Assembly: GCA_002269645.1 (NCBI GenBank)
Contig: NIVC01001508.1
Location: 62,001 to 126,000, forward strand
Direction of reading: 5' to 3'
Source of the DNA: Macrostomum lignano
Taxonomy: Eukaryota
DNA length: 64,000 bases
Below, in pieces: positions 1 to 64,000 of the stretch. Within the stretch, counting starts at the first letter, position 1, and every line of letters begins with the position of its first letter. Both the position numbers and the translations under genes were made by a program. The notes beneath the pieces were generated by a model. That model was not told the DNA's origin and did no database searches. It was given only the letters and a program-made list of their open reading frames with translations.

Positions 1-1295
1 GCTGCATCTCACCTGATTCAACATCGCGCCATGGATGATCGAAACAGAGGGAATGTTGCTTCAATTCCCCCTAAAGAAAACAAGAAGCTTGAATTTGAAA
101 TCAAATGAGATTAAATTTGACAAAGTCAAAGCGATGTTGATGTTGCATTTTCTACGCTATGGTCATTCCTTTAACTCTATCTAATGTCCATTAATAACAA
201 GCAGTTAACAAGAATCTATTGTAGAATATCTAGATGGAAAAGCAATTAGATGGCTATTTTCTGCAACAGTCTCTGTACAGATGCGAGTTTGCTGTTTTTG
301 GAGCAACTCTGCTTGAACGGCAGATTTTCTCACGCACAAGTTGTATTTGCGCTCTCTCAGCCGGCACACTTTCACTTTGTCACGGCATTTTCTCGGTTTT
401 TTCTGTATGCCTCCTTCATTTTATTATGGTTAGATCTTTAGAAGCAGATCATTATTTGCTTCTGTTAAGCTCTCTCTTCTGCGGGTTAGCTTAGTTCTCA
501 GCGGGTTTCCGCTGGACCCCTGAGCACGGGCAGAGTCAGAGTCATAGCCTTGAATCTCACGTCAAGCCCCCCCCCCAATTGTCAGTTAACTCAATTAATG
601 CAGTCTCGCAGGGAATAGAACCCCGGGGTACCACTGAGTTCGGAGCTCTGAAAGTGTTTTGTCCTTTGAAATTTTGACTGCCTGAAGCGTGTGTTCAATG
701 TACGAGCGTATCTGTATCCAGAAGGTATATTAGCTTATACTAATGGCAAATCCTTTCTGCCATTATCCAAGCCCCGAGTCTCTCGCAGTTTTGTTGGCCT
801 GCAACTGGCGTGTAAATTATTGATTGCCCATTGGGAAGAGGGAAAGAGAGGGGACTGAGAGGGACCTCAAGTCAGTTGCTGATAAGCTACCCCTATAGGA
901 TTATATCCCCTGACTAGTTTAGCTTGGTTGGCCATTGCTAAAGTCTGCTTCAGCAAGCTTAGTGACTGTTTCTTGAGCTCCCGCGCTGTGCCTTTCTCCG
1001 CTTTCCTCACTCTGCATTGACTGTTTTCAGTTACAGAACTCGATCTCTTTAGCGGGGTTTTTGCCACTATATCAACCGACGTCTCTTCCTACACATGAGA
1101 GTTGGGAATTCAATTTTCCTACGCAAATTATCTGACAAGTAGACCTTGCTCAGAGTGTAGAACTGAGTGTAGTGCTGGGAACTGGCTTTTTCTGCATGTA
1201 CTGGGGTGGGTTCGGTGCCTGATAGTTCCGGATGTTTAGAGGAAAAAGAAAAACTAAGAAAATTAAGAGAAGGCAAGGAAGGAGAAGAGGGCAGT

Positions 1296-2315
1296 CTGAA
1301 AAGGAGATGAGAGATGAAAGGGAGATAGAAGATGAGAGGTAAATGATAGATGATAGGGAGATGAGGAATAATTTTGAGATGAGAGATGAGAAGGAGATAA
1401 GAGATGAGGGAGAGAGATGAGAGATAAGTTAGAGATAAAATATAAGAGGGAGATGAGAGACGAGAGGGAGATGAGGGATGAGAGGGAGTTAAGAGATACG
1501 AGGGAGATAAGAGATGAGAAGGAAATGAGGGATGAGAGATAAAGGGAGTTAAGAGATACGAGGGAGATAAGAGATGAGAAGGAAATGAGAGATGAGAGAT
1601 AAAGGGAGTTAAGAGATGAGAGGGAGATAAGAGATGAGAAGGAAATGAGAGATGAGAGATAAAGGGAGTTAAGAGATGAGAGGGAGATGAGAGATGAGAA
1701 GGAAATGAGAGATGAGAGATAATGGGAGTTAAGAGATGAGAGGGAGATAAGAGATGAGAAGGAAATGAGAGATGAGAGATAAAGGGAGTTAAGAGATGAA
1801 AGGGAGATAAGAGATGAGAAGGAAATGAGAGATGAGAGATAAAGGGAGTTAAGAGATGAGAGGGAGATGAGAGATGAGAAGGAAATGAGAGATGAGAGAT
1901 AAAGGGAGTTAAGAGATGAGAGGGAGATAAGAGATGAGAAGGAAATGAGAGATGAGAGATAAAGGGAGTTAAGAGATGAAAGGGAGATAAGAGATGAGAA
2001 GGAAATGAGAGATGAGAGATAAAGGGAGTTAAGAGATGAAAGGGAGATAAGAGATGAGAAGGAAATGAGAGATGAGAGATAAAGGGAGTTAAGAGATGAG
2101 AGGAAGATAAGAGATGAGAAGGAAATGAGAGATGAGAGATAAAGGGAGTTAAGAGATGAGAGGGAGATAAGAGATGAGAAGGAAATGAGAGATGAGAGAT
2201 AAAGGGAGTTAAGAGATGAAAGGGAGATAAGAGATGAGAAGGAAATGAGAGATGAGAGATAAAGGGAGTTAAGAGATGAGAGGGAGATGAGAGATGAGAA
2301 GGAAATGAGAGAAAA
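1296..2315 (+). repeat. 60-bp purine-rich tandem repeat
   Basis: Unit AGGGAGATAAGAGATGAGAAGGAAATGAGAGATGAGAGATAAAGGGAGTTAAGAGATGAG, in phase with the 60-nt line length. Confidence 0.95.
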
Positions 2316-2642
2316 GATACAGAAATGAAATATGGGGAAAAAGAGTTGTTAAAAGAAAATGAGAGCATTGATGATCGCGGTAAAGTGGACCATGTACTGT
2401 ATCCAATGCAGAAATGCAATAAATTTCCCTTGAAAGTAATTGATGCAACTTTAGTTTAATCGTTTTTCTCATGACCACAGGCCATTTTTCTATGTACCTA
2501 ATTCTTAATCTGTTTGCGCAACCCGAATTCTTATTTTCATGCATAGTAAATACAAAAAACGCTAGCGCTACTACTGCTGATTTTCAAACAGTAGCTAAAT
2601 AGAATATTTTTATCCATTTTTTACCGCCACTTCCAACCGCAG

Positions 2643-5600
2643 CTGCTGCAGAAGAGCCGTCAGAACCGACTGGGCAGCCACGGTGACATCCAGGAGGTGC
2701 GCAAGCATCCGTTCTTTGCCACCATCGACTGGCAGCTCCTTGAGCAGCGCAAGATTGAGCCGCCGTTCAAACCGAAGCTGATGAGTCCGCTGTCTACTGA
2801 GTACATTGACTCTGAGTTCACGAGGGAACCAGTGCCGCGTGAGTGCCATTTTTCTAGTTTTGCGTGCCATTTTCTAGCTGAGTGCGACATTTACTGGTTA
2901 GGTGTGCCATTTCCTTATTTGGGTGTGCCATTTCCATATTTGGGTGTGCCATTTCCATATTTGGGTGTGCCATTTCCATATTTGGGTGTGCCATTTCCAT
3001 ATTTGGGTGTGCCTTTTCCATATTTGGGTGTGGCATTTCCATATTTGGGTGTGCCTTTTCCATATTTGGGTGTGCCTTTTCCTTATTTGGGTGTGCCTTT
3101 TCCATATTTGGGTGTGCCTTTTCCATATTTGGGTGTGCCATTTCCATATTTGGGTGTGCCTTTTCCATATTTGGGTGTGCCTTTTCCATATTTGGGTGTG
3201 CCATTTCCCTGTTTGGGTGTGGCATTTCCCTGTTTGGGTTGCCATTTCCCTGTTTGGGTGTGCCATTTCCCTGTTTGGGTGTGGCATTTCCCTGTTTGGG
3301 TTGCCATTTCCCTGTTTGGGTAGCCATTTCCCTGTTTGGGTGTGCCATTTCCCTGTTTGGGTTGCCATTTCCCTGTTTGGGTGTGGCATTTCCCTGTTTG
3401 GGTGTGGCATTTCCCTGTTTGGGTTGCCATTTCCCTGTTTGGGTAGCCATTTCCCTGTTTGGGTGTGCCATTTCCCTGTTTGGGTTGCCATTTCCCTGTT
3501 TGGGTGTGGCATTTCCCTGTTTGGGTGTGGCATTTCCCTGTTTGGGTGTGCCATTTCCCTGTTTGGGTGTGCCATTTCCCTGTTTGGGTGTGGCATTTCC
3601 CTGTTTGGGTGTGGCATTTCCCTGTTTGGGTGTGGCATTTCCCTGTTTGGGTGTGCCATTTCCCTGTTTGGGTGTGCCATTTCCCTGTTTGGGTGTGGCA
3701 TTTCCCTGTTTGGGTGTGCCTTTTCCATATTTGGGTGTGCCTTTTCCATATTTGGGTGTGCCTTTTCCTTATTTGGGTGTGCCATTTCCTTATTTGGGTG
3801 TGCCTTTTCCATATTTGGGTGTGCCTTTTCCATATTTGGGTGTGCCTTTTCCATATTTGGGTGTGCCTTTTCCATATTTGGGTGTGCCATTTCCCTGTTT
3901 GGGTGTGGCATTTCCCTGTTTGGGTTGCCATTTCCCTGTTTGGGTGTGGCATTTCCCTGTTTGGGTGTGGCATTTCCCTGTTTGGGTGTGGCATTTCCCT
4001 GTTTGGGTGTGCCATTTCCCTGTTTGGGTTGCCATTTCCCTGTTTGGGTGTGCCATTTCCCTGTTTGGGTGTGGCATTTCCCTGTTTGGGTGTGGCATTT
4101 CCCTGTTTGGGTGTGCCATTTCCCTGTTTGGGTGTGGCATTTCCCTGTTTGGGTGTGGCATTTCCCTGTTTGGATTGCCATTTCCCTGTTTGGGTGTGGC
4201 ATTTCCCTGTTTGGGTGTGGCATTTCCCTGTTTGGGTGTGGCATTTCCCTGTTTGGGTGTGCCATTTCCCTGTTTGGGTGTGGCATTTCCCTGTTTGGTG
4301 TGGCATTTCCCTGTTTGGGTGTGGCATTTCCCTGTTTGGGTGTGGCATTTCCCTGTTTGGGTGTGGCATTTCCCTGTTTGGGTGTGGCATTTCCCTGTTT
4401 GGGTGTGGCATTTCCTAGTTGGGTGTGGCATTTCCCTGTTTGGGTGTGGCATTTCCCTGTTTGGGTGTGGCATTTCCTAGTTGGGTGTGGCATTTCCCTG
4501 TTTGGGTGTGGCATTTCCCTGTTTGGGTAGCCATTTCCCTGTTTGGGTGTGGCATTTCCCTGTTTGGGTAGCCATTTCCCTGTTTGGGTATGGCATTTCC
4601 TAGTTGGGTGTGCCATTTCCCTGTTTGGGTGTGGCATTTCCCTGTTTGGGTGTGGCATTTCCCTGTTTGGGTGTGCCATTTCCCTGTTTGGGTGTGGCAT
4701 TTCCCTGTTTGGGTGTGGCATTTCCCTGTTTGGATTGCCATTTCCCTGTTTGGGTGTGGCATTTCCCTGTTTGGGTGTGGCATTTCCCTGTTTGGGTGTG
4801 GCATTTCCCTGTTTGGGTGTGGCATTTCCCTGTTTGGGTGTGCCATTTCCCTGTTTGGGTGTGGCATTTCTTTGTTTGGTGTGGCATTTCCCTGTTTGGG
4901 TGTGGCATTTCCCTGTTTGGGTGTGGCATTTCCCTGTTTGGGTGTGGCATTTCCCTGTTTGGGTGTGGCATTTCCCTGTTTGGGTGTGGCATTTCCTAGT
5001 TGGGTGTGGCATTTCCCTGTTTGGGTGTGGCATTTCCCTGTTTGGGTGTGGCATTTCCTAGTTGGGTGTGGCATTTCCCTGTTTGGGTTGCCATTTCCCT
5101 GTTTGGGTGTGGCATTTCCCTGTTTGGGTGTGGCATTTCCCTGTTTGGGTGTGGCATTTCCCTGTTTGGGTGTGGCATTTCCTAGTTGGGTGTGGCATTT
5201 CCCTGTTTGGGTGTGGCATTTCCCTGTTTGGGTAGCCATTTCCCTGTTTGGGTGTGGCATTTCCCTGTTTGGGTAGCCATTTCCCTGTTTGGGTGTGGCA
5301 TTTCCTAGTTGGGTGTGCCATTTCCCTGTTTGGGTGTGCCATTTCCCTGTTTGGGTGTGGCATTTCCCTGTTTGGGTGTGGCATTTCCCTGTTTGGGTGT
5401 GGCATTTCCCTGTTTGGGTGTGCCATTTCCCTGTTTGGGTATGGCATTTCCCTGTTTGGGTGTGGCATTTCCCTGTTTGGATTGCCATTTCCCTGTTTGG
5501 GTGTGGCATTTCCCTGTTTGGGTGTGGCATTTCCTAGTTGGGTGTGCCGTTATATTTCTAAAGAGTTATGTCATTTTTCAATAGTTGACTGTGCCATTTC

Positions 5601-5775
5601 TAGTTGCCAAACTTAACTGTACTCTTCAGTCTGCTTCCTTCCATTTTCCCCAGAATCTGTCGGACGCTCCATCAAAATCAGCGCCAGCGTTCAGGAGGCC
5701 GACAACGACTTCATGGGATTCTCCTACGTGCCGCCGACCTTTGTTGATTCCGCTGGCTTGGGCACCGACCTGTGA
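2643..5775 (+). CDS. SGK: Serum/glucocorticoid-regulated kinase (AGC family), last two exons: 2643-2838 and 5654-5775; upstream exons not found in window
   Basis: Spliced translation [46 protein letters not shown]...[11 protein letters not shown]|[28 protein letters not shown]... The donor is GT 2839 and the acceptor AG 5652-5653, with phase 1 on both sides. It has an AGC C-terminal tail with hydrophobic motif FMGFSY, and the EPVP.S.G.S...ASV.EA...F.GFSY.PP pattern is typical of SGK. Confidence 0.85.
2858..5548 (+). repeat. 21-bp minisatellite filling the last SGK intron
   Basis: Unit TTTCCCTGTTTGGGTGTGGCA with 19/20-bp variants; it generates all the overlapping repeat ORFs here. Confidence 0.97.
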
Positions 5776-7334
5776 GCTCCGGGACTGCCAGAGATAGGAG
5801 ATGAGTCCCGACTTGAGTACAGAGCTGCTGAGCGAAGAGATGAGAGAAGAGAGGGAGAGCAGAGGGAAGATCAGAGAAGAGAGGGACATGAGAGAAAAAG
5901 AAAATGATAGATGAGAAAGACAAGAGAGGGAGATGATTGATCAGAGAGGTGAGAGGAGATAGGGATATGGGAGGAGAGAGAGAGGTGAGAGAACAGAGAT
6001 GGAGAGAAGAGAATGGAAGAGGGGGGTGTTATAGAATTGTCTTCAACTTTTATTTAAATTTGTTCCATAATTTGTTTTAAATATATATTTTTATCAGTGA
6101 TATTCTGCAATATAGTCCTGAATTTTATCCTGCAATATCCTTCCAAAGCTCTTGGTTATTGACAGTTATTAACCTACAATAACTTAACAATAACTTATTA
6201 AGTGTCATATTTTATTTACAAATTCTAATTGTGTATTTATTGGATTTTGTAAAACGGTGTTTTTAAGTCTGCTGTTTATCGACGTGTTTTTATCAAATTT
6301 GTGTGTTTATTAACCTGCGTTATGTGTTTAATAATTTGTTCGTTTAGCGACAGCAATGTGTGTGTTTTGTTTAGGCTGGCTATGGATGATTATTAAAATA
6401 GGGATCCATTAGATATTTTCGAAATTTTACTGGCATAAATTTTTATTTGTTAATTGTGTTTTTAATGTTTTCATAGAAACAGTTTTTATGTACATCACTG
6501 CTAATAAAGCTGGATATGCCATTCAGGCGTGTATCTGTATATGCTAAATAAAACAGTTTATCTACTTTCAGTTCAGTAGCAAAGAAGCGTATGTATGCTA
6601 TTTTATAAAAATAACGGCGGATAAAATGAATTTTAGGGAAGAGTAGACCTTGTAGACGAAAACAGCTTGATATTGATTCAGCTATAATGTACATTAGTTA
6701 GTGCCTCTAAGAATGTGCATGCCAGCTTTAGGCAATAAAAATTGGGTGGCGTTGGTGGCGGGGTAAGAGATTTTTATAGCCAAGACCCTCGGGGGTTAAG
6801 TTTGGGACCCGTTTCCCCGGCCTTATCATTTTATTGGCCTGGCGCAATAAAACTCCAAATATAATTGGCGTTCCTATAGTCTATGGCCGTGGCCAAGCGG
6901 TGAATAAATGAGTCATATGTTAAAAATAACACTAAAATGCTTCTGTTTAGCTGTCTACTGAGCTGAAAGTAGCTTACACGCAAATTTGCTGATCTAGTTA
7001 TTATCTGCGTCGTATAAATTTTTTTATCATATCTTCCTTTGAGATTGCTGAATGTGCCTAATAACTGCGAGCAATTAATTGAATTGATCATTGGTGCTCA
7101 TTCTATCGAATATGCTTTTCCCAATTCGCTAAACCCCAGTCTTCCCAAAACTATATGTGCTCTTTTAACTCTGTGTTTTTATAATGAGCAGTTTGGTATT
7201 GTATTGCTGGATCAAATAAACAAATTGAACTGAGGTTGCGACGAAAAATTTTAGCTGAGTCAGTTTTTGTCATTTTGAATACTTGCTGAATTCTTCGTCT
7301 GGTTAGTATTGATTTTTTCTGTAGAGGTGCCAGG

Positions 7335-7530
7335 ATTAGGATTAGGCGCCAAGGTGATTAGCGCCAAGATTAGGCGCCAAGGTGATTCGCGCCAAGATTA
7401 GGCGCCAAGGTGATTAGCACCAAGATAAGGCGCCAAGGTGATTCGCGCCAACATTAGGCTCCAGGATGTTTATCGCCAGTTTTTGGCGCCAGGATAATTA
7501 AAACGCTAGATTTGGCGCCAAGATTAAGCG
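7335..7530 (+). repeat. Short GGCGCCAAG-containing tandem repeat
   Basis: Degenerate copies of TTAGGCGCCAAGGTGATTAGCGCCAAGA. Confidence 0.8.
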
Positions 7531-7879
7531 CTGGGAAGGGAGACAGCAGCCAAGACGCTACAAATTTAGCCGGGAAACTTGGCTGGAAAAGTGGCCTGTA
7601 CAAAGGTTCAAGGATTTGAGGTACGGAAGGAAGCGTGGAAAGGCGGAGAGGCTGCAAGGAAGAATGCGTGGCTAAGGATGAAGCAAGCGGCAGGCATTTC
7701 GAAAGAGGCCCTTCGAGTGAAACGCATCCTTTGTGCATCGCTGTATCGAAATCAGCAGCGCACCCACAGTTAAGCCTTGGGGAGGGGGGGGGTTGAAATT
7801 CGGGGACTGATGGAGGCAGGCCAAGGAGACCTGCAAACGAATATCTGGTTTCAGTCTGCGCACTGGAAAAAATAGGCGG

Positions 7880-8795
7880 ACTGGATATTTTAGCGCCGCT
7901 GGGCTGGATATTTTAGCGCCGGTGGACTAGATATTTTAGCGCCGGTGGACTAGATATTTTAGCGCCGGTGGACTTGATATTTTAGCGCCGGTGGGCTGGA
8001 TATTTTAGCGCCGCTGGGCTAGATATTTTAGCGCCGGTGGACTAGATATTTTAGCGCCGGTGGACTAGATATTTTAGCGCCGGTGGACTAGATATTTTAG
8101 CGCCGGTGGACTAGATATTTTAGCGCCGGTGGACTAGATATTTTAGCGCCGGTGGACTAGATATTTTAGCGCCGGTGGACTAGATATTTTAGCGCCGGTG
8201 GGCTGGATATTTTAGCGCCAGTGGACTAGATATTTTAGCGCCGGTGGGCTGGGTGGTTTAGCGCCGGTGGACTAGATATTTTAGCGCCGGTGGGCTGGGT
8301 GGTTTAGCGCCGGTGGACTAGATATTTTAGCGCCGGTGGACTAGATATTTTAGCGCCGGTGGACTAGATATTTTAGCGCCGGTGGACTAGATATTTTAGC
8401 GCCGGTGGACTAGATATTTTAGCGCCAGTGGACTAGATATTTTAGCGCCAATGGACTAGATATTTTAGCGCCGGTGGGCTGGGTGGTTTAGCGCCGGTGG
8501 ACTAGATATTTTAGCGCCAGTGGACTAGATATTTTAGCGCCAGTGGACTAGATATTTTAGCGCCGGTGGGCTAGATATTTTAGCGCCAGTGGACTAGATA
8601 TTTTAGCGCCGGTGGGCTGGGTGGTTTAGCGCCGGTGGACTAGATATTTTAGCGCCGGTGGACTAGATATTTTAGCGCCGGTGGGCTGGATATTTTAGCG
8701 CCGGTGGGCTGGATGGTTTAGCGCCGGTGGGCTGGATGGTTTAGCGCCAGTGGACTAGATATTTTAGCGCCGGTGGACTGGATGGTTTAGCGCCA
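7880..8795 (+). repeat. 23-bp minisatellite
   Basis: Unit GATATTTTAGCGCCGGTGGACTA. Confidence 0.95.
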
Positions 8796-9235
8796 ATATT
8801 CGGCTAAACAGAAGTGATAGCTTCGGTAGAAAGTGAGGTCCTGCATGCACCTACCAGATTTGTGTCCATGGCCTCCTTGGATGCTCCGTTGAAGGAAGAA
8901 AACAAAGAAGCCTTGACCGTCCAGTGCGATCTTATTGCTTTTTTAGATTCAGCATCCCTAGCTAGGCTACAAGGACTTCTAAAACTGGCATATTGTACAA
9001 CTTGCTTCCCAGTCCAGATTCCTAACGTAGTTAGGAAAAGTGGAATCAGTGTACACCCTCTCGCACGAAGAGCGTTCGGTCAGTGCCAAGGGTGGGAATG
9101 ACCCGGAGGGGGGATATTTGAAGCTGAAACCACTCGGGGAAAGCAACTTATTCTGTTTTTTGCGTCAGAAGACTAAAAGAAGGTATAGCTTTGTGCAACA
9201 AAGTTGCAGATCGTGCTTCTTAGAGACAAATTAAA

Positions 9236-12200
9236 ATGGCGTCAGCTCAGGTAACAACTAATCTAATTGATTGATTCTAATTAATCTACGAAGATTAAAT
9301 TTCGACAGAATGACGATTTTGTCAATTCACATTTTTCAATCTAGGATGAGGGCATGGATTTCCACAAGGCCTTCCTGTCGATCGATACGGACCACTCTGG
9401 CGAAATCACAGTTGATGAGCTGCAAAGGTGAGGCTGCATGGGTTCTTCTGGGTAACCTTTGAACCAAGTAGCTGCAAGTTGCAGGGCGTGCCAATGTCTA
9501 ACAAGTGCTATCGTGTCTAACAGGTGCTATCGTGTCTAACAGTTGCTATCGTGTCTAACAGGTGCTATCGTGTCTAACAGGTGCTATCGTGTCTAACAAG
9601 TTCTATCATGTCTAACGGGTGCTATCATGTCTAACAAGTGCTATCGTGTCTAACAGATGCTATCGTGTCTAACAGGTGCTATCGTGTCTAACAGTTGCTA
9701 TCGTGTCTAACAGTTGCTATCGTGTCTACCAGTTGCTATCGTGTCTAACAAGTTCTATCGTGTCTAACAGGTGCTATCCTGTCTAACAGGTGCTATCGTG
9801 TCTAACAGGTGCTATCCTGTCTAACAGGTGCTATCGTGTCTAACAGGTGCTATCGTGTCTAACAAGTTCTATCATGTCTAACGGGTGCTATCATGTCTAA
9901 CAAGTGCTATCGTGTCTAACAGATGCTATCGTGTCTAACAGGTGCTATCGTGTCTAACAGGTGCTATCGTGTCTAACAGTTGCTATCGTGTCTACCAGTT
10001 GCTATCGTGTCTAACAGGTGCTATCCTGTCTAACAGGTGCTATCGTGTCTAACAGGTGCTATCCTGTCTAACAGGTGCTATCGTGTCTAACAGGTGCTAT
10101 CGTGTCTAACAAGTTCTATCATGTCTAACGGGTGCTATCATGTCTAACAAGTGCTATCGTGTCTAACAGTTGCTATTAAGTCTAACAGATGACACCATCA
10201 TGTCTAACAGGATAACATCATCATGTCTAACAGGTAACACCATCATGTCTAACAGGTAACACCATCATGTCTAACAGGGAACACCATCATGTCTAACAGG
10301 GAACACCATCATGTCTAACAGGATAACATCATCATGTCTAACAGGTGACACCACCATGTCTAACAGGTAACACCATCATGTCTAACAGGTAACACCATCA
10401 TGTCTAACATCCCCCTACCGCAGCTACTGCCGCAAGATGAACTACCAAGAGACGTTCGTGCAGAAGTGGCTGATGCTGTTCGACGCTGATCAGAACGGCC
10501 GCATCACCTACGACGAATACTGCAACGCGCTGGGCCTCCCGCCTAAGAAGGACGTCATTGCCAAGCACAAGTCGCAGCAGAGCAAAGGCAAAAAGGTTAG
10601 GAAAAAACTTGATTTCACCTACTATGAGTAGCATTATGCAGAAATGTGTTTTTTTGCATTTTGCTTCAGTCTGGCAAGACGGCACGTGCGGTGAAAGTTG
10701 CGAAGAGACGTAAGGAGCAGGAAGAGACGCGGGTCACTGTGGAGACTGTGAAGCCGCCTGTGCAAGAGGAGGTCGTGCAGGTAAAATTAACAATTTTTTT
10801 TACATAACCACTTATGAGACAATTTAGTGGTGGGTTGAGAGTTGCGACATGAACAGATTAGACAGGTAGGATGGGGTGAGGCATTTAGTTGAAGGGGTGA
10901 GACAGGGAGATAAAGGGATTCGACAGAGAGATGAAGGGGTGAGACATGTAGTTGAATGGGTGAGACAGGTATATGAATGGGTGAGACAGGTATATGAAGG
11001 GGTGAGACAGGTATATGAAGGGGTGAGACAGATAGATGAAGGGATGAGACCGGTAGATGAAGGGGTGAGACAGGGAGATGAAGGGGTGAGACAGATAGAT
11101 GAAGGGGTGAGACAGGTAGATGAAAGGGTGAGACAGGTAGATGAAAGGGTGAGACAGGTAGATGAAAGGGTGAGACAGGGAGATGAAGGAGTGAGACAGG
11201 TAGATGAAAGGGTGAGACAGGTAGATGAAGGGGTGAGACAGGTAGATGAAGGGGTGAGACAGGTAGATGAAGGGGTGAGACAGATAGATGAAGGGGTGAG
11301 ACAGGTAGATGAAGGGGTGAGACAGGTAGATGAAAGGGTGAGACAGGTAGATGAAGGATGGGACAGGTAGATAAAGGGTGAGACAGTTAGATAAAGGGGT
11401 GATGCAGGTAGATGAAGGGTGAGACAGGTAGAGAAGGGGCTGATACACATGACAAAGAAACACTAATTAACATTTTCCTGCAATTGAAAAGACAGCTGCA
11501 GTTGCCCCCGTAGCCGCCTCCAAGGCTGCTGCAGCCGGTCAGGCACCTCAGCCGCCGCCGTCGCAGGCCCCCAGTCGCCGCAGCCGTATCCGCAATGAGC
11601 AGCTGAGCTACAGCGGGGTGATGCTCCACAGTCGGGCTCGGGTGTTTCAACGCAAAGCCCTGTACAGGCTGGCCAAGAAGTCGGTGGCCAACAAGCTGGC
11701 CAGGAAGCTGAAGGGAGCGGCCAGCACCGCCGCTCAGAAGCGACCGGCCGCGGTTGAGAAGCCCATCGGCGGCGATAAGAATGGAGGGACTCGGCAGGTA
11801 GGCCGGAGGCGAGAAGAAATTTTCTACCATAGACTAATCTAGAAATTGCCCACACTCTAGACAAAGTGAGTAATTTCCCTTGCTAGAAAAAGTGAGAAAT
11901 TCCCCTTGCCCCTTGCTAGACAAAGTAAGAAATTCCCCTCTCTAGACAAAGTGAGAAATTCCCCTTGTCCCTTGCTAGACAAATTGAGAAATTCCCCTTG
12001 CCCCTTGCTAGACAAAGTAAGAAATTCCCCTCTCTAGACAAAGTGAGAAATTCCCCTTGTCCCTTGCTAGACAAATTGAGAAATTCCCCTTTTCCCTTGC
12101 TAGACAAATTGAGAAATTCCCCTTGTCCCTTGCTAGACAAATTGAGAAATTCCCCTTTTCCCTTGCTAGACAAATTGAGAAATTCCCCTTTTCCCTTGCT

Positions 12201-12928
12201 AGACAAATTGAGAAATTCCCCTTGTCCCTTGCTAGACAAAGTGAGAAATTCCCCTTGTCCCTTGCTAGACAAATTGAGAAATTCCCCTTGTCCCTTGCTA
12301 GACAAATTGAGAAATTCCCCTTGCCCCTTGCTAGACAAAGTAAGAAATTCCCCTTGCCCTTTGCTAGACAAAGTGAGAAATTCCCCTCTCTAGACAAAGT
12401 TAAAAACTCCAGTCTTAAGCAAAGTGTGAAATCCCCTCCCCCCCCCAGAAGACAAAAATCCCCTTCAATAACGGAGACAAATCTAGGCATTCCCCAATCC
12501 CCATTCAGGTGGCCAGCCGCCGCCAGCCCCGTAGTCTGCCCACCGAGCCTACCTCGAAGCCGCGCCGTCTTCGTCTAGTCAAGACCTTCGCGCGGCAGCG
12601 ACGTCGCCTCAGAGCCTCCATCCAGCCGGGCAGCGTGCTGATCCTGCTGGCTGGCCGGCACCGCGGCAAGCGGGTGGTGTTCCTGAAACAGCTGGCCAGC
12701 GGACTGCTGCTGGTCACGGGGCCATTCAAGGTCAACGGCTGCCCGCTGAGACGCGTCTGCCAGAGCTTCGTGATCGCCACCAGGACTCGGCTGGAGCTGG
12801 GAGACCTGCGGCTGCCGGAGCGGCTCAACGATGCCTATTTTAGAAGGTTGGTTCGTGGCGGTTGTCGCGCGATTCACAGCCCTGAGGGCCAGACCCCCCA
12901 AGGCACAGTGTACGTGCCTGATGATTAG
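9236..12928 (+). CDS. EF-hand pair fused to ribosomal protein eL6 (RPL6-like) domain; exons 9236-9250, 9345-9427, 10424-10595, 10670-10780, 11492-11797, 12509-12928 (about 368 aa)
   Basis: All five introns are GT..AG and preserve frame (phases 0,2,0,0,0). EF loops are DTDHSGEITVDE and DADQNGRITYDE. eL6 motifs are EKPIGGDKNGGTR, LRASIQPGSVLILLAGRHRGKRVVFLKQLASGLLLVTGPFKVNGCPLRR and LNDAYFRR. The conserved eL6 C-terminus was not found. A possible 33-nt in-frame intron lies at 12847-12879. Confidence 0.75.
9493..10409 (+). repeat. 19/22-bp minisatellite in EF-hand-eL6 intron 2
   Basis: Unit GTCTAACAGGTGCTATCGT shifting to CATGTCTAACAGGTAACACCAT. A related array in reverse orientation lies at 18775-18925. 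Confidence 0.95.
10870..11445 (+). repeat. 21-bp minisatellite in intron 4
   Basis: Unit GTGAGACAGGTAGATGAAGGG. Confidence 0.95.
11863..12400 (+). repeat. 33-bp minisatellite in intron 5
   Basis: Unit TTGCTAGACAAATTGAGAAATTCCCCTTGTCCC. Confidence 0.95.
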
Positions 12929-13404
12929 ACAGTCAGGACCTCTGTGCACCCTGAGTGAGCGGTGTCTGGGTGCTCAGGAGTAGGGATGGCAAATCCCGGC
13001 TGTTCTACGATCCCGGGATCCCGGACGAAGCAATGACCCAATCCCGGGATCCCGGACCCAATCCCGGGATTGACATTTTAAATATTTTTGCCGATAGAAA
13101 GCCAGAAAACCCGCTTTTTTAAACGTTTTTTTAAAAGTAATAACTTTTCTATTTGATTTTACTAACAAACCGAGAACACATTTCAAATGTGTAATACATT
13201 TCATATTTCTCGACTTGACAGCATTACCGAGTATCTATTATCTAATATATAATGGTTTCTTTTCTTGTTTTGTTATTTTCTACACTTGTAACTTACGAGA
13301 TCGTAATCGTAATACATGCATGCAAAATTATCTCCCAGTCATTTTTCAATGTTTTTATGTACATAACACAAACTGATTTGAGTCACCTTAGTCTGCATTC
13401 GTCT

Positions 13405-14130
13405 CTATCTTTGTTCTCTATCCAATTCTATCTTGACTTTCTATCCAATTCTATCTTGATTCTCTATCCAATTCTATCTTGATTCTCTATCCAATTCTAT
13501 CTTGATTCTCTATCCAATTCTATCTTGATTCTCTATCCAATTCTATCTTGATTCTCTATCCGATTCTATCTTGACTCACTATCCGATTCTATCTTGACTC
13601 ACTATCCGATTCTATCTTGACTCTCTATCCGATTCTATCTTGACTCTCTATCCGATTCTATCTTGACTCTCTATCCGATTCTATCTTGATTTTCTATCCA
13701 AATCTATCTTGATTCTCTATCCGATTCTATCTTGATTCTCTATCCGATTCTATCTTGATTCTCTATCCGATTCTATCTTGACTCTCTATCCGATTCTATC
13801 TTGACTCTCTATCCGATTCTATCTTGACTCTCTATCCGATTCTATCTTGACTCTCTATCCGATTCTATCTTGACTCTCTATCCGATTCTATCTTGACTCT
13901 CTATCCGATTCTATCTTGACTCTCTATCCGATTCTATCTTGATTTTCTATCCAAATCTATCTTGACTCACTATCCGATTCTATCTTGACTCACTATCCGA
14001 TTCTATCTTGACTCATTATCCGATTCTATCTTGACTCTCTATCCAATTCTATCTTGACTCACTATCCAATTCTATCTTGACTCACTATCTGATTCTATCT
14101 TGATTGTCAATGCAATTCTATCTTGGTTCT
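13405..14130 (+). repeat. 23-bp minisatellite
   Basis: Unit ATTCTATCTTGACTCTCTATCCG. Confidence 0.95.
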
Positions 14131-14946
14131 CTATAATTAATTTAATTTTTCATATTGTTGGCTGTATCCATGGTAGGCCATGTTGCCAGCCAAATTTAGC
14201 CAAAGGTAATTAGAGACGGGCTTTGAAGTGTCTTCCAGTGAAGCCACTCTTCTTTACTTTTTCCTTTTTCCTGCCAGACTCTTCCAATAGAGCTTTTTCT
14301 CAGACTTTGCGGGTTTGCAGCTCAGTCTGCAGCCGTAGACTCAACCTCACAGTTATTTTTAGCCCAAGGGTAGAGCAGCGACCTTCTGCGCTAGCGACGT
14401 CACTCACCATGGATTGCTAGAACAGAAAATTCTGGATTGAGGAAACTGATCAATTCCTAAAATTTTAGTCTTAAAAATCTTCATTCAAAGTCTTGTAATT
14501 AGTTAGTTTTCAATAAAAAGGCTTTAAAGAGGCAGAGCGGCCCCATAGGGCTGTAATCTCGTGGCTTATTTCTCTGGGAGTTTTCCTCCCCAGATGGCTG
14601 TCCCCCTCGAACTCCCTGGTCCCGCGCAGCCGCCTCTCCAATCTCATTCTCTGTCTCTCTCCCTCCCGTTCTCTGCCAGCCCGCACCCTTTTCAGTTCAA
14701 CGCCCACAAAAAGAATACTCAGCTGGCATAAGCTGGGGGCGCGCGAACGCTATTGTGTAGTTTGCTTGGTTGCTAAGCAACCGTGAGAGCGCACACATTG
14801 GCGCACAGCTATAGTTATAGAGAGAGAGAGAGAGACAGACTGCTCATAAGAGCTTGCGATCCACTGCGACATCAGAGCAGAGAGCAGAGCTTACCTAGAA
14901 ACAGTGCGACTTAGCGGACTCAACCTAAAAATTAAATCTTGATTAT

Positions 14947-17900
14947 ATGGCTGGCCGAGTCAACCCCGCATTCATGCAGCAGCAGCAGCAGCAGCCGGAG
15001 AACTGGATGCCGAAACCCAGCGGCGGCAGCGACTGCCCACCCGGGCTCGAGTACCTGACCCAGCTCGACCAGGTGCTGGTCAAGCAGAAGAAGGAGTTCT
15101 TTGAAAGTGAGTAGGCATTAACCTGCATTAGTCTGGCGCCACCGAGCATTAATAAATCATGCAAAACGCAATACCTGTCATTCCCCTCTATTTGCAGTGG
15201 TGACTGGCTGGGAAACGAAGAACAAGTACGTGGTGAAGAACTCCATGGGCCAGCAGATCTACTATGCTAAGGAGCGTAAGTGTTCAAGCCAACCTTTTTT
15301 TGTTGTTGCCAGGGCTTTAGCTAGACCTCAGCTCTGACTCACCCGAGAATTTGATCCAGGTTGACCCAAGCACTCGACCTAGGTTGACCCAAGCACTCGA
15401 TCCAGGTTGACCCAAGCACTCGACCCAAGTTGACCCAAGCACTCGATCCAGGTTGACCCAAGCACTCGACCCAGGTTGACCTAAGCACTCGATCCAGGTT
15501 GACCCAAGCACTCGACCCAGGTTGACCCAAGCACTCGATCCAGGTTGACCTAAGCACTCGATCCAGGTTGACCCAAGCACTCGATCCAGGTTGACCTAAG
15601 CACTCGATCCAGGTTGACCCAAGCACTCGACCCAGGTTGACCCAAGCACTCGACCCAGGTTGACCCAAGCACTCGACCCAGGTTGATCCAAGCACTCGAT
15701 CCAGGTTGACCCAAGCACTCGATCCAGGTTGACCCAAGCACTCGACCCAAGTTGACCCAAGTACTCGACCCAGGTTGACCCAAGCACTCGACCCAGGTTG
15801 ACCCAAGCACTCGATCCAGGTTGACCCAAGCACTCGACCCAGGTTGACCCAAGCACTCGACCCAGGTTGACCCAAGCACTCGATCCAGGTTGACCCAAGC
15901 ACTCGACCCAAGTTAAACCAAGCACTCGACCCAGGTTGACCCAAGCACTCGACCCAGGTTGAGCCAAGCACTCGACCCAGCTTGACCGAAGCACTCGACC
16001 CAGGTTGACCCAAGCACTCGATCCAGGTTGACCCAAGCACTCGACCCAAGTTAAACCAAGCACTCGACCCAGGTTGACCCAAGCACTCGACCAAGTTGAC
16101 CCAAGCGCTCCACCAAAGTTAACTAAGCGTGGCTCCCCACCGCGCCGCAGACTCTGACAATTGCCAGCGCCAGTGCTGCGGCAACCAGCGCGCATTCGAG
16201 ATGACAGTGGAGGACAACACGGGCCAGGAGGTGATCCACATCAGCCGGCCCTACAAGTGCATGTGCTACGGCCAGTGCTTCTCCTGCTCGAAGTGTTGTT
16301 TCGACACGGTCACCGTGGAGGCCCCGCCCGGCCGCGTGGCCGGCAAGGTGAAGCAGATCTACGGCTGCTGCGAGGCCAAGTACAAAATCGAGGACAAAGA
16401 TGGCGACACCGTGCTGTACATTGACGGACCGAGCTACTGCAAGTGCTACTGCCCCGGGGATGACATCCCGTTCAAGGTGAGTCAGGGTGATTCGTTCGGG
16501 CTCATGGGTCAGAATTCTGGTTGGTGGGTCAGGATTTTAATTGTTGGGTCAGGATTCTAATTGGTGGGTCGGGATTCTAATCGGTGGGTCAGGATTCAAA
16601 TTGGTGGGTCAGGATTCTAATTAGTGGGTCAGGATTCTAATTGGTTGGTCAGGAGTCTAATTGGTGGGTCAGGAGTATAATTGGTGGGTCAGGAGTATAA
16701 TTGGTGGGTCAGGATTCTAATCGGTGGGGCAGGATTCAAATTAGTGGCTCAGGATTCTAATCGGTGGGGCAGGATTCAAATTAGTGGCTCAGGATTCTAA
16801 TAGGTGGCTCAGGATTCAAATTAGTGGCTCAGGATTCTAATCGGTGGGTCAAGATTCAAATTAGTGGGTCAGGATTCTAATTGGTTGGTCAGGAGTCTAA
16901 TTGGTGGGTGAGGAGTCTAATTGGTGGGTCAGGATTCTAATCGGTGGGTCAGGATTCAAATTGGTGGGTCAGGAGTCTAATTGGTGGGTCAGGATTCAAA
17001 TTGGTGGGTCAGGATTCTAATTGGTTGGTCAGGAGTCTAATTGGTGGGTGAGGAGTCTAATTGGTGGGTCAGGATTCTAATCGGTGGGTCAGGATTCAAA
17101 TTGGTGGGTCAGGAGTCTAATTGGTGGGTCAGGATTCAAATTGGTGGGTCAGGATTCAAATTGGTGGGTCAGGATTCAAATTGGTGGGTCAGGAGTCTAA
17201 TTGGTGGGTCAGGATTCTAATCGGTGGGTCAGGATTCAAATTGGTGGGTCAGGATTCTGGTTTGTGGGTCAGGATTATAGCTCGTGTGCCGGTGCATGGT
17301 AGGTGAAGACTAGAGCAGGTGGGTCAATCAATGATAAGTTATAATATTAAACAGGCAATAAAACTTACTCGCATCTCAAACAGCTGGTGACAAAGGACAG
17401 GGAGCACGAGATCGGTCGCGTGTCCAAGCAGTGGTCCAACCTGCTGCAGGAGTACTTCACGGATGCGGACAACTTCGGTATCACATTCCCAAAGGATCTG
17501 CACCTGGATGCCAAGGCCACCATCATCGGAGCCTGCTTCCTGATTGTGAGTCTGAGCTTTGAGAGTGCAAAATGCCTTAGCGATATTTAAAGTGATTAAG
17601 TTTCTTTTAGCACCAAATTTCCAATTTCTCAACTTCCTGACTTCTCATGTTAAAATGAAGCAATTGCGTGTTTTCTCCGGGGTGCTGCACGCACAAGTTT
17701 GTTGTGAGAATGTTGGAAAAAGTATTTCTGGAGAGCAACAATGCTTGGGTCAACGTGGGTCGAGTGCTTGAGTCAACTTGGGTCGAGTGCTTGGGTAAAC
17801 TTGGGTCGAGTGCTTCGGTCAACCTGGGTCGAGTGCTTAGGTCAACTTGGGTCGAGTGCTTGGGTTAACCTGGGTCGAGTGCTTGGCTCAACCTGGGTCG

Positions 17901-18339
17901 AGTGCTTGGGTCAACCTGGGTCGAGTGCTTGGCTCAACCTGGGTCGAGTGCTTCGGTCAAGCTGGGTCGAGTTCATGGGTCAACCTGGGTCGAGTGCTTG
18001 GGTCAACCTGGGTCGAGTGCTTGGGTCAACCTGGGTCGAGTGCTTGGGTCAATCTGGGTCGAGTGCTTGAATCAACTTGGGTCGAGTGCTTGGGTCAACT
18101 TGGGTCGAGTGCTTGGGTCAACTTGGGTCGAGTGCTTGAATCAACTTGGGTCGAGTGCTTGCGTCAACTTGGGTCGAGTGCTTGGGTCAAGCTGGGTCGA
18201 GTGCTTGGGACAACCTGGGTCGAGTGCTTGAGTCAACCTTTAGTGTACGATAACTGACAGCTACAACAACTCGCCGTTCACACCCATTGCCCAGGACTTC
18301 ATGTTCTTCGAGCGGTCGGGCAACAACAGGCGGCACTGA
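14947..18339 (+). CDS. PLSCR: Phospholipid scramblase (PLSCR family); exons 14947-15106, 15198-15275, 16151-16476, 17384-17545, 18295-18339
   Basis: Motifs CPPGLEYLTQLDQVLVKQ, GWETKNKYVVKNSMGQQIYYAKE, RQCCGNQRAFEM, IGRVSKQWSNLLQEYFTDADNFGITFPKDLHLDAKATIIGACFLI|DFMFFE. Splice sites are canonical and phases are consistent. Confidence 0.92.
15350..16110 (+). repeat. 23-bp minisatellite in scramblase intron 2
   Basis: Unit CGACCCAGGTTGACCCAAGCACT. Confidence 0.95.
16505..17275 (+). repeat. 20-bp minisatellite in scramblase intron 3
   Basis: Unit TTGGTGGGTCAGGATTCTAA. Confidence 0.95.
17745..18240 (-). repeat. 23-bp minisatellite in scramblase intron 4, inverted relative to intron 2
   Basis: Unit AGTGCTTGGGTCAACCTGGGTCG is the exact reverse complement of the intron 2 unit. 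Confidence 0.95.
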
Positions 18340-18774
18340 TTCCTTGAGCAACTGAAATTTGACTGCTCAAAACACCTTACACCTAATTCTTTAAAGCTCA
18401 GATTTGTCTTATTGAACTGTCCTATTTATCAGCAATGCACTGTTATAATTGTTATTTTTTCGACTTTTTGCGGAAATAAAAAGAAGCGGCTACAAAAATT
18501 TTTCGAGCAAATCGAACTTTTTTATTGGCTTTTTCAGTGTTCAGCTGATTGGTTTTTTCCTAACTACCAGCGTAATTTTTTAGTTCGATAATTTCACTGA
18601 AAGCTGCAGACCCTGAATTTTGTGAATGTGTTTATAATTATAACAACAATATGAATACTTAATAGTAGTAGTAGTAATAACAATAATAACTTTAATAATA
18701 ACCTCATGAGGCTGAGGGCACCCCGGCGCAACGCCATCTCGGCTACGGCGTCACCCTGAGGTCGTCACCCTGCT

Positions 18775-18925
18775 AGACATGCTGTTGTCTCCCTGTTAGA
18801 CATGCTGTTGTCACCCTGTTAGACATGCTGTTGTCACCCTGTTAGACATGCTGTTGTCACCCTGTTAGACATGCTGTTGTCACCCTGTTAGACATGCTGT
18901 CACCCTGTTAGACATGCTGTCTAAC
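18775..18925 (+). repeat. 22-bp minisatellite
   Basis: Unit of the form TGTTAGACATGCTGTTGTCACCC. Confidence 0.85.
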
Positions 18926-19183
18926 ATCTAAGACACACGTCTACAACGCTAACTCCAGCTGGATGCAATTTCAGCTACTTCAAGTAGTCGGTCATGACGC
19001 CAAGTAGAATAGACGATTATTGATGAGAGAACAGAGGAGACGCGAGAGATGGAATGCGGGTTCACCGTCCGCCGATAAAAATCCGATTTTTCGGATTTCT
19101 CGACAACTATGCCGTTCCTTACCTACCTTCAGCTGGTTTCTAAGAAAATCCAGTTTTGCGTGCTTCCACTTCAGTCGTGTGTT

Positions 19184-19232
<49 letters not shown>

Positions 19233-19667
19233 CTAAGTCCATAAAACAGGTTGGGGTTCAACTGTCTCGTGTTAGCAAAAATGCCAGCTAAAAATAAACA
19301 TACTGTTGACGGCGTGCGCAATTTGCTGCTGAAAATAAAATGAGACTTGAATAAGCAGAAAGAGATTAATTCAATGCTTTGGATACTTGACCGTTTGATG
19401 AGAATAATAAACCTTGAAGAGGCTGCAACGGCTGACAGACAGTGAGCGTTTTTTGGGCTGAATAAAGCTATTTTTAAATTCATTTTTAGTTCGCGCTGCA
19501 CCCCACTGGGCTTCGGCTTGGTAGAAAAGCGACAACTGCAGCTCTAATTGCATCTCCTTTCCTGCCATTCGTTTTGCAGCTGCACCGCTAGGGAAAGACT
19601 ATGAAGAGTCTGGCTGCTTCATCGGAATAGATGAAGCAGTTTTTTCATAGCTCGTAGTCATGGGCGT

Positions 19668-20105
19668 AGCCACGGCGGCGGAGGGCCGCCGCCCCCCTCA
19701 CTCCAAAGAGCTGACAAAAATTATGGCGCTCCCTTCACGGCAGGCTTGTCGACCCTGTGCACAACTTGGTGCTGGCGCCCCTTGGTGCTGGCGCCCCTTG
19801 GTGCTGGCGCCCCTTGGTGCTGTGCGCCCCTTGGTGCTGGCGCCCCTTGGTGCTGTGCGCCCCTTGGTGCTGGCGCCCCTTGGTGCTGGCGCCCCTTGGT
19901 GCTGGCGCCCCTTGGTGCTGGCGCCCCTTGGTGCTGGCGCTCCTAAGGTGGCGCTCCTAAGGTGGCGCTCCTAAGATGGCGCTCTAAGATGGCGCTCCTA
20001 AAGTGGCGCTCTTAAGGTGGCGCTCCTAAGGTGGCGCTCTAAGATGGCGCCTCTGAGGTGGCGCTCCTAAGGTGGCGCTCTAAGATGGCGCCTCTGAGGT
20101 GGCGC
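19668..20105 (+). repeat. GC hairpin followed by 16-bp GGCGCC tandem repeats (MITE-like)
   Basis: GGCGGCGG-AGGG-CCGCCGCC hairpin, then GGTGCTGGCGCCCCTT units and GGTGGCGCTCCTAA units. Confidence 0.7.
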
Positions 20106-20704
20106 GTCCTTTGTTTCGAGTAGGCTTAAGTAATTTATCTAGCTCTGCTTTTCCATTCAGTTGCAGTTGCAATCTAATTATAAGAAACACTATTTTTAAA
20201 ATTTTGCCTCTCAATCGAATTCAAAGTGTCATCTGGGCTGCACTTCTAACCAATGCCGAATAAACTAAACTCCTACAGACTCTGGCTGTGTGCTGCTGCA
20301 GATATTTGCATGCTGAGCGTTGGCATAGCAACCAGGTTTGTAGCATATATATGCTCAGACTCAGGTCCTTGTTCTGGTCGCAGATGAAGCAGTCTCAGCC
20401 AAGTAGCACTTCTTAACTTGCTACACAATCTGCAGGCCATGTCTGTTCGGCCGGCACTCGTGCAGCACCTTCAGGAGGAGCAGGAGAAGCAGCCGGTGGT
20501 CTGGATGCCGAAACCCAGCGCCGGCAGTACCTGCTGCCGCTTGATCAGGCGATGCTAAACCATAAAATCGATTACCTGGAAACTCTGACAATGGGTGGAG
20601 CAAACAAAAAAATACGTGAACAAGAACCCAGCGGGCCAACAGATCTGCACTGCTAAAGAGCGTAAGTACTTGCTCGTGCTCTGCACTACTAGTCTCCTAC
20701 AAGA

Positions 20705-21035
20705 GGGAGACCTATTTACCTATCTTGACCCATTGACTCACTTTAACCAATTGACTCACCTTGATCCATTGACCCATCTTGACCCGTTAACTGAATTTGA
20801 CCCGATCAACCAACCCACTTTGACCCACTGACCCATCTCGACCCATTGACTCACCGTGACCCATTGATCCATCTTGACTGATTGACTAAATTTAACCCAT
20901 TGACTCACTTTGACTCGATCGACCCATCGACGTATTTCGATTCATGGACCCGAATTGACTCAAATTGACCCACATTGACCCTTATTGACCCACATTGACC
21001 TACATTGATCTTCATTGAACCACCTTGACCCAAGA
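20705..21035 (+). repeat. Degenerate TTGACCC minisatellite in scramblase-pseudogene intron
   Basis: Repeated TTGACCCATTGACTCAC-like units. Confidence 0.8.
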
Positions 21036-21454
21036 CATCTCACCGACGCGTTGCAGACTCTGAAGACTACGAGCGCATGTACTGCGGCAACCAGCGAGCA
21101 TTCGACATGTCCGTGGAAGACTGCAATGGTCAGGAGGTGATCCACGTCAGCGGGCCCCACCGCTGCCAGTGCCACTGAAGTGCAGCGTCTACTGCAGTGC
21201 TGCTTCGACACGGTCACGGTGGAGGCCCCGCCCGGTCGCAAAGCCGGCAAGGTGCGGCAGATCCACAGCTGCTGCGTGGTGAAGTACGCCATCGAGGACA
21301 AAGATGGCGACACCGTACTGTACCTGACTGGGACTCGCTATTGCAACTGCCAATGCTCCGGGGATGAAATCCCGTTCTCGGTGAGTCAACATTGCTGGAT
21401 CAACATTCATAACTAAGTAGGTCAGTATTCTTAAATTGGTAAGCCAGTGATCAG

Positions 21455-22080
21455 ATCGGTGAGTCAGGGATCTGGTTGGTGGGTCAGGGATCTGGTTGGT
21501 GCGTCAGAGATCTGGTTGGTGGGTCAGGGATCTGGTTGGTGCGTCAGAGATCTGGTTGGTGGGTCAGGGATCTGGTTGGTGGGTCAGAGATCTTGTTGGT
21601 GGGTCAGGGATCTGGTTGGTGGGTCAGGGATCTGGTTGGTGGGTCAGGGATCTGGTTGGTGGGTCAGGGATCTGGTTGGTGGGTCAGGGATCTGGTTGGT
21701 GGGTCAGGGATCTGGTTGGTGGGTCAGAGATCTTGTTGGTGGGTCAGGGATCTGGTTGGTGGGTCAGGAATCTGGTTGGTGGGTCAGGGATCTGGTTGGT
21801 GGGTCAGGGATCTGGTTGGTGGGTCAGGGATCTGGTTGATGGGTCAGGGATCTGGTTGGTGGGTCAGAGATCTGGTTGGTGGGTCAGGGATCTGGTTGGT
21901 GGGTCAGGGATCTGGTTGGTGGGTCAGGGATCTGGTTGGTGGGTCAGGGATCTGGTTGGTGGGTCGGGGATCTGGTTGATGGGTCAGGATCTGGTTGATG
22001 GGTCAGGGATCTGGTTGATGGGTTAGAGATCTGGTTGGTGGGTCTTGGTGGGTCAGAGATCTGGCATGATGGGTCAGGAG
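21455..22080 (+). repeat. 20-bp minisatellite in scramblase-pseudogene intron
   Basis: Unit GGTGGGTCAGGGATCTGGTT. Confidence 0.95.
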
Positions 22081-22664
22081 GTCAAACAAGCAATGACTCG
22101 CTTTAAATGATGCAGGTGAAGTCGAAAGATGAGGACCAGGTGATCGGTTTCGTTGCTAAGAGGTGGACCAACCTGATGCAGAAGGATTTGCACTTGGACA
22201 CGAAGGCCACCATCATCGGGGCCTGCTTTTTCATTGTGAGTTTGAGCAATTTTCATCCTCAGAAGCTTGAGGATCCTCAGAAGCGATTCTTGAAAAATGA
22301 CTTGTTTTAATTTGAGAACATTAACAGAATATTATATATGCGTAAATTTGCAGGACTCCATGTACTTCGAGACGAACCGAGCCGTCTGTGTGTGCAACAC
22401 TTGCTAAAGAGAAGCCATTGAATGGACTGACTGCCAAGGATTTCTGGTCACTACTATATTTAATAATTAATCTTTTTATTAATGCTCGTACATGTTTAAC
22501 TAAACAACAATAGAAGATACGTGTATACGCCTTCATTTATTTAGTTTAAGTTTGATATCAGCTCTTGATTAATAAATTAAAACTGCGTTTGACACCTCAA
22601 CTAATTAAAGCATGTGTGTTCTGCTTTATTGCTTACTAAGCAATCTTGATCCTATACTTAACTC

Positions 22665-23365
22665 GTGATCCTGACTCAGTACCGACCCATTCCTGACTCA
22701 ATCCCGACCCATTCCTGACTCAATCCCGACCCATTCCTGACTCAGTATCGACCCATTCCTGACTCAGTACCGACCCATTCCTGACTCGGTACCGACCCAT
22801 TCTTGACTCAGTCCTGACCCATTCCTGACTCAGTATCGACCCATTCCTGACTCAGTCCTGACCCATTCCTGACTCAGTCCCGACCCATTCCTAACCCAGT
22901 CCTGACCCATTCCTGACTCAGTCTTGACTCATTCCTAACCCAGTCCCGATCCATTCCTGACTCAGTCCTGACCCAGTCCCGACCCATTCCTGACTTAGTC
23001 CCGACCCATTCCTGACTCAGTCCCGACCCATTCCTGACTCAGTCCCGACCCATTCCTAACAATGCAGTCCCGACCCATTCCTGACTCAGTCCCGACCCAT
23101 TCCTAACCCAGTCCCGACCCATTCCTGACTCAGTTTTGACCCATTCCTGACTCAGTCCTGACCCATTCCTGACCCAGTCCCGACCCATTCCTAAACCAGT
23201 TCTGACCCATTCCTGACTTAGTCCCGACCCATTCCTGACTCAGTCCTGACCCATTTTTTGACCCAGTCCCGACCTATTCCTGACTCAGTGCCGACCCATT
23301 CCTGATTCAGTTCCGGGCCATTCCTGACTCACTCCCGACCCAAAACCTTACTAACTCCCGACCCA
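22665..23365 (+). repeat. 22-bp minisatellite
   Basis: Unit CCCGACCCATTCCTGACTCAGT. Confidence 0.93.
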
Positions 23366-23395
23366 CTCCTGGCCCACTCCCCACCTACCCCCGTC

Positions 23396-24798
<1,403 letters not shown>

Positions 24799-27700
24799 GG
24801 TGGCCAGTTTATACCAATTAGTTGGATTTTGCTAGCTGGGATTTCTGCACAAATGCAGTGAGGAAAAAACAGGTGGTAGGGAACTCGCGGTTTTATTTAC
24901 TACAGAAAAAATTGCATCTGCCAGATGCTGGGCGACTTCCACAAGAAGCAAATATTTGACTGACAGATTTTTTTGTTTGAGCGATGCATCCTCGATGGAT
25001 GTGAGCAGATCCCCGGTGAGCAAGGTTTTGATAGGCAAATGGAAACTCAGCAAGCTTGGCAGGAATACGAGGAGGTTTACCATGCTTTTAGTTCCTGGAA
25101 TCGGACGAGCGTGTATTTCACATGCAAGCGCCCGGCGCTTCTGTAAACAGAGCTCAATTATCGCTAATTCCGATAGCTACCGTGTTTTTCATGAAAAATA
25201 GGGGTATCATAAATGTGAGCTCAAACTCGCAATAGAGGTGACAGCATGCATGGTTACTGCACTCAGAGAAGGCATGAGCAGGGTTTCTTTGCAGAACTGT
25301 GGATCATTTGCAGAATCGTTGGATTGTGTAACATGTACATGTGCATTCAATTTTTACATAAAATCGTGGAAAAATAAATGAAAATTTTAACCATGTACAT
25401 GGACTACAAAAAATATGCCATGTAGAAGTTACGTTATACACCATATTGTGGATGTAATGGGCCCTTGTGGGCTGCAAGCGGAGGCGGCGGAACGCGCGTG
25501 GCTGGAACTTGCCCGAAGAAGTTAAGTGGTGAGAAAAATATGCACCAATGGTTTGTGGTTTAAAATCTAATTAGAACCTGACGATTATATTACTATTACG
25601 AGCTAGTTAAGCTGTTTTAGGACGTTAATCTTCTGCGTAGATAATACGTAATTCGTAAAATCAGATACGTAGATTTAAAGCATTTTCACGCGACACTTTC
25701 AACGTGAAATCTACGTAAAATATCTACGTATATTCTACCAAAGTTTTGTTGATATTTAACGTAATTTTAACGTAAATTTTGCGTAACTTTTCCAGTTGGG
25801 AGGTGAGCAGCAGGACGTCCTGAACAGATAGGGGGCAGTCGTATAGCCCTTTGGCCCAGATCACGTGGCCCGCCGCCATCTAAAGAGATCTGCCTACAAG
25901 GTGGTGGAGGCGTCAACTCCTGGAGTTTCAAATGTATCTGATCCCCCATCCAACTCAGTCTCCGTGGTATCCAAAAAATCTAACTTCGCGTCACCCATAA
26001 AATGCCGACTATATTAAGGCTGGCTACAACACGGTGCGACGAGATCGGTCCTCTGGCTCAGAAGGTGGAGTGTTGGTACTCTTAGTTCATAACAACATCA
26101 AATACTGCAAATTACCGCCTAATCGGCTGGCACAAAAGGGTGACGTCTCGGGGGTTCCTTGGAATTGACATCACAAGTATTTGTCGTAACGACACGATTT
26201 GCACTGTTAATGGTATGTTCCACCGGTGAGCAGCTGCTCTGTGGGGTACTTGCCACCTGCAGGCGGCCTCTACATCGGGTGCTAGCGCTAGTTGTAGTTC
26301 GCACGTGACACCGTTATCGTGATGTACCAAATGCAACAATTTTAAACAAAATTGTTAACTTTTTATTAACTATTGCAGTCAAATATAAATGTTAAAAAGT
26401 CGTACATCCGTATGTATGCAAGATTTTTAGTTTTCTAAATTATCATGTGACACTTACCTTACTGTAGTTTTACACTGCGAGAAAAAATTATTACATTTGA
26501 TTTCTTTAGAATCCAGGAATTTATATTGTAATTAGGTACCTGTAACGTGGTATAAAGTCAAGTGGGTAATCAAGTTATTATTTCATTTTTTCTACGTGCG
26601 TCAAAACTTTTATCATTTGGAACAGACTAGCATAGCATAACTAGTCGGGTCTATAAACAACAGATTTGATGGAAAGTAGTATATTGTTTAAAAAATCTTA
26701 ATTATTTAATATTTTGTCGATTAGTCAATAGGCCTGATATGCTAGGTCTAATTTGAAAATACGCTAATGTACTTATAAGTTCTAAAGTCAGAGACTTCTG
26801 AACAAAAAAAACTGAGGAGTAGCAAGTCTGGGAGAGCAGAAGGGATTTATAGTCATGTTTTTTGGTAATGTTTTTATTTTAACTTCAAAATACAATTTTA
26901 CTTGTAATATTTGTAGCATTCATACATTATTTCAATATCATTAGACATTACATGAGAATTTATTGAGAGAATTTTTTCTATTGATTGGATCTATTTTCTT
27001 GGCTTAATAAGTCTACTTGTTCAATAATTTATCACAATTTTTATTAGATTTTTATAATATTTTATTAAATAGGTTTAAAAAAATAAATTTTATAAATTAA
27101 TTAATATATAAATAATATAGGCAGTTGGTCAAGTATGCTAGAGTAGAGAAAATAAAAAGATAAGCAATAATATACTTGTGTATTAGTGTAGTACAAAGCA
27201 TGGCATTATGGCAATGGCTACAGTTAGTGCCTAGTAGTTAGTGTCAACATATGATTTGAAGGTCAAAGGTTCAATTTCTAATCCCACATGAACAATTTGT
27301 ATCCTTGAGTAAGACACTTACCTCTGCATTTTTTTCAGTTTACCCAGCTGTAAAATGGGTGCTAGCATTAACTGGGATAATTGAGGCTGTTTGGCAACCT
27401 AGTAGTACATAGACTAAGCAGAGCTCTGTATATTACTGTCAGATGTGCCATGCAATAGCTGCAGCTAAGCTGTCAGTTGCACATCTAGCCCAATTGGGGC
27501 AGGTGTAATCAATTATTATTCATTATTACTAATGATAAATAAGGTTAAGGCTGCTATATATTCTGTATATGTTGATATACCATATACACAACAGTTGCAT
27601 ATATATTTGCATGTTTCTTGCCAGTTATGTGACAGTGCCAATTTAAAGTATGCCAGGGTGTGCACAATAATCTGCCTTTAACTGAACTTTGAGCTGCTAC

Positions 27701-27834
27701 ATGAAATGAAAGTATATTTTTTTAGCTTTAGTATTAGCCTTTTGCAAATGAAGTGTAATAATTTAAAAAAAATTAACTTTGATGTACAAGCTATTCTAAA
27801 CACATCAAATAATTTTTTAAAACTTGAAAGTATC

Positions 27835-29785
27835 ATGGCAGACAATGGGGAAAGTTTAAATTCGGAAGAGCCATCCAAGCCGGTGGAATTCACAGACAAT
27901 TTGAGCAATCCAAATGATGAAGATGATGACGAATCCACTGAGCCGTGCAGGTCCAACTCAGATGATTCTCAGCAGCCGCAGGCTCCGAGTCTGCCAGATG
28001 AGGATTCTCCTCAGCAGGAGCAGCAACAGCAATTGCAGTTGCAAAAGCAGCAACAACAGAAGCAGCAATTAGAATTTGTTGCAGACGATTTTGTAGCAAG
28101 GATTCGTGCAGCAAGCGCGGTGAAGTCTTCAATCAGCGGTTCCTCCATCAGCAGCTGGGCCTCGTCATCAAATTATGGCGCAGGTGGCAGTGCGGTGGCT
28201 GGTGCACCCGGCGTGGGAGTGAGCAGAAGCACCAGCTATCCTATTGGACTGCTGGCTCAGGTGGGTAGGGCGCTGCCTGTTGTTTTGCCTTTTTCTGCAT
28301 TGCCAAACTTGATAAGCTACTGCGAGTAGGCTGTTTGAATTTTTTTGAACCAACAGCAGAAAGTTTTTGATGAGAGATCCTAAAGACTTTAAACGAAATT
28401 AAATGCTATGTGCAAGCAAGTTACAAAGGTGGAGTGTGAGGCAGACTGACAGAGATACGGGGTCAAACAGGGAGATGAGATGGGGTGAGACAGGGAGATA
28501 AGATAGGGTGAGACAGAGATGAGATGCGGTGAGACAGAGATAAGATTTGGTGAGACAGGGAGATGAGATGGGGTGAGACAGGGAGATTAGATAGGGTGAG
28601 ACAGGGGGATTATATAGGGTGAGACAGGGAGATTAGATAGGGTGAGACAGGGGATTAGATAGGGTGAGACAGGGGGATTATATAGGGTGAGACAGGGAGA
28701 TTAGATAGGGTGAGACAGGGAGATTAGATAGGGTGAGACAGGGGGATTATATAGGGTGAGACAGGGAGATTAGATAGGGTGAGACAGGGGATTAGATAGG
28801 GTGAGACAGGAGGATTAGATAGGGTGAGACAGGGAGATTAGATAGGGTGAGACAGAGATAAGATGCGGTGAGACAGGGATAAGATGCGGTGAGACAGGGA
28901 TAAGATGCGGTGAGACAGGGATAAGATGCGGTGAGACAGAGATAAGATGCTGTGAGATAGGGAGATAAGATGGGGTCAAACAGGGAGATGAGTTGCGGTG
29001 AGACAGGGATAAGATGCGGTGAGACAGGGATAAGATGCGGTGAGACAGGGATAAGATGCGGTGAGACAGGGATAAGATGCGGTGAGACAGAGATAAGATG
29101 CTGTGAGATAGGGAGATAAGATGGGGTCAAACAGGGAGATGAGTTGCGGTGAGACAGGGGGATTAGAGGAGTCAAACAGGGAGATAAGATTGGTGAGACA
29201 GGGAGATGAGATGAAGTGAGACAGAGAGATTAGATAGGGTGAGACAGGTAGATGAGACGAGGCTTTTTAATTTTGACACTGAAAAAAGTTTACCTTTAAA
29301 ACGGCATTCATTGTATAGACGCCATGTTCACTACCTGCCTACTTTTAGTAGGCTGTAACGTGTATTGTAAAAATTATAAGAAGACTCGGAAGGCATATTT
29401 TTATGAATGGTTTGCTAAAATTTGACCTTTCTGTGACCTTCCCTTCCATTAGGTGACCCCCGACGATATCCCAGAGATCGATCCTCACGCACTCGCGGAC
29501 TTGGAGACCCACGCCAGGCGTTTATCCGATCAGCTGATCCACCTCACCGCCTCGCTTCGTGCCGGACTTCAAGCCGCCTGCGGCATCACTGCTCAGCACT
29601 CGCGGCTGCACAAACAGTCGGTTGATTCCGCCTGCGACACTGTGGAGACTGCCATCCGGCATATGTACGCTCTGATGGCCAGGTGCGAAGAAGTGGCCAG
29701 CGCCATGAGCTCTGTGCACCAGCTCAAGCACGATGTTGACAATGTGAAGAGAATTCTTGATCGGTTAGAGGCCTCTCTGCATTGA
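27835..29785 (+). CDS. BORCS6: BORC complex subunit 6 (lyspersin/DUF2365); exons 27835-28260, 29453-29785
   Basis: An acidic/Gln-rich disordered N-terminus is spliced in phase 0 to a helical C-terminus, PEIDPHALADLE...VDSACDTVETAIRHMYALMARCEEVASAMSSVHQLKHDVDNVKRILDRLE, which matches the BORCS6 C-terminal domain pattern. Confidence 0.75.
28455..29260 (+). repeat. About 21-bp purine-rich minisatellite in BORCS6 intron
   Basis: Units such as GGTGAGACAGGGAGATTAGATAG and GGTGAGACAGGGATAAGATGC. Confidence 0.93.
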
Positions 29786-29794
29786 GTTCTGTGT

Positions 29795-31140
29795 GCTATC
29801 GGATGGCGCCTCCCTGATGCTATCGGATGACCCCTCCCTGATGCTATCGGATGGCGCCTCCCTGATGCTATCGGATGACCCCTCCCTGATGCTATCGGAT
29901 GGCGCCTCCCTGATGCTATCGGATGACCCCTCCCTGGTGCCATCGGATGACCCCTCCCTGGTGCTATCGGATGGCCCCTCCCTGATGCTATCGGATGACC
30001 CCTCCCTGATGCTATCGGATGGCGCCTCCCTGATGCTATCGGATGACCCCTCCCTGATGCTATCGGATGGCGCCTCCCTGATGCTATCGGATGACCCCTC
30101 CCTGGTGCCATCGGATGACCCCTCCCTGGTGCTATCGGATGGCCCCTCCCTGATGCTATCGGATGACCCCTCCCTGATGCTATCGGATGGCGCCTCCCTG
30201 GTGCTATCGGATGGCCCCTCCCTGATGCTATCGGATGGCCCCTCCCTGATGCTATCGGATGACCCCTCCCTGATGCTATCGGATGACCCCTCCCTGATGC
30301 TATCGGATGGCGCCTCCCTGGTGCTATCGGATGACCCCTCCCTGATGCTATCGGATGACCCCTCCCTGATGCTATCGGATGACCCCTCCCTGATGCTATC
30401 GGATGGCCCCTCCCTGATGCTATCGGATGGCCCCTCCCTGATGCTATCGGATGGCCCCTCCCTGATGCTATCGGATGGCCCCTCCCTGATGCTATCGGAT
30501 GACCCCTCCCTGATGCTATCGGATGGCCCCTCCCTGATGCTATCGGATGGCCCCTCCCTGATGCTATCGGATGACCCCTCCCTGATGCTATCGGATGACC
30601 CCTCCCTGATGCTATCGGATGGCCCCTCCCTGATGCTATCGGATGGCCCCCCCCTGATGCTATTGGATGACCCCTGTCTGATGCTTCAGGCCCTTCCTTG
30701 ATGCTTCAGGTGGGATCTTGATGCTTCAGGTGGGATCTCCTTGATGCTTTAGGTGGGATCTTGATGCTTCAGGTGGGATCTCCTTGATGCTTCAGGTGGG
30801 ATCTTGATGCTTCAGGTGGGATCTTGATGCTTCAGGTGGGATCTTGATGCTTCAGGTGGGATCTTGATGCTTCAGGTGGGATCTGCTTGATGCTTCAGGT
30901 GGGATCTCCTTGATGCTTCAGGTGGGATCTGCTTGATGCTTCAGGTGGGATCTTGATGCTTCAGGTGGGATCTTAATGCTTCAGGTGGGATCTCCTAGAT
31001 GCTTCAAGTGGGATCTCCTTGATGCTTCAGGTGGGATCTCCTTGATGCTTCAGGTGGGATCTTGATGCTTCAGGTGGGATCTTAATGCTTCAGGTGGGAT
31101 CTCCTAGATGCTTCAAGTGGGATCTTCTTGATGCTTCAGG
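29795..31140 (+). repeat. Two abutting minisatellites (21 bp, then 20-23 bp) just 3' of BORCS6
   Basis: CCCTCCCTGATGCTATCGGATGA to about 30690, then TTGATGCTTCAGGTGGGATC(TCC). Confidence 0.95.
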
Positions 31141-31574
31141 ACTCCCTAAACATCGTTATACCTGTCTTCAATAGGCGATTCAGTTCACTGCTTCAATTAT
31201 ACAGAAAATCCTCAGTAATGTGTCTTTCTAGATAAGCAAATTTACTAAACATTGTTGTTTTTAATTCGAGTCTGAACTGCATGTACAATATGATTGTTTC
31301 TTAGTAGCAGTCTTGTATATAGTGATGACTTTGATCCTATTATGTTCATTAATCTATTTTGATTCTAACCTCTACCATATTGCACAGACTAATGTAAATA
31401 TACGCATGTCTGTTGGTCATAATAGTATATATATGGATTATGACTAATGTCTTCAATGGTATTCATCATTGTCCTTTGTAAATCACTTTCTTTCATTTTT
31501 ATATTCCTATTTTATTTTGACATCGAATAGTTATCCAGAATATAACTCTTAGCGATTCCGAGTTGGATTGAAAT

Positions 31575-32220
31575 AGGGAGATGGGGTAAGGCAGGGAGAT
31601 GAGATGTTGTGAGACAGGGAGATGAGATGGGGAGAAACAGGGAGATGAGATGTTGTGAGACAGGGTGATGAGATGTTGTGAGACAGGGAGATGAGATGGG
31701 GAGAAACAGGGAGATGAGATGTTGTGAGACATTGAGATGGATGAGGTGACAGTGAGGGAAGATGGGATAAGACACAGATGGATGAGGTGACAGTGATGGA
31801 GATGGGATAAGACACAGATGGATGAGGTGACAGTGATGGAGATGGGATAAGACACTGAGATGGATGAGGTGACAGTGAGGGAGATGGGATAAGACACAGA
31901 TGGGTGAGGTGACAGTGAGGGAGATGGGATAAGACACTGAGATGGATGAGGTGACAGTGAGGGAGATGGGATAAGACACAGATGGGTGAGGTGACAGTGA
32001 GGGAGATGGGATAAGACACTGAGATGGATGAGGTGACAGTGATGGAGATGGGATAAGACACAGATGGATGAGGTGACAGTGAGGGAGATGGGATAAGACA
32101 CTGAGATGGATGAGGTGACAGTGAGGGAGATGGGATAAGACACAGATGGATGAGGTGACAGTGAGGGAGGTGGGATAAGACACAGAGTCTGCGATGGATG
32201 AGGTGACAGTGATGGAGATA
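31575..32220 (+). repeat. Purine-rich minisatellite upstream of S49 gene
   Basis: Units such as GATGGATGAGGTGACAGTGAGGGAGATGGGATAAGACACA. Confidence 0.93.
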
Positions 32221-32301
32221 AAGTCAGTCTAAAAGTAGCATCAAAGACGCCACAGATTTGACTTACTGCGTGTGGCTCGTCTCGCACTCTGCAGCAGTGA
32301 G

Positions 32302-33425
32302 ATGCAGCGCTTCAAGGATGCCCTGTCCCGAGTGCCCGTGGTGCCGGTTATCAAGCTGTATGGCAAGATCGCTGCCCCCACCAGCGGCTACAGCCGGGGG
32401 GTGATCAACTACCAGAGTGTGAAACCCCTGTTGGCCAAGGCCTTCAAGCAGAGACGGCTGGCGGCTCTAGCTCTGAGGATTAACAGCCCAGGTGGCTGGC
32501 CTGTGAGTTTGACAGCTGCTGATTCTCAGGTGTGACCACTGCCTCACCTCCCCGATTCTCAGGTGTAACCACTGCCCCACCTTATTCTCAAGTGTGACCA
32601 CTGCCCCACCTTCCGATTCTCAGGTGTGATCACTGCCCCACCTCCCCGGGTGTGACCACTGCCCCGGCTCCCCGATTCTCAGGTGGGACCACTGCCCCAC
32701 CTCCCCGATTCTCAAGTGGGACCACTGCCCCACCTCCCCGATTCTCAAGTGGGACCACTGCCCCACCTCCCCGACTCTCAGGTGTGACCACTGCCCCACC
32801 TCCCCGATTCTCAAGTGGGACCACTGCCCCACCTCCCCGATTCTCAAGTGGGACCACTGCCCCACCTCCCCGACTCTCAGGTGTGACCACTGCCCCACCT
32901 CCCCGACTCACAGGTGTGACCACTGCCCCACCTCCCCGATTCTTAGTTGTGACCACTGGATATGTTAACACCTAAATCACGATGCCTAATCCTCTCTCCC
33001 AGTGATTCAGTGTGGCTGCTAATTCCCTCCCTCAGAGGTGCAAACCACCCCTCGCTCCCGCAGGCGCAGTGCGACCTCATTCGCAACGAGATCAACCGTC
33101 TGTCAGCAGAGCACGGCAACATTCCAGTGCTGGCTTTCATTGAGGACATGGCAGCCTCGGGAGGCTATTACCTGGCCTGCAGTGCCAGCGAAATCTATGC
33201 CAACAGGCACAGCCTCATTGGCTCCATCGGTGCCCTGGCGGTGCACGCTGACCTGCAGACAGCGCTGCAGGAGCGGGCCAGCCTGGCCCTGACTCTGCAC
33301 CGGGCGGGCAAGCGGAAGGCCATCTTTAATAATTTGGAGGCCGCCAGCCCCGAGTCGCTGAAGTTCACCAACTACATGCTGCAGGGCATTCACGCCGGGT
33401 TCATTGACGTGAGATGCTCACGTGA

Positions 33426-33500
<75 letters not shown>

Positions 33501-33519
33501 GCCTGTCTGCCTGTCTGCC

Positions 33520-33564
<45 letters not shown>

Positions 33565-33659
33565 GCCTGTCTGTCTGTCTGTCTGTCTGTCTTAGTGTCT
33601 GTCTGTCTGTCTGTCTTAGTGTCTGTCTGTCTGTCTGTCTTAGTGTCTGTCTGTCTGCC

Positions 33660-33724
<65 letters not shown>

Positions 33725-33743
33725 GCCTGTCTGCCTGTCTGCC

Positions 33744-33824
<81 letters not shown>

Positions 33825-33867
33825 TAGTGTCTGTCTGTCTGTCTGTCTTAGTGTCTGTCTGTCTGCC

Positions 33868-33940
<73 letters not shown>

Positions 33941-33943
33941 GCC

Positions 33944-34003
<60 letters not shown>

Positions 34004-34376
34004 CATCTCAAGTCTCATCCAGATCCGCTCTGCTCAACCTCAGGTGGTAAAGTCATCCCGAGGCGACCGGCTCAAAGGCGCCCCGGAGTCCGAGCTATTC
34101 GAAGGCGACATCTGGCTGGCCGACAAGGCCCAGCAGCTCGGCCTCATCGACGGCGTCGGCGACCTCGAGGATGTGATCGCCAAGAAGTTCGGCCGCAGCG
34201 CCCGCCTGGTGGACATCGGGCCTCGGGGCTGGGCGAAGTTTGCCTCGGGTGCCGCTGGGGCTTCCGACATTCTCCAGGCTGCAGCCGCTGGAGGCCTCTG
34301 GTCCTCTGCGGCGGCCGGCGACCTCACTGCTGGCGACGGCAGCGGCTTTCGGGGTGGACCGCCGCTGGCCGCGTGA
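32302..34376 (+). CDS. S49-family (SppA/SohB-like) Ser-Lys peptidase; exons 32302-32502, 33064-33408, 34044-34376 (about 292 aa)
   Basis: Motifs [56 protein letters not shown] and [22 protein letters not shown]. Two phase-0 GT-AG introns are filled with host-type repeats. Confidence 0.88.
32530..32960 (+). repeat. 33-bp minisatellite in S49 intron 1
   Basis: Unit GACCACTGCCCCACCTCCCCGATTCTCAAGTGG. Confidence 0.93.
33425..34003 (+). repeat. (TCTG)n microsatellite in S49 intron 2
   Basis: Direct inspection. Confidence 0.97.
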
Positions 34377-34739
34377 TTTATGACCCATGGTTTGGGGACA
34401 GGATTGACAATGAATTTATGGTTTCTTATCTGCCCAGTGAGCTCTGCAGTGAATTTTGCTCAGTTTATTATGACTGTAGCGTATTTCTGTCTGTTCTGTG
34501 TTTATCTATGTAATATAATCATGAATACTCATTTATTAATAAATACAGAATTAACCCGAATCGGCCCGTTTTAATTAACTCAACATTCTAGTGTTTTATA
34601 TTCAAAACCATTTATACATTTTTATGAGAAGAGTTTGGATCAAATGACTCAATTAAATGTCAGCCAGTGGCCGAATTTTCCGGGTTTTTGGTTGAAGTTT
34701 TTACTTGCTACTATCGAATATCGATGTTTCATAATATGG

Positions 34740-34917
34740 ACAGTCAGTCAGTTTGTTTGTTTGTTTGTTTGTTTGCTTGTTAGTTAGTTAGTTTTTTGTT
34801 TGTTTGTTTGTCAGTTAGTTAATTTGTTAGTTAGTTAGTTAATTTGTTAGTTAGTTAGTTAATTTGTTAGTTAGTTAGTTAATTAGTTAGTTAGTTAGTT
34901 AGTTTGTTAGTTCGTTT

Positions 34918-34961
<44 letters not shown>

Positions 34962-35045
34962 ATTTGTTAGTTAGTTAGTTAATTTGTTAGTTAGTTAGTT
35001 AGTTAGTTAATTTGTTAGTTAGTTAGTTAGTTAGTTAGTTAATTT

Positions 35046-35093
<48 letters not shown>

Positions 35094-35127
35094 ATTTGTT
35101 AGTTATTTAGCTCGTAGTTAGCTACTT

Positions 35128-35171
<44 letters not shown>

Positions 35172-35212
35172 AGTCAGTCAGTCAGTCAGTCAGTCAGTCA
35201 GTCAGTCAGTCA

Positions 35213-35263
<51 letters not shown>

Positions 35264-35445
35264 AGTCAGTCAGTCAGTCAGTCAGTCAGTCAGTCAGTCA
35301 GTCAGCCAGTCAGTCAGTCAGTCAGTCAGTCAGCCAGTCAGTCAGCTAGTCAGCCAGTCAGTCAGTCAGTCAGTCTGTCAGCCAGTCAGTCAGTCAGTCA
35401 GTCAGTCAGTCAGTCAGTCAGTCAGTCAGTCAGTCAGAGTCAGTC
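34740..35445 (+). repeat. Compound (TTAG)n/(CAGT)n microsatellite
   Basis: Direct inspection. Confidence 0.97.
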
Positions 35446-35994
35446 CCAAATACATACATTGTAAGAATATGCGTGTAAACGTGTTTACAACCCATAAGCC
35501 AGATTAGACCGTTTTAACAGAGTCATATGACTTTAAATTCAACCATATAGCTAGCAATATGCAATATGTATTCATATGTAAAAAGTGTTTAATAATTTTA
35601 GCTTGCATGGAAAAGGCTCATCTGGCATCTCCGCAGTCACATGCCTCACGAGTCGCTCAAGCTACTGCTCTTATCTTTGTATTGGATATTTGCCCTGGCA
35701 CTGTACTGAAGCACTGTACATACAGCCTATGAGCAGTTACTCAGAATCTTATCTTTGAGTAATGTTTACGCAGACTAACTAATTCACAGAGCACAAGTCG
35801 CAATTTTCTGTGGGAATATAAAACTCAAAATTGGGATTCATGTTTATTCTTAAGCGAGTAGTCAACTCAACCATTATTTGTAGTGACTAACTAAACACCT
35901 GCAAATTTTTTTTGGTAAGTATTACTTTTTTTAAAACTGCACAAATAGCTTGAAATGTGTCGAATTGGGAAAAACCTGAAGATCTTAACTTAAC

Positions 35995-37915
35995 ACATCC
36001 TGACCCTCACTGATATGGGATCCTGACCCTCACTGATCTGGCATCCTGACCCTCACTGATCTGGCATCCTGACCCTCACTGATCTGGCATCCTGACCCTC
36101 ACTGATCTGGCATCCTGACCCTCACTGATCTGGCATCCTGACCCTCACTGATCTGGCATCCTGACCCTCACTGATCTGGCATCCTGACCCTCACTGCTCT
36201 GACATCCTGACCTTAAATGATCTGACATCCTGACCTTTAATGATCTGACATCCTGTCCGTAAATGATCTGACATCCTGTCCTTAAATGATCTGACATCCT
36301 GACCTTTAATGATCTGACATCCTGACCTTAAATGATCTGACATCCTGTCCTTAAATGATCTGACATCCTGTCCTTAAATGATCTGACATCCTGTCCTTAA
36401 ATGATCTGACATCCTGACCTTAAATGGTCTGACATCCCGTCCTTAAATGATCTGACATCCTGTCCTTAAATGATCTGACATCCTGTCCTTAAATGATCTG
36501 ACATCCTGTCCTTAAATGATCTGACATCCTGACCTTAAATGGTCTGACATCCCGTCCTTAAATGATCTGACATCCTGTCCTTAAATGATCTGACATCCTG
36601 TCCTTAAATGATCTGACATCCTGTCCTTAAATGATCTGACATCCTGACCTTAAATGGTCTGACATCCCGTCCTTAAATGATCTGACATCCTGTCCTTAAA
36701 TGATCTGACATCCTGTCCTTAAATGATCTGACATCCTGACCTTAAATGGTCTGACATCCCGTCCTTAAATGATTTGACATCCTGTCCTTAAATGATCTGA
36801 CATCCTGTACTTAAATGATCTGACATCCTGTCCTTAAATGATCTGACGTCCTGTCCTTAAATGATCTGACATCCTGTCCTTAAATGATCTGACATCCTGT
36901 CCTTAAATGATCTGACATCCTGACCTTTAATGATCTGACATCCTGTCCGTAAATGATCTGACATCCTGTCCTGAAATGATCTGACATCCTGACCTTTAAT
37001 GATCTGACATCCTGTCCTTAAATGATCTGACATCCCGTCCTTAAATGATCTGACATCCTGTCCTTAAATGATCTGACATCCTGTCCTTAAATGATCTGAC
37101 ATCCTGACCTTAAATGGTCTGACATCCCGTCCTTAAATGATCTGACATCCTGTCCTTAAATGATCTGACATCCTGTCCTTAAATGATCTGACATCCTGTC
37201 CTTAAATGATCTGACGTCCTGTCCTTAAATGATCTGACATCCTGTCCTTAAATGATCTGACGTCCTGTCCTTAAATGATCTGACATCCTGTCCTTAAATG
37301 ATCTGACGTCCTGTCCTTAAATGATCTGATATACTGAACTTAAATGATCTGACGTCCTGTCCTTAAATGATCTGACATCCTGTCCTTAAATGATCTGACA
37401 TCCTGTCCTTAAATGATCTGACATCCTGACCTTAAATGGTCTGACATCCCGTCCTTAAATGATCTGACATCCTGTCCTTAAATGATCTGACATCCTGTCC
37501 TTAAATGATCTGACATCCTGTCCTTAAATGATCTGACGTCCTGTCCTTAAATGATCTGACATCCTGTCCTTAAATGATCTGACGTCCTGTCCTTAAATGA
37601 TCTGACATCCTGTCCTTAAATGATCTGACATCCTGTCCTTAAATGATCTGACGTCCTGTCCTTAAATGATCTGACATCCCGTCCTTAAATGATCTGACGT
37701 CCTGTCCTTAAATGATCTGACATCCTGTCCTTAACTGATCTGACATCCTGTCCTTAAATGATCTGACGTCCTGTCCTTAAATGATCTGACATCCTGTCCT
37801 TAAATGATCTGACGTCCTGTCCTTAAATGATCTGACATCCTGTCCTTAACTGATCTGACATCCTGTCCTTAAATGATCTGACGTCCTGTCCTTAAATGAT
37901 CTGATATACTGAACT
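35995..37915 (+). repeat. 23-bp minisatellite, about 1.9 kb
   Basis: Unit TGATCTGACATCCTGTCCTTAAA, preceded by CCTGACCCTCACTGATCTGGCAT variants. Confidence 0.97.
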
Positions 37916-38561
37916 TACATGTAGATGATTTGACATCCAGACCCTAGATGAGCTGACACACTGGTTCTCACTGATCTGGCACATGCACTCAGCAACATGT
38001 TAAAGTTTCCATACCTAAGCCAGCGGTCAACTTCTGTCAGATCTCACCCCCCAAGTGACGCAACTCAAACCACACCCACAATTCTCGTCTCAACGTTAAC
38101 TGTGCAGGAGAGTTATGACCAAGAGTTTGATTAGGGTTCTCACTTGTGGACCACTGGTTTTTGGGGTTGGGGTCAGTGACGATTTGTTAGTGCAATTCCG
38201 AATTTTTTAGTCTAAATCAATCCTACATACGAAAAGTATAAGCTTGAGAGTCGATGCAAAAGTTGGTCTATGGTCGAAACTCCGAGCGCAGCGAATGCGC
38301 CGGACTGTCCCACCAAGACCCAGCTGGTTTAATCTCGTGCGCGGCCGCGAACTACGATACTGAATGCAGTTTCAGCAAGAAAGCCATAGACTATAGAACT
38401 GCCATCGAACTGCATGCCTCTTGGCTTCATCGGCCATAGACAACTTGCTCATCCTTTATATATATGGTAGATAAATTCAATCACTCTCATGGCTCTCGCT
38501 AAATCTACAGTTCATCAACTCCGCAAACCTCGCATTCGCAGTCAACTAAGCCGCAACGAGC

Positions 38562-38888
38562 ATGTCCAAGTTCCGACCAATTGTTGCTGTTGCATCTCTG
38601 CTTTTGTTGCTGCTCCTAGTAGTAGCACCGGACACCGCACTCGGCAAGATGCACCCGGAGCCCTGTTTTGAACCGGCTGACTTCTGTAGAGAGACCGGCC
38701 ACGGCGGCTTCACGTTCTCACCCGATGGCTGCAACACCTGCCGGTGCACTCAGGACGGCCAGCTGGAGAGCTGCACGATGGTGATGTGCCCGCAGGATAT
38801 GAGCGACAAGGCCTGGACTGATCATTGCGCCGAGCTGCGTCGCAAGGCTGAGGCGCCGATCCCAGTGCAGGAAGACGAAGCTCTGTAG
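38562..38888 (+). CDS. Secreted pacifastin-like Cys-rich protease inhibitor (single domain)
   Basis: A signal peptide (VAVASLLLLLLLVVAPDTALG) precedes C-x14-C-N-T-C-R-C-x3-G-x4-C-T-x3-C, which fits the pacifastin consensus except for a longer first loop. Confidence 0.6.
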   Translation: MSKFRPIVAVASLLLLLLLVVAPDTALGKMHPEPCFEPADFCRETGHGGFTFSPDGCNTCRCTQDGQLESCTMVMCPQDMSDKAWTDHCAELRRKAEAPIPVQEDEAL

Positions 38889-39899
38889 GACTGGAAATTA
38901 CACCTGCTCACGCGTGGGCTTCATGTTTATTCAGATAGTTCAGCATTGCAGCTGCTTCAATTGTTGAACCGAAATACAATGCATCAGTGTTTTATGATGT
39001 GTGGTCAAATTTATTTGAAGTTAATATCACAGAAAACATCGTAACGATTGTAGTTAATTTATTTTCTAAGCCAATCGAACCTCCGCTCGCACCGATTAGC
39101 TACTGAAGATTCCTTGTTGTCTATGGTAAATGCGTTGCAAGCTGCAGCACTGATTCATAGAAAACCCTCTCCCTGTTCAAGCTTTTAGAAGTTGAGTTTA
39201 TCATATTTTCTCAACCATTCGGTAAGCCTGCAAAATGGTTACAATAGGATTAAAAGAAGCTATTTAGGTAAATGATTATGCACATCAAATTAATAAAACT
39301 TTTGACGACTTCTATTGGCGTGTCAATATTTACACATCCCAAAAAACATGCAATGCAATGGCTGGCTTCGTGGAGCAAAATTATTCTCCAAATTTTAACA
39401 GACGAAGAATTTATGGTTTTTATTCATCCAGGAATTCAATCCTCAATGGGATAATGAAGCTACGGATCAGACCTGCTTTTATATTTGTCTAGGTACGTCG
39501 AACAGTTACACCCTGCTTGTTGTATTCGCTGAAACAGCGCCTGAAAACTGATGGGGCATACCACAAACATAACTGGCATTGACACTTTGATTCCAGTGAA
39601 ACAGACAAAAGCAAAAGCAAAATTTACATTAGTACAATATCTAAGTAGAAAACAATCTTGCGTCTTTCAGTCGTGCTGGACGTACAGTTTGAAATCTGCT
39701 ACTTTCCCATGGTCGGCTCCACACAAACCTTCTTTTGGGCCATAGACAGAGTGAAAAGCAAGTCTAATATAGCATTTTGCAAGCTAGTACTCGTAGAGAC
39801 TACGAGCAAGCAATTTATAATCCAAGATAGCAAAAACACATGCATTTTGAGCCTCACTGCTAGTTGTATATGGTAAAAAGTGTGTCAAACCGGCAGGCA

Positions 39900-40700
39900 A
39901 TTTAATCGCAGAGCGTCGTTGCATCTTGAGCCACAAGGGGCCCCCCGCATCCGGATTCAGCGAGGAGGCGTAGCAGCCCATTTCGCTAACCCCTGGCGAC
40001 CACGGTGGTGCTGCGGTGTCACGCAGGGAGATCCGCGGTGGTGCCGGTGTCCGCAGCGCGGTCCCCCTCCGTAGAGTCCAGGAGGTGGATTTTCGCTCGC
40101 CCGGCCGGTAGCCCTTAGGTAGCGGACGAGCTGGCAGAGATTCTCGGGCCTAAAAACGTTGGAGAGGTCCGGGTTTGAGCCGGGTAGGTGAGCCTGTCCT
40201 GAGTAAAGGCGGGGCATTCACGGATAAATTGCTCCGCTTTCTCGACATCGGAGAGACAGAATGGAGATTTCTTCTCTACAGATTTTTCCTTGGAGGTGCA
40301 GTGGCGATGCCTGGCAAAACAGCTATATGACCCGAGAGGGCCATGGTCACCGCCCTGATGTCCCTGCGGTTGAGTCCAAGCAGGGCCTTGCGCAAGGACA
40401 GGCGACAGCGGCGTGGGATTGCCGGCAGTGGGATTGCCCTGTGCTTTGAAGCTATGCACCCACTGGTGGATCCGAGTGGTGACAACGGCGAGAGCGTCAT
40501 CTTAGATTTCTGACAGCAGCGACATCAACGCACGGACTCTAGCTGGCTGCTGCCGCTGATGAACACCTTCAATTTGTCTGGGCGCCAGGATTCGGCCGAA
40601 ATTAAGCGGGAATTTCTCCTAACACCCCAGTTAGGATTAGAAGATGCCGCTCTGGATAACGGACTGGGCGTGGATTGCACTGAACAAATTATCTTGCGGA
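39900..40700 (-). mobile_element. Possible degenerate LINE endonuclease remnant
   Basis: Broken minus-strand frames give RHLLILTGVLG (cf. ..LILGDFNA) and GGDHGPL (cf. SDH.P). Multiple stops. Confidence 0.3.
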
Positions 40701-41632
40701 ATCTCTTGAACACTTCACGACAATTCACGAAGTAAAGAGAAAAGCTGCAATACTAGCTCTGCCCAATGGTTCTAACTTGATCGCAGCTGCTGACTCGATC
40801 CATTGTAGAGCATTTGAGAGTAAATACTGTACAGTACAAGCTATGTCACCTGAACGCAGCTTTTTTGGTCCTGACGCGCTTGGAAAGGTTAAAATTAAAA
40901 TGGACTTACATGTACATGAAGCCTATACTGATTTATGAACTTTCTTATCAATTGAAATTAACATGTAGCTAAACTGAAAAGGCAAGAACTCTGATGGAAT
41001 TCCATTAAAATCTATTTAGTTTAACTGCATATAATATCTGTATAGTTACTCCTATAACTCAATTGCCTTGGGCAACTGTCACAGGGACTGGCCAAGGACT
41101 TTTTTACCTTATAGCATCTGGACTACTAGCAGAAATCGGAATGAGCCCTTAATTGTATTTTTTTCAAAAAAATGGTTAAATAAAACGGAGGAAGACGTAC
41201 ATACAGGTAATAAAACTCTAAGCTCTATAGTTTAGCGGCACAATACAGCGTCAGAATTCCGCACGTCAGCGCAACGTCAGCATACCGCAGAGTGGATCAT
41301 TTTCACGAGTAACCAAAGAAAATTCTTCTTTAAAAATTTCATGAATCGACTAGATTATTTTACTCGTAACATTCTAATCAATGCATTTAAACAGTCTATG
41401 ATTTTTAAATTAAAAAATTTAAGTTTTGGTCAAAACGAGTAATTTCAACCGTATTTTCAAGAATTCAGAACTTTATTACAGGCAATAGCTGCATGTGTTG
41501 CAATTTTACCGGGCAGCTACAACATCCGGCACGACCAACTGTGCATGATTAATTACCGCTCCAGTTTGAAGACGCTGGCATTAAACTTTAATTGCAAAAA
41601 TCACCGAAATACTTCCTAGCTGTCGAATTCAA

Positions 41633-41639
41633 TATAAAA
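41633..41639 (+). promoter_or_regulatory. TATA box of secreted Cys-rich gene copy 1
   Basis: TATAAAA 78 nt upstream of the ATG, conserved in the paralog. Confidence 0.6.
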
Positions 41640-41710
41640 GCAAGCGTGTATCGTGATTATAGGCTAAGTAATTTCAAAATCAGTTAAAGCACTGAAATAC
41701 CGATTGAGCA

Positions 41711-42082
41711 ATGAACTTCAGTTTGAAATTTCGGACTCGAATCGTCGTGCTGCTACTTGTGGCAGCCACAGGCGTCAGTGGCAGCTACAATTGCTTCTCA
41801 CATTACGGCATAGAGGTCGTTCCGGGCTACGAAGAAGCGCTGATCCGTGGCTTTATGAACGATTTAGGAATGAGCCCAGATGAGCCTCTCCTTGCGATGG
41901 ACTACAAGGAACTCGTAACCCAAATGAATATGATGTACTGCTTGGGCGATATGGTCAAACACGACTGGGGCGACCCCTGTGACAAGCGCGAGGTGATGCA
42001 GTGTTCGCTCTGCCCAATATTTTCACAGGTGTATGCAGCATGCAACAATGCAGACGTTTCGAGATGCTATTATATTTGGTAA
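41711..42082 (+). CDS. Secreted Cys-rich protein, 123 aa, copy 1 (unknown family)
   Basis: Single-exon ORF with a signal peptide and 7 mature Cys, a TATA box upstream and an intact paralog at 54824. Confidence 0.85.
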   Translation: MNFSLKFRTRIVVLLLVAATGVSGSYNCFSHYGIEVVPGYEEALIRGFMNDLGMSPDEPLLAMDYKELVTQMNMMYCLGDMVKHDWGDPCDKREVMQCSLCPIFSQVYAACNNADVSRCYYIW

Positions 42083-44268
42083 TCACTGCTTATATATTGT
42101 CTGATGTACGTAACCACACTGAAACTCAATCGCTATGCATAATTCACTCAGAATCTGCATGGGATTTTGATTAAAATACACGTCTACTGAAAGAACTGTT
42201 TCAGTCAAATTTCAAGCATCTATTATTGCATAAAAAAATGTTATCAATGTTTCTTTAACCTCGTGACATTCAAACAGAGTAAAAATTGACTTTGCCTGTT
42301 CATCAGTTGCACCGACACAGTCTTTAAGGTTTGAGGTGATGACTGTCAGGACTGTACAAAGAAGTGACATTTTGGAGCTTAAGAAACGTCGACACGCACT
42401 GACCAATTTTCGGAACAAGAAATCACAACTACTCTATACAGTAGAATTTTATGAGAAAAAAACTGTTGCGGGAATATAGTAATGGATAATAAAGTCAGAA
42501 TAATATAGTTGCGTAAGAGTGAGTTGATATATATATAATGGTTCTCTTCCAGCCAGAACATACACATGCAATGTAATAATCCTACAGAGTAGAGTTTTTT
42601 GTTGTCTTACACAAAAGGTCATACAGTGTCGTTGTGATATTACTCGTATTTTGCTAACGGTTAGTATCGCGGTAAGCCATAGTACTTGTAATGTTAAATC
42701 GCGGGACGCACTCGGTTGATTTTCGGTTGCATCCAGAAAGCCTAGGCAGATCTCTTCAGGTGTGATGTCAGTCGAGGAAGTCGCTTAATTGTCCTGCGAG
42801 GTAGAAGATATATGACAGACGGAGTTGGCGGTCGTACGGAATCGGCCAGCAGGTGTTGTACTTGTGTGGCTGCCTCATGGAGTGAATCGTTGTGGATGAT
42901 GAAGTACCATGATGGCATTGTTTGGGCAGATATGACGCTGTTGTGATGTAACGTCAGCAGCAGTTTGGTGCTGCTGCATACGTTTCTCAACTGTTCTGCC
43001 AATTGAGCGGTTAAAGAGTTTAATCGGGTGGTGATCAGTCACTCGAAAACTCCCACTTCCAGACCTTAAGCCTGGGAACAAAATTCAGTGATCGCGGTGG
43101 TGTCAGGCAAGCTCCAGCAAGCATCAGCGGCGCCAGTGACAACGCTCAGGACATCTCCAGTACGACCGAGAGTCGCGGTACAAGGACTTCTGCTGGCGAG
43201 GCATGTGCAGCCCGACGAAGGAGGTTCAGCAGCCACGGTGGCAGACAGCGATGACCAGGGCCTAGCGACATCACCGGTTTTCGGCGTCAGCAAGCGACTT
43301 CGGGTGCCAGAGTGCCAATCGTCGAGTCGGCTCGCGAATCGTCGGGTGTCCGTCGTGTTGGAGTCGAGTAGGAGTCCGGCGCAGCCCATTCGGCCTGATT
43401 TACTTCATTTTAGTGTATTTTTCATCATGCTTTTTGGTTCATGTTTTTTTTCAATTGACAATTTGACATTATTAAACTGTTGCTTTACTTTCATGTCGCA
43501 AGAAAGTTTTCAACGTTAAAGTAACATCGGTAGACAGTGGTGCAATTTTTTCGTTTCGTTGCGGTTGTCACCCCGAAGTTCTTGCTTTTTTTATTTTTCG
43601 CGTTTATTTCTCTAACATTTATCGTCCAAAATGCGTTTCCTCAACACTCGTACATTTTTCATATGCGTCAAACTCGTGTTTTCATTATTCGAATGTTGCT
43701 AACGCAAAGACTGCTCGTCATAAATCTCGTTGTCGTGCTATAAATTATTCGCGTTTATCCTCATTGCGCCGTCGTATCTGTCCAACTCATCGAATCCTGT
43801 CTTTGTCTCCATTCAGTCTTTGTTCTTGTGACTCGCCTTTTTAAGGAGGGGAGGATGTTGTGCAATCGTGCCCTTTCTCGCCCTCCTGCCCCGCCCCAAC
43901 CCTCCAGTCTGCCCCACCCCTCCAATCAATAATCAATGCGTACGCCGATCACGCCACCCCGCCCCACCTCCCCTGCTGTACCGTACATTTGTTCTTAAGT
44001 TATATTCATGTACGCGTAGGACCAATGAAAAATATATATTCGCTGTCTGGAGGGCAGACTCCTCCCTTGCGCGCGTTGGTCCGCCTCCGTTGGCTATTGA
44101 ATAAAACGACTCGTCGATCTACCATAAAAAGTGCACGGCGAACTGCATCGGCTACGGTGTGTAAGTTCGTGTTCGCGAGTTACTGCCCTTTTTCTGCTTC
44201 TCCCTAGGGCGCGGGACGGGAGCTCTGACTGGGGACCTGGGGGTCGCAGCTTCCTGACAGGTTAAAGC

Positions 44269-44807
44269 TGTAGGCGTTGCTCCGGAGGACGGGGCTCACA
44301 ACACTCTCAATAAACAAATAACGAAGACTCGAACAAAGGCTTACCGAACGGTATTTCCCTCAGAGATGTAGCCTTGCTTAGCTGCTCCAGCAAGCTCAAG
44401 ATCTTTGGAGGCTGCTCCGAGTCTGATATTTCATCTCGGATTTTTCGATTGTATTTATACACAATCTTTTCGGCCTTGAGTCGACCTTCAGCTCAATCAA
44501 TACCTGTTTTCTGCTGAGTTCCTTTTTCTGCTGAAAAAGGAATTTTCACGTTCAGCGCTTGGTTGGCAAAATCCAGCCCACGAAGTCTCTCTCTCTCTCT
44601 CTCTCTCTCTAATTTCCTCTTTCTTTTTCAGCTCCTCTCTCCTCTTTTCTCCTCTCCTCTCCTTCTCTTCTCCCCATTTTTTTATCCTACCGCTTCTTTT
44701 CTCTCCTCTCTTTTCTCCTATCTCTCTCATCGTCTCTGGCCTGCAGTCATGCACTGGGTTCTCTATCTCGCATTGAAGAAAAAATGTTTTCCGACCCCTG
44801 ATGTACA
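44269..44807 (-). mobile_element. Probable solo LTR fragment (TGTA...TACA)
   Basis: Inverted TGTA/TACA ends and an internal TATAAATA on the minus strand. No target-site duplication was seen. Confidence 0.35.
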
Positions 44808-44891
44808 TGTAAACAGTAACTCACTCCTGTTAGTTCACGAGTTGTCCGACGAGTACTTTAACCAATGTCGAATCACGTCGGGCTCACCAGT

Positions 44892-45239
44892 TGATGAGAA
44901 AGTAGAGAGAGAGGAGTGTGTAGTGAGTCGCTAGTTTAGTTAGGCGCCGCACTAGTCAGCTGCTTCCCTCGCCCTCGCCCCAGGCTTCTGTCTGCCGCTG
45001 GGCAGTTGCCTGTCCCTTCCCGCCTGTCCTCTGGCCTGTCCCTTGCCCGTTTGCCTGTCTGTCTGCTTGTCCTCATTTGCCCCCGTTTGCCTCGTGTTCT
45101 CGTTTTGCAGTGCCCAGACAGCTTGGTCTGGCCTGCCTCTGTTTCGTTCTCTGTTTGGCATCTCCCAATTTGGAGTGCCATTCCGTTTTCCGGTCCCACG
45201 GTCACGAGTGCCTTCATTTGTGGGCCTTTCCCCTTGTCA
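44892..45239 (-). mobile_element. LTR (TGA...TCA) followed by tRNA-Trp primer-binding site (44868-44889); element body missing
   Basis: The plus strand reads TCGAATCACGTCGGGCTCACCA, the 3' end of eukaryotic tRNA-Trp plus CCA with one difference from the usual GGGGTCA. It lies 2 nt from a 348-bp segment with TG...CA ends. Confidence 0.65.
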
Positions 45240-45638
45240 TGTGACTTCCTTCTTTAGTCCAAAGTGCAATGATTTCATCATTGTACGCTGGGCTCGTGTT
45301 TATGGGGAGATCACGTGCGCCCGGACCCCCTTGCCTCCTCTGAGGCAGGGCCCGCTTGTTTGTTGCTAAAAATAGCAACAGAGTCACCCATGACTCTCAG
45401 CGGGGGTCTTTCGTGCTATGGTGCAATCGATCCTCCCTATAAATGCAGCCCCTCTCATGGCTTGGCTCAGACAAGCCCTTGCTCCGGACTCCTTTCGCCT
45501 TTCCGCGTTTCCAGCATTCAGCACCTGCCAACCCGCTTTCTCTGCTGTTTCCGAGAGTGTATACCGAGTTTGCGTCTGAGTTTGAACTCCAAGACTCCCG
45601 ACTTTGCGCGTGTCTGCCTCTGATTGCTCCTGCTAACA
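45240..45638 (+). mobile_element. Possible LTR fragment (TG...CA) head-to-head with the neighbouring LTR
   Basis: Starts TGTGAC, ends GCTAACA and contains CCTATAAAT. No clear PBS follows. Confidence 0.3.
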
Positions 45639-47103
45639 ATTAGCAGGCCAGCTCGGATCGCCCGAAGCTAGCACTTTCGCTCTCACCCAGCACTAGCCCG
45701 GCAGGGACTGCTGACGGTGGGCACCTCTGCGCGAGAACTGCTAAATCTGCACGAAGTGCGAGTCTCTTTCTCTCGTCTTAGTTATTTGCTTCTACGAGCT
45801 CAGCACCTCACCGAAGGCTGCGACTCTGCGAAGCTGGTGGCAGCACTACCTACGCTACGAGAACTAGTTTCTAAGAAAGCGGCACTTAGAGGTCACCGCC
45901 CTGCGCCAGGAGACCTACCAGGCCATCTCCAGTCGACATCGCAGAAGCCTGTACTTCACTGGTGGCAGCGCTCCTATTGAAGGCCTCTAGACAGCAACAG
46001 GCAAGACACATATATACACTTCAAGTGTTTAGTGTCTAAACGCCCACTACATCCAGACCGCAATTCTGGGAACAAAATAAAAATTTTAGCTAATGCCACT
46101 TGTGAGTATTTATAACTTTGGACTTATGAAATAAAAAAGAAGTAAGAAAATGAAACCTTGACATATCAACTACGTATCAATAAAATACAGCAGAGTACGA
46201 GTAACATGCTAAATTAAATGAATGGTAATCTTCACAAACCCAGATCGAATGTAATAATTGATTTTGTGATGATGTACCATCAGTGTTCACTCTGCAACAG
46301 CTTTCAATCCTTAACTCTGTATGCGACAATCCGAAGATTGGGCGATGCTATTTAAACCATGCAGTAATTATTTTCCTGTCGTAAAATATTGCTGACAAGG
46401 TGAAATATGGTCTACAGACATAAATTCGCTAAGAGGAGTGTATTGATTTCAATACATGGAGCCTTATTAATTTTGGCACCGGAAGGGAAGCCTAAATAAG
46501 AGCCAGGATCAGCACGCTTGATGCGCAACAAGGCGCAATTCGTCCAAGGCATGAGTCAGATCAGGGGTCAGCAACTTCCGGCCCGCAAAGCCTCTCTATC
46601 CGGCCCCCTCAGGTGCTTTTTAAACTTTACAATAGCAATCCGGCCTGCTTGTCTCTTTTCAGCTCTGCTTTTCTTTCTCCTCTCTTCTCTCCTCTTTTGT
46701 TTCCTCTCGGACGGATGCGGCACGACAATCAGCTTCTCGTGCTCATTGAACTGGTCTTAAACGTGCTCTACACGTTTCTATGTAGAAAATATATAAATAA
46801 ATAAGTTTTATGAAATTGGGCAAACAGAGAGGCCTGAATATGAAAATAGCGTGCACTCAGCAAGGAACCTTGACATAGTGTATCAAGCGCGCGTTTGAGC
46901 AAAGCACTCGAAAAAGAGGAATGTTGCCAGTTTCAGGTAAATAACCCGAAATTGAGCCCTGGATCCCAAATACTGTACAATCCAACTCTGTATTTGTGAG
47001 CAAAGCCAGAGCTCTATAAGTGTATAAAAGTTTGACAGCAAAAGGCAACAAAAATTGTTCCAAAGAAAAACTTCGCAAGTCCCTATACGTGAGGTATTTA
47101 AAT

Positions 47104-48864
47104 ATGGCGCACGACCTCGCAGCTCACAGCCGATCGCTGTCCTCAGCCATGGCGACTGCCGGGTTTCGCTCAACAAACGCAGCGGTGCAGAGCGGCCTCG
47201 CAATGGCAGCTGAGGAGCTGGGCCGACTGCTGGCTAAAAGCTGCCACATCTTTGGCAGCTACGCTGACGGCTGGGGCTCCAACCTGTGCTGCATCAATGG
47301 AGACGTCGCTCCAGACTCCGACATCGACGTGACGTACATCATGACAGACGCGAGCCAGCAAATCCACATTCACCCGCAAGTCGCTGACGGACAGCGGGCC
47401 GAATTTCGACACAACGACTGCCAGCTGACTGAGCCTGCGGAGTACGAGGACGGGCACGTCAAGGCGCGCGTTCGCAGTAAGGAAATTCTCGCTATAATAT
47501 CATACTAATGCATTAGATATGAAATTTAGATATGTACAGAAACGAAATATATCATCTACATCTGTCCTGAAAATGCAGTTTTAGCGCCGAATATCGCATT
47601 GGAAGTGTCGCAGATGTTCCCTGCAATAGACCTGATTTTGGCGCATTCCTGCTGCGGCTACCCTCACATCGAGCTGCTGCGGCCCGGATACAGGACTTGC
47701 ATGTCCGATGACATCATGAGGGCGCTCAGAGAAGAGGTGCTGGGCGAGTCGCCAAGGTGCCACGCCGTCAGCAGCGCGCCGCCCGGTCTGGAGGGCAGCC
47801 GACTTCGAGTGAGCACAACCCTGCTGGAAAGGTCCGTCATGCAGCATCTCACCACCGTGCAGGGTCAGTTCTTCATCCTCGTCAAGTTCCTCATCAAGAG
47901 GGTGATCGGCAGCAGAGTGAGCGGTCTGAAGACGTACGTTGGCAAAAACTTGCTGTTCTACATGCTCGACGAGACACCGGCGAAGGACTGGAAGTCGGAC
48001 AACCTGCTGGCGCTGGTGCAGCACTCGTTGGACATTCTCGTGGCAATGATGGAGAGCTCAGACTCCGAGGACGCCTGCATGAGACATTTTTTCTTGCGTG
48101 ACGCCAGAGTGTTCTTCAAGCGAGAGCACGACTCAAAATCGAGGATTGTAGCAGCCGTCCGTCAGTCAGCAGACAACCTGCTCAGCGACCTGAAACCGTT
48201 CAAAGAGTCTCTGCCTAAATTTGAGGTCAACGTGATTCTCCTTTCGTTTATCTCTTACTACCTTCTAGCAGTAGAGTTACTGGAATGCAGTGATTTCAGC
48301 TTGACAAAATACGCTTCCACAATGCAGACGGCAACTGAGCTTTGGTTAAGCATCAGGAGTGAAGCTCCGGTCGGGTCTCGGTCTGGCAGATTGACTCAAC
48401 TTTTGTCGGACGTCGAGCGCCAGATTCCAGACAGCGCTCAGGTCGGCAAAGCCTATCTCAGAGCCGCTGCTCTCTTCAAAATGGGTCAGCTTGTCACACC
48501 AGAGCTGGAGGAGGCGGCAGGTGCATCTCTGGGCTATATTCGGTGTCCGGAGGGCGACGACAACTCCCTGACGGTGGCTTCGGCCAAGTCACTAGCTGTG
48601 GACAAGCTTGTGCAGACTCGCTGCCTGGGTGTCACAGCGGCAAACGGCCAAATAGTGGACTGCCCGAAGCTGGTTAATGAATACGGGCCGGTTGTGTCTT
48701 TGTTTGAGAAGCACCTGTGCGGCTTCAAAGTGACGAGGCAGCAAATGCTTCTGGCCTTGGCTTCCGGCTCCCTTTGCGCAAGACTCTGGATGAGTAATGT
48801 GAGTGCTCAAGAGATCGGGGGTCGCTTGTTTATTATTGGAAATGAGCTCTATTCACTCTTTTGA
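47104..48864 (+). CDS. Mab-21/cGAS-like receptor (cGLR-type) nucleotidyltransferase; exons 47104-47476, 47579-48864 (about 552 aa)
   Basis: NTase motif FGSYADG...DSDIDV and a third acidic residue in AIDLILA. Mab-21 C-lobe motifs RVSTTLLE, LKTYVGKNLLFYML, W..DNL and CMRHFFL. One phase-1 GT-AG intron. Confidence 0.85.
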
Positions 48865-49759
48865 GCACCCAATTCCTAGTTAGTAGCAAAAATGGAATAC
48901 GAGCGTAGAAACGTTAGGGAGAAAAGCTTTTAACTAGCGCCGCAGCTTCAAACTATATGCTTGAATAGAAAACTCCTGAATACTAGCGATTGCGCAATAG
49001 GTGTCTAAATACAATTTGCACTGGTCCAAATCGAACACAAAGCACCATGCTCCGTTCTCCGCTTCAAGGCAACCGAGTACAACTCAAGGAACACTATAGT
49101 GGGCAGGCATCTGCGTCACTTGGATATTTTTAGGCAGATCAGCGTTCAAAGACAAAGCGGTCGGCAGCAAGACGCTCAAGACGGAAGAGGGGACAATCGA
49201 GGAGACCCAGACGAGTCACGAGGCGATTCGAATGACAAGAGTTCCCAACAATGAAACCATATTAGACAGCTACTCTCGTGAATTAATTAAAAGTTCAAAG
49301 CAGCTACAAGTGCTGAAAAGTATCTCGACTATCTAAAGTGAATTTCTGACTCTGCAAAATTCAGATGTTAAAGCCCTAACCGCGCTCACCCTAGTTAACG
49401 ACAGCAAGCTTTAATATTCTATACTTTTTCTAATTGTAGAAATTTTTGATGGGATATTGGGATATCTGTTTAACCCAGTCCGACGATTTTCACAATTTTT
49501 TATCCGAGCTGTTTGTCATGAAAAGTTGATGTGGAAGCGTAGCTCTTTACTTATTTCGACTGCTGATTAGCACTTCTTTGTCTTTGTAATGAACATGCAG
49601 CTGCCTAATCATGAAGTGAAGACGCTTCTAAAAATGGTATATAGTTAAGGAGACTGTGAATCATATTTCAAACGGTAAAAATAACCACACGACAACATGG
49701 TAATTCTGATTGGGCAGATATGAGTCTGTTTTCAAACGCTTCAAAATGAATTCTTAAAT

Positions 49760-52700
49760 TGACAGAGGCGTAAGCGTAAGCAGGAATTCTAATTGGAGGG
49801 TGCCGCAACCTTGATTGGTGCAAATATTTGGTTTTCTTGTCTCTAGGTGGGCATCCCTTTCTCTTGGTGGGCGCCCAGCTGTCTCTTGATGTCCACGCCA
49901 GTCTGTTGGTAGGTGTAAAACGAGTGAGGTTTGAGATTGCGAGAAAACCGTTTTGGCGCTCAGGCCTGACAATTGATATATATTATAAGCCGAAGATTGA
50001 GGTGGGGTTTGGGTGTTGCACACGCACGGGCGCAACCGCACGTTGCAAACAACCACCCCCCATATACAAGCACGTACAAATATGACTACGAACAACATTA
50101 GAATATTTATAGGTGCATAGAATGCTCACACCACTTCCCCACCAGGGTTTAAAAGACACAACACAATGTCTATGGCAAAAGTTCACAGAAAATCAAGCAT
50201 TCACATTGGGCGATAAAAATCAGGAGGTCTTCGCTCTCTGGCCGACCGTCTCGGCAGCTGAGCCTCTTGCTGATTGGTCTCGGTCGCTGCAGCTGAGCCT
50301 CTTGCTGATTGGTCTCGGTCGCTGCAGCTGAGCCTCTTGCTGATTGGTCTCGGTCGCTGCAGCTGAGCCTCTTGCTGATTGGTCTCGGTCGCTGCAGCTG
50401 AGCCTCTTGCTGATTGGTCTCGGTCGCTGTCTCATCCGGTCCGCCGTTACCGTCGAACAGCTGCACCCAGGCATCAGGCGCCTGGAGCTGAGGGTCAACC
50501 AGTCCGTCAGCAGCCTCATCTGCGGTAGCCTGCAGGTCGTCGCCGGGCCGTAAGGAGTTGCGCCGTTCCACAAATGGTTTGAGCCGGTCGTGGTGCACCA
50601 CCTGCCTGCGTCGCATCCGCACGCCGGGACCCGAGGCCGGCCGCACTCGGTAGTTGACCTCGCCGAGCCTCTTCAAGATGATGTACGGCCCGGTCCAGCG
50701 GTTACTGAGGCTTTTTGATCTGCCAGGTTTCACCACCTTGCAGCTCAGCATCACCAAGTCGCCCTCTTTGTACGGCCGGAACCGAGTCTCCATGTTGTAC
50801 CGCTCGTTGCGCTCGGTCTGTGACGCCTGCAGTTGCTGATGGACACGCGCCCGGCTGTCCAGCAGGCGCCTCTGAGTTGCCTCTGCAAAGTCCAGCGCAT
50901 CAGTGAAGCCATTCAATGCTTTGGGCAGCTTCGAGTCGATTGGCAGCCTTGGTGGCCATCCGTGCAGCGTCTGGTACGGCGACAGGCCCGTGGTCGAGTG
51001 CACCGAGCTGTTGAAGGCCCACGTGACGAAGGCAAGTTGGAGGTCCCAGTCGTCCTGATCCTCTGCCACAACCGTCGCTAGCATGTCACCAAAGGTTCGG
51101 TTTCCGCGCTCGACCAGGCCGTTGCCGCTGGGATGGAAAGGCAAAGTGCGGCTTTTCTGCATGCCGAGCCGCTGGCACAGGGACTGGAACAGATGGCTTT
51201 CGAATTGACACCCTTGGTCGCTGTGGATTGCGTCTGGGACGCCGTGCCGAAGCGCTACCTGCCTGACCATAGCGTCGGCCACCCGCTCAGCCTCGATGCT
51301 CGGTAGAGCGCAGGTCTCCATCCACTTTGAGAAGCAGTCAAAGATGCTCAGCACGTAACTGTTGCCTCGTGGTGTCCTTAGCAGCGGACCCTTGATATCG
51401 ATCTGGACCATCTCCCATATGGCCTCGACGGCAGTGGAGTCGCTTGCAGTGGTGATCGCTGCGGCCGACTGCTGTTCTTCCGCCGAAGACAAGCGGCGCA
51501 GCTGGCGACCAGTTCTTGACGTCGTTGTGCATGCCCGGCCACCAGCAGCGGTCGGCGAGCTTGTCCAGCGTTCGGTCTGTGCCGAGGTGACCGCTGCAGG
51601 CGGCGTCGTGCGCGTCAGCCAGGAAATGCGCACGCAGGTGGCTGGGCACCACCGGTTTGCCCTGCCGGACCAGCTCACCGTGTTGCCCGATCTCGATGTC
51701 GCCATTTGCTATGAATTCTTCGAATCGCTGCTGACAGCCTTTGGACAGGTGGACGAAGCTGTCACTGATCGCCTTGAAGACATTCTGCAGAAGGCTGTCT
51801 CGGAGCTGCTCTGCCAGGAAGTCATCGCGATTTGCTAGTTGAGTGACAGCCGTCCGACTGAGCAGGTCTGGCACCACGTTCTCCCGCCCTGCCGATAGCA
51901 GAGCGCGAAATTGAACTGCTGGATGGTGTCGAGCCAACGTGCCAGCCGACCCTCTGGCTCCTTGGTCTGCAGCAGGCCCTTGAGCGGCTGGTGATCGGTA
52001 ACACAGTGAAGTCTTTCACGTTGCACAGGTAGGCTCTGAAGTGCTTGAGACTCCAAACCAAGGCGAGCAGTTCCCTGTCAGTGGCCGAGTAATTTCGTTC
52101 CGCCTTGTTGAGGGTCCTGAAGGCAAACGCCACTGGAAGCTCCGCGTCTCCGTAACGCTGGCAGAGAACCGCACCCACTGCGATGGCGCTGGCGTCGCAG
52201 CTCAGGACAAATGGTCGGCTGAAGTCCGGCAGGCGAAGCACAGGTGCTCGCCCAAGTTGGTCCTTGAGCGTCTGGAAGGCCGTCTCGCACTCGTCTGTCC
52301 AGGTGAAGCCCGTCTTCTGTGTTGCAGCATGCAGTGGTGCTGCTGTCTTGCTGAAGTCCCTGATGAATCTGCGATAGAAGCACAACATACCGATGAATCG
52401 TCGCACCTCCTCGGCAGAACTTTGTTACTGAATCTTGGCCAGGGCCTCCACTTTGTCCGGATCCGGCCGAATTCCTTCCCGGCTGACGATGTGGCCCAGG
52501 TACTTCACGCTCCTGTGAGCGAACACCGACTTGTCCTTGTTGAGCTTCAGTCCCGCAGCTCGCAGCCTGTCAAAAACTTTGCGCAGGCTGGCCAGATGCT
52601 CTTCGAAGCTCCGACTGAACACGATCAAGTCATCCACGTAGACTAGCACCTCCTCCCAGGTCAGGCCGGACATAACGAGCTCCATTAGCCTCTGGAAGGT

Positions 52701-54379
52701 CGCAGGAGAGTTGCAAATACCGAAGCCCATCTTCTTGAACTGCATAAGGCCTCGCGTGGAATAGAAAGCAGTCTTGTAGCGGTCTGCCTCGTCGACCACG
52801 ACCTGGTTGAGCCCCTGCTTGCAGTCGATGGTGGTAAACCAAGAGCAGCCCGCCAGAGCATCCATCGATTGTTGCAGGTGCGGCAGGGGGTAGGCGTCCT
52901 TGATGGTCACAGCGTTCAACTGACGCCAGTCGGTGCATAGGCGGATGTCGCCGCTCTTTTTCCGGACGACGATCAGATTGCTGGCCCAGGGCGAGTTGGA
53001 CGGCTCAATGATGTCGTGCTCCAGCATCTGGCCGATTTTCTGGTCGACCTGGTCACGAACCGGCAGCGGAATCGGTCGCTGGCGCTGCTTGTAGGGCTCG
53101 CTGTGGAGCCGAGGTCGTACTCGTGAGTGCTGAATAGGTCACCGTTCGCCTTGAGCAGTGCCAGTAGTCTCTGCCTTTCAGCCGCATCCAAGTCAGGGTT
53201 GACATCCCAGCAGTCCGACTGCTTGACTGTGCCAGCGCTGTTGTTGATCAGGTCGGCAGCTTCAAAAGAGCCGACGGCCTTGTTGGCGTAGAGCAGCACC
53301 TCCTCGGAGCCTAAATTGCACACCCGGACTGGAATCTTCTGATCAGCTGAAACGGTCAAAACTCTCGAGACAAGCAAACCAGTCGCTGGTAAAGTTGGCG
53401 TCGGGCTCGAAGATGCCTTGCTCGTCTTCCGACTTGACGCGGAGCCACACCAGCTTTTCGCTGCGTGCTGGAACACTTGTGTTGCTTTCCACTCGAGCAA
53501 CGAGGGTGCCGGTCACCATTCGGACGCTTGAGCTGCTGTTGAAAGAACGGGACTTTCTCTCCGTTGAGGCATACGGTCCTACCAACGATGTCGATCTGAA
53601 GCTCTCGGGTGGCTTGGGTGATGAAGTCCATGCCGAGGATGAGATCAGACTGATGTTCTCCACCACGTTGAGCTCGTGGACGACCTTGACTGACTGGCCG
53701 ACTTGAATTGTGGCTCGGGAAATCCCGATGCAACTCAGGCGGCCACCATCGACCGAAGTCGGGCAGCAGCTTCACCGGGCTCGATCTGAAGGCCGCAGAC
53801 TTGCGCGAGGCTGCGGCTGATCAAGGATGTCTGTGCGCCAGTGTCGAGCAGGAAACTGACCTCCTTGCCTTGCAGAAGCGCACGCACGAAGATGGAGAGT
53901 GCAGATTGGGCACTTGATTGACGGGTTGGAGCTGGCCCTTCGCTGCCAACCCTCAGAAGTTTCCCGACGGCCGAGCCTTTGACGGACAGACAGCCGCGCC
54001 GTGGCCCCAGCCGGAGCAGTTGAAGCAGCGACCTTGGCCCTGAGATCCGCCAGCAGGGCACCGGCGGGCGATGTGGCCTTCTTACCGCACCGAAGCAGCC
54101 TGATGACCGCTGCTGCTGATCTCTCTGTCTGCCGCCACCGCGTCCTCTCGCGCTGCCGCCCCTCGTCACCGCAGCCGTCAGGGTCTCCAGCTGCTGCTCC
54201 AGCCGTGCCAGTCGATCTTCAACCATCGCCACTGCGGGCGAGTTGCCTGGTTTGCATTTTCTCGCGATTTGCTCCAGCCTCGTGGCCTGCTCGACCAGCT
54301 CCTCCAGCGTGCAGGAGTCCAGGTCCCTGTCCTTGAGCAGGGTGTCGCGTATTTCCGCAGTCATCAGCTGAAGTCGATA
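49760..54379 (-). mobile_element. Ty3/Gypsy LTR retrotransposon, 5'-truncated and frameshifted (gag CCHC, protease, RT, RNase H, integrase, 3' LTR)
   Basis: Protease FLLDTGA, RT with YVDD (52425-53027), RNase H CDAS...DRELLAL (51822-52406) and integrase IHSDQG...GLVER (50170-51705). A polypurine tract lies at 50131-50144, followed by an LTR starting TGTGAG at 50130 and probably ending about 49760. Domains are split across several frames. Confidence 0.92.
50257..50430 (-). repeat. 35-bp tandem repeat in the Gypsy integrase tail
   Basis: About 5 copies of GCTGAGCCTCTTGCTGATTGGTCTCGGTCGCTGCA (plus strand). Confidence 0.9.
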
Positions 54380-54745
54380 ATTTTCACGAGTAACCAAAGG
54401 AAACTCTTAATTAACAAATTCATGAATTGCTGATGTTTCCAAAACAGAGGTTGTTTTAACGTTCTAGTCAATGCATTTAAACATTTTATGTTTTTAAAAA
54501 CATTTTCTGTCAAAACGAGTACTCGTAATTTTTTAGTTCTTTAATTTTTTAGTTTTTAGTTTTTTAATTCTTTTTAAAGAATTCAGTGTTTTATTACATG
54601 CAGTAGCTGTATCCCCTGTGTGTGTTAGAATTTTACGGGTCAGCTACAATAACCGGCACAATCAACTTTGCATGATTTCCGCTCCAGTTTGAAGACATTA
54701 AATTTATATTGGAAAAATCACCGAATTGCTTCCTGTCGAATTCAA

Positions 54746-54752
54746 TATAAAA
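54746..54752 (+). promoter_or_regulatory. TATA box of secreted Cys-rich gene copy 2
   Basis: TATAAAA 78 nt upstream of the ATG, in the same context as copy 1. Confidence 0.6.
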
Positions 54753-54823
54753 GCAAGCGTGCATCGTGATTATAGGCTAAACAATTTCAAAATCAGTGAA
54801 AGCACTGAAAAAACGATTGAACA

Positions 54824-55195
54824 ATGAACTTCAGTTTGAAATTTCGGACTCGAGTCGTCGTGCTGCTGCTTGTGGCAGCCGCAGGCGTCAGTGGCGGCTA
54901 CGACTGCAACCCAGGTTACGCCATAGAGGTCGTTCCGGGCTACGAAGAAGCGCTGATCCGGGGCTTAATGAACGATTTTGGAATGAGCCCAGATGAGCCT
55001 CTCATTCCCGTAGACTACAAGGAACTCGTAACCCAAATGGGTATGACGTTCTGCATGGGCCAAACGGTCAGCCACGACTGGGGCGACCCCTGTGACAAGC
55101 GGGTGGTGCATCAGTGCTCGTTCTGCCCAATTTTTTCACCGGTGTTTTCACCATGCGACAATTCTGACGCTTCGAGATGCTATTTTGCTAAATAA
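54824..55195 (+). CDS. Secreted Cys-rich protein, 123 aa, copy 2 (unknown family)
   Basis: Gap-free paralog of 41711-42082 with all 7 Cys and the DKR site conserved. Confidence 0.85.
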   Translation: MNFSLKFRTRVVVLLLVAAAGVSGGYDCNPGYAIEVVPGYEEALIRGLMNDFGMSPDEPLIPVDYKELVTQMGMTFCMGQTVSHDWGDPCDKRVVHQCSFCPIFSPVFSPCDNSDASRCYFAK

Positions 55196-57156
55196 TAACT
55201 ATACTTATGCATCATCATGCGGTGCCTGCTGCACGAAACCACTGACAACCAATTGGCTATGCGGATGCACTCAGAATCTGGGCTTTTGATTTAAATACAC
55301 GTATTGTACTGAAAGAACTGTTGCAGTCAAATTTTAAGCCTAACTTACGAGCTCGTAATTAACAGTAGGAATACCAAGCCATTTTCCGCCCGTCGAACTA
55401 CCAAAGAGGGGGGAAGTTCCCCCCCCCCTGACAATTTTTTTTGCACCGGAACGGAGCAACGCAGGCACAAGAAATTCAAGAACACGGGCCAACTTTTTTT
55501 GCGCACCTGCTCAAACAAGAATCAAGTCGCCAGCCCTTCAGACCGTCGAGATATTGGACGATTCTGCCAGAATGTCGGATTTTTCCCATAAGTGCTAGTG
55601 TATGATCAGTACACCCCTGTGCGACAAGCAGCACTGCGCCTCAACACAGCCTTGCCAAGTCTCCAAATTTCAATAGCTCGTCGATGTGTCTGTGTCTGCA
55701 TCAGCAGCTGTGACTTCGTTGGTCCTTCAGCCTTCACCCAGGTGGAGCTTCTGGACCTTCAACAGGTGGCACCAGCTGACTATAAACACCCTGATACGAA
55801 TTTCTCGAGTTTCGCTGATCAAGCCTCGACAGTGGGCAAACCTCAACTGCTAGGTATCCTCAGCTAGTCTCTTGAGCATTCCGTCATCACCCGGACACCG
55901 TCGGCACCTTTAACAGATTACACCAGGTGATTATGGACATCCTGTTGCAAATATGTCAGGTTTTTCTTATTTATCAAGCTTCAATAATGGGCAAAACCTC
56001 AACTACCGGACATTCTCAGCTAGTCTATCGAGCCTTCAGTCATCACCCCGACGCCGTCGGGACCTTCAATAGGTGGCACCAGGTGAGTAAGGACACCTGA
56101 GCGTGATTTGTCATCATGCTCTTAACATTTCTGAAGCTCTTAAAATTTTTTAAGCACGTACATTGCTTTAGCTAAGCTTGAACTCATGTTGCTGTACATT
56201 TATATTATTAATACACATATTCTATACATAGGAGCTACATACTATATTTTATTCTACAAGCTGTTTAGTTTATTCAACTACAAGCTGTTGAAACCCGCGG
56301 ATTTTGAACCCAGGGAATTCCAATCCCCGGAACTACTTTTGCATGTATTCTGAAATCTAAGGCCATACACAAACAAAAACTTGTTAATAGTTAGTAGGAT
56401 AGAGGTAGACATAAAATTAGGATTTGAAGCAAACATTGATATTGTTGGCTGGGGTACTTCACAGAATGTCAGGCAATGTCTGTCTGACTCTAAAACATGT
56501 ATTGGCAAACTCTGGCCTCTCCCTGACTCTCCCTATGTCCCTTGGATCCTTTAAAATTTCTATCGTCTCTTCTGTTTCCTCTCTTCTCTCATATCTTCCC
56601 TCATCTCTCTTATCTCTTGTCTCTTCTCTCTACTCTTTCCTCTCTCTCTCCTCTCTACTTTTCGTTTTCTCTCTTCTCTCCTCTCTCCTGTCTCCTCTCT
56701 ACTTATCGTTTTCTCTCTCCTCTCTACTCTTTCGTTTTCTCTCTCCTCTCCTCTCTCCTATCTTCTTTCGTATCTTCCCTCATCTCTCTTCTCTTTCATA
56801 TCTCTTATCTCATCTCTTCCCTTTTCTTTTCTCTCTCTCCTCTCTACTTTTTCGTTTTCTCTCTTCTCCTCTCTCTCCTCTATCCCCCTCTTCTCTCGTC
56901 TCTTCCTTCTCCTCTCTATTCTTTTCTCTCTTCTCTTAACTCTCTCCTCTCTCCTCTTTCCTCTCTCTCCTCTCTCCCCTCTTCTCTCGTCTCTTCTCTC
57001 ACCTCTTTCCTCTCATCTCTTTTCTTGTTTTATCTCTTCTCTCTCCCCTCGTCACTCGTCTCTTCCCTCACCTCTCTTCTCTCTTGTCTGCGTTTTTATC
57101 TCCCCTTTCTCTTATTTTATCTTTTCTTTCTTATCTCTTCTCGTTTCTCTCTGCTC

Positions 57157-57324
<168 letters not shown>

Positions 57325-57432
57325 TCTCCTCTCCCATCTCTCTTCTCCTCTCTACTCTCTCCCCTCTTCATTCTCCTATTTCATCTTCTCTCTCTCTGTC
57401 TCTCCTCTCTCCTCTAGTCTCTGTAATCTCTT

Positions 57433-57967
57433 CTTTTGTATATTCTCAGCATTTATTCTGCATCAACATTTCTATTGTTTCTTGACACCCTGTACTTTTT
57501 TATTACACTTTTTACTTTTACTCTTTTGCTTATCGTACAATTGCTCTTTTTAGTTTTTCACCTTTTTTATTTATTGAGGTCCATTTTGTAAAGTGCTTAG
57601 AGTCACTCTTTCCCCTTTTTAGACACCGGTGCAGTCGCACCATTCCATTATTTATTTCGTGTGTAGGATCGCTGCAGCCCACGTGCGGTTCACGTTATTT
57701 GTGCACTGTTTTTTATTTTGCATTTTCAACTCTAATAGTGTTTTATCGACTCACACCAAGTGTACATACCGTACGCTCTCTATCTACCTGTCTACTCTCT
57801 CTCCCCTCTAACCCGCCTATTTAATAACTTTTACAACACCACTTGTCGCTACTTTTCACTTGCCCTGACGAAGAATTTACCTAATTCGAAATATCGGCAA
57901 CTTAAATCAACTTGACTTGTTTGTCCTTTTTACATGTACCGCGTCCGTGCCTGAGATTGGAGGCGCC
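57433..57967 (+). mobile_element. Penelope-like element terminal fragment inserted in Helitron-like unit 1
   Basis: Absent from unit 2. It contains a TATTTAA motif followed by a hammerhead, and is flanked by a direct duplication of host-unit sequence. Confidence 0.55.
57860..57900 (+). ncRNA. Minimal type I hammerhead ribozyme (Penelope-like element type)
   Basis: UUGCC-CUGACGA-A-GAAUU(UACCU)AAUUC-GAAA-UAUC-GGCAA: stem I UUGCC/GGCAA, stem II GAAUU/AAUUC, palindromic AUAU stem III, predicted cleavage after C57895. Confidence 0.8.
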
Positions 57968-58046
<79 letters not shown>

Positions 58047-60085
58047 TCTCCTCTCCCATCTCTCTTCTCCTCTCTACTCTCTCCCCTCTTCATTCTCCTA
58101 TTTCCTCTTCTCTCTCCCTGTCTCTCCTCTCTCCTCTAGTCTCTGTAATCTCTTCTCTCTTATCTCTCCTCTGTTCTCTCTACTCTCCCATCTCTCGTCT
58201 GTTCACCCTCATCTCTGCTCTCTCATCTGTCATCTTTACTCTTTAATACGTTCTCTCACTTATCTCCTCTGTACTCTTCTCTTTCACCTCTTCTGACTCC
58301 TCTCTTTCCTTACTCCTCTCTTCTTTTCTCTTCCCTCTTCTATACTCTCTCTTCTCTATTATCTTTTCTCGTCTCTCTGCACTCTCCTCTCACCTTTTTC
58401 ATCTCTCATCTTTACTCTCTCATCTCTCCTTTCATTTGTCTCATCTCTACAATCTCATCTCTCCTTTCTCCCCTCTTCTTACACCCCTCTCTTATCTCTA
58501 TCTCTTCTCTTCTCACTCCTCTATCCCCCTCTTATCTCCTCTCTTTTCCTCTCTTTCTACTCTCTCCTCTCCTCTTGACCCTCTGTCATCTTCTTTCTGC
58601 TCTCTCATCTCTACTCTCTTCTCACTCTCCTTTACTCTCCTCTCATCGATCCTCTGTCTCATCTCTCCCCTCTTCTCACCTTTACTCTTTCCTCTCACTC
58701 CTTTCTCCCCTCCTCTCGCTTCTTCCTCCCTTCTTCTCTGCTCTCTCTTCACCACTTGTCTCTCCTCTTATCTTCCATGTTTTCTCTTATCCCCCTCTCG
58801 CCTCTCCTCTCTTCTAATAGTCTATTCCTTCTCCTTTCCACTCTCATCTGGCCCGCACATAAGCTGGATTCTTTATCTGGCTTTTGAAGTAAAAGTCTGC
58901 CGATCCCTGCTTCGAAAGCCAGTTTGTTGGACGTACTACTCTCATCGTTATTCTCATGCTTTGATCACGTCATCTTTCTTGCCAATTTGCAGCCCTGAAA
59001 GGAATTTGTGTATCTTCAGCTCCACTGCAGTCTGCATCAGTCTAACAACCAAGGAAATACGCATTTCTTAGGCCATTTAAATTTCAAAGTACTTTTAAGA
59101 GAAACTTAAAATTTCCATGGTGTGCCTAATTTAGTAGGGTTGTATTTCATTGCATCGCATCGCCTTTTCATAAATCTTTCGCTTTTACAAACCATGCTGG
59201 ATTGCCTCGATTTTCCAATTGCCATCCACTGTTAAACTGCTGCAGAGTTTGCCTATACAGAGGGGAGGGCAGTGGTTAGAATTTCTCACTAAACTGTTAT
59301 GGCTAAACGTAGCCTCTCCACTCTCGGGGTGCGAGATTGCGAGAAGGATATAAATAAAGTTATTCCAAAACACTGTACATTTGCTATGTACATTCAGTCC
59401 TATCGCCTGACCCTTCGTCTGGCTCTGGGGGAATGAGTGAGTGAGTGGCACAAACAACAGAAAAAGCAGACAAACTTCACATGCTTACAGTTTCTTTTTC
59501 GGTTGAGTTACAGAGTTGAAACTTTACATTTAGATAGAGAATGAGTCAATGAAGAATTGTGTCAAGTTTAAAGTCAATCGCTTCACGTGGAGCAAACTTA
59601 TGGCAGCTGAAAGTTAGTCAATTTTGAAACCCTTTTACACATATGGGCCCAGATCGGTATCGGGAAAGAGAGGCAGGCGGGCGGAGGTTGGGGTGGTTGC
59701 TACGCTGAAAAAAAACAGCCTAACTTTAAAAGTGCACAGCGGCTTTAGGATTAACTTTGAGATTTGAAATTTTACACGATTGTGTCAAAATAGCTGAAAA
59801 TTGCCTGTGTCAAATTTGAAGAGAATCGGTAGAAGTGGAGCGGCGCTATGGAGGATTTAGTGAAAAAATCGCGCATTTTGAGCAGTTTTTTGTACTTTTA
59901 GGTAGGAAGACTTGAGTCTAGGAAATTAAAAGGTAGCCTAAGACATTCTCCGTAGTAAGTTTAGGGTGGGTGTAAAGTTTGGTGTCATTTGGTTGAGCGG
60001 TTTGGGAGTCCATAGCGATCAAAATTGTCCACAGACACACAGACAGACAGACACACAGACAGAGTTTTGATTTTTATAGTTAGAG

Positions 60086-61003
60086 ACAAGCTGTTGAAAC
60101 CCGCGGATTTTGAACCCGGGGAATTCCAATCCCCGGAACTACTTTTGCATGTATTCTGAAATCTAAGGCCATACACAAACAAATTAATAGTTAGTAGGAT
60201 AGAGGTAGACATAAAATGGAGCACATTTGTGTAAAATTAGGTTTTGAGGCAAACGTTGATATTGTTTGCTGGAATGCTAGGGTACTCCACAGAATGCCAG
60301 GCAATGTCTGTCTGACTCTAAAACATGTATTGGCAAAATCTGGCCTCTCCCTGACTCTCCCTATGTCCCTTGGATCCTTTAAAATTTCTATCGTCTCTTC
60401 TGTTTCCTTTCTTCTCTCTCATCCCTCGTCTCTCGTCTCTCCTCTCTTCTTTCGTATCTTCCCTCATCTCTCTTCTCTTTCATCTCTCTTATCTCATCTC
60501 TTCCCTATTCTTTTCTCTCTCCTCTCCTCTCTCCTCTCTACTCTTTCGTTTTCTCTCTCCTCTCCTCTCTCTTCTCTCCCCCTCTTCTCTCGTCTCTTCC
60601 TTCTCCTCTCTATTCTTTTCTCTCTTCTCTTAACTCTCTCCTCTACTCTCTCATCTCTCCTCTCTACTCTTTCCTCTCTCTCTCCTCTCTCTTCTCTTCT
60701 CTCGTCTCTTCCTTCTCCTCTCTATTCTTTTCTCTCTTCTCTTAACTCTCTCCTCTACTCTCTCATCTCTCCTCTCTACTCTTTCCTCTCTCTCTCCTCT
60801 CTCCCCTCTTCTCTCGTCTCTTCCCTCACCTCTTTCCTCTCTCTCTTTCCTCTCATCTCTTTTCTTGTTTTATCTCTTCTCTCTCCCCTCGTCGCTCGTC
60901 TCTTCCCTCACCTCTCTTCTCTCTCGTCCGCTCTTTCATCTCTCCTTTCTCTTCTTTTATATTTTCTCTCTTATCTCTTCTCGTTTCTCTCTGCTCTGCG
61001 CTT

Positions 61004-61081
<78 letters not shown>

Positions 61082-63140
61082 CCCATCTCTCTTCTCCTCT
61101 CTACTCTCTCCCCTCTTCATTCTCCTATTTCCTCTTCTCTCTCCCTGTCTCTCCTCTCTCCTCTAGTCTCTGTAATCTCTTCTCTCTTATCTCTCCTCTG
61201 TTCTCTCCACTCTCCCATCTCTGGTCTGTTCATCTGCTCTCTCATCTGTCATCTTTACTCTCTTATACGTTCTCTCACGTATCTCCTCTGTACTCTTCTC
61301 TTCACCTCTTCTCACTCCTCTCTTTCCTTACTCCTCTCTTCTTTTCTTTTCCCTTTCTATACTCTCTCTCCTCTATTATCTTCTCTCGTCTCTCTGCACT
61401 CTCCTCTCACCTTTTTCATCTCTCATCTCTTCTTTGATCTGTCTCATCTTTACAATCTCATCTCTTTCCTCTCTCCTCCTCTTCCCTTTACTCTCTCATC
61501 TCTCCTTTCTCCCCTCTTCTTACACCCCTCTCTTATCTCTATCTCTTCTCTTCTCACCCCTTCTCTCCCCCTCTTATCTCCTCTCTTTTCTATCCTTTCT
61601 ACTCTCTCCTCTCTAATCTCTCATCTCCTCTTGACCCTCTGTCATCTTCTTTCTGCTCTCTCATCTCTCATCTCCTCTCATCTCTTCTCACTCTTCTCTA
61701 CTCTCCTCTCATCGATCCTCTGTCTCATCTCTCCCCTCTTCTCGCCTTTACTCTTTCCTCTCCCTCCTTTCTCCCCTCCTCTCACTTCTTCCTCCCTTCT
61801 TCTCTGCTCTCTCCTCACCACTTGTCTCTCCTCTTATATTCCATGTTTTCTCATACCCCCTCTCGCCTCTCCTCTCTTCTAATAGTCTATTCCTTCTCCT
61901 TTCCACTCTCATCTGGCCCGCACATAAGCTGGATTCTTTATCTGGCTTTTGAAGTAAAAGTCTGCCCATTCCTGCTTGGTAAGCCATGCAGTTTGTGGGA
62001 CGTACTACTCTCATGGTTGTTCTCATGCTTTGATCACGTCATTTTTCTTGCCAATTTGCAGCCCTGAAAGGAATTTGTGTATTTTCAGCTCCACTGCAGT
62101 CTGCATCAGTCTAACAACCAAGGAAATAAGCATTTCTTAGGACATTTAATATTTAAAGTACTTTTAAGAGAAACCTAAAATTTCCATGGTGTGACTAATT
62201 TAGTAGGGTTGTATTGCATTGCATCGCCTTTTCATAAATCTTTCGCTTTTACAAACCATGCTGGATAGTGGATTCCCTCGATTTGCCCATTGCCAATTGC
62301 CATCCACTGTTAAACTGCTGCAGAGTTTGCCTATACAGAGGGGAGGGCAGTGGTTAGAATTTCTCACTAAACTGTCATGGCTAAACGTAGCCTCTCCACT
62401 CTCGGTGTGCAGAGAAGGCTATAAATAAAGTTATTCCAAAACACTGTACATTCGCTATGTACATTGAGCCCTATCGCCTGACCCTTCGTCTGGCTCTGGG
62501 GGGAATGAGTGATTGAGTGGCACAAACAACAGAAAAAGCAGACAAACTTTACATGTTTACAGTTTCTGTTCTGATTGAGTTAGAGAGTTGAAACTTTACA
62601 TTTAGACAGAGAATAAGTCAATGAAGAATTGTGTCAAGTTTGAAGTCAATCGCTTTACTTGGAGCAAACTTATGGCAGCTGAAGGTTAGTCAATTTTGAA
62701 ACCCTTTTACACATCTGGGCCCAGATCGGGAAAGAGAGGCAGGCGGGCGGAGGTTGGGGTGGCTGCCTCGCTGAAAAAAACAGCCAAACTTAAAAGTGCA
62801 CAGCGGCTTTCAGGATTAACTTTGAGATTTGAAATTTTACACGATTGTGTCAAAATAGTTGAAAATTGCCTGTGTCAAATTTGAAGAGAATCGGTAGAAG
62901 TGGAGCGGCGCTATGGAGGATTTAGTGAAAAAATCGCGCATTTTGAGCAGTTTTTTGTACTTTTAGGTAGGAAGACTTGAGTCTAGGAAATTAAAAGGTA
63001 GCCTAAGACATTTTCCGTAGTGAGTTTAGGGTGGGTGTAAAGTTTGGTGTAATTTGGTTGAGTGGTTTGGGAGTCCATAGCGATCAAAATTGTCCACACA
63101 CACACACACACACAGAGTTTTGATTTTTATATGTAGAGAT
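60086..63140 (+). mobile_element. Non-autonomous Helitron/Helentron-like unit 2 (head-to-tail with unit 1)
   Basis: Same 5' and 3' ends. 60086-60400 matches 56279-56580 and 61890-63140 matches 58830-60085. Confidence 0.55.
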
Positions 63141-63308
63141 TAAAATAGCCTAAAGCCTGCTCCGGAAAATTTGCAGTTTTCCCATATAAGTTTCAACGCT
63201 GACTTGGCAGAATTGTAGGAGTTCACTTACAACATACATACAGACAAACATCGCACCAACTTTAGTATTAACGGTTTTAGTATTAGGAGAGAGAAGATAG
63301 AAGATAAT

Positions 63309-64000
63309 ATACCTTTTTACGTTCTATTTGATAAAAACTGCAACCAATTTGGCCACGGCTCAGCCTGACCATAGACATAGAATTTTCCACAGACAGCCAC
63401 CGCCAGCGGCAACCAATTTGGCAAAAACTGCGAGCTATTTTGCCAGCTTGAAGATAGCAGCTGCTCTGATGGCGAATCGTGGGCCGTACCAAAAGATAAG
63501 TCAGCTGGATCGAGAGCGAATCGTGAGAGCGTACAGGAGTGGCGATGACTGGGGAGAGCTTGGCAGAATGATGGGGATGAAGAAACCGACAGTGAGGAAC
63601 ATCGTGACCACGTATGAACGAACTGGTAGAGTTGGCACTCTGCCAAAAGGAGGAGTGAAGAGGATGGCGCTGACGGAGGCTATGGTGGACACCATTGTTC
63701 AATTCGTCGAAGGTCAACCTACTGCCTCTCACGCCTCTCAAGTGCCTGCGCTGGATCAACCATTCCCAGACGTACTTCAATCGGTGCTTGAATGCTGAGG
63801 ACATAATGTTCTGACTTCGTGCATGTATTGTTAACATTCTTTATCGTTATTGTTATGCTATTGAGCTGCTATCTTCAAGCTGGCAAAATAGCTCGCAGTT
63901 TTTACCAAATTGGTTGCCGCTAGCGGTGGCTGTCTATGGAAAATTGCTGCGGCTGCGTCAGGCTGAGCCGTGGCCAAATTGGTTGCAGTTTTTATCAAAT
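63309..64000 (+). mobile_element. Internally deleted Tc1/IS630-like DNA transposon with long TIRs and an HTH remnant
   Basis: 63326-63467 is the reverse complement of about 63861-64000. Between them, MANRGPYQKISQLDRERIVRAYRSGDDWGELGRMMGMKKPTVRNIVTTYERTGRV is a paired-like HTH of Tc1 transposases. There is no DDE domain. The right end runs off the window. Confidence 0.8.

What the first reader, a model, noticed from the sequence alone, without database searches (positions are those of the whole stretch)
9236..12928. Apparent EF-hand-ribosomal protein eL6 fusion: a candidate Ca2+-sensing ribosomal protein paralog
Seen: six exons splice in one frame through GT-AG introns to give MASAQ-DEGMDFHKAFLSI-DTDHSGEITVDE...WLMLF-DADQNGRITYDE-YCNALG, then a Lys/Ala-rich linker, then a clear eL6 core. 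Both EF loops are canonical (D1, D3, S/N5, G6, E12). The eL6 part has no upstream start of its own apart from an internal Met that would truncate it. Known: this EF-hand pair resembles the N-terminus of flatworm tegument-allergen-like proteins (Sm22.6 family), where it is normally followed by a dynein-light-chain-like domain, and canonical eL6 has no EF-hands. Inference: exon shuffling placed a Ca2+ sensor on a surface-exposed 60S protein paralog. This could produce a specialised, calcium-responsive ribosome or a repurposed RNA-binding protein. I know of no description of this architecture.
Basis: partly seen in the sequence, partly recalled or inferred. Interest (0 to 1): 0.9.

Follow-up and report, generated by a model that had tools for sequence, protein, structure and literature searches.

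The report
Flatworm ribosomal protein eL6 with EF-hands
This is a copy, missing its last exon, of the Macrostomum lignano gene for ribosomal protein eL6, which in flatworms from free-living worms to schistosomes and tapeworms is encoded in one reading frame with a conserved calcium-binding-type EF-hand pair at its front end, an architecture I found described in no paper.

Summary
Six GT-AG exons (9236-12846) join in one frame to give an EF-hand pair, a basic linker and eL6.

The window is Macrostomum lignano. An intact second copy (BOX15_Mlig004334g1, 419 aa, 98% identical) has a seventh exon. In the window, unrelated DNA replaces that exon, so the stop at 12928 is intron read-through and this copy is 3'-truncated.

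The fusion is not a local oddity or a paralog:
- Intronless transcript contigs from at least six other sources carry the same fused reading frame.
- Trematodes and cestodes encode 970-1560 aa versions with a giant linker.
- No eL6 without EF-hands turned up for M. lignano.

The EF-hand module is the best-conserved part of the protein (64-93% identity; dN/dS 0.02-0.12). Its closest relatives are the EF-hand pairs of flatworm tegument-allergen-like (EF-hand plus dynein-light-chain) proteins. The Ca2+ loops are canonical in free-living forms and degenerate in parasites.

The most likely reading is that flatworm eL6 carries a tethered EF-hand module on the solvent side of the 60S subunit. An EF-hand-less isoform remains possible, because the spliced leader ends in ATG and four of the five internal acceptors are phase 0. 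I found no literature on this architecture.

The parts
9236..9250 (+). Exon 1: ATG plus 4 codons (MASAQ); donor GT at 9251.
   Evidence: 100% identical to exon 1 of the intact copy L001. Orthologues in other species start at the Met of MDFHKAF in exon 2.
9345..9427 (+). Exon 2: first EF-hand (loop DTDHSGEITVDE at 9384-9419).
10424..10595 (+). Exon 3: second EF-hand (loop DADQNGRITYDE at 10482-10517), the conserved YCxxLGLxPK tail, and the start of the basic linker.
10670..10780 (+). Exon 4: Lys/Arg/Glu-rich linker. The acceptor is phase 0.
   Evidence: The linker is poorly conserved between species (12-46% identity).
11492..11797 (+). Exon 5: Ala/Pro-rich linker plus the eL6 N-terminal domain (RNEQLSYSGVMLHSRARVFQRKALYR ... 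IGGDKNGGTRQ). The acceptor is phase 0.
   Evidence: (Ribosomal_L6e_N, weak, 17.8 bits).
12509..12846 (+). Exon 6: eL6 core (GRHRGKRVVFLKQLASGLLLVTGP ... NDAYFR); donor GT at 12847.
   Evidence: The exon boundary was fixed by comparison with L001.
12847..12928 (+). Read-through of the intron 6 donor to a TAG stop (tail LVRGGCRAIHSPEGQTPQGTVYVPDD). This is not coding in the intact copy.
12869..13370 (.). About 500 nt unrelated to the intact locus. It stands where the rest of intron 6, the last coding exon (77 aa plus stop) and about 150 nt of 3' UTR should be.
   Evidence: homology with L001 stops at window 12868 and resumes at 13371. One search finds no match to P0001 residues 343-419 anywhere in the window.
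9494..10409 (.). Tandem arrays of 19-22 nt units filling intron 2.
10860..11447 (.).
11876..12387 (.). Tandem array of a 33 nt unit filling intron 5.

Best explanation
The locus is a copy of the Macrostomum lignano RPL6 (eL6) gene.

In flatworms this gene encodes, in one reading frame, three parts:
- a TAL-type EF-hand pair of about 70 aa;
- a disordered basic or Ala/Pro-rich linker, about 35-80 aa in the free-living forms aligned here (M. lignano the longest) and 700-1400 aa in trematodes and cestodes;
- the full eL6 protein.

**Shown:**
- The fused reading frame exists in the genome.
- It exists on spliced transcript contigs of several species.
- It is ancient, being shared by Macrostomorpha and Neodermata.
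- The EF-hand part is under purifying selection at least as strong as that on the eL6 core.

**Inferred:** No eL6 gene without EF-hands is seen, so this fused protein is probably the eL6 that enters the 60S subunit. The N-terminal stretch of eL6 lies at expansion segment ES7L on the solvent (back) side of the large subunit and is the most variable part of the protein. The EF-hand pair would therefore hang from the ribosome surface on a flexible tether. It would act as a docking or regulatory module, Ca2+-dependent in free-living species (both loops canonical) and probably Ca2+-independent in parasites (loop 2 has lost the position-12 acidic residue).

**This copy:** The window copy has lost its last coding exon. 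It is most likely a defective duplicate or allele, or an assembly variant. The intact copy lies on NIVC01001054.1.
For: - **Identity and splice structure:** (P0001 at 98% identity, Pfam EF-hand plus Ribosomal_L6e; all six exons map to L001 at 98.5-100%).
- **Transcript support:** the fused reading frame is contiguous on 1.1-1.4 kb contigs with UTRs from independent runs. These are SRR28338163-6, SRR30276804/12, SRR14039982, ERR1719229 and JGI 3300073458/38.
- **Phylum-wide spread:** proteins with an N-terminal EF-hand pair and a C-terminal Ribosomal_L6e domain occur in Schistosoma haematobium, S. curassoni, S. turkestanicum, Calicophoron daubneyi, Opisthorchis felineus, O. viverrini, Mesocestoides corti, Sparganum proliferum and Schistocephalus solidus.
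- **Selection:** the EF-hand region is 64-93% identical between species, against 50-80% for the eL6 core and 12-46% for the linker. dN/dS for the EF-hand region is 0.02-0.12 where dS can be estimated.
- **No second eL6:** the only M. lignano entries among the eL6 hits all carry the EF-hand part. Annelid, mollusc, brachiopod and vertebrate eL6 have no EF-hand.
- **No internal termination signal:** no AATAAA or ATTAAA occurs on the + strand between 9300 and 14511.
- **Structural plausibility:** eL6 sits on the back of the large subunit and its N-terminal stretch is the least conserved part (PMC10281867). The AlphaFold model gives a confident EF-hand pair (pLDDT about 80, residues 10-70) followed by low-confidence linker.
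Against: - There is no direct evidence that the EF-hand part is present in assembled ribosomes or that it binds Ca2+.
- The M. lignano spliced leader ends in ATG (PMC8629364). The acceptors at 9345, 10670, 11492 and 12509 are all phase 0. A trans-spliced mRNA without EF-hands would therefore be in frame.
- Some helminth gene models split the locus. M. corti has VDD77472.1 plus VDD77471.1. S. solidus has models of 1074 aa and 180 aa. E. granulosus has a 370 aa model without EF-hands.
- M. lignano RNA-seq itself could not be examined here.
- The window copy is truncated, so it may not be expressed or functional. Its 8 nonsynonymous against 5 synonymous differences from L001 are uninformative.
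Confidence: 0.68

Rival explanations
1. One locus, two products. The ribosomal eL6 is translated from an mRNA that lacks the EF-hand exons. That mRNA would arise by spliced-leader trans-splicing onto an internal phase-0 acceptor, with the leader's own ATG as the start codon, or from an internal promoter. The full fused protein would then be a separate, possibly extraribosomal, Ca2+-binding isoform.
For: - The M. lignano spliced leader ends in ...TTGCATG, and about 30% of its genes are trans-spliced (PMC8629364).
- The acceptors at 10670 and 11492 are phase 0, so SL-ATG would read MSGKTAR... or MTAAVAP... in frame.
- Split or EF-hand-less gene models exist in cestodes.
Against: - Every transcript contig recovered carries the fused frame, and none of the assembled eL6 sequences from those lineages lacks the EF-hand.
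- The linker stays open for 700-1400 codons in parasites, which requires translation through it.
- Short-read assemblies can hide a 35-nt leader branch, so this rival is weakened but not excluded.
Confidence: 0.2
2. A cleaved fusion partner, as in the ubiquitin-ribosomal protein fusions. The EF-hand pair is made with eL6 but removed by proteolysis before or during 60S assembly, and then serves as a solubility or chaperone aid or as a free Ca2+-binding protein.
For: The precedent of Ub-eL40, Ub-eS31 and FUBI-eS30 (established knowledge). The linker is long and disordered, so it would be accessible to proteases.
Against: No conserved motif sits at the domain boundary. The only conserved segment after the second EF-hand (LGLxPKxEVV) is shared with TAL-like proteins, so it belongs to the domain. 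The linker is otherwise unconserved in sequence and length.
Confidence: 0.08
3. A lineage-specific paralog was created by recent exon shuffling, and a canonical RPL6 elsewhere in the genome supplies the ribosome.
For: M. lignano is a hidden polyploid with many duplicated genes (PMC10468722 abstract). At least two copies of this locus exist: the window and L001.
Against: - Both copies are fused.
- No M. lignano eL6 without EF-hands appears among the hits scoring at least 167 bits.
- The fused architecture is shared with Neodermata.
- Intron positions differ from those of the TAL-like gene.
Confidence: 0.04
4. An annotation or read-through artefact. Two adjacent genes, an EF-hand gene and eL6 (for example an operon), only appear to join.
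For: Intron 4 is 711 nt, but only about 120 nt once the tandem repeat is subtracted. That is similar to the repeat-adjusted operon spacers described for M. lignano.
Against: - The same is true of the other introns here.
- The frame is kept across all junctions.
- The fused frame is contiguous on transcripts of other species and conserved across the phylum.
- There is no poly(A) signal between the parts.
Confidence: 0.03

Closest known systems
Canonical eL6 / RPL6 (Pfam Ribosomal_L6e PF01159 plus Ribosomal_L6e_N PF03868) of other animals
   Same: The core is the same: GRHRGKRVVFLKQLxSGLLLVTGP, the NGxPLRR motif, and in the intact copy the C-terminal helices ending in PHxMxF. There are 29 invariant columns shared with lamprey, Lingula and zebrafish eL6. 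A variable N-terminal stretch precedes the helix that contacts ES7L (PMC10281867).
   Different: A folded EF-hand pair plus an extra linker precedes the eL6 N-terminal domain. In Neodermata the linker is 700-1400 aa and the L6e_N region has diverged. The window copy lacks the C-terminal 77 aa.
Flatworm tegument-allergen-like (TAL) / CaBP family: Sm22.6, CsTegu20.8 (PDB 5x2e), FhCaBP4 (PDB 9voa)
   Same: The EF-hand pair is of this type. Shared signatures lie outside the Ca2+ loops (NYKExFVxKWLxLFD and YCxTLGLxPK). These proteins are the best single-domain PDB and database matches. The closest is M. lignano BOX15_Mlig005207g1 at 121 bits.
   Different: There is no dynein-light-chain-like domain, and eL6 follows instead. 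Intron positions in the EF-hand region differ.
Ubiquitin or ubiquitin-like fusions to ribosomal proteins (UBA52/eL40, RPS27A/eS31, FAU/eS30)
   Same: A conserved, folded, non-ribosomal domain is encoded in frame at the N-terminus of a ribosomal protein, and this is the normal form of the gene.
   Different: Ubiquitin is cleaved at a conserved Gly-Gly and the fusion is pan-eukaryotic. Here there is no conserved cleavage motif, a long linker, and a distribution limited to flatworms as far as sampled.

Membership tests
eL6 (Ribosomal_L6e) | Match to Pfam PF01159 above the gathering score. | tested here: met
   The window product scores 40.5 bits (cut-off 21.4) but covers only profile positions 1-42 of 111. 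The intact copy P0001 scores 100.9 bits over 1-111.
eL6 (Ribosomal_L6e) | Invariant core residues shared with canonical animal eL6. | tested here: met
   29 invariant columns in the alignment with lamprey, Lingula and zebrafish eL6.
eL6 (Ribosomal_L6e) | Complete C-terminal helices (...PHxMxF). | tested here: not met
   Absent from the window. Present in the intact M. lignano copy and in all orthologues.
eL6 (Ribosomal_L6e) | Incorporation into the 60S subunit. | not testable with these tools
   Needs ribosome purification with mass spectrometry, or cryo-EM.
EF-hand pair | Two helix-loop-helix motifs with canonical 12-residue loops (D1, D/N3, D/S/N5, G6, E12). | tested here: met
   Pfam EF-hand_7 at 46.9 bits and EF-hand_1 with two stretches. 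The loops are DTDHSGEITVDE and DADQNGRITYDE. The predicted fold has pLDDT about 80.
EF-hand pair | Ca2+ binding. | not testable with these tools
   Needs ITC or 45Ca assays on the recombinant domain. The loops are degenerate in neodermatan orthologues, where loop 2 position 12 is T, Q or N.
Tegument-allergen-like (TAL) proteins | An N-terminal EF-hand pair of the TAL type. | tested here: met
Tegument-allergen-like (TAL) proteins | A C-terminal dynein-light-chain-like domain (PF01221). The family is defined this way in PMC3317908 and PMC4300400. | tested here: not met
   There is no Dynein_light hit in the window product or in P0001. It is therefore not a TAL family member; only the EF-hand module is homologous.
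Cleaved ribosomal-protein fusions (ubiquitin type) | A conserved processing site at the junction. | tested here: not met
   No conserved motif lies between the EF-hand tail and eL6, and the linker is 12-46% identical and variable in length.

The most novel reading that the evidence does not exclude
All rhabditophoran flatworm ribosomes carry on eL6 a tethered TAL-type EF-hand module, with a giant disordered arm in parasites. This would make the flatworm 60S subunit a constitutively 'decorated' ribosome. Its localisation or activity would respond to Ca2+ in free-living species, and the module would have been re-purposed as a Ca2+-independent docking arm in parasites.
Probability: 0.3. Interest if true: 0.8.

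Novelty: new variant of a known kind. Interest (0 to 1): 0.66.

Why it matters
- **Ribosome biology.** Ribosomal proteins are among the most architecture-stable proteins known. A folded signalling-type domain fused to one and kept under strong purifying selection across a whole phylum is rare outside the ubiquitin fusions. If the module is on the ribosome, it offers a natural, genetically tractable case of a lineage-specific ribosome appendage, since M. lignano has transgenesis and RNAi.
- **Parasitology.** In schistosomes, liver flukes and tapeworms the same gene encodes a 1000-1500 aa eL6 with a parasite-specific arm. That is relevant to parasite-selective targeting and to antigenicity, because TAL-type EF-hands are IgE targets.
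- **Annotation.** Helminth gene models that split this locus into an 'EF-hand protein' and a short 'eL6' are probably wrong.

Tried and rejected
- **Last exon elsewhere in the window.** A tblastn search with the intact protein and with human RPL6 found nothing.
- **Nature of the replacing 500 nt.** There is no copy elsewhere in the window or in L001, and no terminal inverted repeats or target duplications. Its origin is unresolved.
- **Shared intron positions with the M. lignano TAL-like gene, as evidence of exon shuffling.** None are shared. The TAL-like gene splits at FVE|KW and the eL6 gene at ELQ-S|YC.
- **EF-hand profile search through the word-indexed database.** It returned only two fragments. 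The exhaustive HMMER search was needed, and its list is dominated by long multi-EF-hand proteins that had to be filtered by single N-terminal stretch.
- **AlphaFold model.** It is confident only for the EF-hand pair (mean pLDDT 55), so I ran no fold search.
- **dN/dS between the two M. lignano copies.** Only 13 differences exist, which is uninformative.
- **Look-up of the spliced window product in transcript assemblies.** The tool turned it away.
- **Exact look-ups of hypothetical SL-ATG isoforms.** I did not run these, because M. lignano RNA-seq assemblies appear not to be in the collection and a negative result would mean nothing.
- **Literature searches.** Searches for the architecture, the gene id and the SRA runs found nothing relevant.
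- **Taxon of the transcript sources.** The taxa behind the Logan and JGI transcript contigs could not be determined.
Full report
**1. What is in the window**

I read 8800-13400 and rebuilt the gene model. The exons are 9236-9250, 9345-9427, 10424-10595, 10670-10780, 11492-11797 and 12509-12846. All introns are GT...AG and the exons join in one frame.

The product begins MASAQDEGMDFHKAF. It has two canonical EF-hand loops: DTDHSGEITVDE at 9384-9419 and DADQNGRITYDE at 10482-10517. A Lys/Arg/Glu-rich and then Ala/Pro-rich linker follows. After it come the eL6 N-terminal domain and the eL6 core, up to ...NDAYFR.

Pfam confirms both parts: EF-hand_7 at 46.9 bits, EF-hand_1 at 45.4 bits and Ribosomal_L6e at 40.5 bits.

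Introns 2, 4 and 5 are short introns inflated by tandem arrays of 19-33 nt units. That explains their size.

**2. Source, and a defect in this copy**

The spliced product is 98% identical to Macrostomum lignano BOX15_Mlig004334g1 (P0001, 419 aa). A WormBase-type model of M. lignano (P0002) matches window segments at 100%, including 5713-5772. The window is therefore M. lignano.

I fetched the P0001 locus as L001 (NIVC01001054.1). It is colinear with the window at 90-95% over flanks and introns, and at 98.5-100% in the six exons.

L001 has a seventh exon (L001 13737-13971) after a 70-nt intron. That exon encodes the last 77 aa, TKKQSKQ...GQRPHDMVF.

Homology between the window and L001 stops 22 nt after the exon 6 donor, at window 12868. 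It resumes at window 13371. The roughly 500 nt between are unrelated to L001. No match to P0001 residues 343-419 exists anywhere in the 64 kb.

This copy lacks about 60% of the Pfam L6e domain (1-42 of 111 here, against 1-111 at 100.9 bits in P0001). It is a truncated duplicate or allele, or an assembly variant. I could not tell which.

**3. Is the fusion real?**

Yes. The decisive evidence comes from outside the window.

- **Transcripts of other species.** One search returned proteins of 346-369 aa (P0005-P0011) that cover 98% of the query (P0010 aligns over 53%) at 43-57% identity and carry both domain types. Their coding DNA lies uninterrupted on 1.1-1.4 kb contigs with 5' and 3' UTRs. These contigs were assembled independently from several sequencing runs: SRR28338163-6, SRR30276804/12, SRR14039982, ERR1719229 and two JGI samples. 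Such contigs are mRNAs. A further fragment (P0121) runs from the EF-hand into the eL6 N-domain.
- **Parasitic flatworms.** An exhaustive HMMER search with a profile of the EF-hand part found proteins of 800-1562 aa with a single N-terminal match. Pfam shows a C-terminal Ribosomal_L6e domain in these. They come from Schistosoma haematobium (XP_012792262.1, 1286 aa), S. curassoni, S. turkestanicum, Calicophoron daubneyi, Opisthorchis felineus, O. viverrini, Mesocestoides corti, Sparganum proliferum and Schistocephalus solidus.

The architecture is thus shared by Macrostomorpha and Neodermata, the deepest split within rhabditophoran flatworms. Annelid, mollusc, brachiopod, nemertean and vertebrate eL6 in the same searches have no EF-hand.

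**4. Paralog or the eL6 gene itself?**

Among hits of at least 167 bits, the only M. lignano entries are P0001-P0004, and all four contain the EF-hand part. A canonical M. lignano eL6 should have scored in that range, and none did. Together with the phylum-wide distribution, this indicates that the fused gene is the flatworm orthologue of RPL6 and not a specialised paralog.

**5. Selection**

I made codon alignments of six fused genes.

| Region | Amino-acid identity between species |
|---|---|
| EF-hand region | 64-93% |
| eL6 core | 50-80% |
| eL6 N-domain and C-terminal region | 30-70% |
| Linker | 12-46% |

Where dS can be estimated, dN/dS for the EF-hand region is 0.02-0.12. The module is therefore translated and functionally constrained as part of this gene.

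**6. Origin of the module**

The best single-stretch matches among solved structures are Clonorchis tegumental protein 20.8 kDa (5x2e) and CaBP4 (9voa). These score 49-63 bits in one stretch, against about 20-36 bits per stretch for the calmodulin and calcium-dependent protein kinase alignments shown.

The best non-fused database relatives are proteins of 177-223 aa with an EF-hand pair plus Dynein_light. This is the TAL/CaBP architecture. The top one is M. lignano BOX15_Mlig005207g1.

The alignment shows shared signatures outside the Ca2+ loops: NYKExFVxKWLxLFD and YCxTLGLxPK.

The protein is nonetheless not a TAL family member, because the defining dynein-light-chain-like domain is absent. 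Intron positions in the EF-hand region differ between the two M. lignano genes, so nothing points to a recent exon shuffle.

**7. Calcium**

Free-living forms keep canonical loops. Neodermatan orthologues do not.

- Their loop 1 reads, for example, DTEKRGVITIED or DRNNTGKITMED.
- Their loop 2 has T, Q or N at position 12.
- The helices and the hydrophobic signatures are nevertheless retained.

The conserved role is therefore more likely a protein-docking or structural one, which may be Ca2+-gated in free-living worms.

**8. Mechanism proposed**

eL6 lies on the back of the large subunit. Its N-terminal stretch, the least conserved part of the protein, contacts ES7L (PMC10281867).

An N-terminal EF-hand pair on a disordered tether would be solvent-exposed and compatible with assembly. 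The model gives pLDDT about 80 for residues 10-70 and low confidence for the linker.

I therefore propose that flatworm 60S subunits display this module. That step is inference; nothing here shows the protein in ribosomes.

**9. Main rival**

The M. lignano spliced leader ends in ATG (PMC8629364). Four of the five internal acceptors are phase 0, so trans-splicing at 10670 or 11492 would give an in-frame eL6 without EF-hands. Several ab initio helminth models also split the locus or start inside the linker.

Three observations count against this being the main product:
- All recovered transcripts are fused.
- Linkers of 700-1400 codons stay open in parasites.
- No AATAAA or ATTAAA lies between the two parts.

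I could not inspect M. lignano RNA-seq, so an isoform without EF-hands remains possible. I put it at about 0.2.

**10. Novelty**

The sequences are public and auto-annotated as 'Large ribosomal subunit protein eL6' or 'EF hand, partial'. Full-text searches for the architecture, the gene id and the Pfam name found no description.

It is a new variant of a known kind: a ribosomal protein with a conserved, lineage-specific, folded N-terminal domain. The ubiquitin fusions are the nearest precedent.

Noticed in passing
window 12869-13370: About 500 nt with no counterpart in the intact locus replaces the last eL6 exon and 3' UTR. It contains short CCCGGGATCCCGG palindromic repeats. Its origin (transposon, rearrangement or misassembly) is unknown.
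   Followed up: partly
window 1303-5546, 7878-8794, 13404-14134, 15356-18239: Very long tandem arrays of 20-60 nt units fill the intergenic and intronic DNA. One example is a 21-nt unit repeated about 128 times at 2894-5546. GC and AT skews are strong locally.
   Followed up: no
window ~14900-18900 (+) and ~1-5700 (+): By colinearity with L001, the neighbours are a scramblase gene downstream and a PX-domain protein kinase gene upstream. The fragment at 14929 gives a weak Pfam Scramblase hit.
   Followed up: partly
L013 (NIVC01002030.1), P0156: Free-living M. lignano has EF-hand plus dynein-light-chain (TAL/CaBP-type) proteins. Papers, however, describe this architecture as restricted to parasitic flatworms or to trematodes (PMC4300400, PMC12347358).
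   Followed up: partly
P0243, P0230, P0232, P0274 (neodermatan orthologues): Trematode and cestode eL6 proteins are 970-1560 aa. A 700-1400 aa low-complexity, Lys/Glu/Ser/Pro-rich linker separates the EF-hand pair from the eL6 core, and the L6e_N region has diverged. Several database models split the gene in two.
   Followed up: partly
window 9345, 10670, 11492, 12509: Four of the five internal splice acceptors are phase 0. The M. lignano spliced leader ends in ATG, so any of them could in principle yield an in-frame trans-spliced product.
   Followed up: partly
L002-L011 5' ends: The fused eL6 mRNAs of related species mostly have 5' UTRs of about 60-160 nt (L008's contig begins only 17 nt before the ATG). 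They show no obvious spliced leader or terminal oligopyrimidine start, which is unusual for a ribosomal-protein mRNA. The contig ends may be incomplete.
   Followed up: no

Follow-up and report, generated by a model that had tools for sequence, protein, structure and literature searches.

The window analysed here, a 64,000-nucleotide stretch of Macrostomum lignano contig NIVC01001508.1, carries on its + strand a gene of three exons whose spliced product is a 292-aa protein of peptidase family S49 (Table 1), and in this respect the original prediction of an intron-split S49 protease at 32302-34376 is borne out. Positions 22296-44376 of the window agree with that contig in assembly GCA_002269645.1 at every base. 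The coding sequence opens with an ATG at 32302 and closes with a TGA at 34374-34376, the three exons are in phase 0, both introns show GT..AG borders, and bacterial homologues align collinearly and gap-free across both intron sites. The introns are filled with repeats, as had also been stated: the 33-bp minisatellite of intron 1 is confined, within the window, to that intron, and the (TCTG)n repeat of intron 2 is present also at 24313-24436. No further S49 fragments were found in the window besides this gene.

Table 1. Features of the S49 locus and its flanking host genes (positions in the window)
Feature	Position	Strand	Description
BORCS6, upstream host gene	27787-29785	+	268-aa model; C-terminal exon 29453-29785, Pfam E=3e-32
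Putative spliced-leader trans-splice acceptor and very short 5' UTR	32293-32301	+	AG at 32293-32294 after a pyrimidine-rich tract
Exon 1	32302-32502	+	67 codons, residues 1-67; N-terminus [12 protein letters not shown], bacterial-like
Exon 1 motifs		+	NSPGG oxyanion-hole motif, then Trp66 (codon 32497-32499)
Intron 1	32503-33063	+	561 nt, phase 0, gtgagt...cag
Intron 1 minisatellite	32521-32958	+	33-bp unit x 13.6 copies; most of the intron
Exon 2	33064-33408	+	115 codons, residues 68-182
Exon 2 motifs		+	Predicted nucleophile Ser99 (codon 33157-33159), GSIG, predicted general-base Lys152 (codon 33316-33318)
Divergent "Lys arm"		+	Residues 124-165, in exon 2
Intron 2	33409-34043	+	635 nt, phase 0, gtgaga...cag
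Intron 2 repeat (TCTG)n	33426-34003	+	Nearly the whole intron
Exon 3	34044-34376	+	110 codons (residues 183-292) and TGA; C-terminal half of the S49 domain ([14 protein letters not shown])
Exon 3 tail		+	Ala/Gly-rich, low-confidence; without the bacterial W.RFGL end
3' UTR	34377-34543	+	AATAAA signal at 34538-34543
Pacifastin-domain gene, downstream host gene	38562-38888	+	Small secreted protein

The GenBank model PAA67107.1 is identical to the predicted spliced protein; its CDS is 5'-partial and begins with "SE" followed by the Met, at window position 32296. The M. lignano models in GenBank stem from an RNA-seq genome-guided transcriptome (PMC5730564), and a model of this kind points, indirectly, to transcription and correct splicing of the S49 gene. 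Trans-splicing concerns 38.8% of the genes of this worm (PMC5730564), and the AG at 32293-32294 would be the acceptor if the S49 gene is one of them. Two UniRef models, P0002 with a frameshifted C-terminus and P0001 with a shortened exon 2, were not accepted as real isoforms, since each reflects a 1-nt homopolymer difference and the frame of the window is shared by three copies in the Mlig_3_7 assembly.

The neighbours of the S49 gene in the window are BORCS6, a scramblase, the pacifastin gene, a Mab-21 gene and a retrotransposon. BORCS6, whose presence next door had been recognised from the letters alone and is supported by its Pfam match, lies 2.5 kb upstream, and the pacifastin gene lies 4.2 kb downstream; BORCS6 and the S49 gene may belong to one shared transcriptional unit.

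The family assignment of the protein is clear. Pfam Peptidase_S49 (PF01343) matches residues 85-229 with E=1.9e-26 and 93.3 bits against a cut-off of 24.9, and the domain score for MEROPS clan SK, family S49, exceeds the curated threshold. The catalytic elements named in the original prediction could all be located: NSPGG corresponds to residues 61-65, the nucleophile motif AASGGY contains Ser99, in a context ("MAASGGYY") identical in Bacillus subtilis SppA, and the Lys of AGKRK is the third basic residue, Lys152. Sequence matches to the SppA structures 3RST and 3BF0 in the PDB (E~1e-17) pair Ser99 with S147 and Lys152 with K199. Both positions are invariant across 88-118 homologues (Lys152 in 118/118), and all 24 columns that are invariant among 88 homologues are retained in the worm protein. 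The consensus of these 88 sequences (N-terminal PVV.V.RL.G.I, NSPGGSPxQS, EDVAASGGY, LGLIDG) is matched except at W66 and C70. The reading of GGSP as GGWP, which had been pointed out earlier, was confirmed as an oddity of this protein: position 66 is S in 106 of 118 homologues, A in 10, M in 1, T in 1 and W in none.

The AlphaFold2 model of the monomer has a pLDDT of 83, with a core above 90 and values of about 70 in the Lys arm (residues 121-165). All of the top 20 Foldseek matches are SppA (E 1e-20 to 1e-14), ahead of ClpP, with TM-scores of 0.79-0.84 to B. subtilis SppA, the best being 4KWB/3RST at E 1e-20 and TM 0.81-0.84; on this model, the worm protein has the ClpP/crotonase-like alpha/beta fold of SppA. 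The equivalog cut-offs of NCBIfam are missed, with scores of 117.5 vs 155.45 for SppA_dom (TIGR00706), 91.4 vs 311.45 for SppA_67K (TIGR00705) and 70.8 vs 259 for SohB (NF008745). A transmembrane segment is absent (maximum 19-residue Kyte-Doolittle mean 1.17), and the N-terminus is collinear with the soluble short bacterial forms, with no added extension that might serve as a presequence.

Beside these conserved features the protein has been remodelled: of the 69 positions at which bacterial homologues show at least 90% conservation, 21 are altered, with a cluster at residues 124-165 around the catalytic Lys. In particular, FG (129-130) is replaced by AD, ERR (142-144) by ALT and LDPF (155-158) by FNNL, and the bacterial C-terminal W.RFGL is gone, the worm tail ending in ...GGPPLAA. 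A divergent bacterial clade (P0155/P0172/P0237) is likewise without the FG, ERR, LDPF and W.RFGL motifs. Since the subfamily's FG, ERR and DPF motifs and its C-terminal W.RFGL have been lost, S49 activity is stated here as a prediction, and activity or oligomerisation may be altered because of the changes in the Lys arm and its modelled pLDDT of about 70. It is possible, if rather unlikely, that the acquired and expressed protein is no longer a canonical S49 peptidase and works as a pseudo-protease, a peptide binder or an enzyme of altered specificity. Consistent with this, the lost motifs include residues conserved in 100% (G130, R144, D156, F158) or 98% (R143, P157) of the source subfamily, the Trp beside the oxyanion-hole glycines has no counterpart in 118 homologues, confidence in the modelled Lys arm is low, and the SppA_dom and SohB scores (117 vs 155 and 71 vs 259) lie below the NCBIfam cut-offs. 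However, the universally conserved S49 elements NSPGG, AASGGY, GSIG and Lys152 are intact and the copies of the gene differ in a manner that points to purifying selection (see below). Furthermore, B. subtilis SppA, which is active, also lacks FG, ERR and DPF, so that these are features of the subfamily rather than of catalysis.

Relatives were sought in a 5.8-billion-cluster search, in an exhaustive scan of 1.84 billion representatives, in the genomes of 185,579 prokaryote species and in JGI metagenomes. In all of these searches identity falls from 92-99%, in the copies of M. lignano itself, to at most 46% in bacteria. The named matches of the top 120 clusters and of the prokaryote genome and metagenome searches include no animal other than M. 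lignano, which is also the only flatworm that the protein databases returned. The claim that the protein is of bacterial type and not standard in Metazoa is thus supported, since identities above 46% occur only in M. lignano copies and the other named top matches are bacterial. The best matches among the 185,579 species come from Pseudonocardiaceae and Alphaproteobacteria (Rhodobacterales, Parvibaculum, Rhodospirillales, Rickettsiales) at 37-45% identity; with their ~265-300 aa and their PVV.V.RL.G.I start, these proteins substantiate the likeness to short alphaproteobacterial S49 peptidases that had been proposed. Metagenome matches reach at most 45% identity and viral ones (IMG/VR) at most 35%, and the next-best proteins sit in dense prokaryotic gene contexts. 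Prohead proteases belong to S49 as well; a phage or viral origin was rejected on the low IMG/VR identity and on an NCBIfam head-maturation protease match of only E=3e-4.

The original prediction was upheld in all parts open to testing. The best matches are bacterial, and maximum likelihood (ML) placement attaches the worm protein to a bacterial clade with a likelihood weight ratio (LWR) of 0.997 (0.70 once the divergent arm is masked) and scores protist clades 11-17 lnL units lower; on the other hand, neighbour-joining (NJ) bootstrap values are at most 22% for any sister group. For the placement, home-made code was run with a matrix derived from Gonnet on an NJ backbone that was kept fixed; the data set left out the mitochondrial SppA sequences of Acanthamoeba and Andalucia. 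Long-branch attraction is possible, because M. lignano sits on a long branch and P0155/P0172/P0237, the bacterial clade favoured as its sister, has likewise diverged and is missing the consensus motifs that the worm protein has lost. With this qualification, the ML placement favours as donor a divergent, probably marine, proteobacterial clade rather than a small protist clade. Several other candidates were set aside. P0155, P0172 and P0237, the sisters in the first NJ tree, were considered as eukaryotes and proved to lie on bacterial contigs; the N-terminally extended matches (P0143, P0156, P0213 and others) were considered as eukaryotic forms with targeting peptides, and the named ones, P0156 and P0213, are beta-/gammaproteobacterial; and the P0142/P0022 clade, tried as sister, gave a placement 11 lnL units worse. 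One contig of the latter clade shows a faint G-patch neighbour and may be eukaryotic. For the divergent bacterial clade P0155/P0172/P0237, the 80 GTDB loci returned include none from a closely related named genome.

A eukaryotic source, either a remnant of a proto-mitochondrial S49/SppA lost from nearly all animals or a transfer from a protist taken as prey or living as a commensal, appears improbable to us, and yet several observations speak for it. The family is alphaproteobacterial and includes Rickettsiales, as would be expected of a mitochondrial heirloom, and mitochondrial SppA homologues have been reported from Acanthamoeba, where they were verified by mass spectrometry, and Andalucia (PMC7050145). 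The top single BLASTP match of the worm protein is P0309 (191 bits), with bacteria close behind (187 and 186 bits); it shares AGKRKA and GGYYLAC with the worm protein and belongs to a probable protist clade, in which the probable eukaryotic transcripts L003/L004 and Aplanochytrium stocchinoi P0125, encoding the same short S49, join it in 51/60 NJ bootstraps. Moreover, diatoms are the culture food of these worms (PMC10468722). Against such a source, ML placement with the protist clade is 15.6 lnL units below the best bacterial one, with an LWR of ~1e-6 even when the arm is masked, and the putative eukaryotic sequences are 55-58% identical to Alphaproteobacteria and only 40-43% to the worm protein. 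The top 120 clusters name no other animal, the worm protein has no N-terminal extension over the bacterial proteins that could act as a presequence, and vertical retention would require many independent losses across Opisthokonta. The chance that M. lignano holds the sole known animal survivor of the proto-mitochondrial S49/SppA-like protease that is still at work in Acanthamoeba and Andalucia mitochondria, lost independently almost everywhere else in Metazoa, is to be regarded as slim.

The gene is present in more than one copy. A second, collinear S49 copy (L012), with identical splice sites, lies on the 701-kb contig NIVC01000227.1, where a pacifastin gene again follows downstream, and a third is annotated on a 333-kb contig. 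The introns of L012 are shorter (272 nt vs 561 for intron 1, 495 nt vs 635 for intron 2), and its identity to the window copy is 99.5% in exon 1, 98.9% in the coding sequence and 93.5% in the 3' flank. Between the two coding sequences there are 10 substitutions in total, of which 7 are synonymous and 3 non-synonymous (pN/pS 0.15, binomial p=0.004), against a neutral expectation of ~1:3 for the ratio of synonymous to non-synonymous changes; as far as two copies and 10 substitutions can tell, purifying selection acts on the gene. Its codon usage and CpG content are host-like: the CpG o/e is 0.79, compared with 0.85 in host exons and 1.04-1.41 in 14/15 bacterial homologues of comparable GC, and its RSCU correlates with that of host exons at r=0.86 and with that of four bacterial homologues at 0.34-0.79. 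Of the description of the gene as an "old, domesticated" transfer, the second adjective finds support in the pN/pS ratio and in the host-like CpG and codons, and the first holds only in so far as the transfer predates the recent locus duplication and introns have been gained.

These data also bear on whether the gene is a decaying, non-functional relic, an old transfer that survives as a transcribed pseudogene. The protein has indeed lost the C-terminal motif and many residues conserved elsewhere, and older UniRef models contain frameshifts. Such decay is nevertheless highly unlikely, with a 292-codon ORF intact in at least three Mlig_3_7 copies, synonymous changes exceeding the neutral share, the catalytic dyad and every invariant column kept, and frameshifts that are single-base homopolymer differences of the older assembly only. 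Bacterial contamination or a chimeric assembly, which the bacterial-like protein and the indel errors of early M. lignano assemblies built on PacBio data (seen in the frameshifts of P0001 and P0002) might suggest, can be dismissed, as the earlier note had already argued from the introns, in view of two GT-AG introns at exact, gap-free positions, host genes on both sides within 2.5-4.2 kb (BORCS6 and pacifastin), a repetition of the arrangement (gene, introns and pacifastin) on the 701-kb contig with the 1-7% divergence typical of this duplicated genome, a transcript-derived annotation and host-like CpG and codon usage.

The reading that we prefer, with a probability of roughly 0.7, is that a bacterial S49 gene was acquired by horizontal transfer and domesticated in the nuclear genome of M. 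lignano, where it encodes an SppA-fold product with a predicted Ser99/Lys152 mechanism. The donor gene would have encoded a short, soluble family-S49 (SppA/SohB-like) peptidase of alphaproteobacterial type, a kind of serine protease with hardly any known occurrence outside Alphaproteobacteria, and would have integrated between BORCS6 and the pacifastin gene. Two phase-0 spliceosomal introns would then have been gained, and tandem repeats of the host would have expanded them later, while codon usage and CpG content would have become host-like after integration; the gene would have been copied when the genome was duplicated and kept under purifying selection since. Its product would be a 292-aa cytoplasmic or organellar protein with neither signal peptide nor membrane anchor. 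By analogy with SppA, protomers would assemble into a ring or dome. Ser99, with the NSPGG oxyanion hole, would there attack the peptide bond, the general base being Lys152 on an arm that extends into the adjacent protomer, and the outcome would be an ATP-independent cleavage of short or unfolded peptides. We infer oligomerisation, catalysis, substrates, cellular location and trans-splicing, and the identity of the donor and the age of the transfer are likewise deductions.

The closest known systems come from Alphaproteobacteria and Pseudonocardiaceae, whose short soluble S49 peptidases, annotated as "S49 family peptidase," "SohB" or "SppA" (e.g., Amycolatopsis azurea P0004, Sulfitobacter P0051, Bradyrhizobium P0096), are 40-46% identical to the worm protein over ~230 residues. 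They have in common with it a length of 265-300 aa, the lack of a membrane anchor, the N-terminal PVV.V.RL.G.I and the motifs NSPGG.PxQ, EDxAASGGY, GSIG, AGxxK, SRG.RL and LGLIDG. The worm gene, by contrast, is split by two introns, stands among eukaryotic genes, resembles its host in codon usage and CpG, lies outside the bacterial polyprenyl synthase-methyltransferase-S49-glyQS neighbourhood, and encodes a protein without FG, ERR, DPF and W.RFGL in which Trp66 takes the place of the bacterial Ser/Ala. With SppA proper (B. subtilis 3RST, 4KWB; Escherichia coli protease IV, 3BF0) it shares the fold, the aligned Ser/Lys dyad and the "MAASGGYY" nucleophile context, but it is only 22-25% identical, has no N-terminal transmembrane segment and is single-domain, whereas E. 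coli protease IV has tandem domains. Octamer or tetramer assembly and signal-peptide substrates are features of SppA; the worm protein is known from its sequence and a monomer model.

Bacterial-type S49 genes also occur in the nuclear genomes of other eukaryotes. Plants have a chloroplast SppA. An anthozoan "peptidase S49" (A. digitifera_15871) is a candidate for horizontal gene transfer (HGT), and the coral case was read as such a transfer (PMC4878875). Together with the mitochondrial homologues of Acanthamoeba and Andalucia, these cases resemble the worm gene in being nuclear and of bacterial type; none of them is among its closest 120 clusters (all >=147 bits), and because of this absence they are no more than distant relatives and probably separate acquisitions. 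The intron-bearing HGTs of bdelloid rotifers, nematodes and arthropods (compendium PMC13342648) bear the same signature as the S49 gene, namely best matches outside animals, introns acquired in the host, host genes alongside, a composition brought closer to that of the host, purifying selection and expression (in the S49 gene, as suggested by its transcript-derived model). A text search of this compendium found no mention of Macrostomum, flatworms or S49. Literature text searches likewise returned no report of horizontal transfer in M. lignano or of this gene as a transfer, and no mention was found of Mlig016275, Mlig027671 or SRR7796775, nor of S49 in flatworm degradome papers. To judge by these searches, neither this gene family nor this host lineage had been represented among the domesticated intron-bearing bacterial genes of animals.

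The S49 gene is most likely a real case of animal horizontal transfer, ordinary in kind. It shows what is usual in domesticated genes: introns have been acquired, the composition has moved towards that of the host, selection is purifying, and the gene was kept when the genome was duplicated. It would add a clean and well-anchored bacterium-to-animal transfer in a genetically tractable flatworm. Transgenesis is established in M. lignano, and what a Ser/Lys peptidase of family S49 does inside animal cells could be addressed there in vivo, a question without precedent because the family is otherwise absent from animals. The remodelled Lys arm and the unique Trp beside the oxyanion hole would offer a natural experiment in which a bacterial protease of the self-compartmentalising kind has had to adapt to a eukaryotic host.

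The S49 gene consists of three exons separated by two phase 0 introns, with donors gtgagt and gtgaga and acceptors cag, and its spliced CDS of 879 nt encodes a protein of 292 aa matched by Pfam Peptidase_S49 with 93 bits (E=1.9e-26; cut-off 24.9 bits). The original prediction held as a whole, from exons and introns to the BORCS6 neighbour. In particular, all the motifs it named are present, namely NSPGG (residues 61-65), the nucleophile Ser99 of AASGGY, within MAASGGYY, and Lys152, the final residue of AGKRK; in a HMMER alignment to Bacillus subtilis SppA (3RST, crystallised as K199A), Ser99 aligns with S147 and Lys152 with position 199. The reading of GGWP instead of GGSP is real, and none of 118 bacterial homologues has W at this position, where 106 carry S, 10 carry A, one M and one T. 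The intronic repeats are a 33-bp minisatellite, covering most of the length of intron 1, and (TCTG)n in intron 2, which recurs in the window at 24313-24436. No further S49 fragments were detected in the window by tblastn.

Features of the window around the S49 gene
Feature	Position	Strand	Details
Phospholipid scramblase exon	16129-16560	+	Pfam E=4e-27
BORCS6	ends 2.5 kb upstream of S49 gene	+	Pfam E=3e-32
23-bp repeat array	28459-29257		inside BORCS6
24-bp x37 repeat	29794-30685		
20/109-bp repeat	30695-31140		
40/82-bp repeat	31735-32219		
S49 gene exon 1	32302-32502	+	201 nt
S49 gene exon 2	33064-33408	+	345 nt
S49 gene exon 3	34044-34376	+	333 nt
(AGTT)n	34742-35302		
(AGTC)n	35128-35445		
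23-bp x83 repeat	35995-37911		
Pacifastin-domain small secreted protein	38562-38888	+	inhibitor domain; 4.2 kb downstream of S49 gene
Mab-21 HhH/H2TH-like domain, two adjacent ORFs	47020-47508, 47599-48864	+	Pfam Mab-21_C E=3e-5
Ty3/gypsy-type retrotransposon pol region	50170-54397	-	separate ORFs
Integrase	50170-51705	-	retrotransposon
RNase H	51822-52406	-	retrotransposon
Reverse transcriptase	52425-53027	-	retrotransposon
Aspartyl protease	53735-54397	-	retrotransposon

The gene is surrounded by eukaryotic genes (see table), among which the Mab-21-domain ORFs may, judging from their domain, represent a flatworm cGAS/Mab21-family gene; the pol domains of the retrotransposon lie on separate ORFs, so its reading frame is broken between domains. 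The intergenic space is filled by tandem repeats, very dense at 28459-32219 and 34742-37911, and many of those flanking the gene yield long spurious ORFs in several frames.

Transcription of the gene and use of its splice sites are supported indirectly, since GenBank PAA67107.1 (BOX15_Mlig027671g3) corresponds to "SE" followed by the exact 292-aa conceptual product, and the models of this assembly derive from a genome-guided RNA-seq transcriptome that also draws on trans-splicing and poly(A) evidence (PMC5730564). The 5'-partial GenBank CDS starts 6 nt upstream of the ATG, immediately 3' of an AG that follows a pyrimidine tract, which fits a putative spliced-leader acceptor, and AATAAA is found 162 nt beyond the stop codon. 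A second copy (PAA87489.1), on the 701-kb contig NIVC01000227.1, has identical intron positions, splice sites and downstream pacifastin neighbour (15473-15799 of the stretch L012), with introns of 272 and 495 nt and shorter intronic repeats, and a third is annotated on a 333-kb contig; these multiple copies fit the known redundancy of the M. lignano assembly (PMC5730564). Of the 10 sites at which the CDSs of the first two differ, 7 are synonymous and 3 non-synonymous (pS 0.031, pN 0.0046, ratio 0.15; binomial p 0.004 against a neutral expectation of 74% non-synonymous), and their 3' flanks diverge by 6.5%. The frameshifts of the older UniRef models P0001 (A0A1I8JA66) and P0002 (A0A1I8HWY1) are contradicted by the three copies in the Mlig_3_7 assembly: single-base homopolymer indels, probably errors of assembly, in a T-run of exon 2 (33330-33345) and a G-run of exon 3 (34228-34235) account for a spurious alternative donor and a spurious C-terminus.

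The composition of the gene is host-like. GC3 is 0.79 versus 0.70 for the pooled host exons of the window, and CpG o/e is 0.79 versus 0.85, with values of 1.04-1.41 in 14 of 15 bacterial homologues of similar GC. For relative synonymous codon usage, the correlation is 0.86 with the host exons and 0.34-0.79 with four bacterial homologues. This points to amelioration of the gene.

The expectation that this is not a standard metazoan family was borne out, as no animal other than M. lignano was named among the matches listed from any collection. When 5.8 billion protein clusters were searched by word-indexed HMMER, the worm's own copies matched at 92-99% identity and the next at no more than 46%, the named ones belonging to Pseudonocardiaceae (Amycolatopsis, Allokutzneria, Sciscionella) and Alphaproteobacteria (Sulfitobacter, Bradyrhizobium, Defluviicoccus, Roseobacter). 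Scanned exhaustively with HMMER, 1.84 billion representatives yielded a single cluster above 50% identity, M. lignano's own, with the runner-up again at 46% or less. Among 185,579 prokaryotic species genomes, the best matches (37-45%) come from Pseudonocardiaceae and, in line with the predicted alphaproteobacterial resemblance, from many alphaproteobacterial orders, including Rhodobacterales, Parvibaculum, Rhodospirillales, SAR116 and Rickettsiales; no match exceeded 45% in JGI metagenomes or 35% in IMG/VR. The contigs carrying close homologues are typical bacterial DNA, on which polyprenyl synthase, SAM methyltransferase, S49, glyQ and glyS repeatedly occur together (contigs L005 5803-12103, L007 5422-11996, L008 and L011), a conserved arrangement that hints at a housekeeping role, seemingly uncharacterised, of the short S49 in Alphaproteobacteria.

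Since neighbour-joining (NJ) trees built from 271 and from 507 sequences gave no resolved sister of the worm protein (the commonest appeared in only 22% of replicates), a self-written maximum-likelihood placement was made, with a rate matrix recovered from the Gonnet matrix, four-category gamma (alpha = 1.0) and a 139-taxon NJ backbone with optimised branch lengths; control sequences were returned to their known relatives. The worm protein was placed on the clade P0155/P0172/P0237, proteins from proteobacterial-type MAG contigs, with a cumulative LWR of 0.997, or 0.70 when the divergent residues 124-165 were masked, the rest falling on adjoining lineages. These three proteins are long-branched and, like the worm protein, do not have FG, ERR and DPF, near-invariant motifs of the short alphaproteobacterial-type subfamily, so long-branch attraction is possible; their replacement residues are different. 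Among the other placements, 11.4 lnL units worse is a clade of 330-380 aa (P0142, P0022, P0427, P0428) ending in WAASGA.NIRW, possibly eukaryotic, since a contig carrying P0142 (L010 1-9189, ENA ERZ4198739) also holds an ORF of 2,818 aa alongside a faint G-patch protein; the Amycolatopsis clade is 13.7 units worse. A protist source might be suggested by P0309, the top BLASTP match (191 bits, versus 187 and 186 for bacteria), which forms one clade in 51/60 NJ bootstraps with P0125, an Aplanochytrium stocchinoi MMETSP transcript, and P0122, found on the ~1-kb single-gene contigs L003 1-1104 and L004 1-1003 (Logan SRR7796775/SRR7796777), which are mRNA-like, with a CA-rich 5' leader and a gccaccATG start. 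The three look eukaryotic, and from this clustering a small protist clade of bacterial-type short S49 seems to exist; its members share ~50-58% identity with Alphaproteobacteria versus 40-42% with the worm protein, whose placement there is 15.6 lnL units worse. The gene is thus alphaproteobacterial-type, and a bacterial donor is favoured.

The worm protein retains 24 of the 24 columns invariant in 88 homologues and 48 of the 69 that are at least 90% conserved in the 118 bacterial matches. Fifteen of the 21 altered columns lie within residues 124-165, the Lys152-bearing segment (including F129A, G130D, G140S, R143L, R144T, T147R, D156N, P157N and F158L), and the C-terminal W.RFGL is missing. 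In the alignment, B. subtilis SppA, an active enzyme, is likewise without these subfamily motifs, which therefore do not belong to the catalytic machinery common to the family. Mean pLDDT of the AF2 model is 83, above 90 in the core, ~70 at residues 121-165 and below 55 in the Ala/Gly-rich tail, and Foldseek ranks SppA first (E 1e-20, TM 0.81-0.84), with ClpP next. Neither a hydrophobic segment fitting a signal peptide or membrane anchor, nor an N-terminal extension relative to bacterial homologues, was found in it, and it scores under the NCBIfam equivalog cut-offs for both SppA and SohB. The protein is therefore a member of the S49 family and not SppA or SohB sensu stricto. In the rings of SppA structures, each active site is shared between neighbours, one protomer supplying the Ser nucleophile and oxyanion hole and the next one the Lys, and these elements are retained here. 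By analogy, worm protomers would assemble into a ring in which the neighbour's Lys152 completes the Ser99 site. Such an enzyme would most likely cut short or unfolded peptides without the need for ATP, in the cytosol or perhaps in mitochondria, and its specificity or assembly may be changed by Trp66 and by the remodelling of the Lys arm.

Public annotation of the gene is merely "hypothetical protein" or "Peptidase_S49 domain-containing protein", and our literature search found no published account of it or of any M. lignano HGT. Mitochondrial SppA homologues are reported in Acanthamoeba and Andalucia (PMC7050145), and an anthozoan "peptidase S49" is an HGT candidate (PMC4878875). The pN/pS ratio, the ameliorated composition and the placement support the proposed interpretation of a domesticated, intron-bearing, bacterial-type gene in a flatworm, which adds one case to an already known kind of transfer event.

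Follow-up and report, generated by a model that had tools for sequence, protein, structure and literature searches.

The question raised by this locus is what kind of evolution, and what kind of protein, stands behind two duplicated genes whose short, cysteine-rich products differ at many residues. The genes lie on contig NIVC01001508.1 of the Macrostomum lignano assembly GCA_002269645.1, within a 64-kb stretch that was analyzed as a whole and is referred to here as the window (window coordinates equal record coordinates minus 62000). The original prediction, made from the sequence alone, described a pair of secreted proteins with a strong excess of amino-acid changes and ascribed these changes to diversifying selection on the mature part.

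Both open reading frames are present as predicted (copies A and B; Table 1), each encoding 123 amino acids followed by a stop codon. Their alignment is free of gaps, 33 of 123 residues differ and five codons differ purely synonymously, in agreement with the original count; at the nucleotide level there are 52 differences in 372 positions, distributed as 21, 16 and 15 over the first, second and third codon positions. Self-BLAST of the window aligned 41291-42217 with 54372-55339 at 81% identity over 789 bp (E = 0), so the similarity between A and B is not due to chance. This duplication of approximately 930 bp exceeds the reading frame and spans promoter, 5′UTR, coding sequence and 3′UTR, and the surroundings of the TATA box are nearly identical across the aligned copies, with only scattered single differences (alignment columns ~440-495). 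No further copies or fragments were detected in the 64-kb window by tblastn (E ≤ 10).

Table 1. Features of the two gene copies, in window coordinates
Feature	Position	Strand	Basis
Gene unit A (promoter, 5′UTR, CDS, long 3′UTR)	41287..42391	+	Self-BLAST, L001/L002 matches, alignment
TATA box TATAAAAG, copy A	41633..41640	+	Sequence reading
CDS of copy A, 123 aa + stop, intronless	41711..42082	+	ORF translation
Predicted signal peptide of copy A, residues 1-24, MNFSLKFRTRIVVLLLVAATGVSG	41711..41782	+	Sequence reading; cleavage inferred, -3/-1 rule
Dibasic Lys92-Arg93 of copy A (AAG CGC), candidate convertase site	41984..41989	+	DKR invariance
Post-KR segment of copy A, 30 aa, 4 Cys	41990-42079	+	Sequence reading
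Gene unit B	54372..55339	+	Self-BLAST, alignment; 3′ end = annotated transcript end
TATA box TATAAAAG, copy B	54746..54753	+	Sequence reading, alignment
Single-exon transcript of copy B, mikado.scaf1509G14 = BOX15_Mlig015797g1	54792..55341	+	PMC12896417 Table S10
CDS of copy B, 123 aa + stop, = P0002 (Mlig015797)	54824..55195	+	ORF translation, protein search

The 13 kb between the two copies contains a Mab-21-like ORF and a minus-strand LTR retrotransposon pol region, in which protease, reverse transcriptase, RNase H and integrase domains are split across several frames; an LTR pair around this retroelement was not found between the copies. The remainder of the window consists mostly of minisatellite arrays with periods of 19-24 bp.

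Copy B corresponds to the annotated gene Mlig015797. Two other contigs (L003 and L005) contain the same copy, with 99.3% identity across 8-11 kb, and represent haplotigs or redundancy of the assembly; L005 has lost one base of a homopolymer. The public protein collection does not contain the exact protein encoded by copy A, and no published gene model was found for it. A third paralog, Mlig014020g1/g2 (hereafter A′; loci L001 and L002), matches A with 92-94% identity along no more than about 1.1 kb (window positions 41287-42391 at 92%), and its protein shares only 86% identity with that of A. The sequences thus fall into three distinct types, A and B in the window and A′ elsewhere. A further A-type transcript, scaf227G1, has been published, with 85.4% protein identity to A′. 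Gene models with the Mlig prefix were built from transcriptome data (PMC5730564). Identifiers of the family were found in the supplements of PMC12896417; they were found neither in the main texts of the papers nor in the accessible parts of the supplements of PMC5816591, PMC5730564, PMC7336406 and PMC5946080.

The precursor looks secreted, as had been proposed: it begins with a positively charged n-region (K6/R8/R10) and a hydrophobic core (IVVLLLVAA), and VSG stands ahead of the likely cleavage site. The mature protein is acidic and Met-rich, with a mass of approximately 11 kDa, a pI of 4.3 and a net charge of about -8. Its cysteines follow the spacing C-x48-C-x12-C-x7-C-x2-C-x9-C-x7-C, with seven in A and B and six in A′. 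The seven Cys, EVVPGYEEALIRG and PCDKR, all noted originally as retained, are indeed identical between A and B, but Cys90 is missing from the third paralog Mlig014020, in which its TGT codon is deleted (GDPCDKR to GDADKR). The suggestion that the odd number of Cys reflects a disulfide-linked dimer is weakened because of this deletion in A′. Six invariant Cys would allow three disulfides, with Cys90 dispensable; invariance of all six is weak evidence in itself, as (1-0.31)^6 is about 0.11. Conserved blocks comprise EVVPGYEEALIRG..MNDxGMS, DYKELVTQM and HDWGD. AlphaFold2 gave unusable models both for the full precursor with five sequences (mean pLDDT 43.3) and for mature B with two sequences (mean pLDDT 40.2).

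Published transcriptomes place the family in the ovary region. Copy B (mikado.scaf1509G14, scaf1509:116792-117341, +) is listed as ‘Ovaries-specific’ with a baseMean of 181, and mikado.scaf227G1 (scaf227:3394-4107), a single exon of 714 nt, is listed in the same class with a baseMean of 532 and gff_match NA (PMC12896417 Table S10). The transcript of B has one exon, because its exon length of 550 nt equals its span (PMC12896417 Table S10). The ‘Ovaries-specific’ class derives from positional RNA-seq (Arbore et al. [quoted passage not shown] The prostate, rhabdite and adhesive glands, which the original prediction had named as tissues to examine, are contradicted by the class assignment of copy B and the A-type copy (PMC12896417 Table S10). 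In the aneuploid line DV1_10 the two genes (baseMean 181 and 532) have log2FC values of -1.43 and -1.41 (PMC12896417), and this equal drop of about -1.4 fits a common promoter of both. The end of the 550-nt transcript coincides with the end of A-B homology (42217 in unit A) and that of the 714-nt transcript with the end of A-A′ homology (~42391); since transcript lengths match homology ends, the duplicated units end at poly(A) sites. From the A-type transcript scaf227G1 we infer expression of copy A, whose function is further supported by its intact ORF and promoter, the transcript being published from another locus.

Divergence between A and B is distributed unevenly over the unit. The Jukes-Cantor K is 0.34 in the distal 5′ flank, 0.13 in the proximal 5′ region (elsewhere given as 0.10-0.13), 0.04 in the signal peptide (3 of 72 nucleotides differ), 0.19 in the mature CDS and 0.23 in the 3′UTR, and therefore promoter, 5′UTR and signal peptide are the constrained parts. 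Within the first 24 residues only two replacements are found (I11V and T20A), and the signal peptide has diverged less than the mature part, in line with the original observation (differences at 2/24 versus 31/99 residues, p = 0.022). The flanks have accumulated 15 indel events per 528 aligned bp and the CDS none per 372 bp (P~3e-5, or P 1e-3 when only the conserved proximal promoter serves as reference), and the sole CDS indel in the family, the Cys90 codon of A′, is in frame. The ORF is thereby shown to be kept open by selection. A drifting pseudogene is ruled out by the indel-free CDS against the 15 flank events.

The claimed strong excess of amino-acid changes was not borne out for the pair. 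By Nei-Gojobori counting, A and B have 290 nonsynonymous and 79 synonymous sites, that is, ~79% nonsynonymous, and the count of 33 to 5 looks extreme because most sites are nonsynonymous; the estimated substitutions, 42.3 nonsynonymous to 9.7 synonymous, give 4.4:1 where ~3.7:1 is the neutral expectation. With dN = 0.162 and dS = 0.134, omega is 1.21 (NG86) or 1.32 (maximum likelihood), and Fisher's test gives p = 0.85, so the formal dN/dS of the pair is 1.2-1.3 and indistinguishable from 1. Pairwise omega is 2.4-2.5 for B versus A′ (p = 0.058) and 0.62 for A versus A′. Across A, A′ and B, model M0 yields an omega of 1.43, which does not differ from 1 (p = 0.29) and exceeds both 0.5 (p = 0.001) and 0.2 (p~1e-10).

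The site models do identify a set of codons whose omega exceeds 1; they were fitted with our own GY94-type likelihood code to the three paralogs under the assumptions of no gene conversion and single-nucleotide mutation only. M2a is preferred over M1a (LRT 12.8, p = 0.0017): 44% of codons fall into a class with an omega of 4.4, and the remaining 56% have an omega of 0. Of 100 parametric bootstrap replicates simulated under M1a, none attains this LRT, the highest value being 6.3. The result is robust to equal codon frequencies or restriction to the mature region (p = 0.002-0.024, omega2 3.3-4.5). Replacements are excluded from about half of the codons and accumulate in the remainder at about four times the synonymous rate. 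The proposal of diversifying selection thus holds for a class of codons in the three-paralog M2a analysis, but not for the gene as a whole, where dN/dS is not above 1.

The same numbers bear on the possibility that constraint has merely relaxed, with redundant duplicates drifting near-neutrally in a recently polyploid, highly duplicated genome and selection left on a few positions (Cys, core helix), so that no adaptive diversification would have occurred. Neither the pairwise nor the M0 omega differs from 1, the branch to A alone has an omega of 0.42, and nonsynonymous divergence (dN 0.16-0.19) lies at or below the K of 0.23-0.34 in the distal flank and 3′UTR, which are unconstrained; it is thus not above neutral, and the mature CDS evolves at about the rate of noncoding DNA or slightly slower, not faster. 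By this yardstick, the rapid change could reflect weak constraint. The lack of a stop codon is not compelling either, as 52 random substitutions would leave none with a chance of ~0.08. However, relaxed constraint with omega classes of 0 and 1 is exactly what M1a describes, and M1a is rejected against M2a (p = 0.002, 0/100 simulations); the indel-free CDS beside 15 flank events and the expression and co-regulation of the genes also speak against it. We consider relaxation an unlikely explanation of the codon pattern.

Gene conversion is weighed as a second alternative because it can inflate site-model tests. The omega signal would then be an artefact of conversion between paralogs, perhaps including unsampled ones, together with multinucleotide mutations. 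A and A′ differ at 7 of 422 positions (1.7%) in the 5′ flank, 22 of 294 (7.5%) in the mature CDS and 9 of 130 in the 3′UTR (Fisher p = 1.5e-4), their synonymous sites are elevated (dS 0.115) in a manner that protein selection cannot explain, and their identity falls to 77% upstream of the unit, suggesting a homogenized unit. Such a mosaic points to conversion of the whole unit or just its 5′ part. Twelve codons carry at least two differences (permutation p = 0.0065), as multinucleotide mutation would produce. Against a pure artefact, the branch leading to B, which is long and shows no evident conversion tract, is also dominated by replacements, the signal persists under other codon-frequency models and when the signal peptide is left out, and conversion alone leaves the excess of nonsynonymous over synonymous change at half of the codons unexplained. 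It is therefore doubtful that conversion and multinucleotide mutation account for the whole signal.

The original prediction also regarded KR as a possible convertase site releasing a C-terminal peptide of roughly 30 residues with four Cys. Cleavage there is possible and compatible with the sequence, and features known from prohormones and conopeptides are present: a signal peptide, a conserved dibasic site and a C-terminal Cys framework. If the protein were a prohormone or pheromone precursor of conotoxin-like design, a cut after Lys92-Arg93 would free a hypervariable active 30-aa peptide with two disulfides, and the conserved signal and pro-region would steer folding and sorting. DKR is invariant across all full-length copies, the six Cys of A′ are split into two before and four after KR, and replacement density climbs from 8% in the signal peptide to 26% in the pro-region and 43% in the post-KR segment. 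Yet the enrichment after KR is not significant (13/30 versus 18/69 before, p = 0.10), the supposed pro-region holds the longest conserved blocks, suggesting that it is itself functional, and there is a single dibasic site without an amidation signal; the post-KR peptides are moreover neutral to acidic and hydrophobic. On balance we regard a prohormone or pheromone precursor as quite unlikely. A more specific version is improbable: an oocyte conopeptide-like precursor, with promoter, signal and pro-region frozen, would be cut at KR and release a hypervariable 30-aa peptide with two disulfides that acts outside the egg on received sperm, the partner or conspecifics. If true, a simultaneous hermaphrodite would have a female-side molecule of sexual conflict or gamete recognition that diversifies by gene duplication.

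The likeness to conopeptides and venom PLA2-type families extends to several features: shared are a conserved signal followed by a pro-region of lower conservation, a dibasic site, and a conserved Cys framework within the most variable part, and promoter and 5′UTR are likewise more conserved than the mature coding sequence. In contrast to those families, with which it shares no sequence similarity, the present family is expressed in the ovary region and not in a venom gland, cleavage is putative, the best conserved blocks and two to three Cys are N-terminal, there are only three to four loci, and the mature protein is acidic.

That no family could be recognized, as stated originally, is supported by searches of Pfam, PDB sequences and protein collections, none of which yielded a true relative. 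Pfam searches with A, B, A′ and the mature sequences (E ≤ 10) returned nothing but a chance zinc finger (E = 0.21), and among PDB sequences there was only a chance match to a DNA polymerase (E = 0.33), with no Frizzled or sFRP chain at E ≤ 10. A word-indexed search of 5.8 billion proteins found no relatives outside M. lignano, and an exhaustive HMMER profile search of 1.84 billion representatives added one match, P0006. This 2380-aa, Cys-free bacterial repeat protein was rejected as spurious, because its score adds up 11 repeats, each of ~21 bits and 23% identity. The family is lineage-restricted, seen only in Macrostomum lignano in the databases searched.

Three UniRef/UniProt entries (A0A267DEL4, A0A267GLR0 and A0A267F043) are automatically named ‘FZ domain-containing protein’, but a divergent Frizzled-type CRD that binds Wnt-like or lipid ligands is so improbable that we reject FZ domain identity (PF01392/PS50038): neither A, B and A′ nor the mature forms match Fz at E ≤ 10 in an hmmscan of Pfam-A, the mouse Fz8 CRD (sequence verified against PDB chain 6ahy_A) aligns with the family profile in hhalign at a probability of 0.08% (E = 0.63), there are 6-7 Cys with a different spacing rather than the ten of five disulfides, and the allele A0A267GQI4 does not bear the name. 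Apart from this name, which is probably wrong, the family shares with Frizzled CRDs only a roughly similar domain length (~100 aa, predicted to be partly helical).

Taken together, we favor, with a probability of about 0.55, a small family of proteins secreted in the ovary region, in which a conserved scaffold carries a diversifying surface. Each gene is a compact intronless TATA unit that gives rise to an mRNA of 0.55-0.71 kb and a 123-aa precursor. The protein would be produced by cells of the ovary region, most likely growing oocytes, and enter the secretory pathway; its destination may be oocyte granules, the egg surface or the egg envelope. There, a conserved disulfide-bonded or helical scaffold, comprising the six Cys, the three conserved blocks and the DKR site, could expose a variable face to some rapidly changing partner, for example received sperm, components of the ejaculate or microbes, and exposure to this partner may drive the diversification of the paralogs. 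In M. lignano, eggshell and yolk granules are deposited by oocytes (PMC4490696). A bulk eggshell precursor is unlikely, the protein being not Gly/Tyr-rich and only moderately expressed, and the moderate expression argues for a role in recognition or signaling over a structural one. An antimicrobial peptide was also considered and rejected, given the strong acidity of the mature protein and the neutral to acidic character of the post-KR peptides. For the family as a whole, we infer a role in the egg or in mating.

This picture can be set beside known systems. The ovary-region genes of Macrostomum (Arbore et al. 2015; Brand et al. 2020) share with the family both species and expression class, and that class shows high protein divergence and poor ortholog detection (PMC7336406); elevated protein divergence within the genus is reported for ovary-, testis- and tail-region genes alike (PMC7336406). 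Like members of the ovary-region class, the genes described here are short, predicted to be secreted and without homologs. Unlike in those studies, the present evidence comes from paralogs in one genome and not from orthologs across species. A looser comparison may be drawn with small, Cys-stabilized protein pheromones and egg-associated factors of female origin, of which Aplysia attractin is an example. The family resembles such factors in being small, secreted, predicted to be partly helical, equipped with six Cys and associated with female reproductive tissue; there is no detected sequence or motif similarity, and the comparison is an analogy only. The family is uncharacterized and belongs with rapidly evolving, taxon-restricted reproductive secreted proteins, a pattern already documented for ovary-region genes of the genus.

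M. lignano serves as a model species for studying how sexual selection and sexual conflict operate in hermaphrodites. To our knowledge, no female-side molecule has been characterized in this species. Work on fast-evolving reproductive proteins has concentrated mostly on the male side, that is, on prostate and seminal fluid (e.g., the seminal-fluid screen of PMC5977470). If the codon signal reflects relaxed constraint or gene conversion only, the finding is an ordinary orphan gene duplicate. A secreted ovary-region family with a diversifying surface, on the other hand, would be a concrete female-side candidate in a species for which RNAi and transgenesis exist, and the highly conserved compact promoter of ~250 bp could serve as an ovary-specific driver.

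The interval between copies A and B, the two paralogous genes for 123-aa, putatively secreted Cys-rich proteins, contains the pol region of a Ty3/gypsy-like LTR retrotransposon with recognizable protease, RT, RNase H and integrase domains (Table). The pol ORFs are broken up across several frames, and no LTR pair for this region was found within 44-57 kb. A 35-bp unit is repeated five times in tandem within the C-terminal portion of the integrase ORF (window 50254-50429), and the perfect (100%) identity of these copies suggests a very recent expansion of the array. Also located between copies A and B is an ORF with a Mab-21 C-terminal domain match, which may be all or part of a cGAS/Mab-21-like gene.

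Coordinates of retrotransposon domains, other ORFs and example minisatellite arrays in the window
Feature	Position	Strand	Remark
Minisatellite array (example)	2894-5546		
Minisatellite array (example)	35995-37911		
ORF with Peptidase_S49 match (SppA-type signal peptide peptidase)	32962-34050	plus	residues 52-149, E=1.5e-17
421-aa ORF, Mab-21 C-terminal (HhH/H2TH-like) domain match	47599-48861	plus	E=3e-5, just above Pfam cut-off
Retrotransposon pol region	50170-54397	minus	
Integrase domain	50170-51705	minus	
RNase H domain	51822-52406	minus	
RT domain	52425-53027	minus	
Aspartyl protease domain	53735-54397	minus	

Tandem-repeat density is very high in window 1300-38000, where more than 20 separate minisatellite arrays were identified, each with a different unit; the periods are mostly 19-24 bp, and copy numbers reach 128. 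The 3' part of the Peptidase_S49 ORF enters an 8-bp microsatellite (33426-34003). Because the Peptidase_S49 family is unusual in animal genomes, this ORF may represent either one exon of a genuine gene or a fragment gained horizontally. Directly downstream of copy B, a segment of approximately 2.1 kb is duplicated with 90% identity (57965-60086 and 60993-63139), and 56580-61710 holds extended low-complexity tracts that are rich in CT and strongly strand-skewed.

The proteins of copy B (Mlig015797) and of A', a third paralog outside the window (Mlig014020, loci L001 and L002), carry the automatic UniProt name "FZ domain-containing protein" (A0A267DEL4, A0A267GLR0 and A0A267F043); this name is missing from the almost identical allele A0A267GQI4. 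Neither Pfam nor hhalign reproduced an FZ domain in the A' and B proteins, and the name is probably a borderline profile false positive.

Part of the A' promoter, 112 nt long and lying at -240 to -129 relative to the ATG, recurs at the A' locus in inverted orientation approximately 800 bp past the stop codon with 95% complementarity (9761-9872 and 11174-11285 in L001, and likewise in L002). This inverted repeat, possibly left by a transposon or produced by partial inverted duplication, is absent from copies A and B in the window.

The upstream end of the retrotransposon pol region directly borders gene unit B, the duplicated unit comprising promoter, UTRs and CDS, at the unit's 5' limit (54372). 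Short palindromic ACGAGTA/TACTCGT motifs are repeated at the edges of the duplicated units (41300-41450, 54380-54560 and 55345-55365), exemplified by GTCAAAACGAGTACTCGTAA upstream of B and TTACGAGCTCGTAA directly following the 3' end of transcript B. A mobile element that dispersed the gene unit could have left these palindromes behind.
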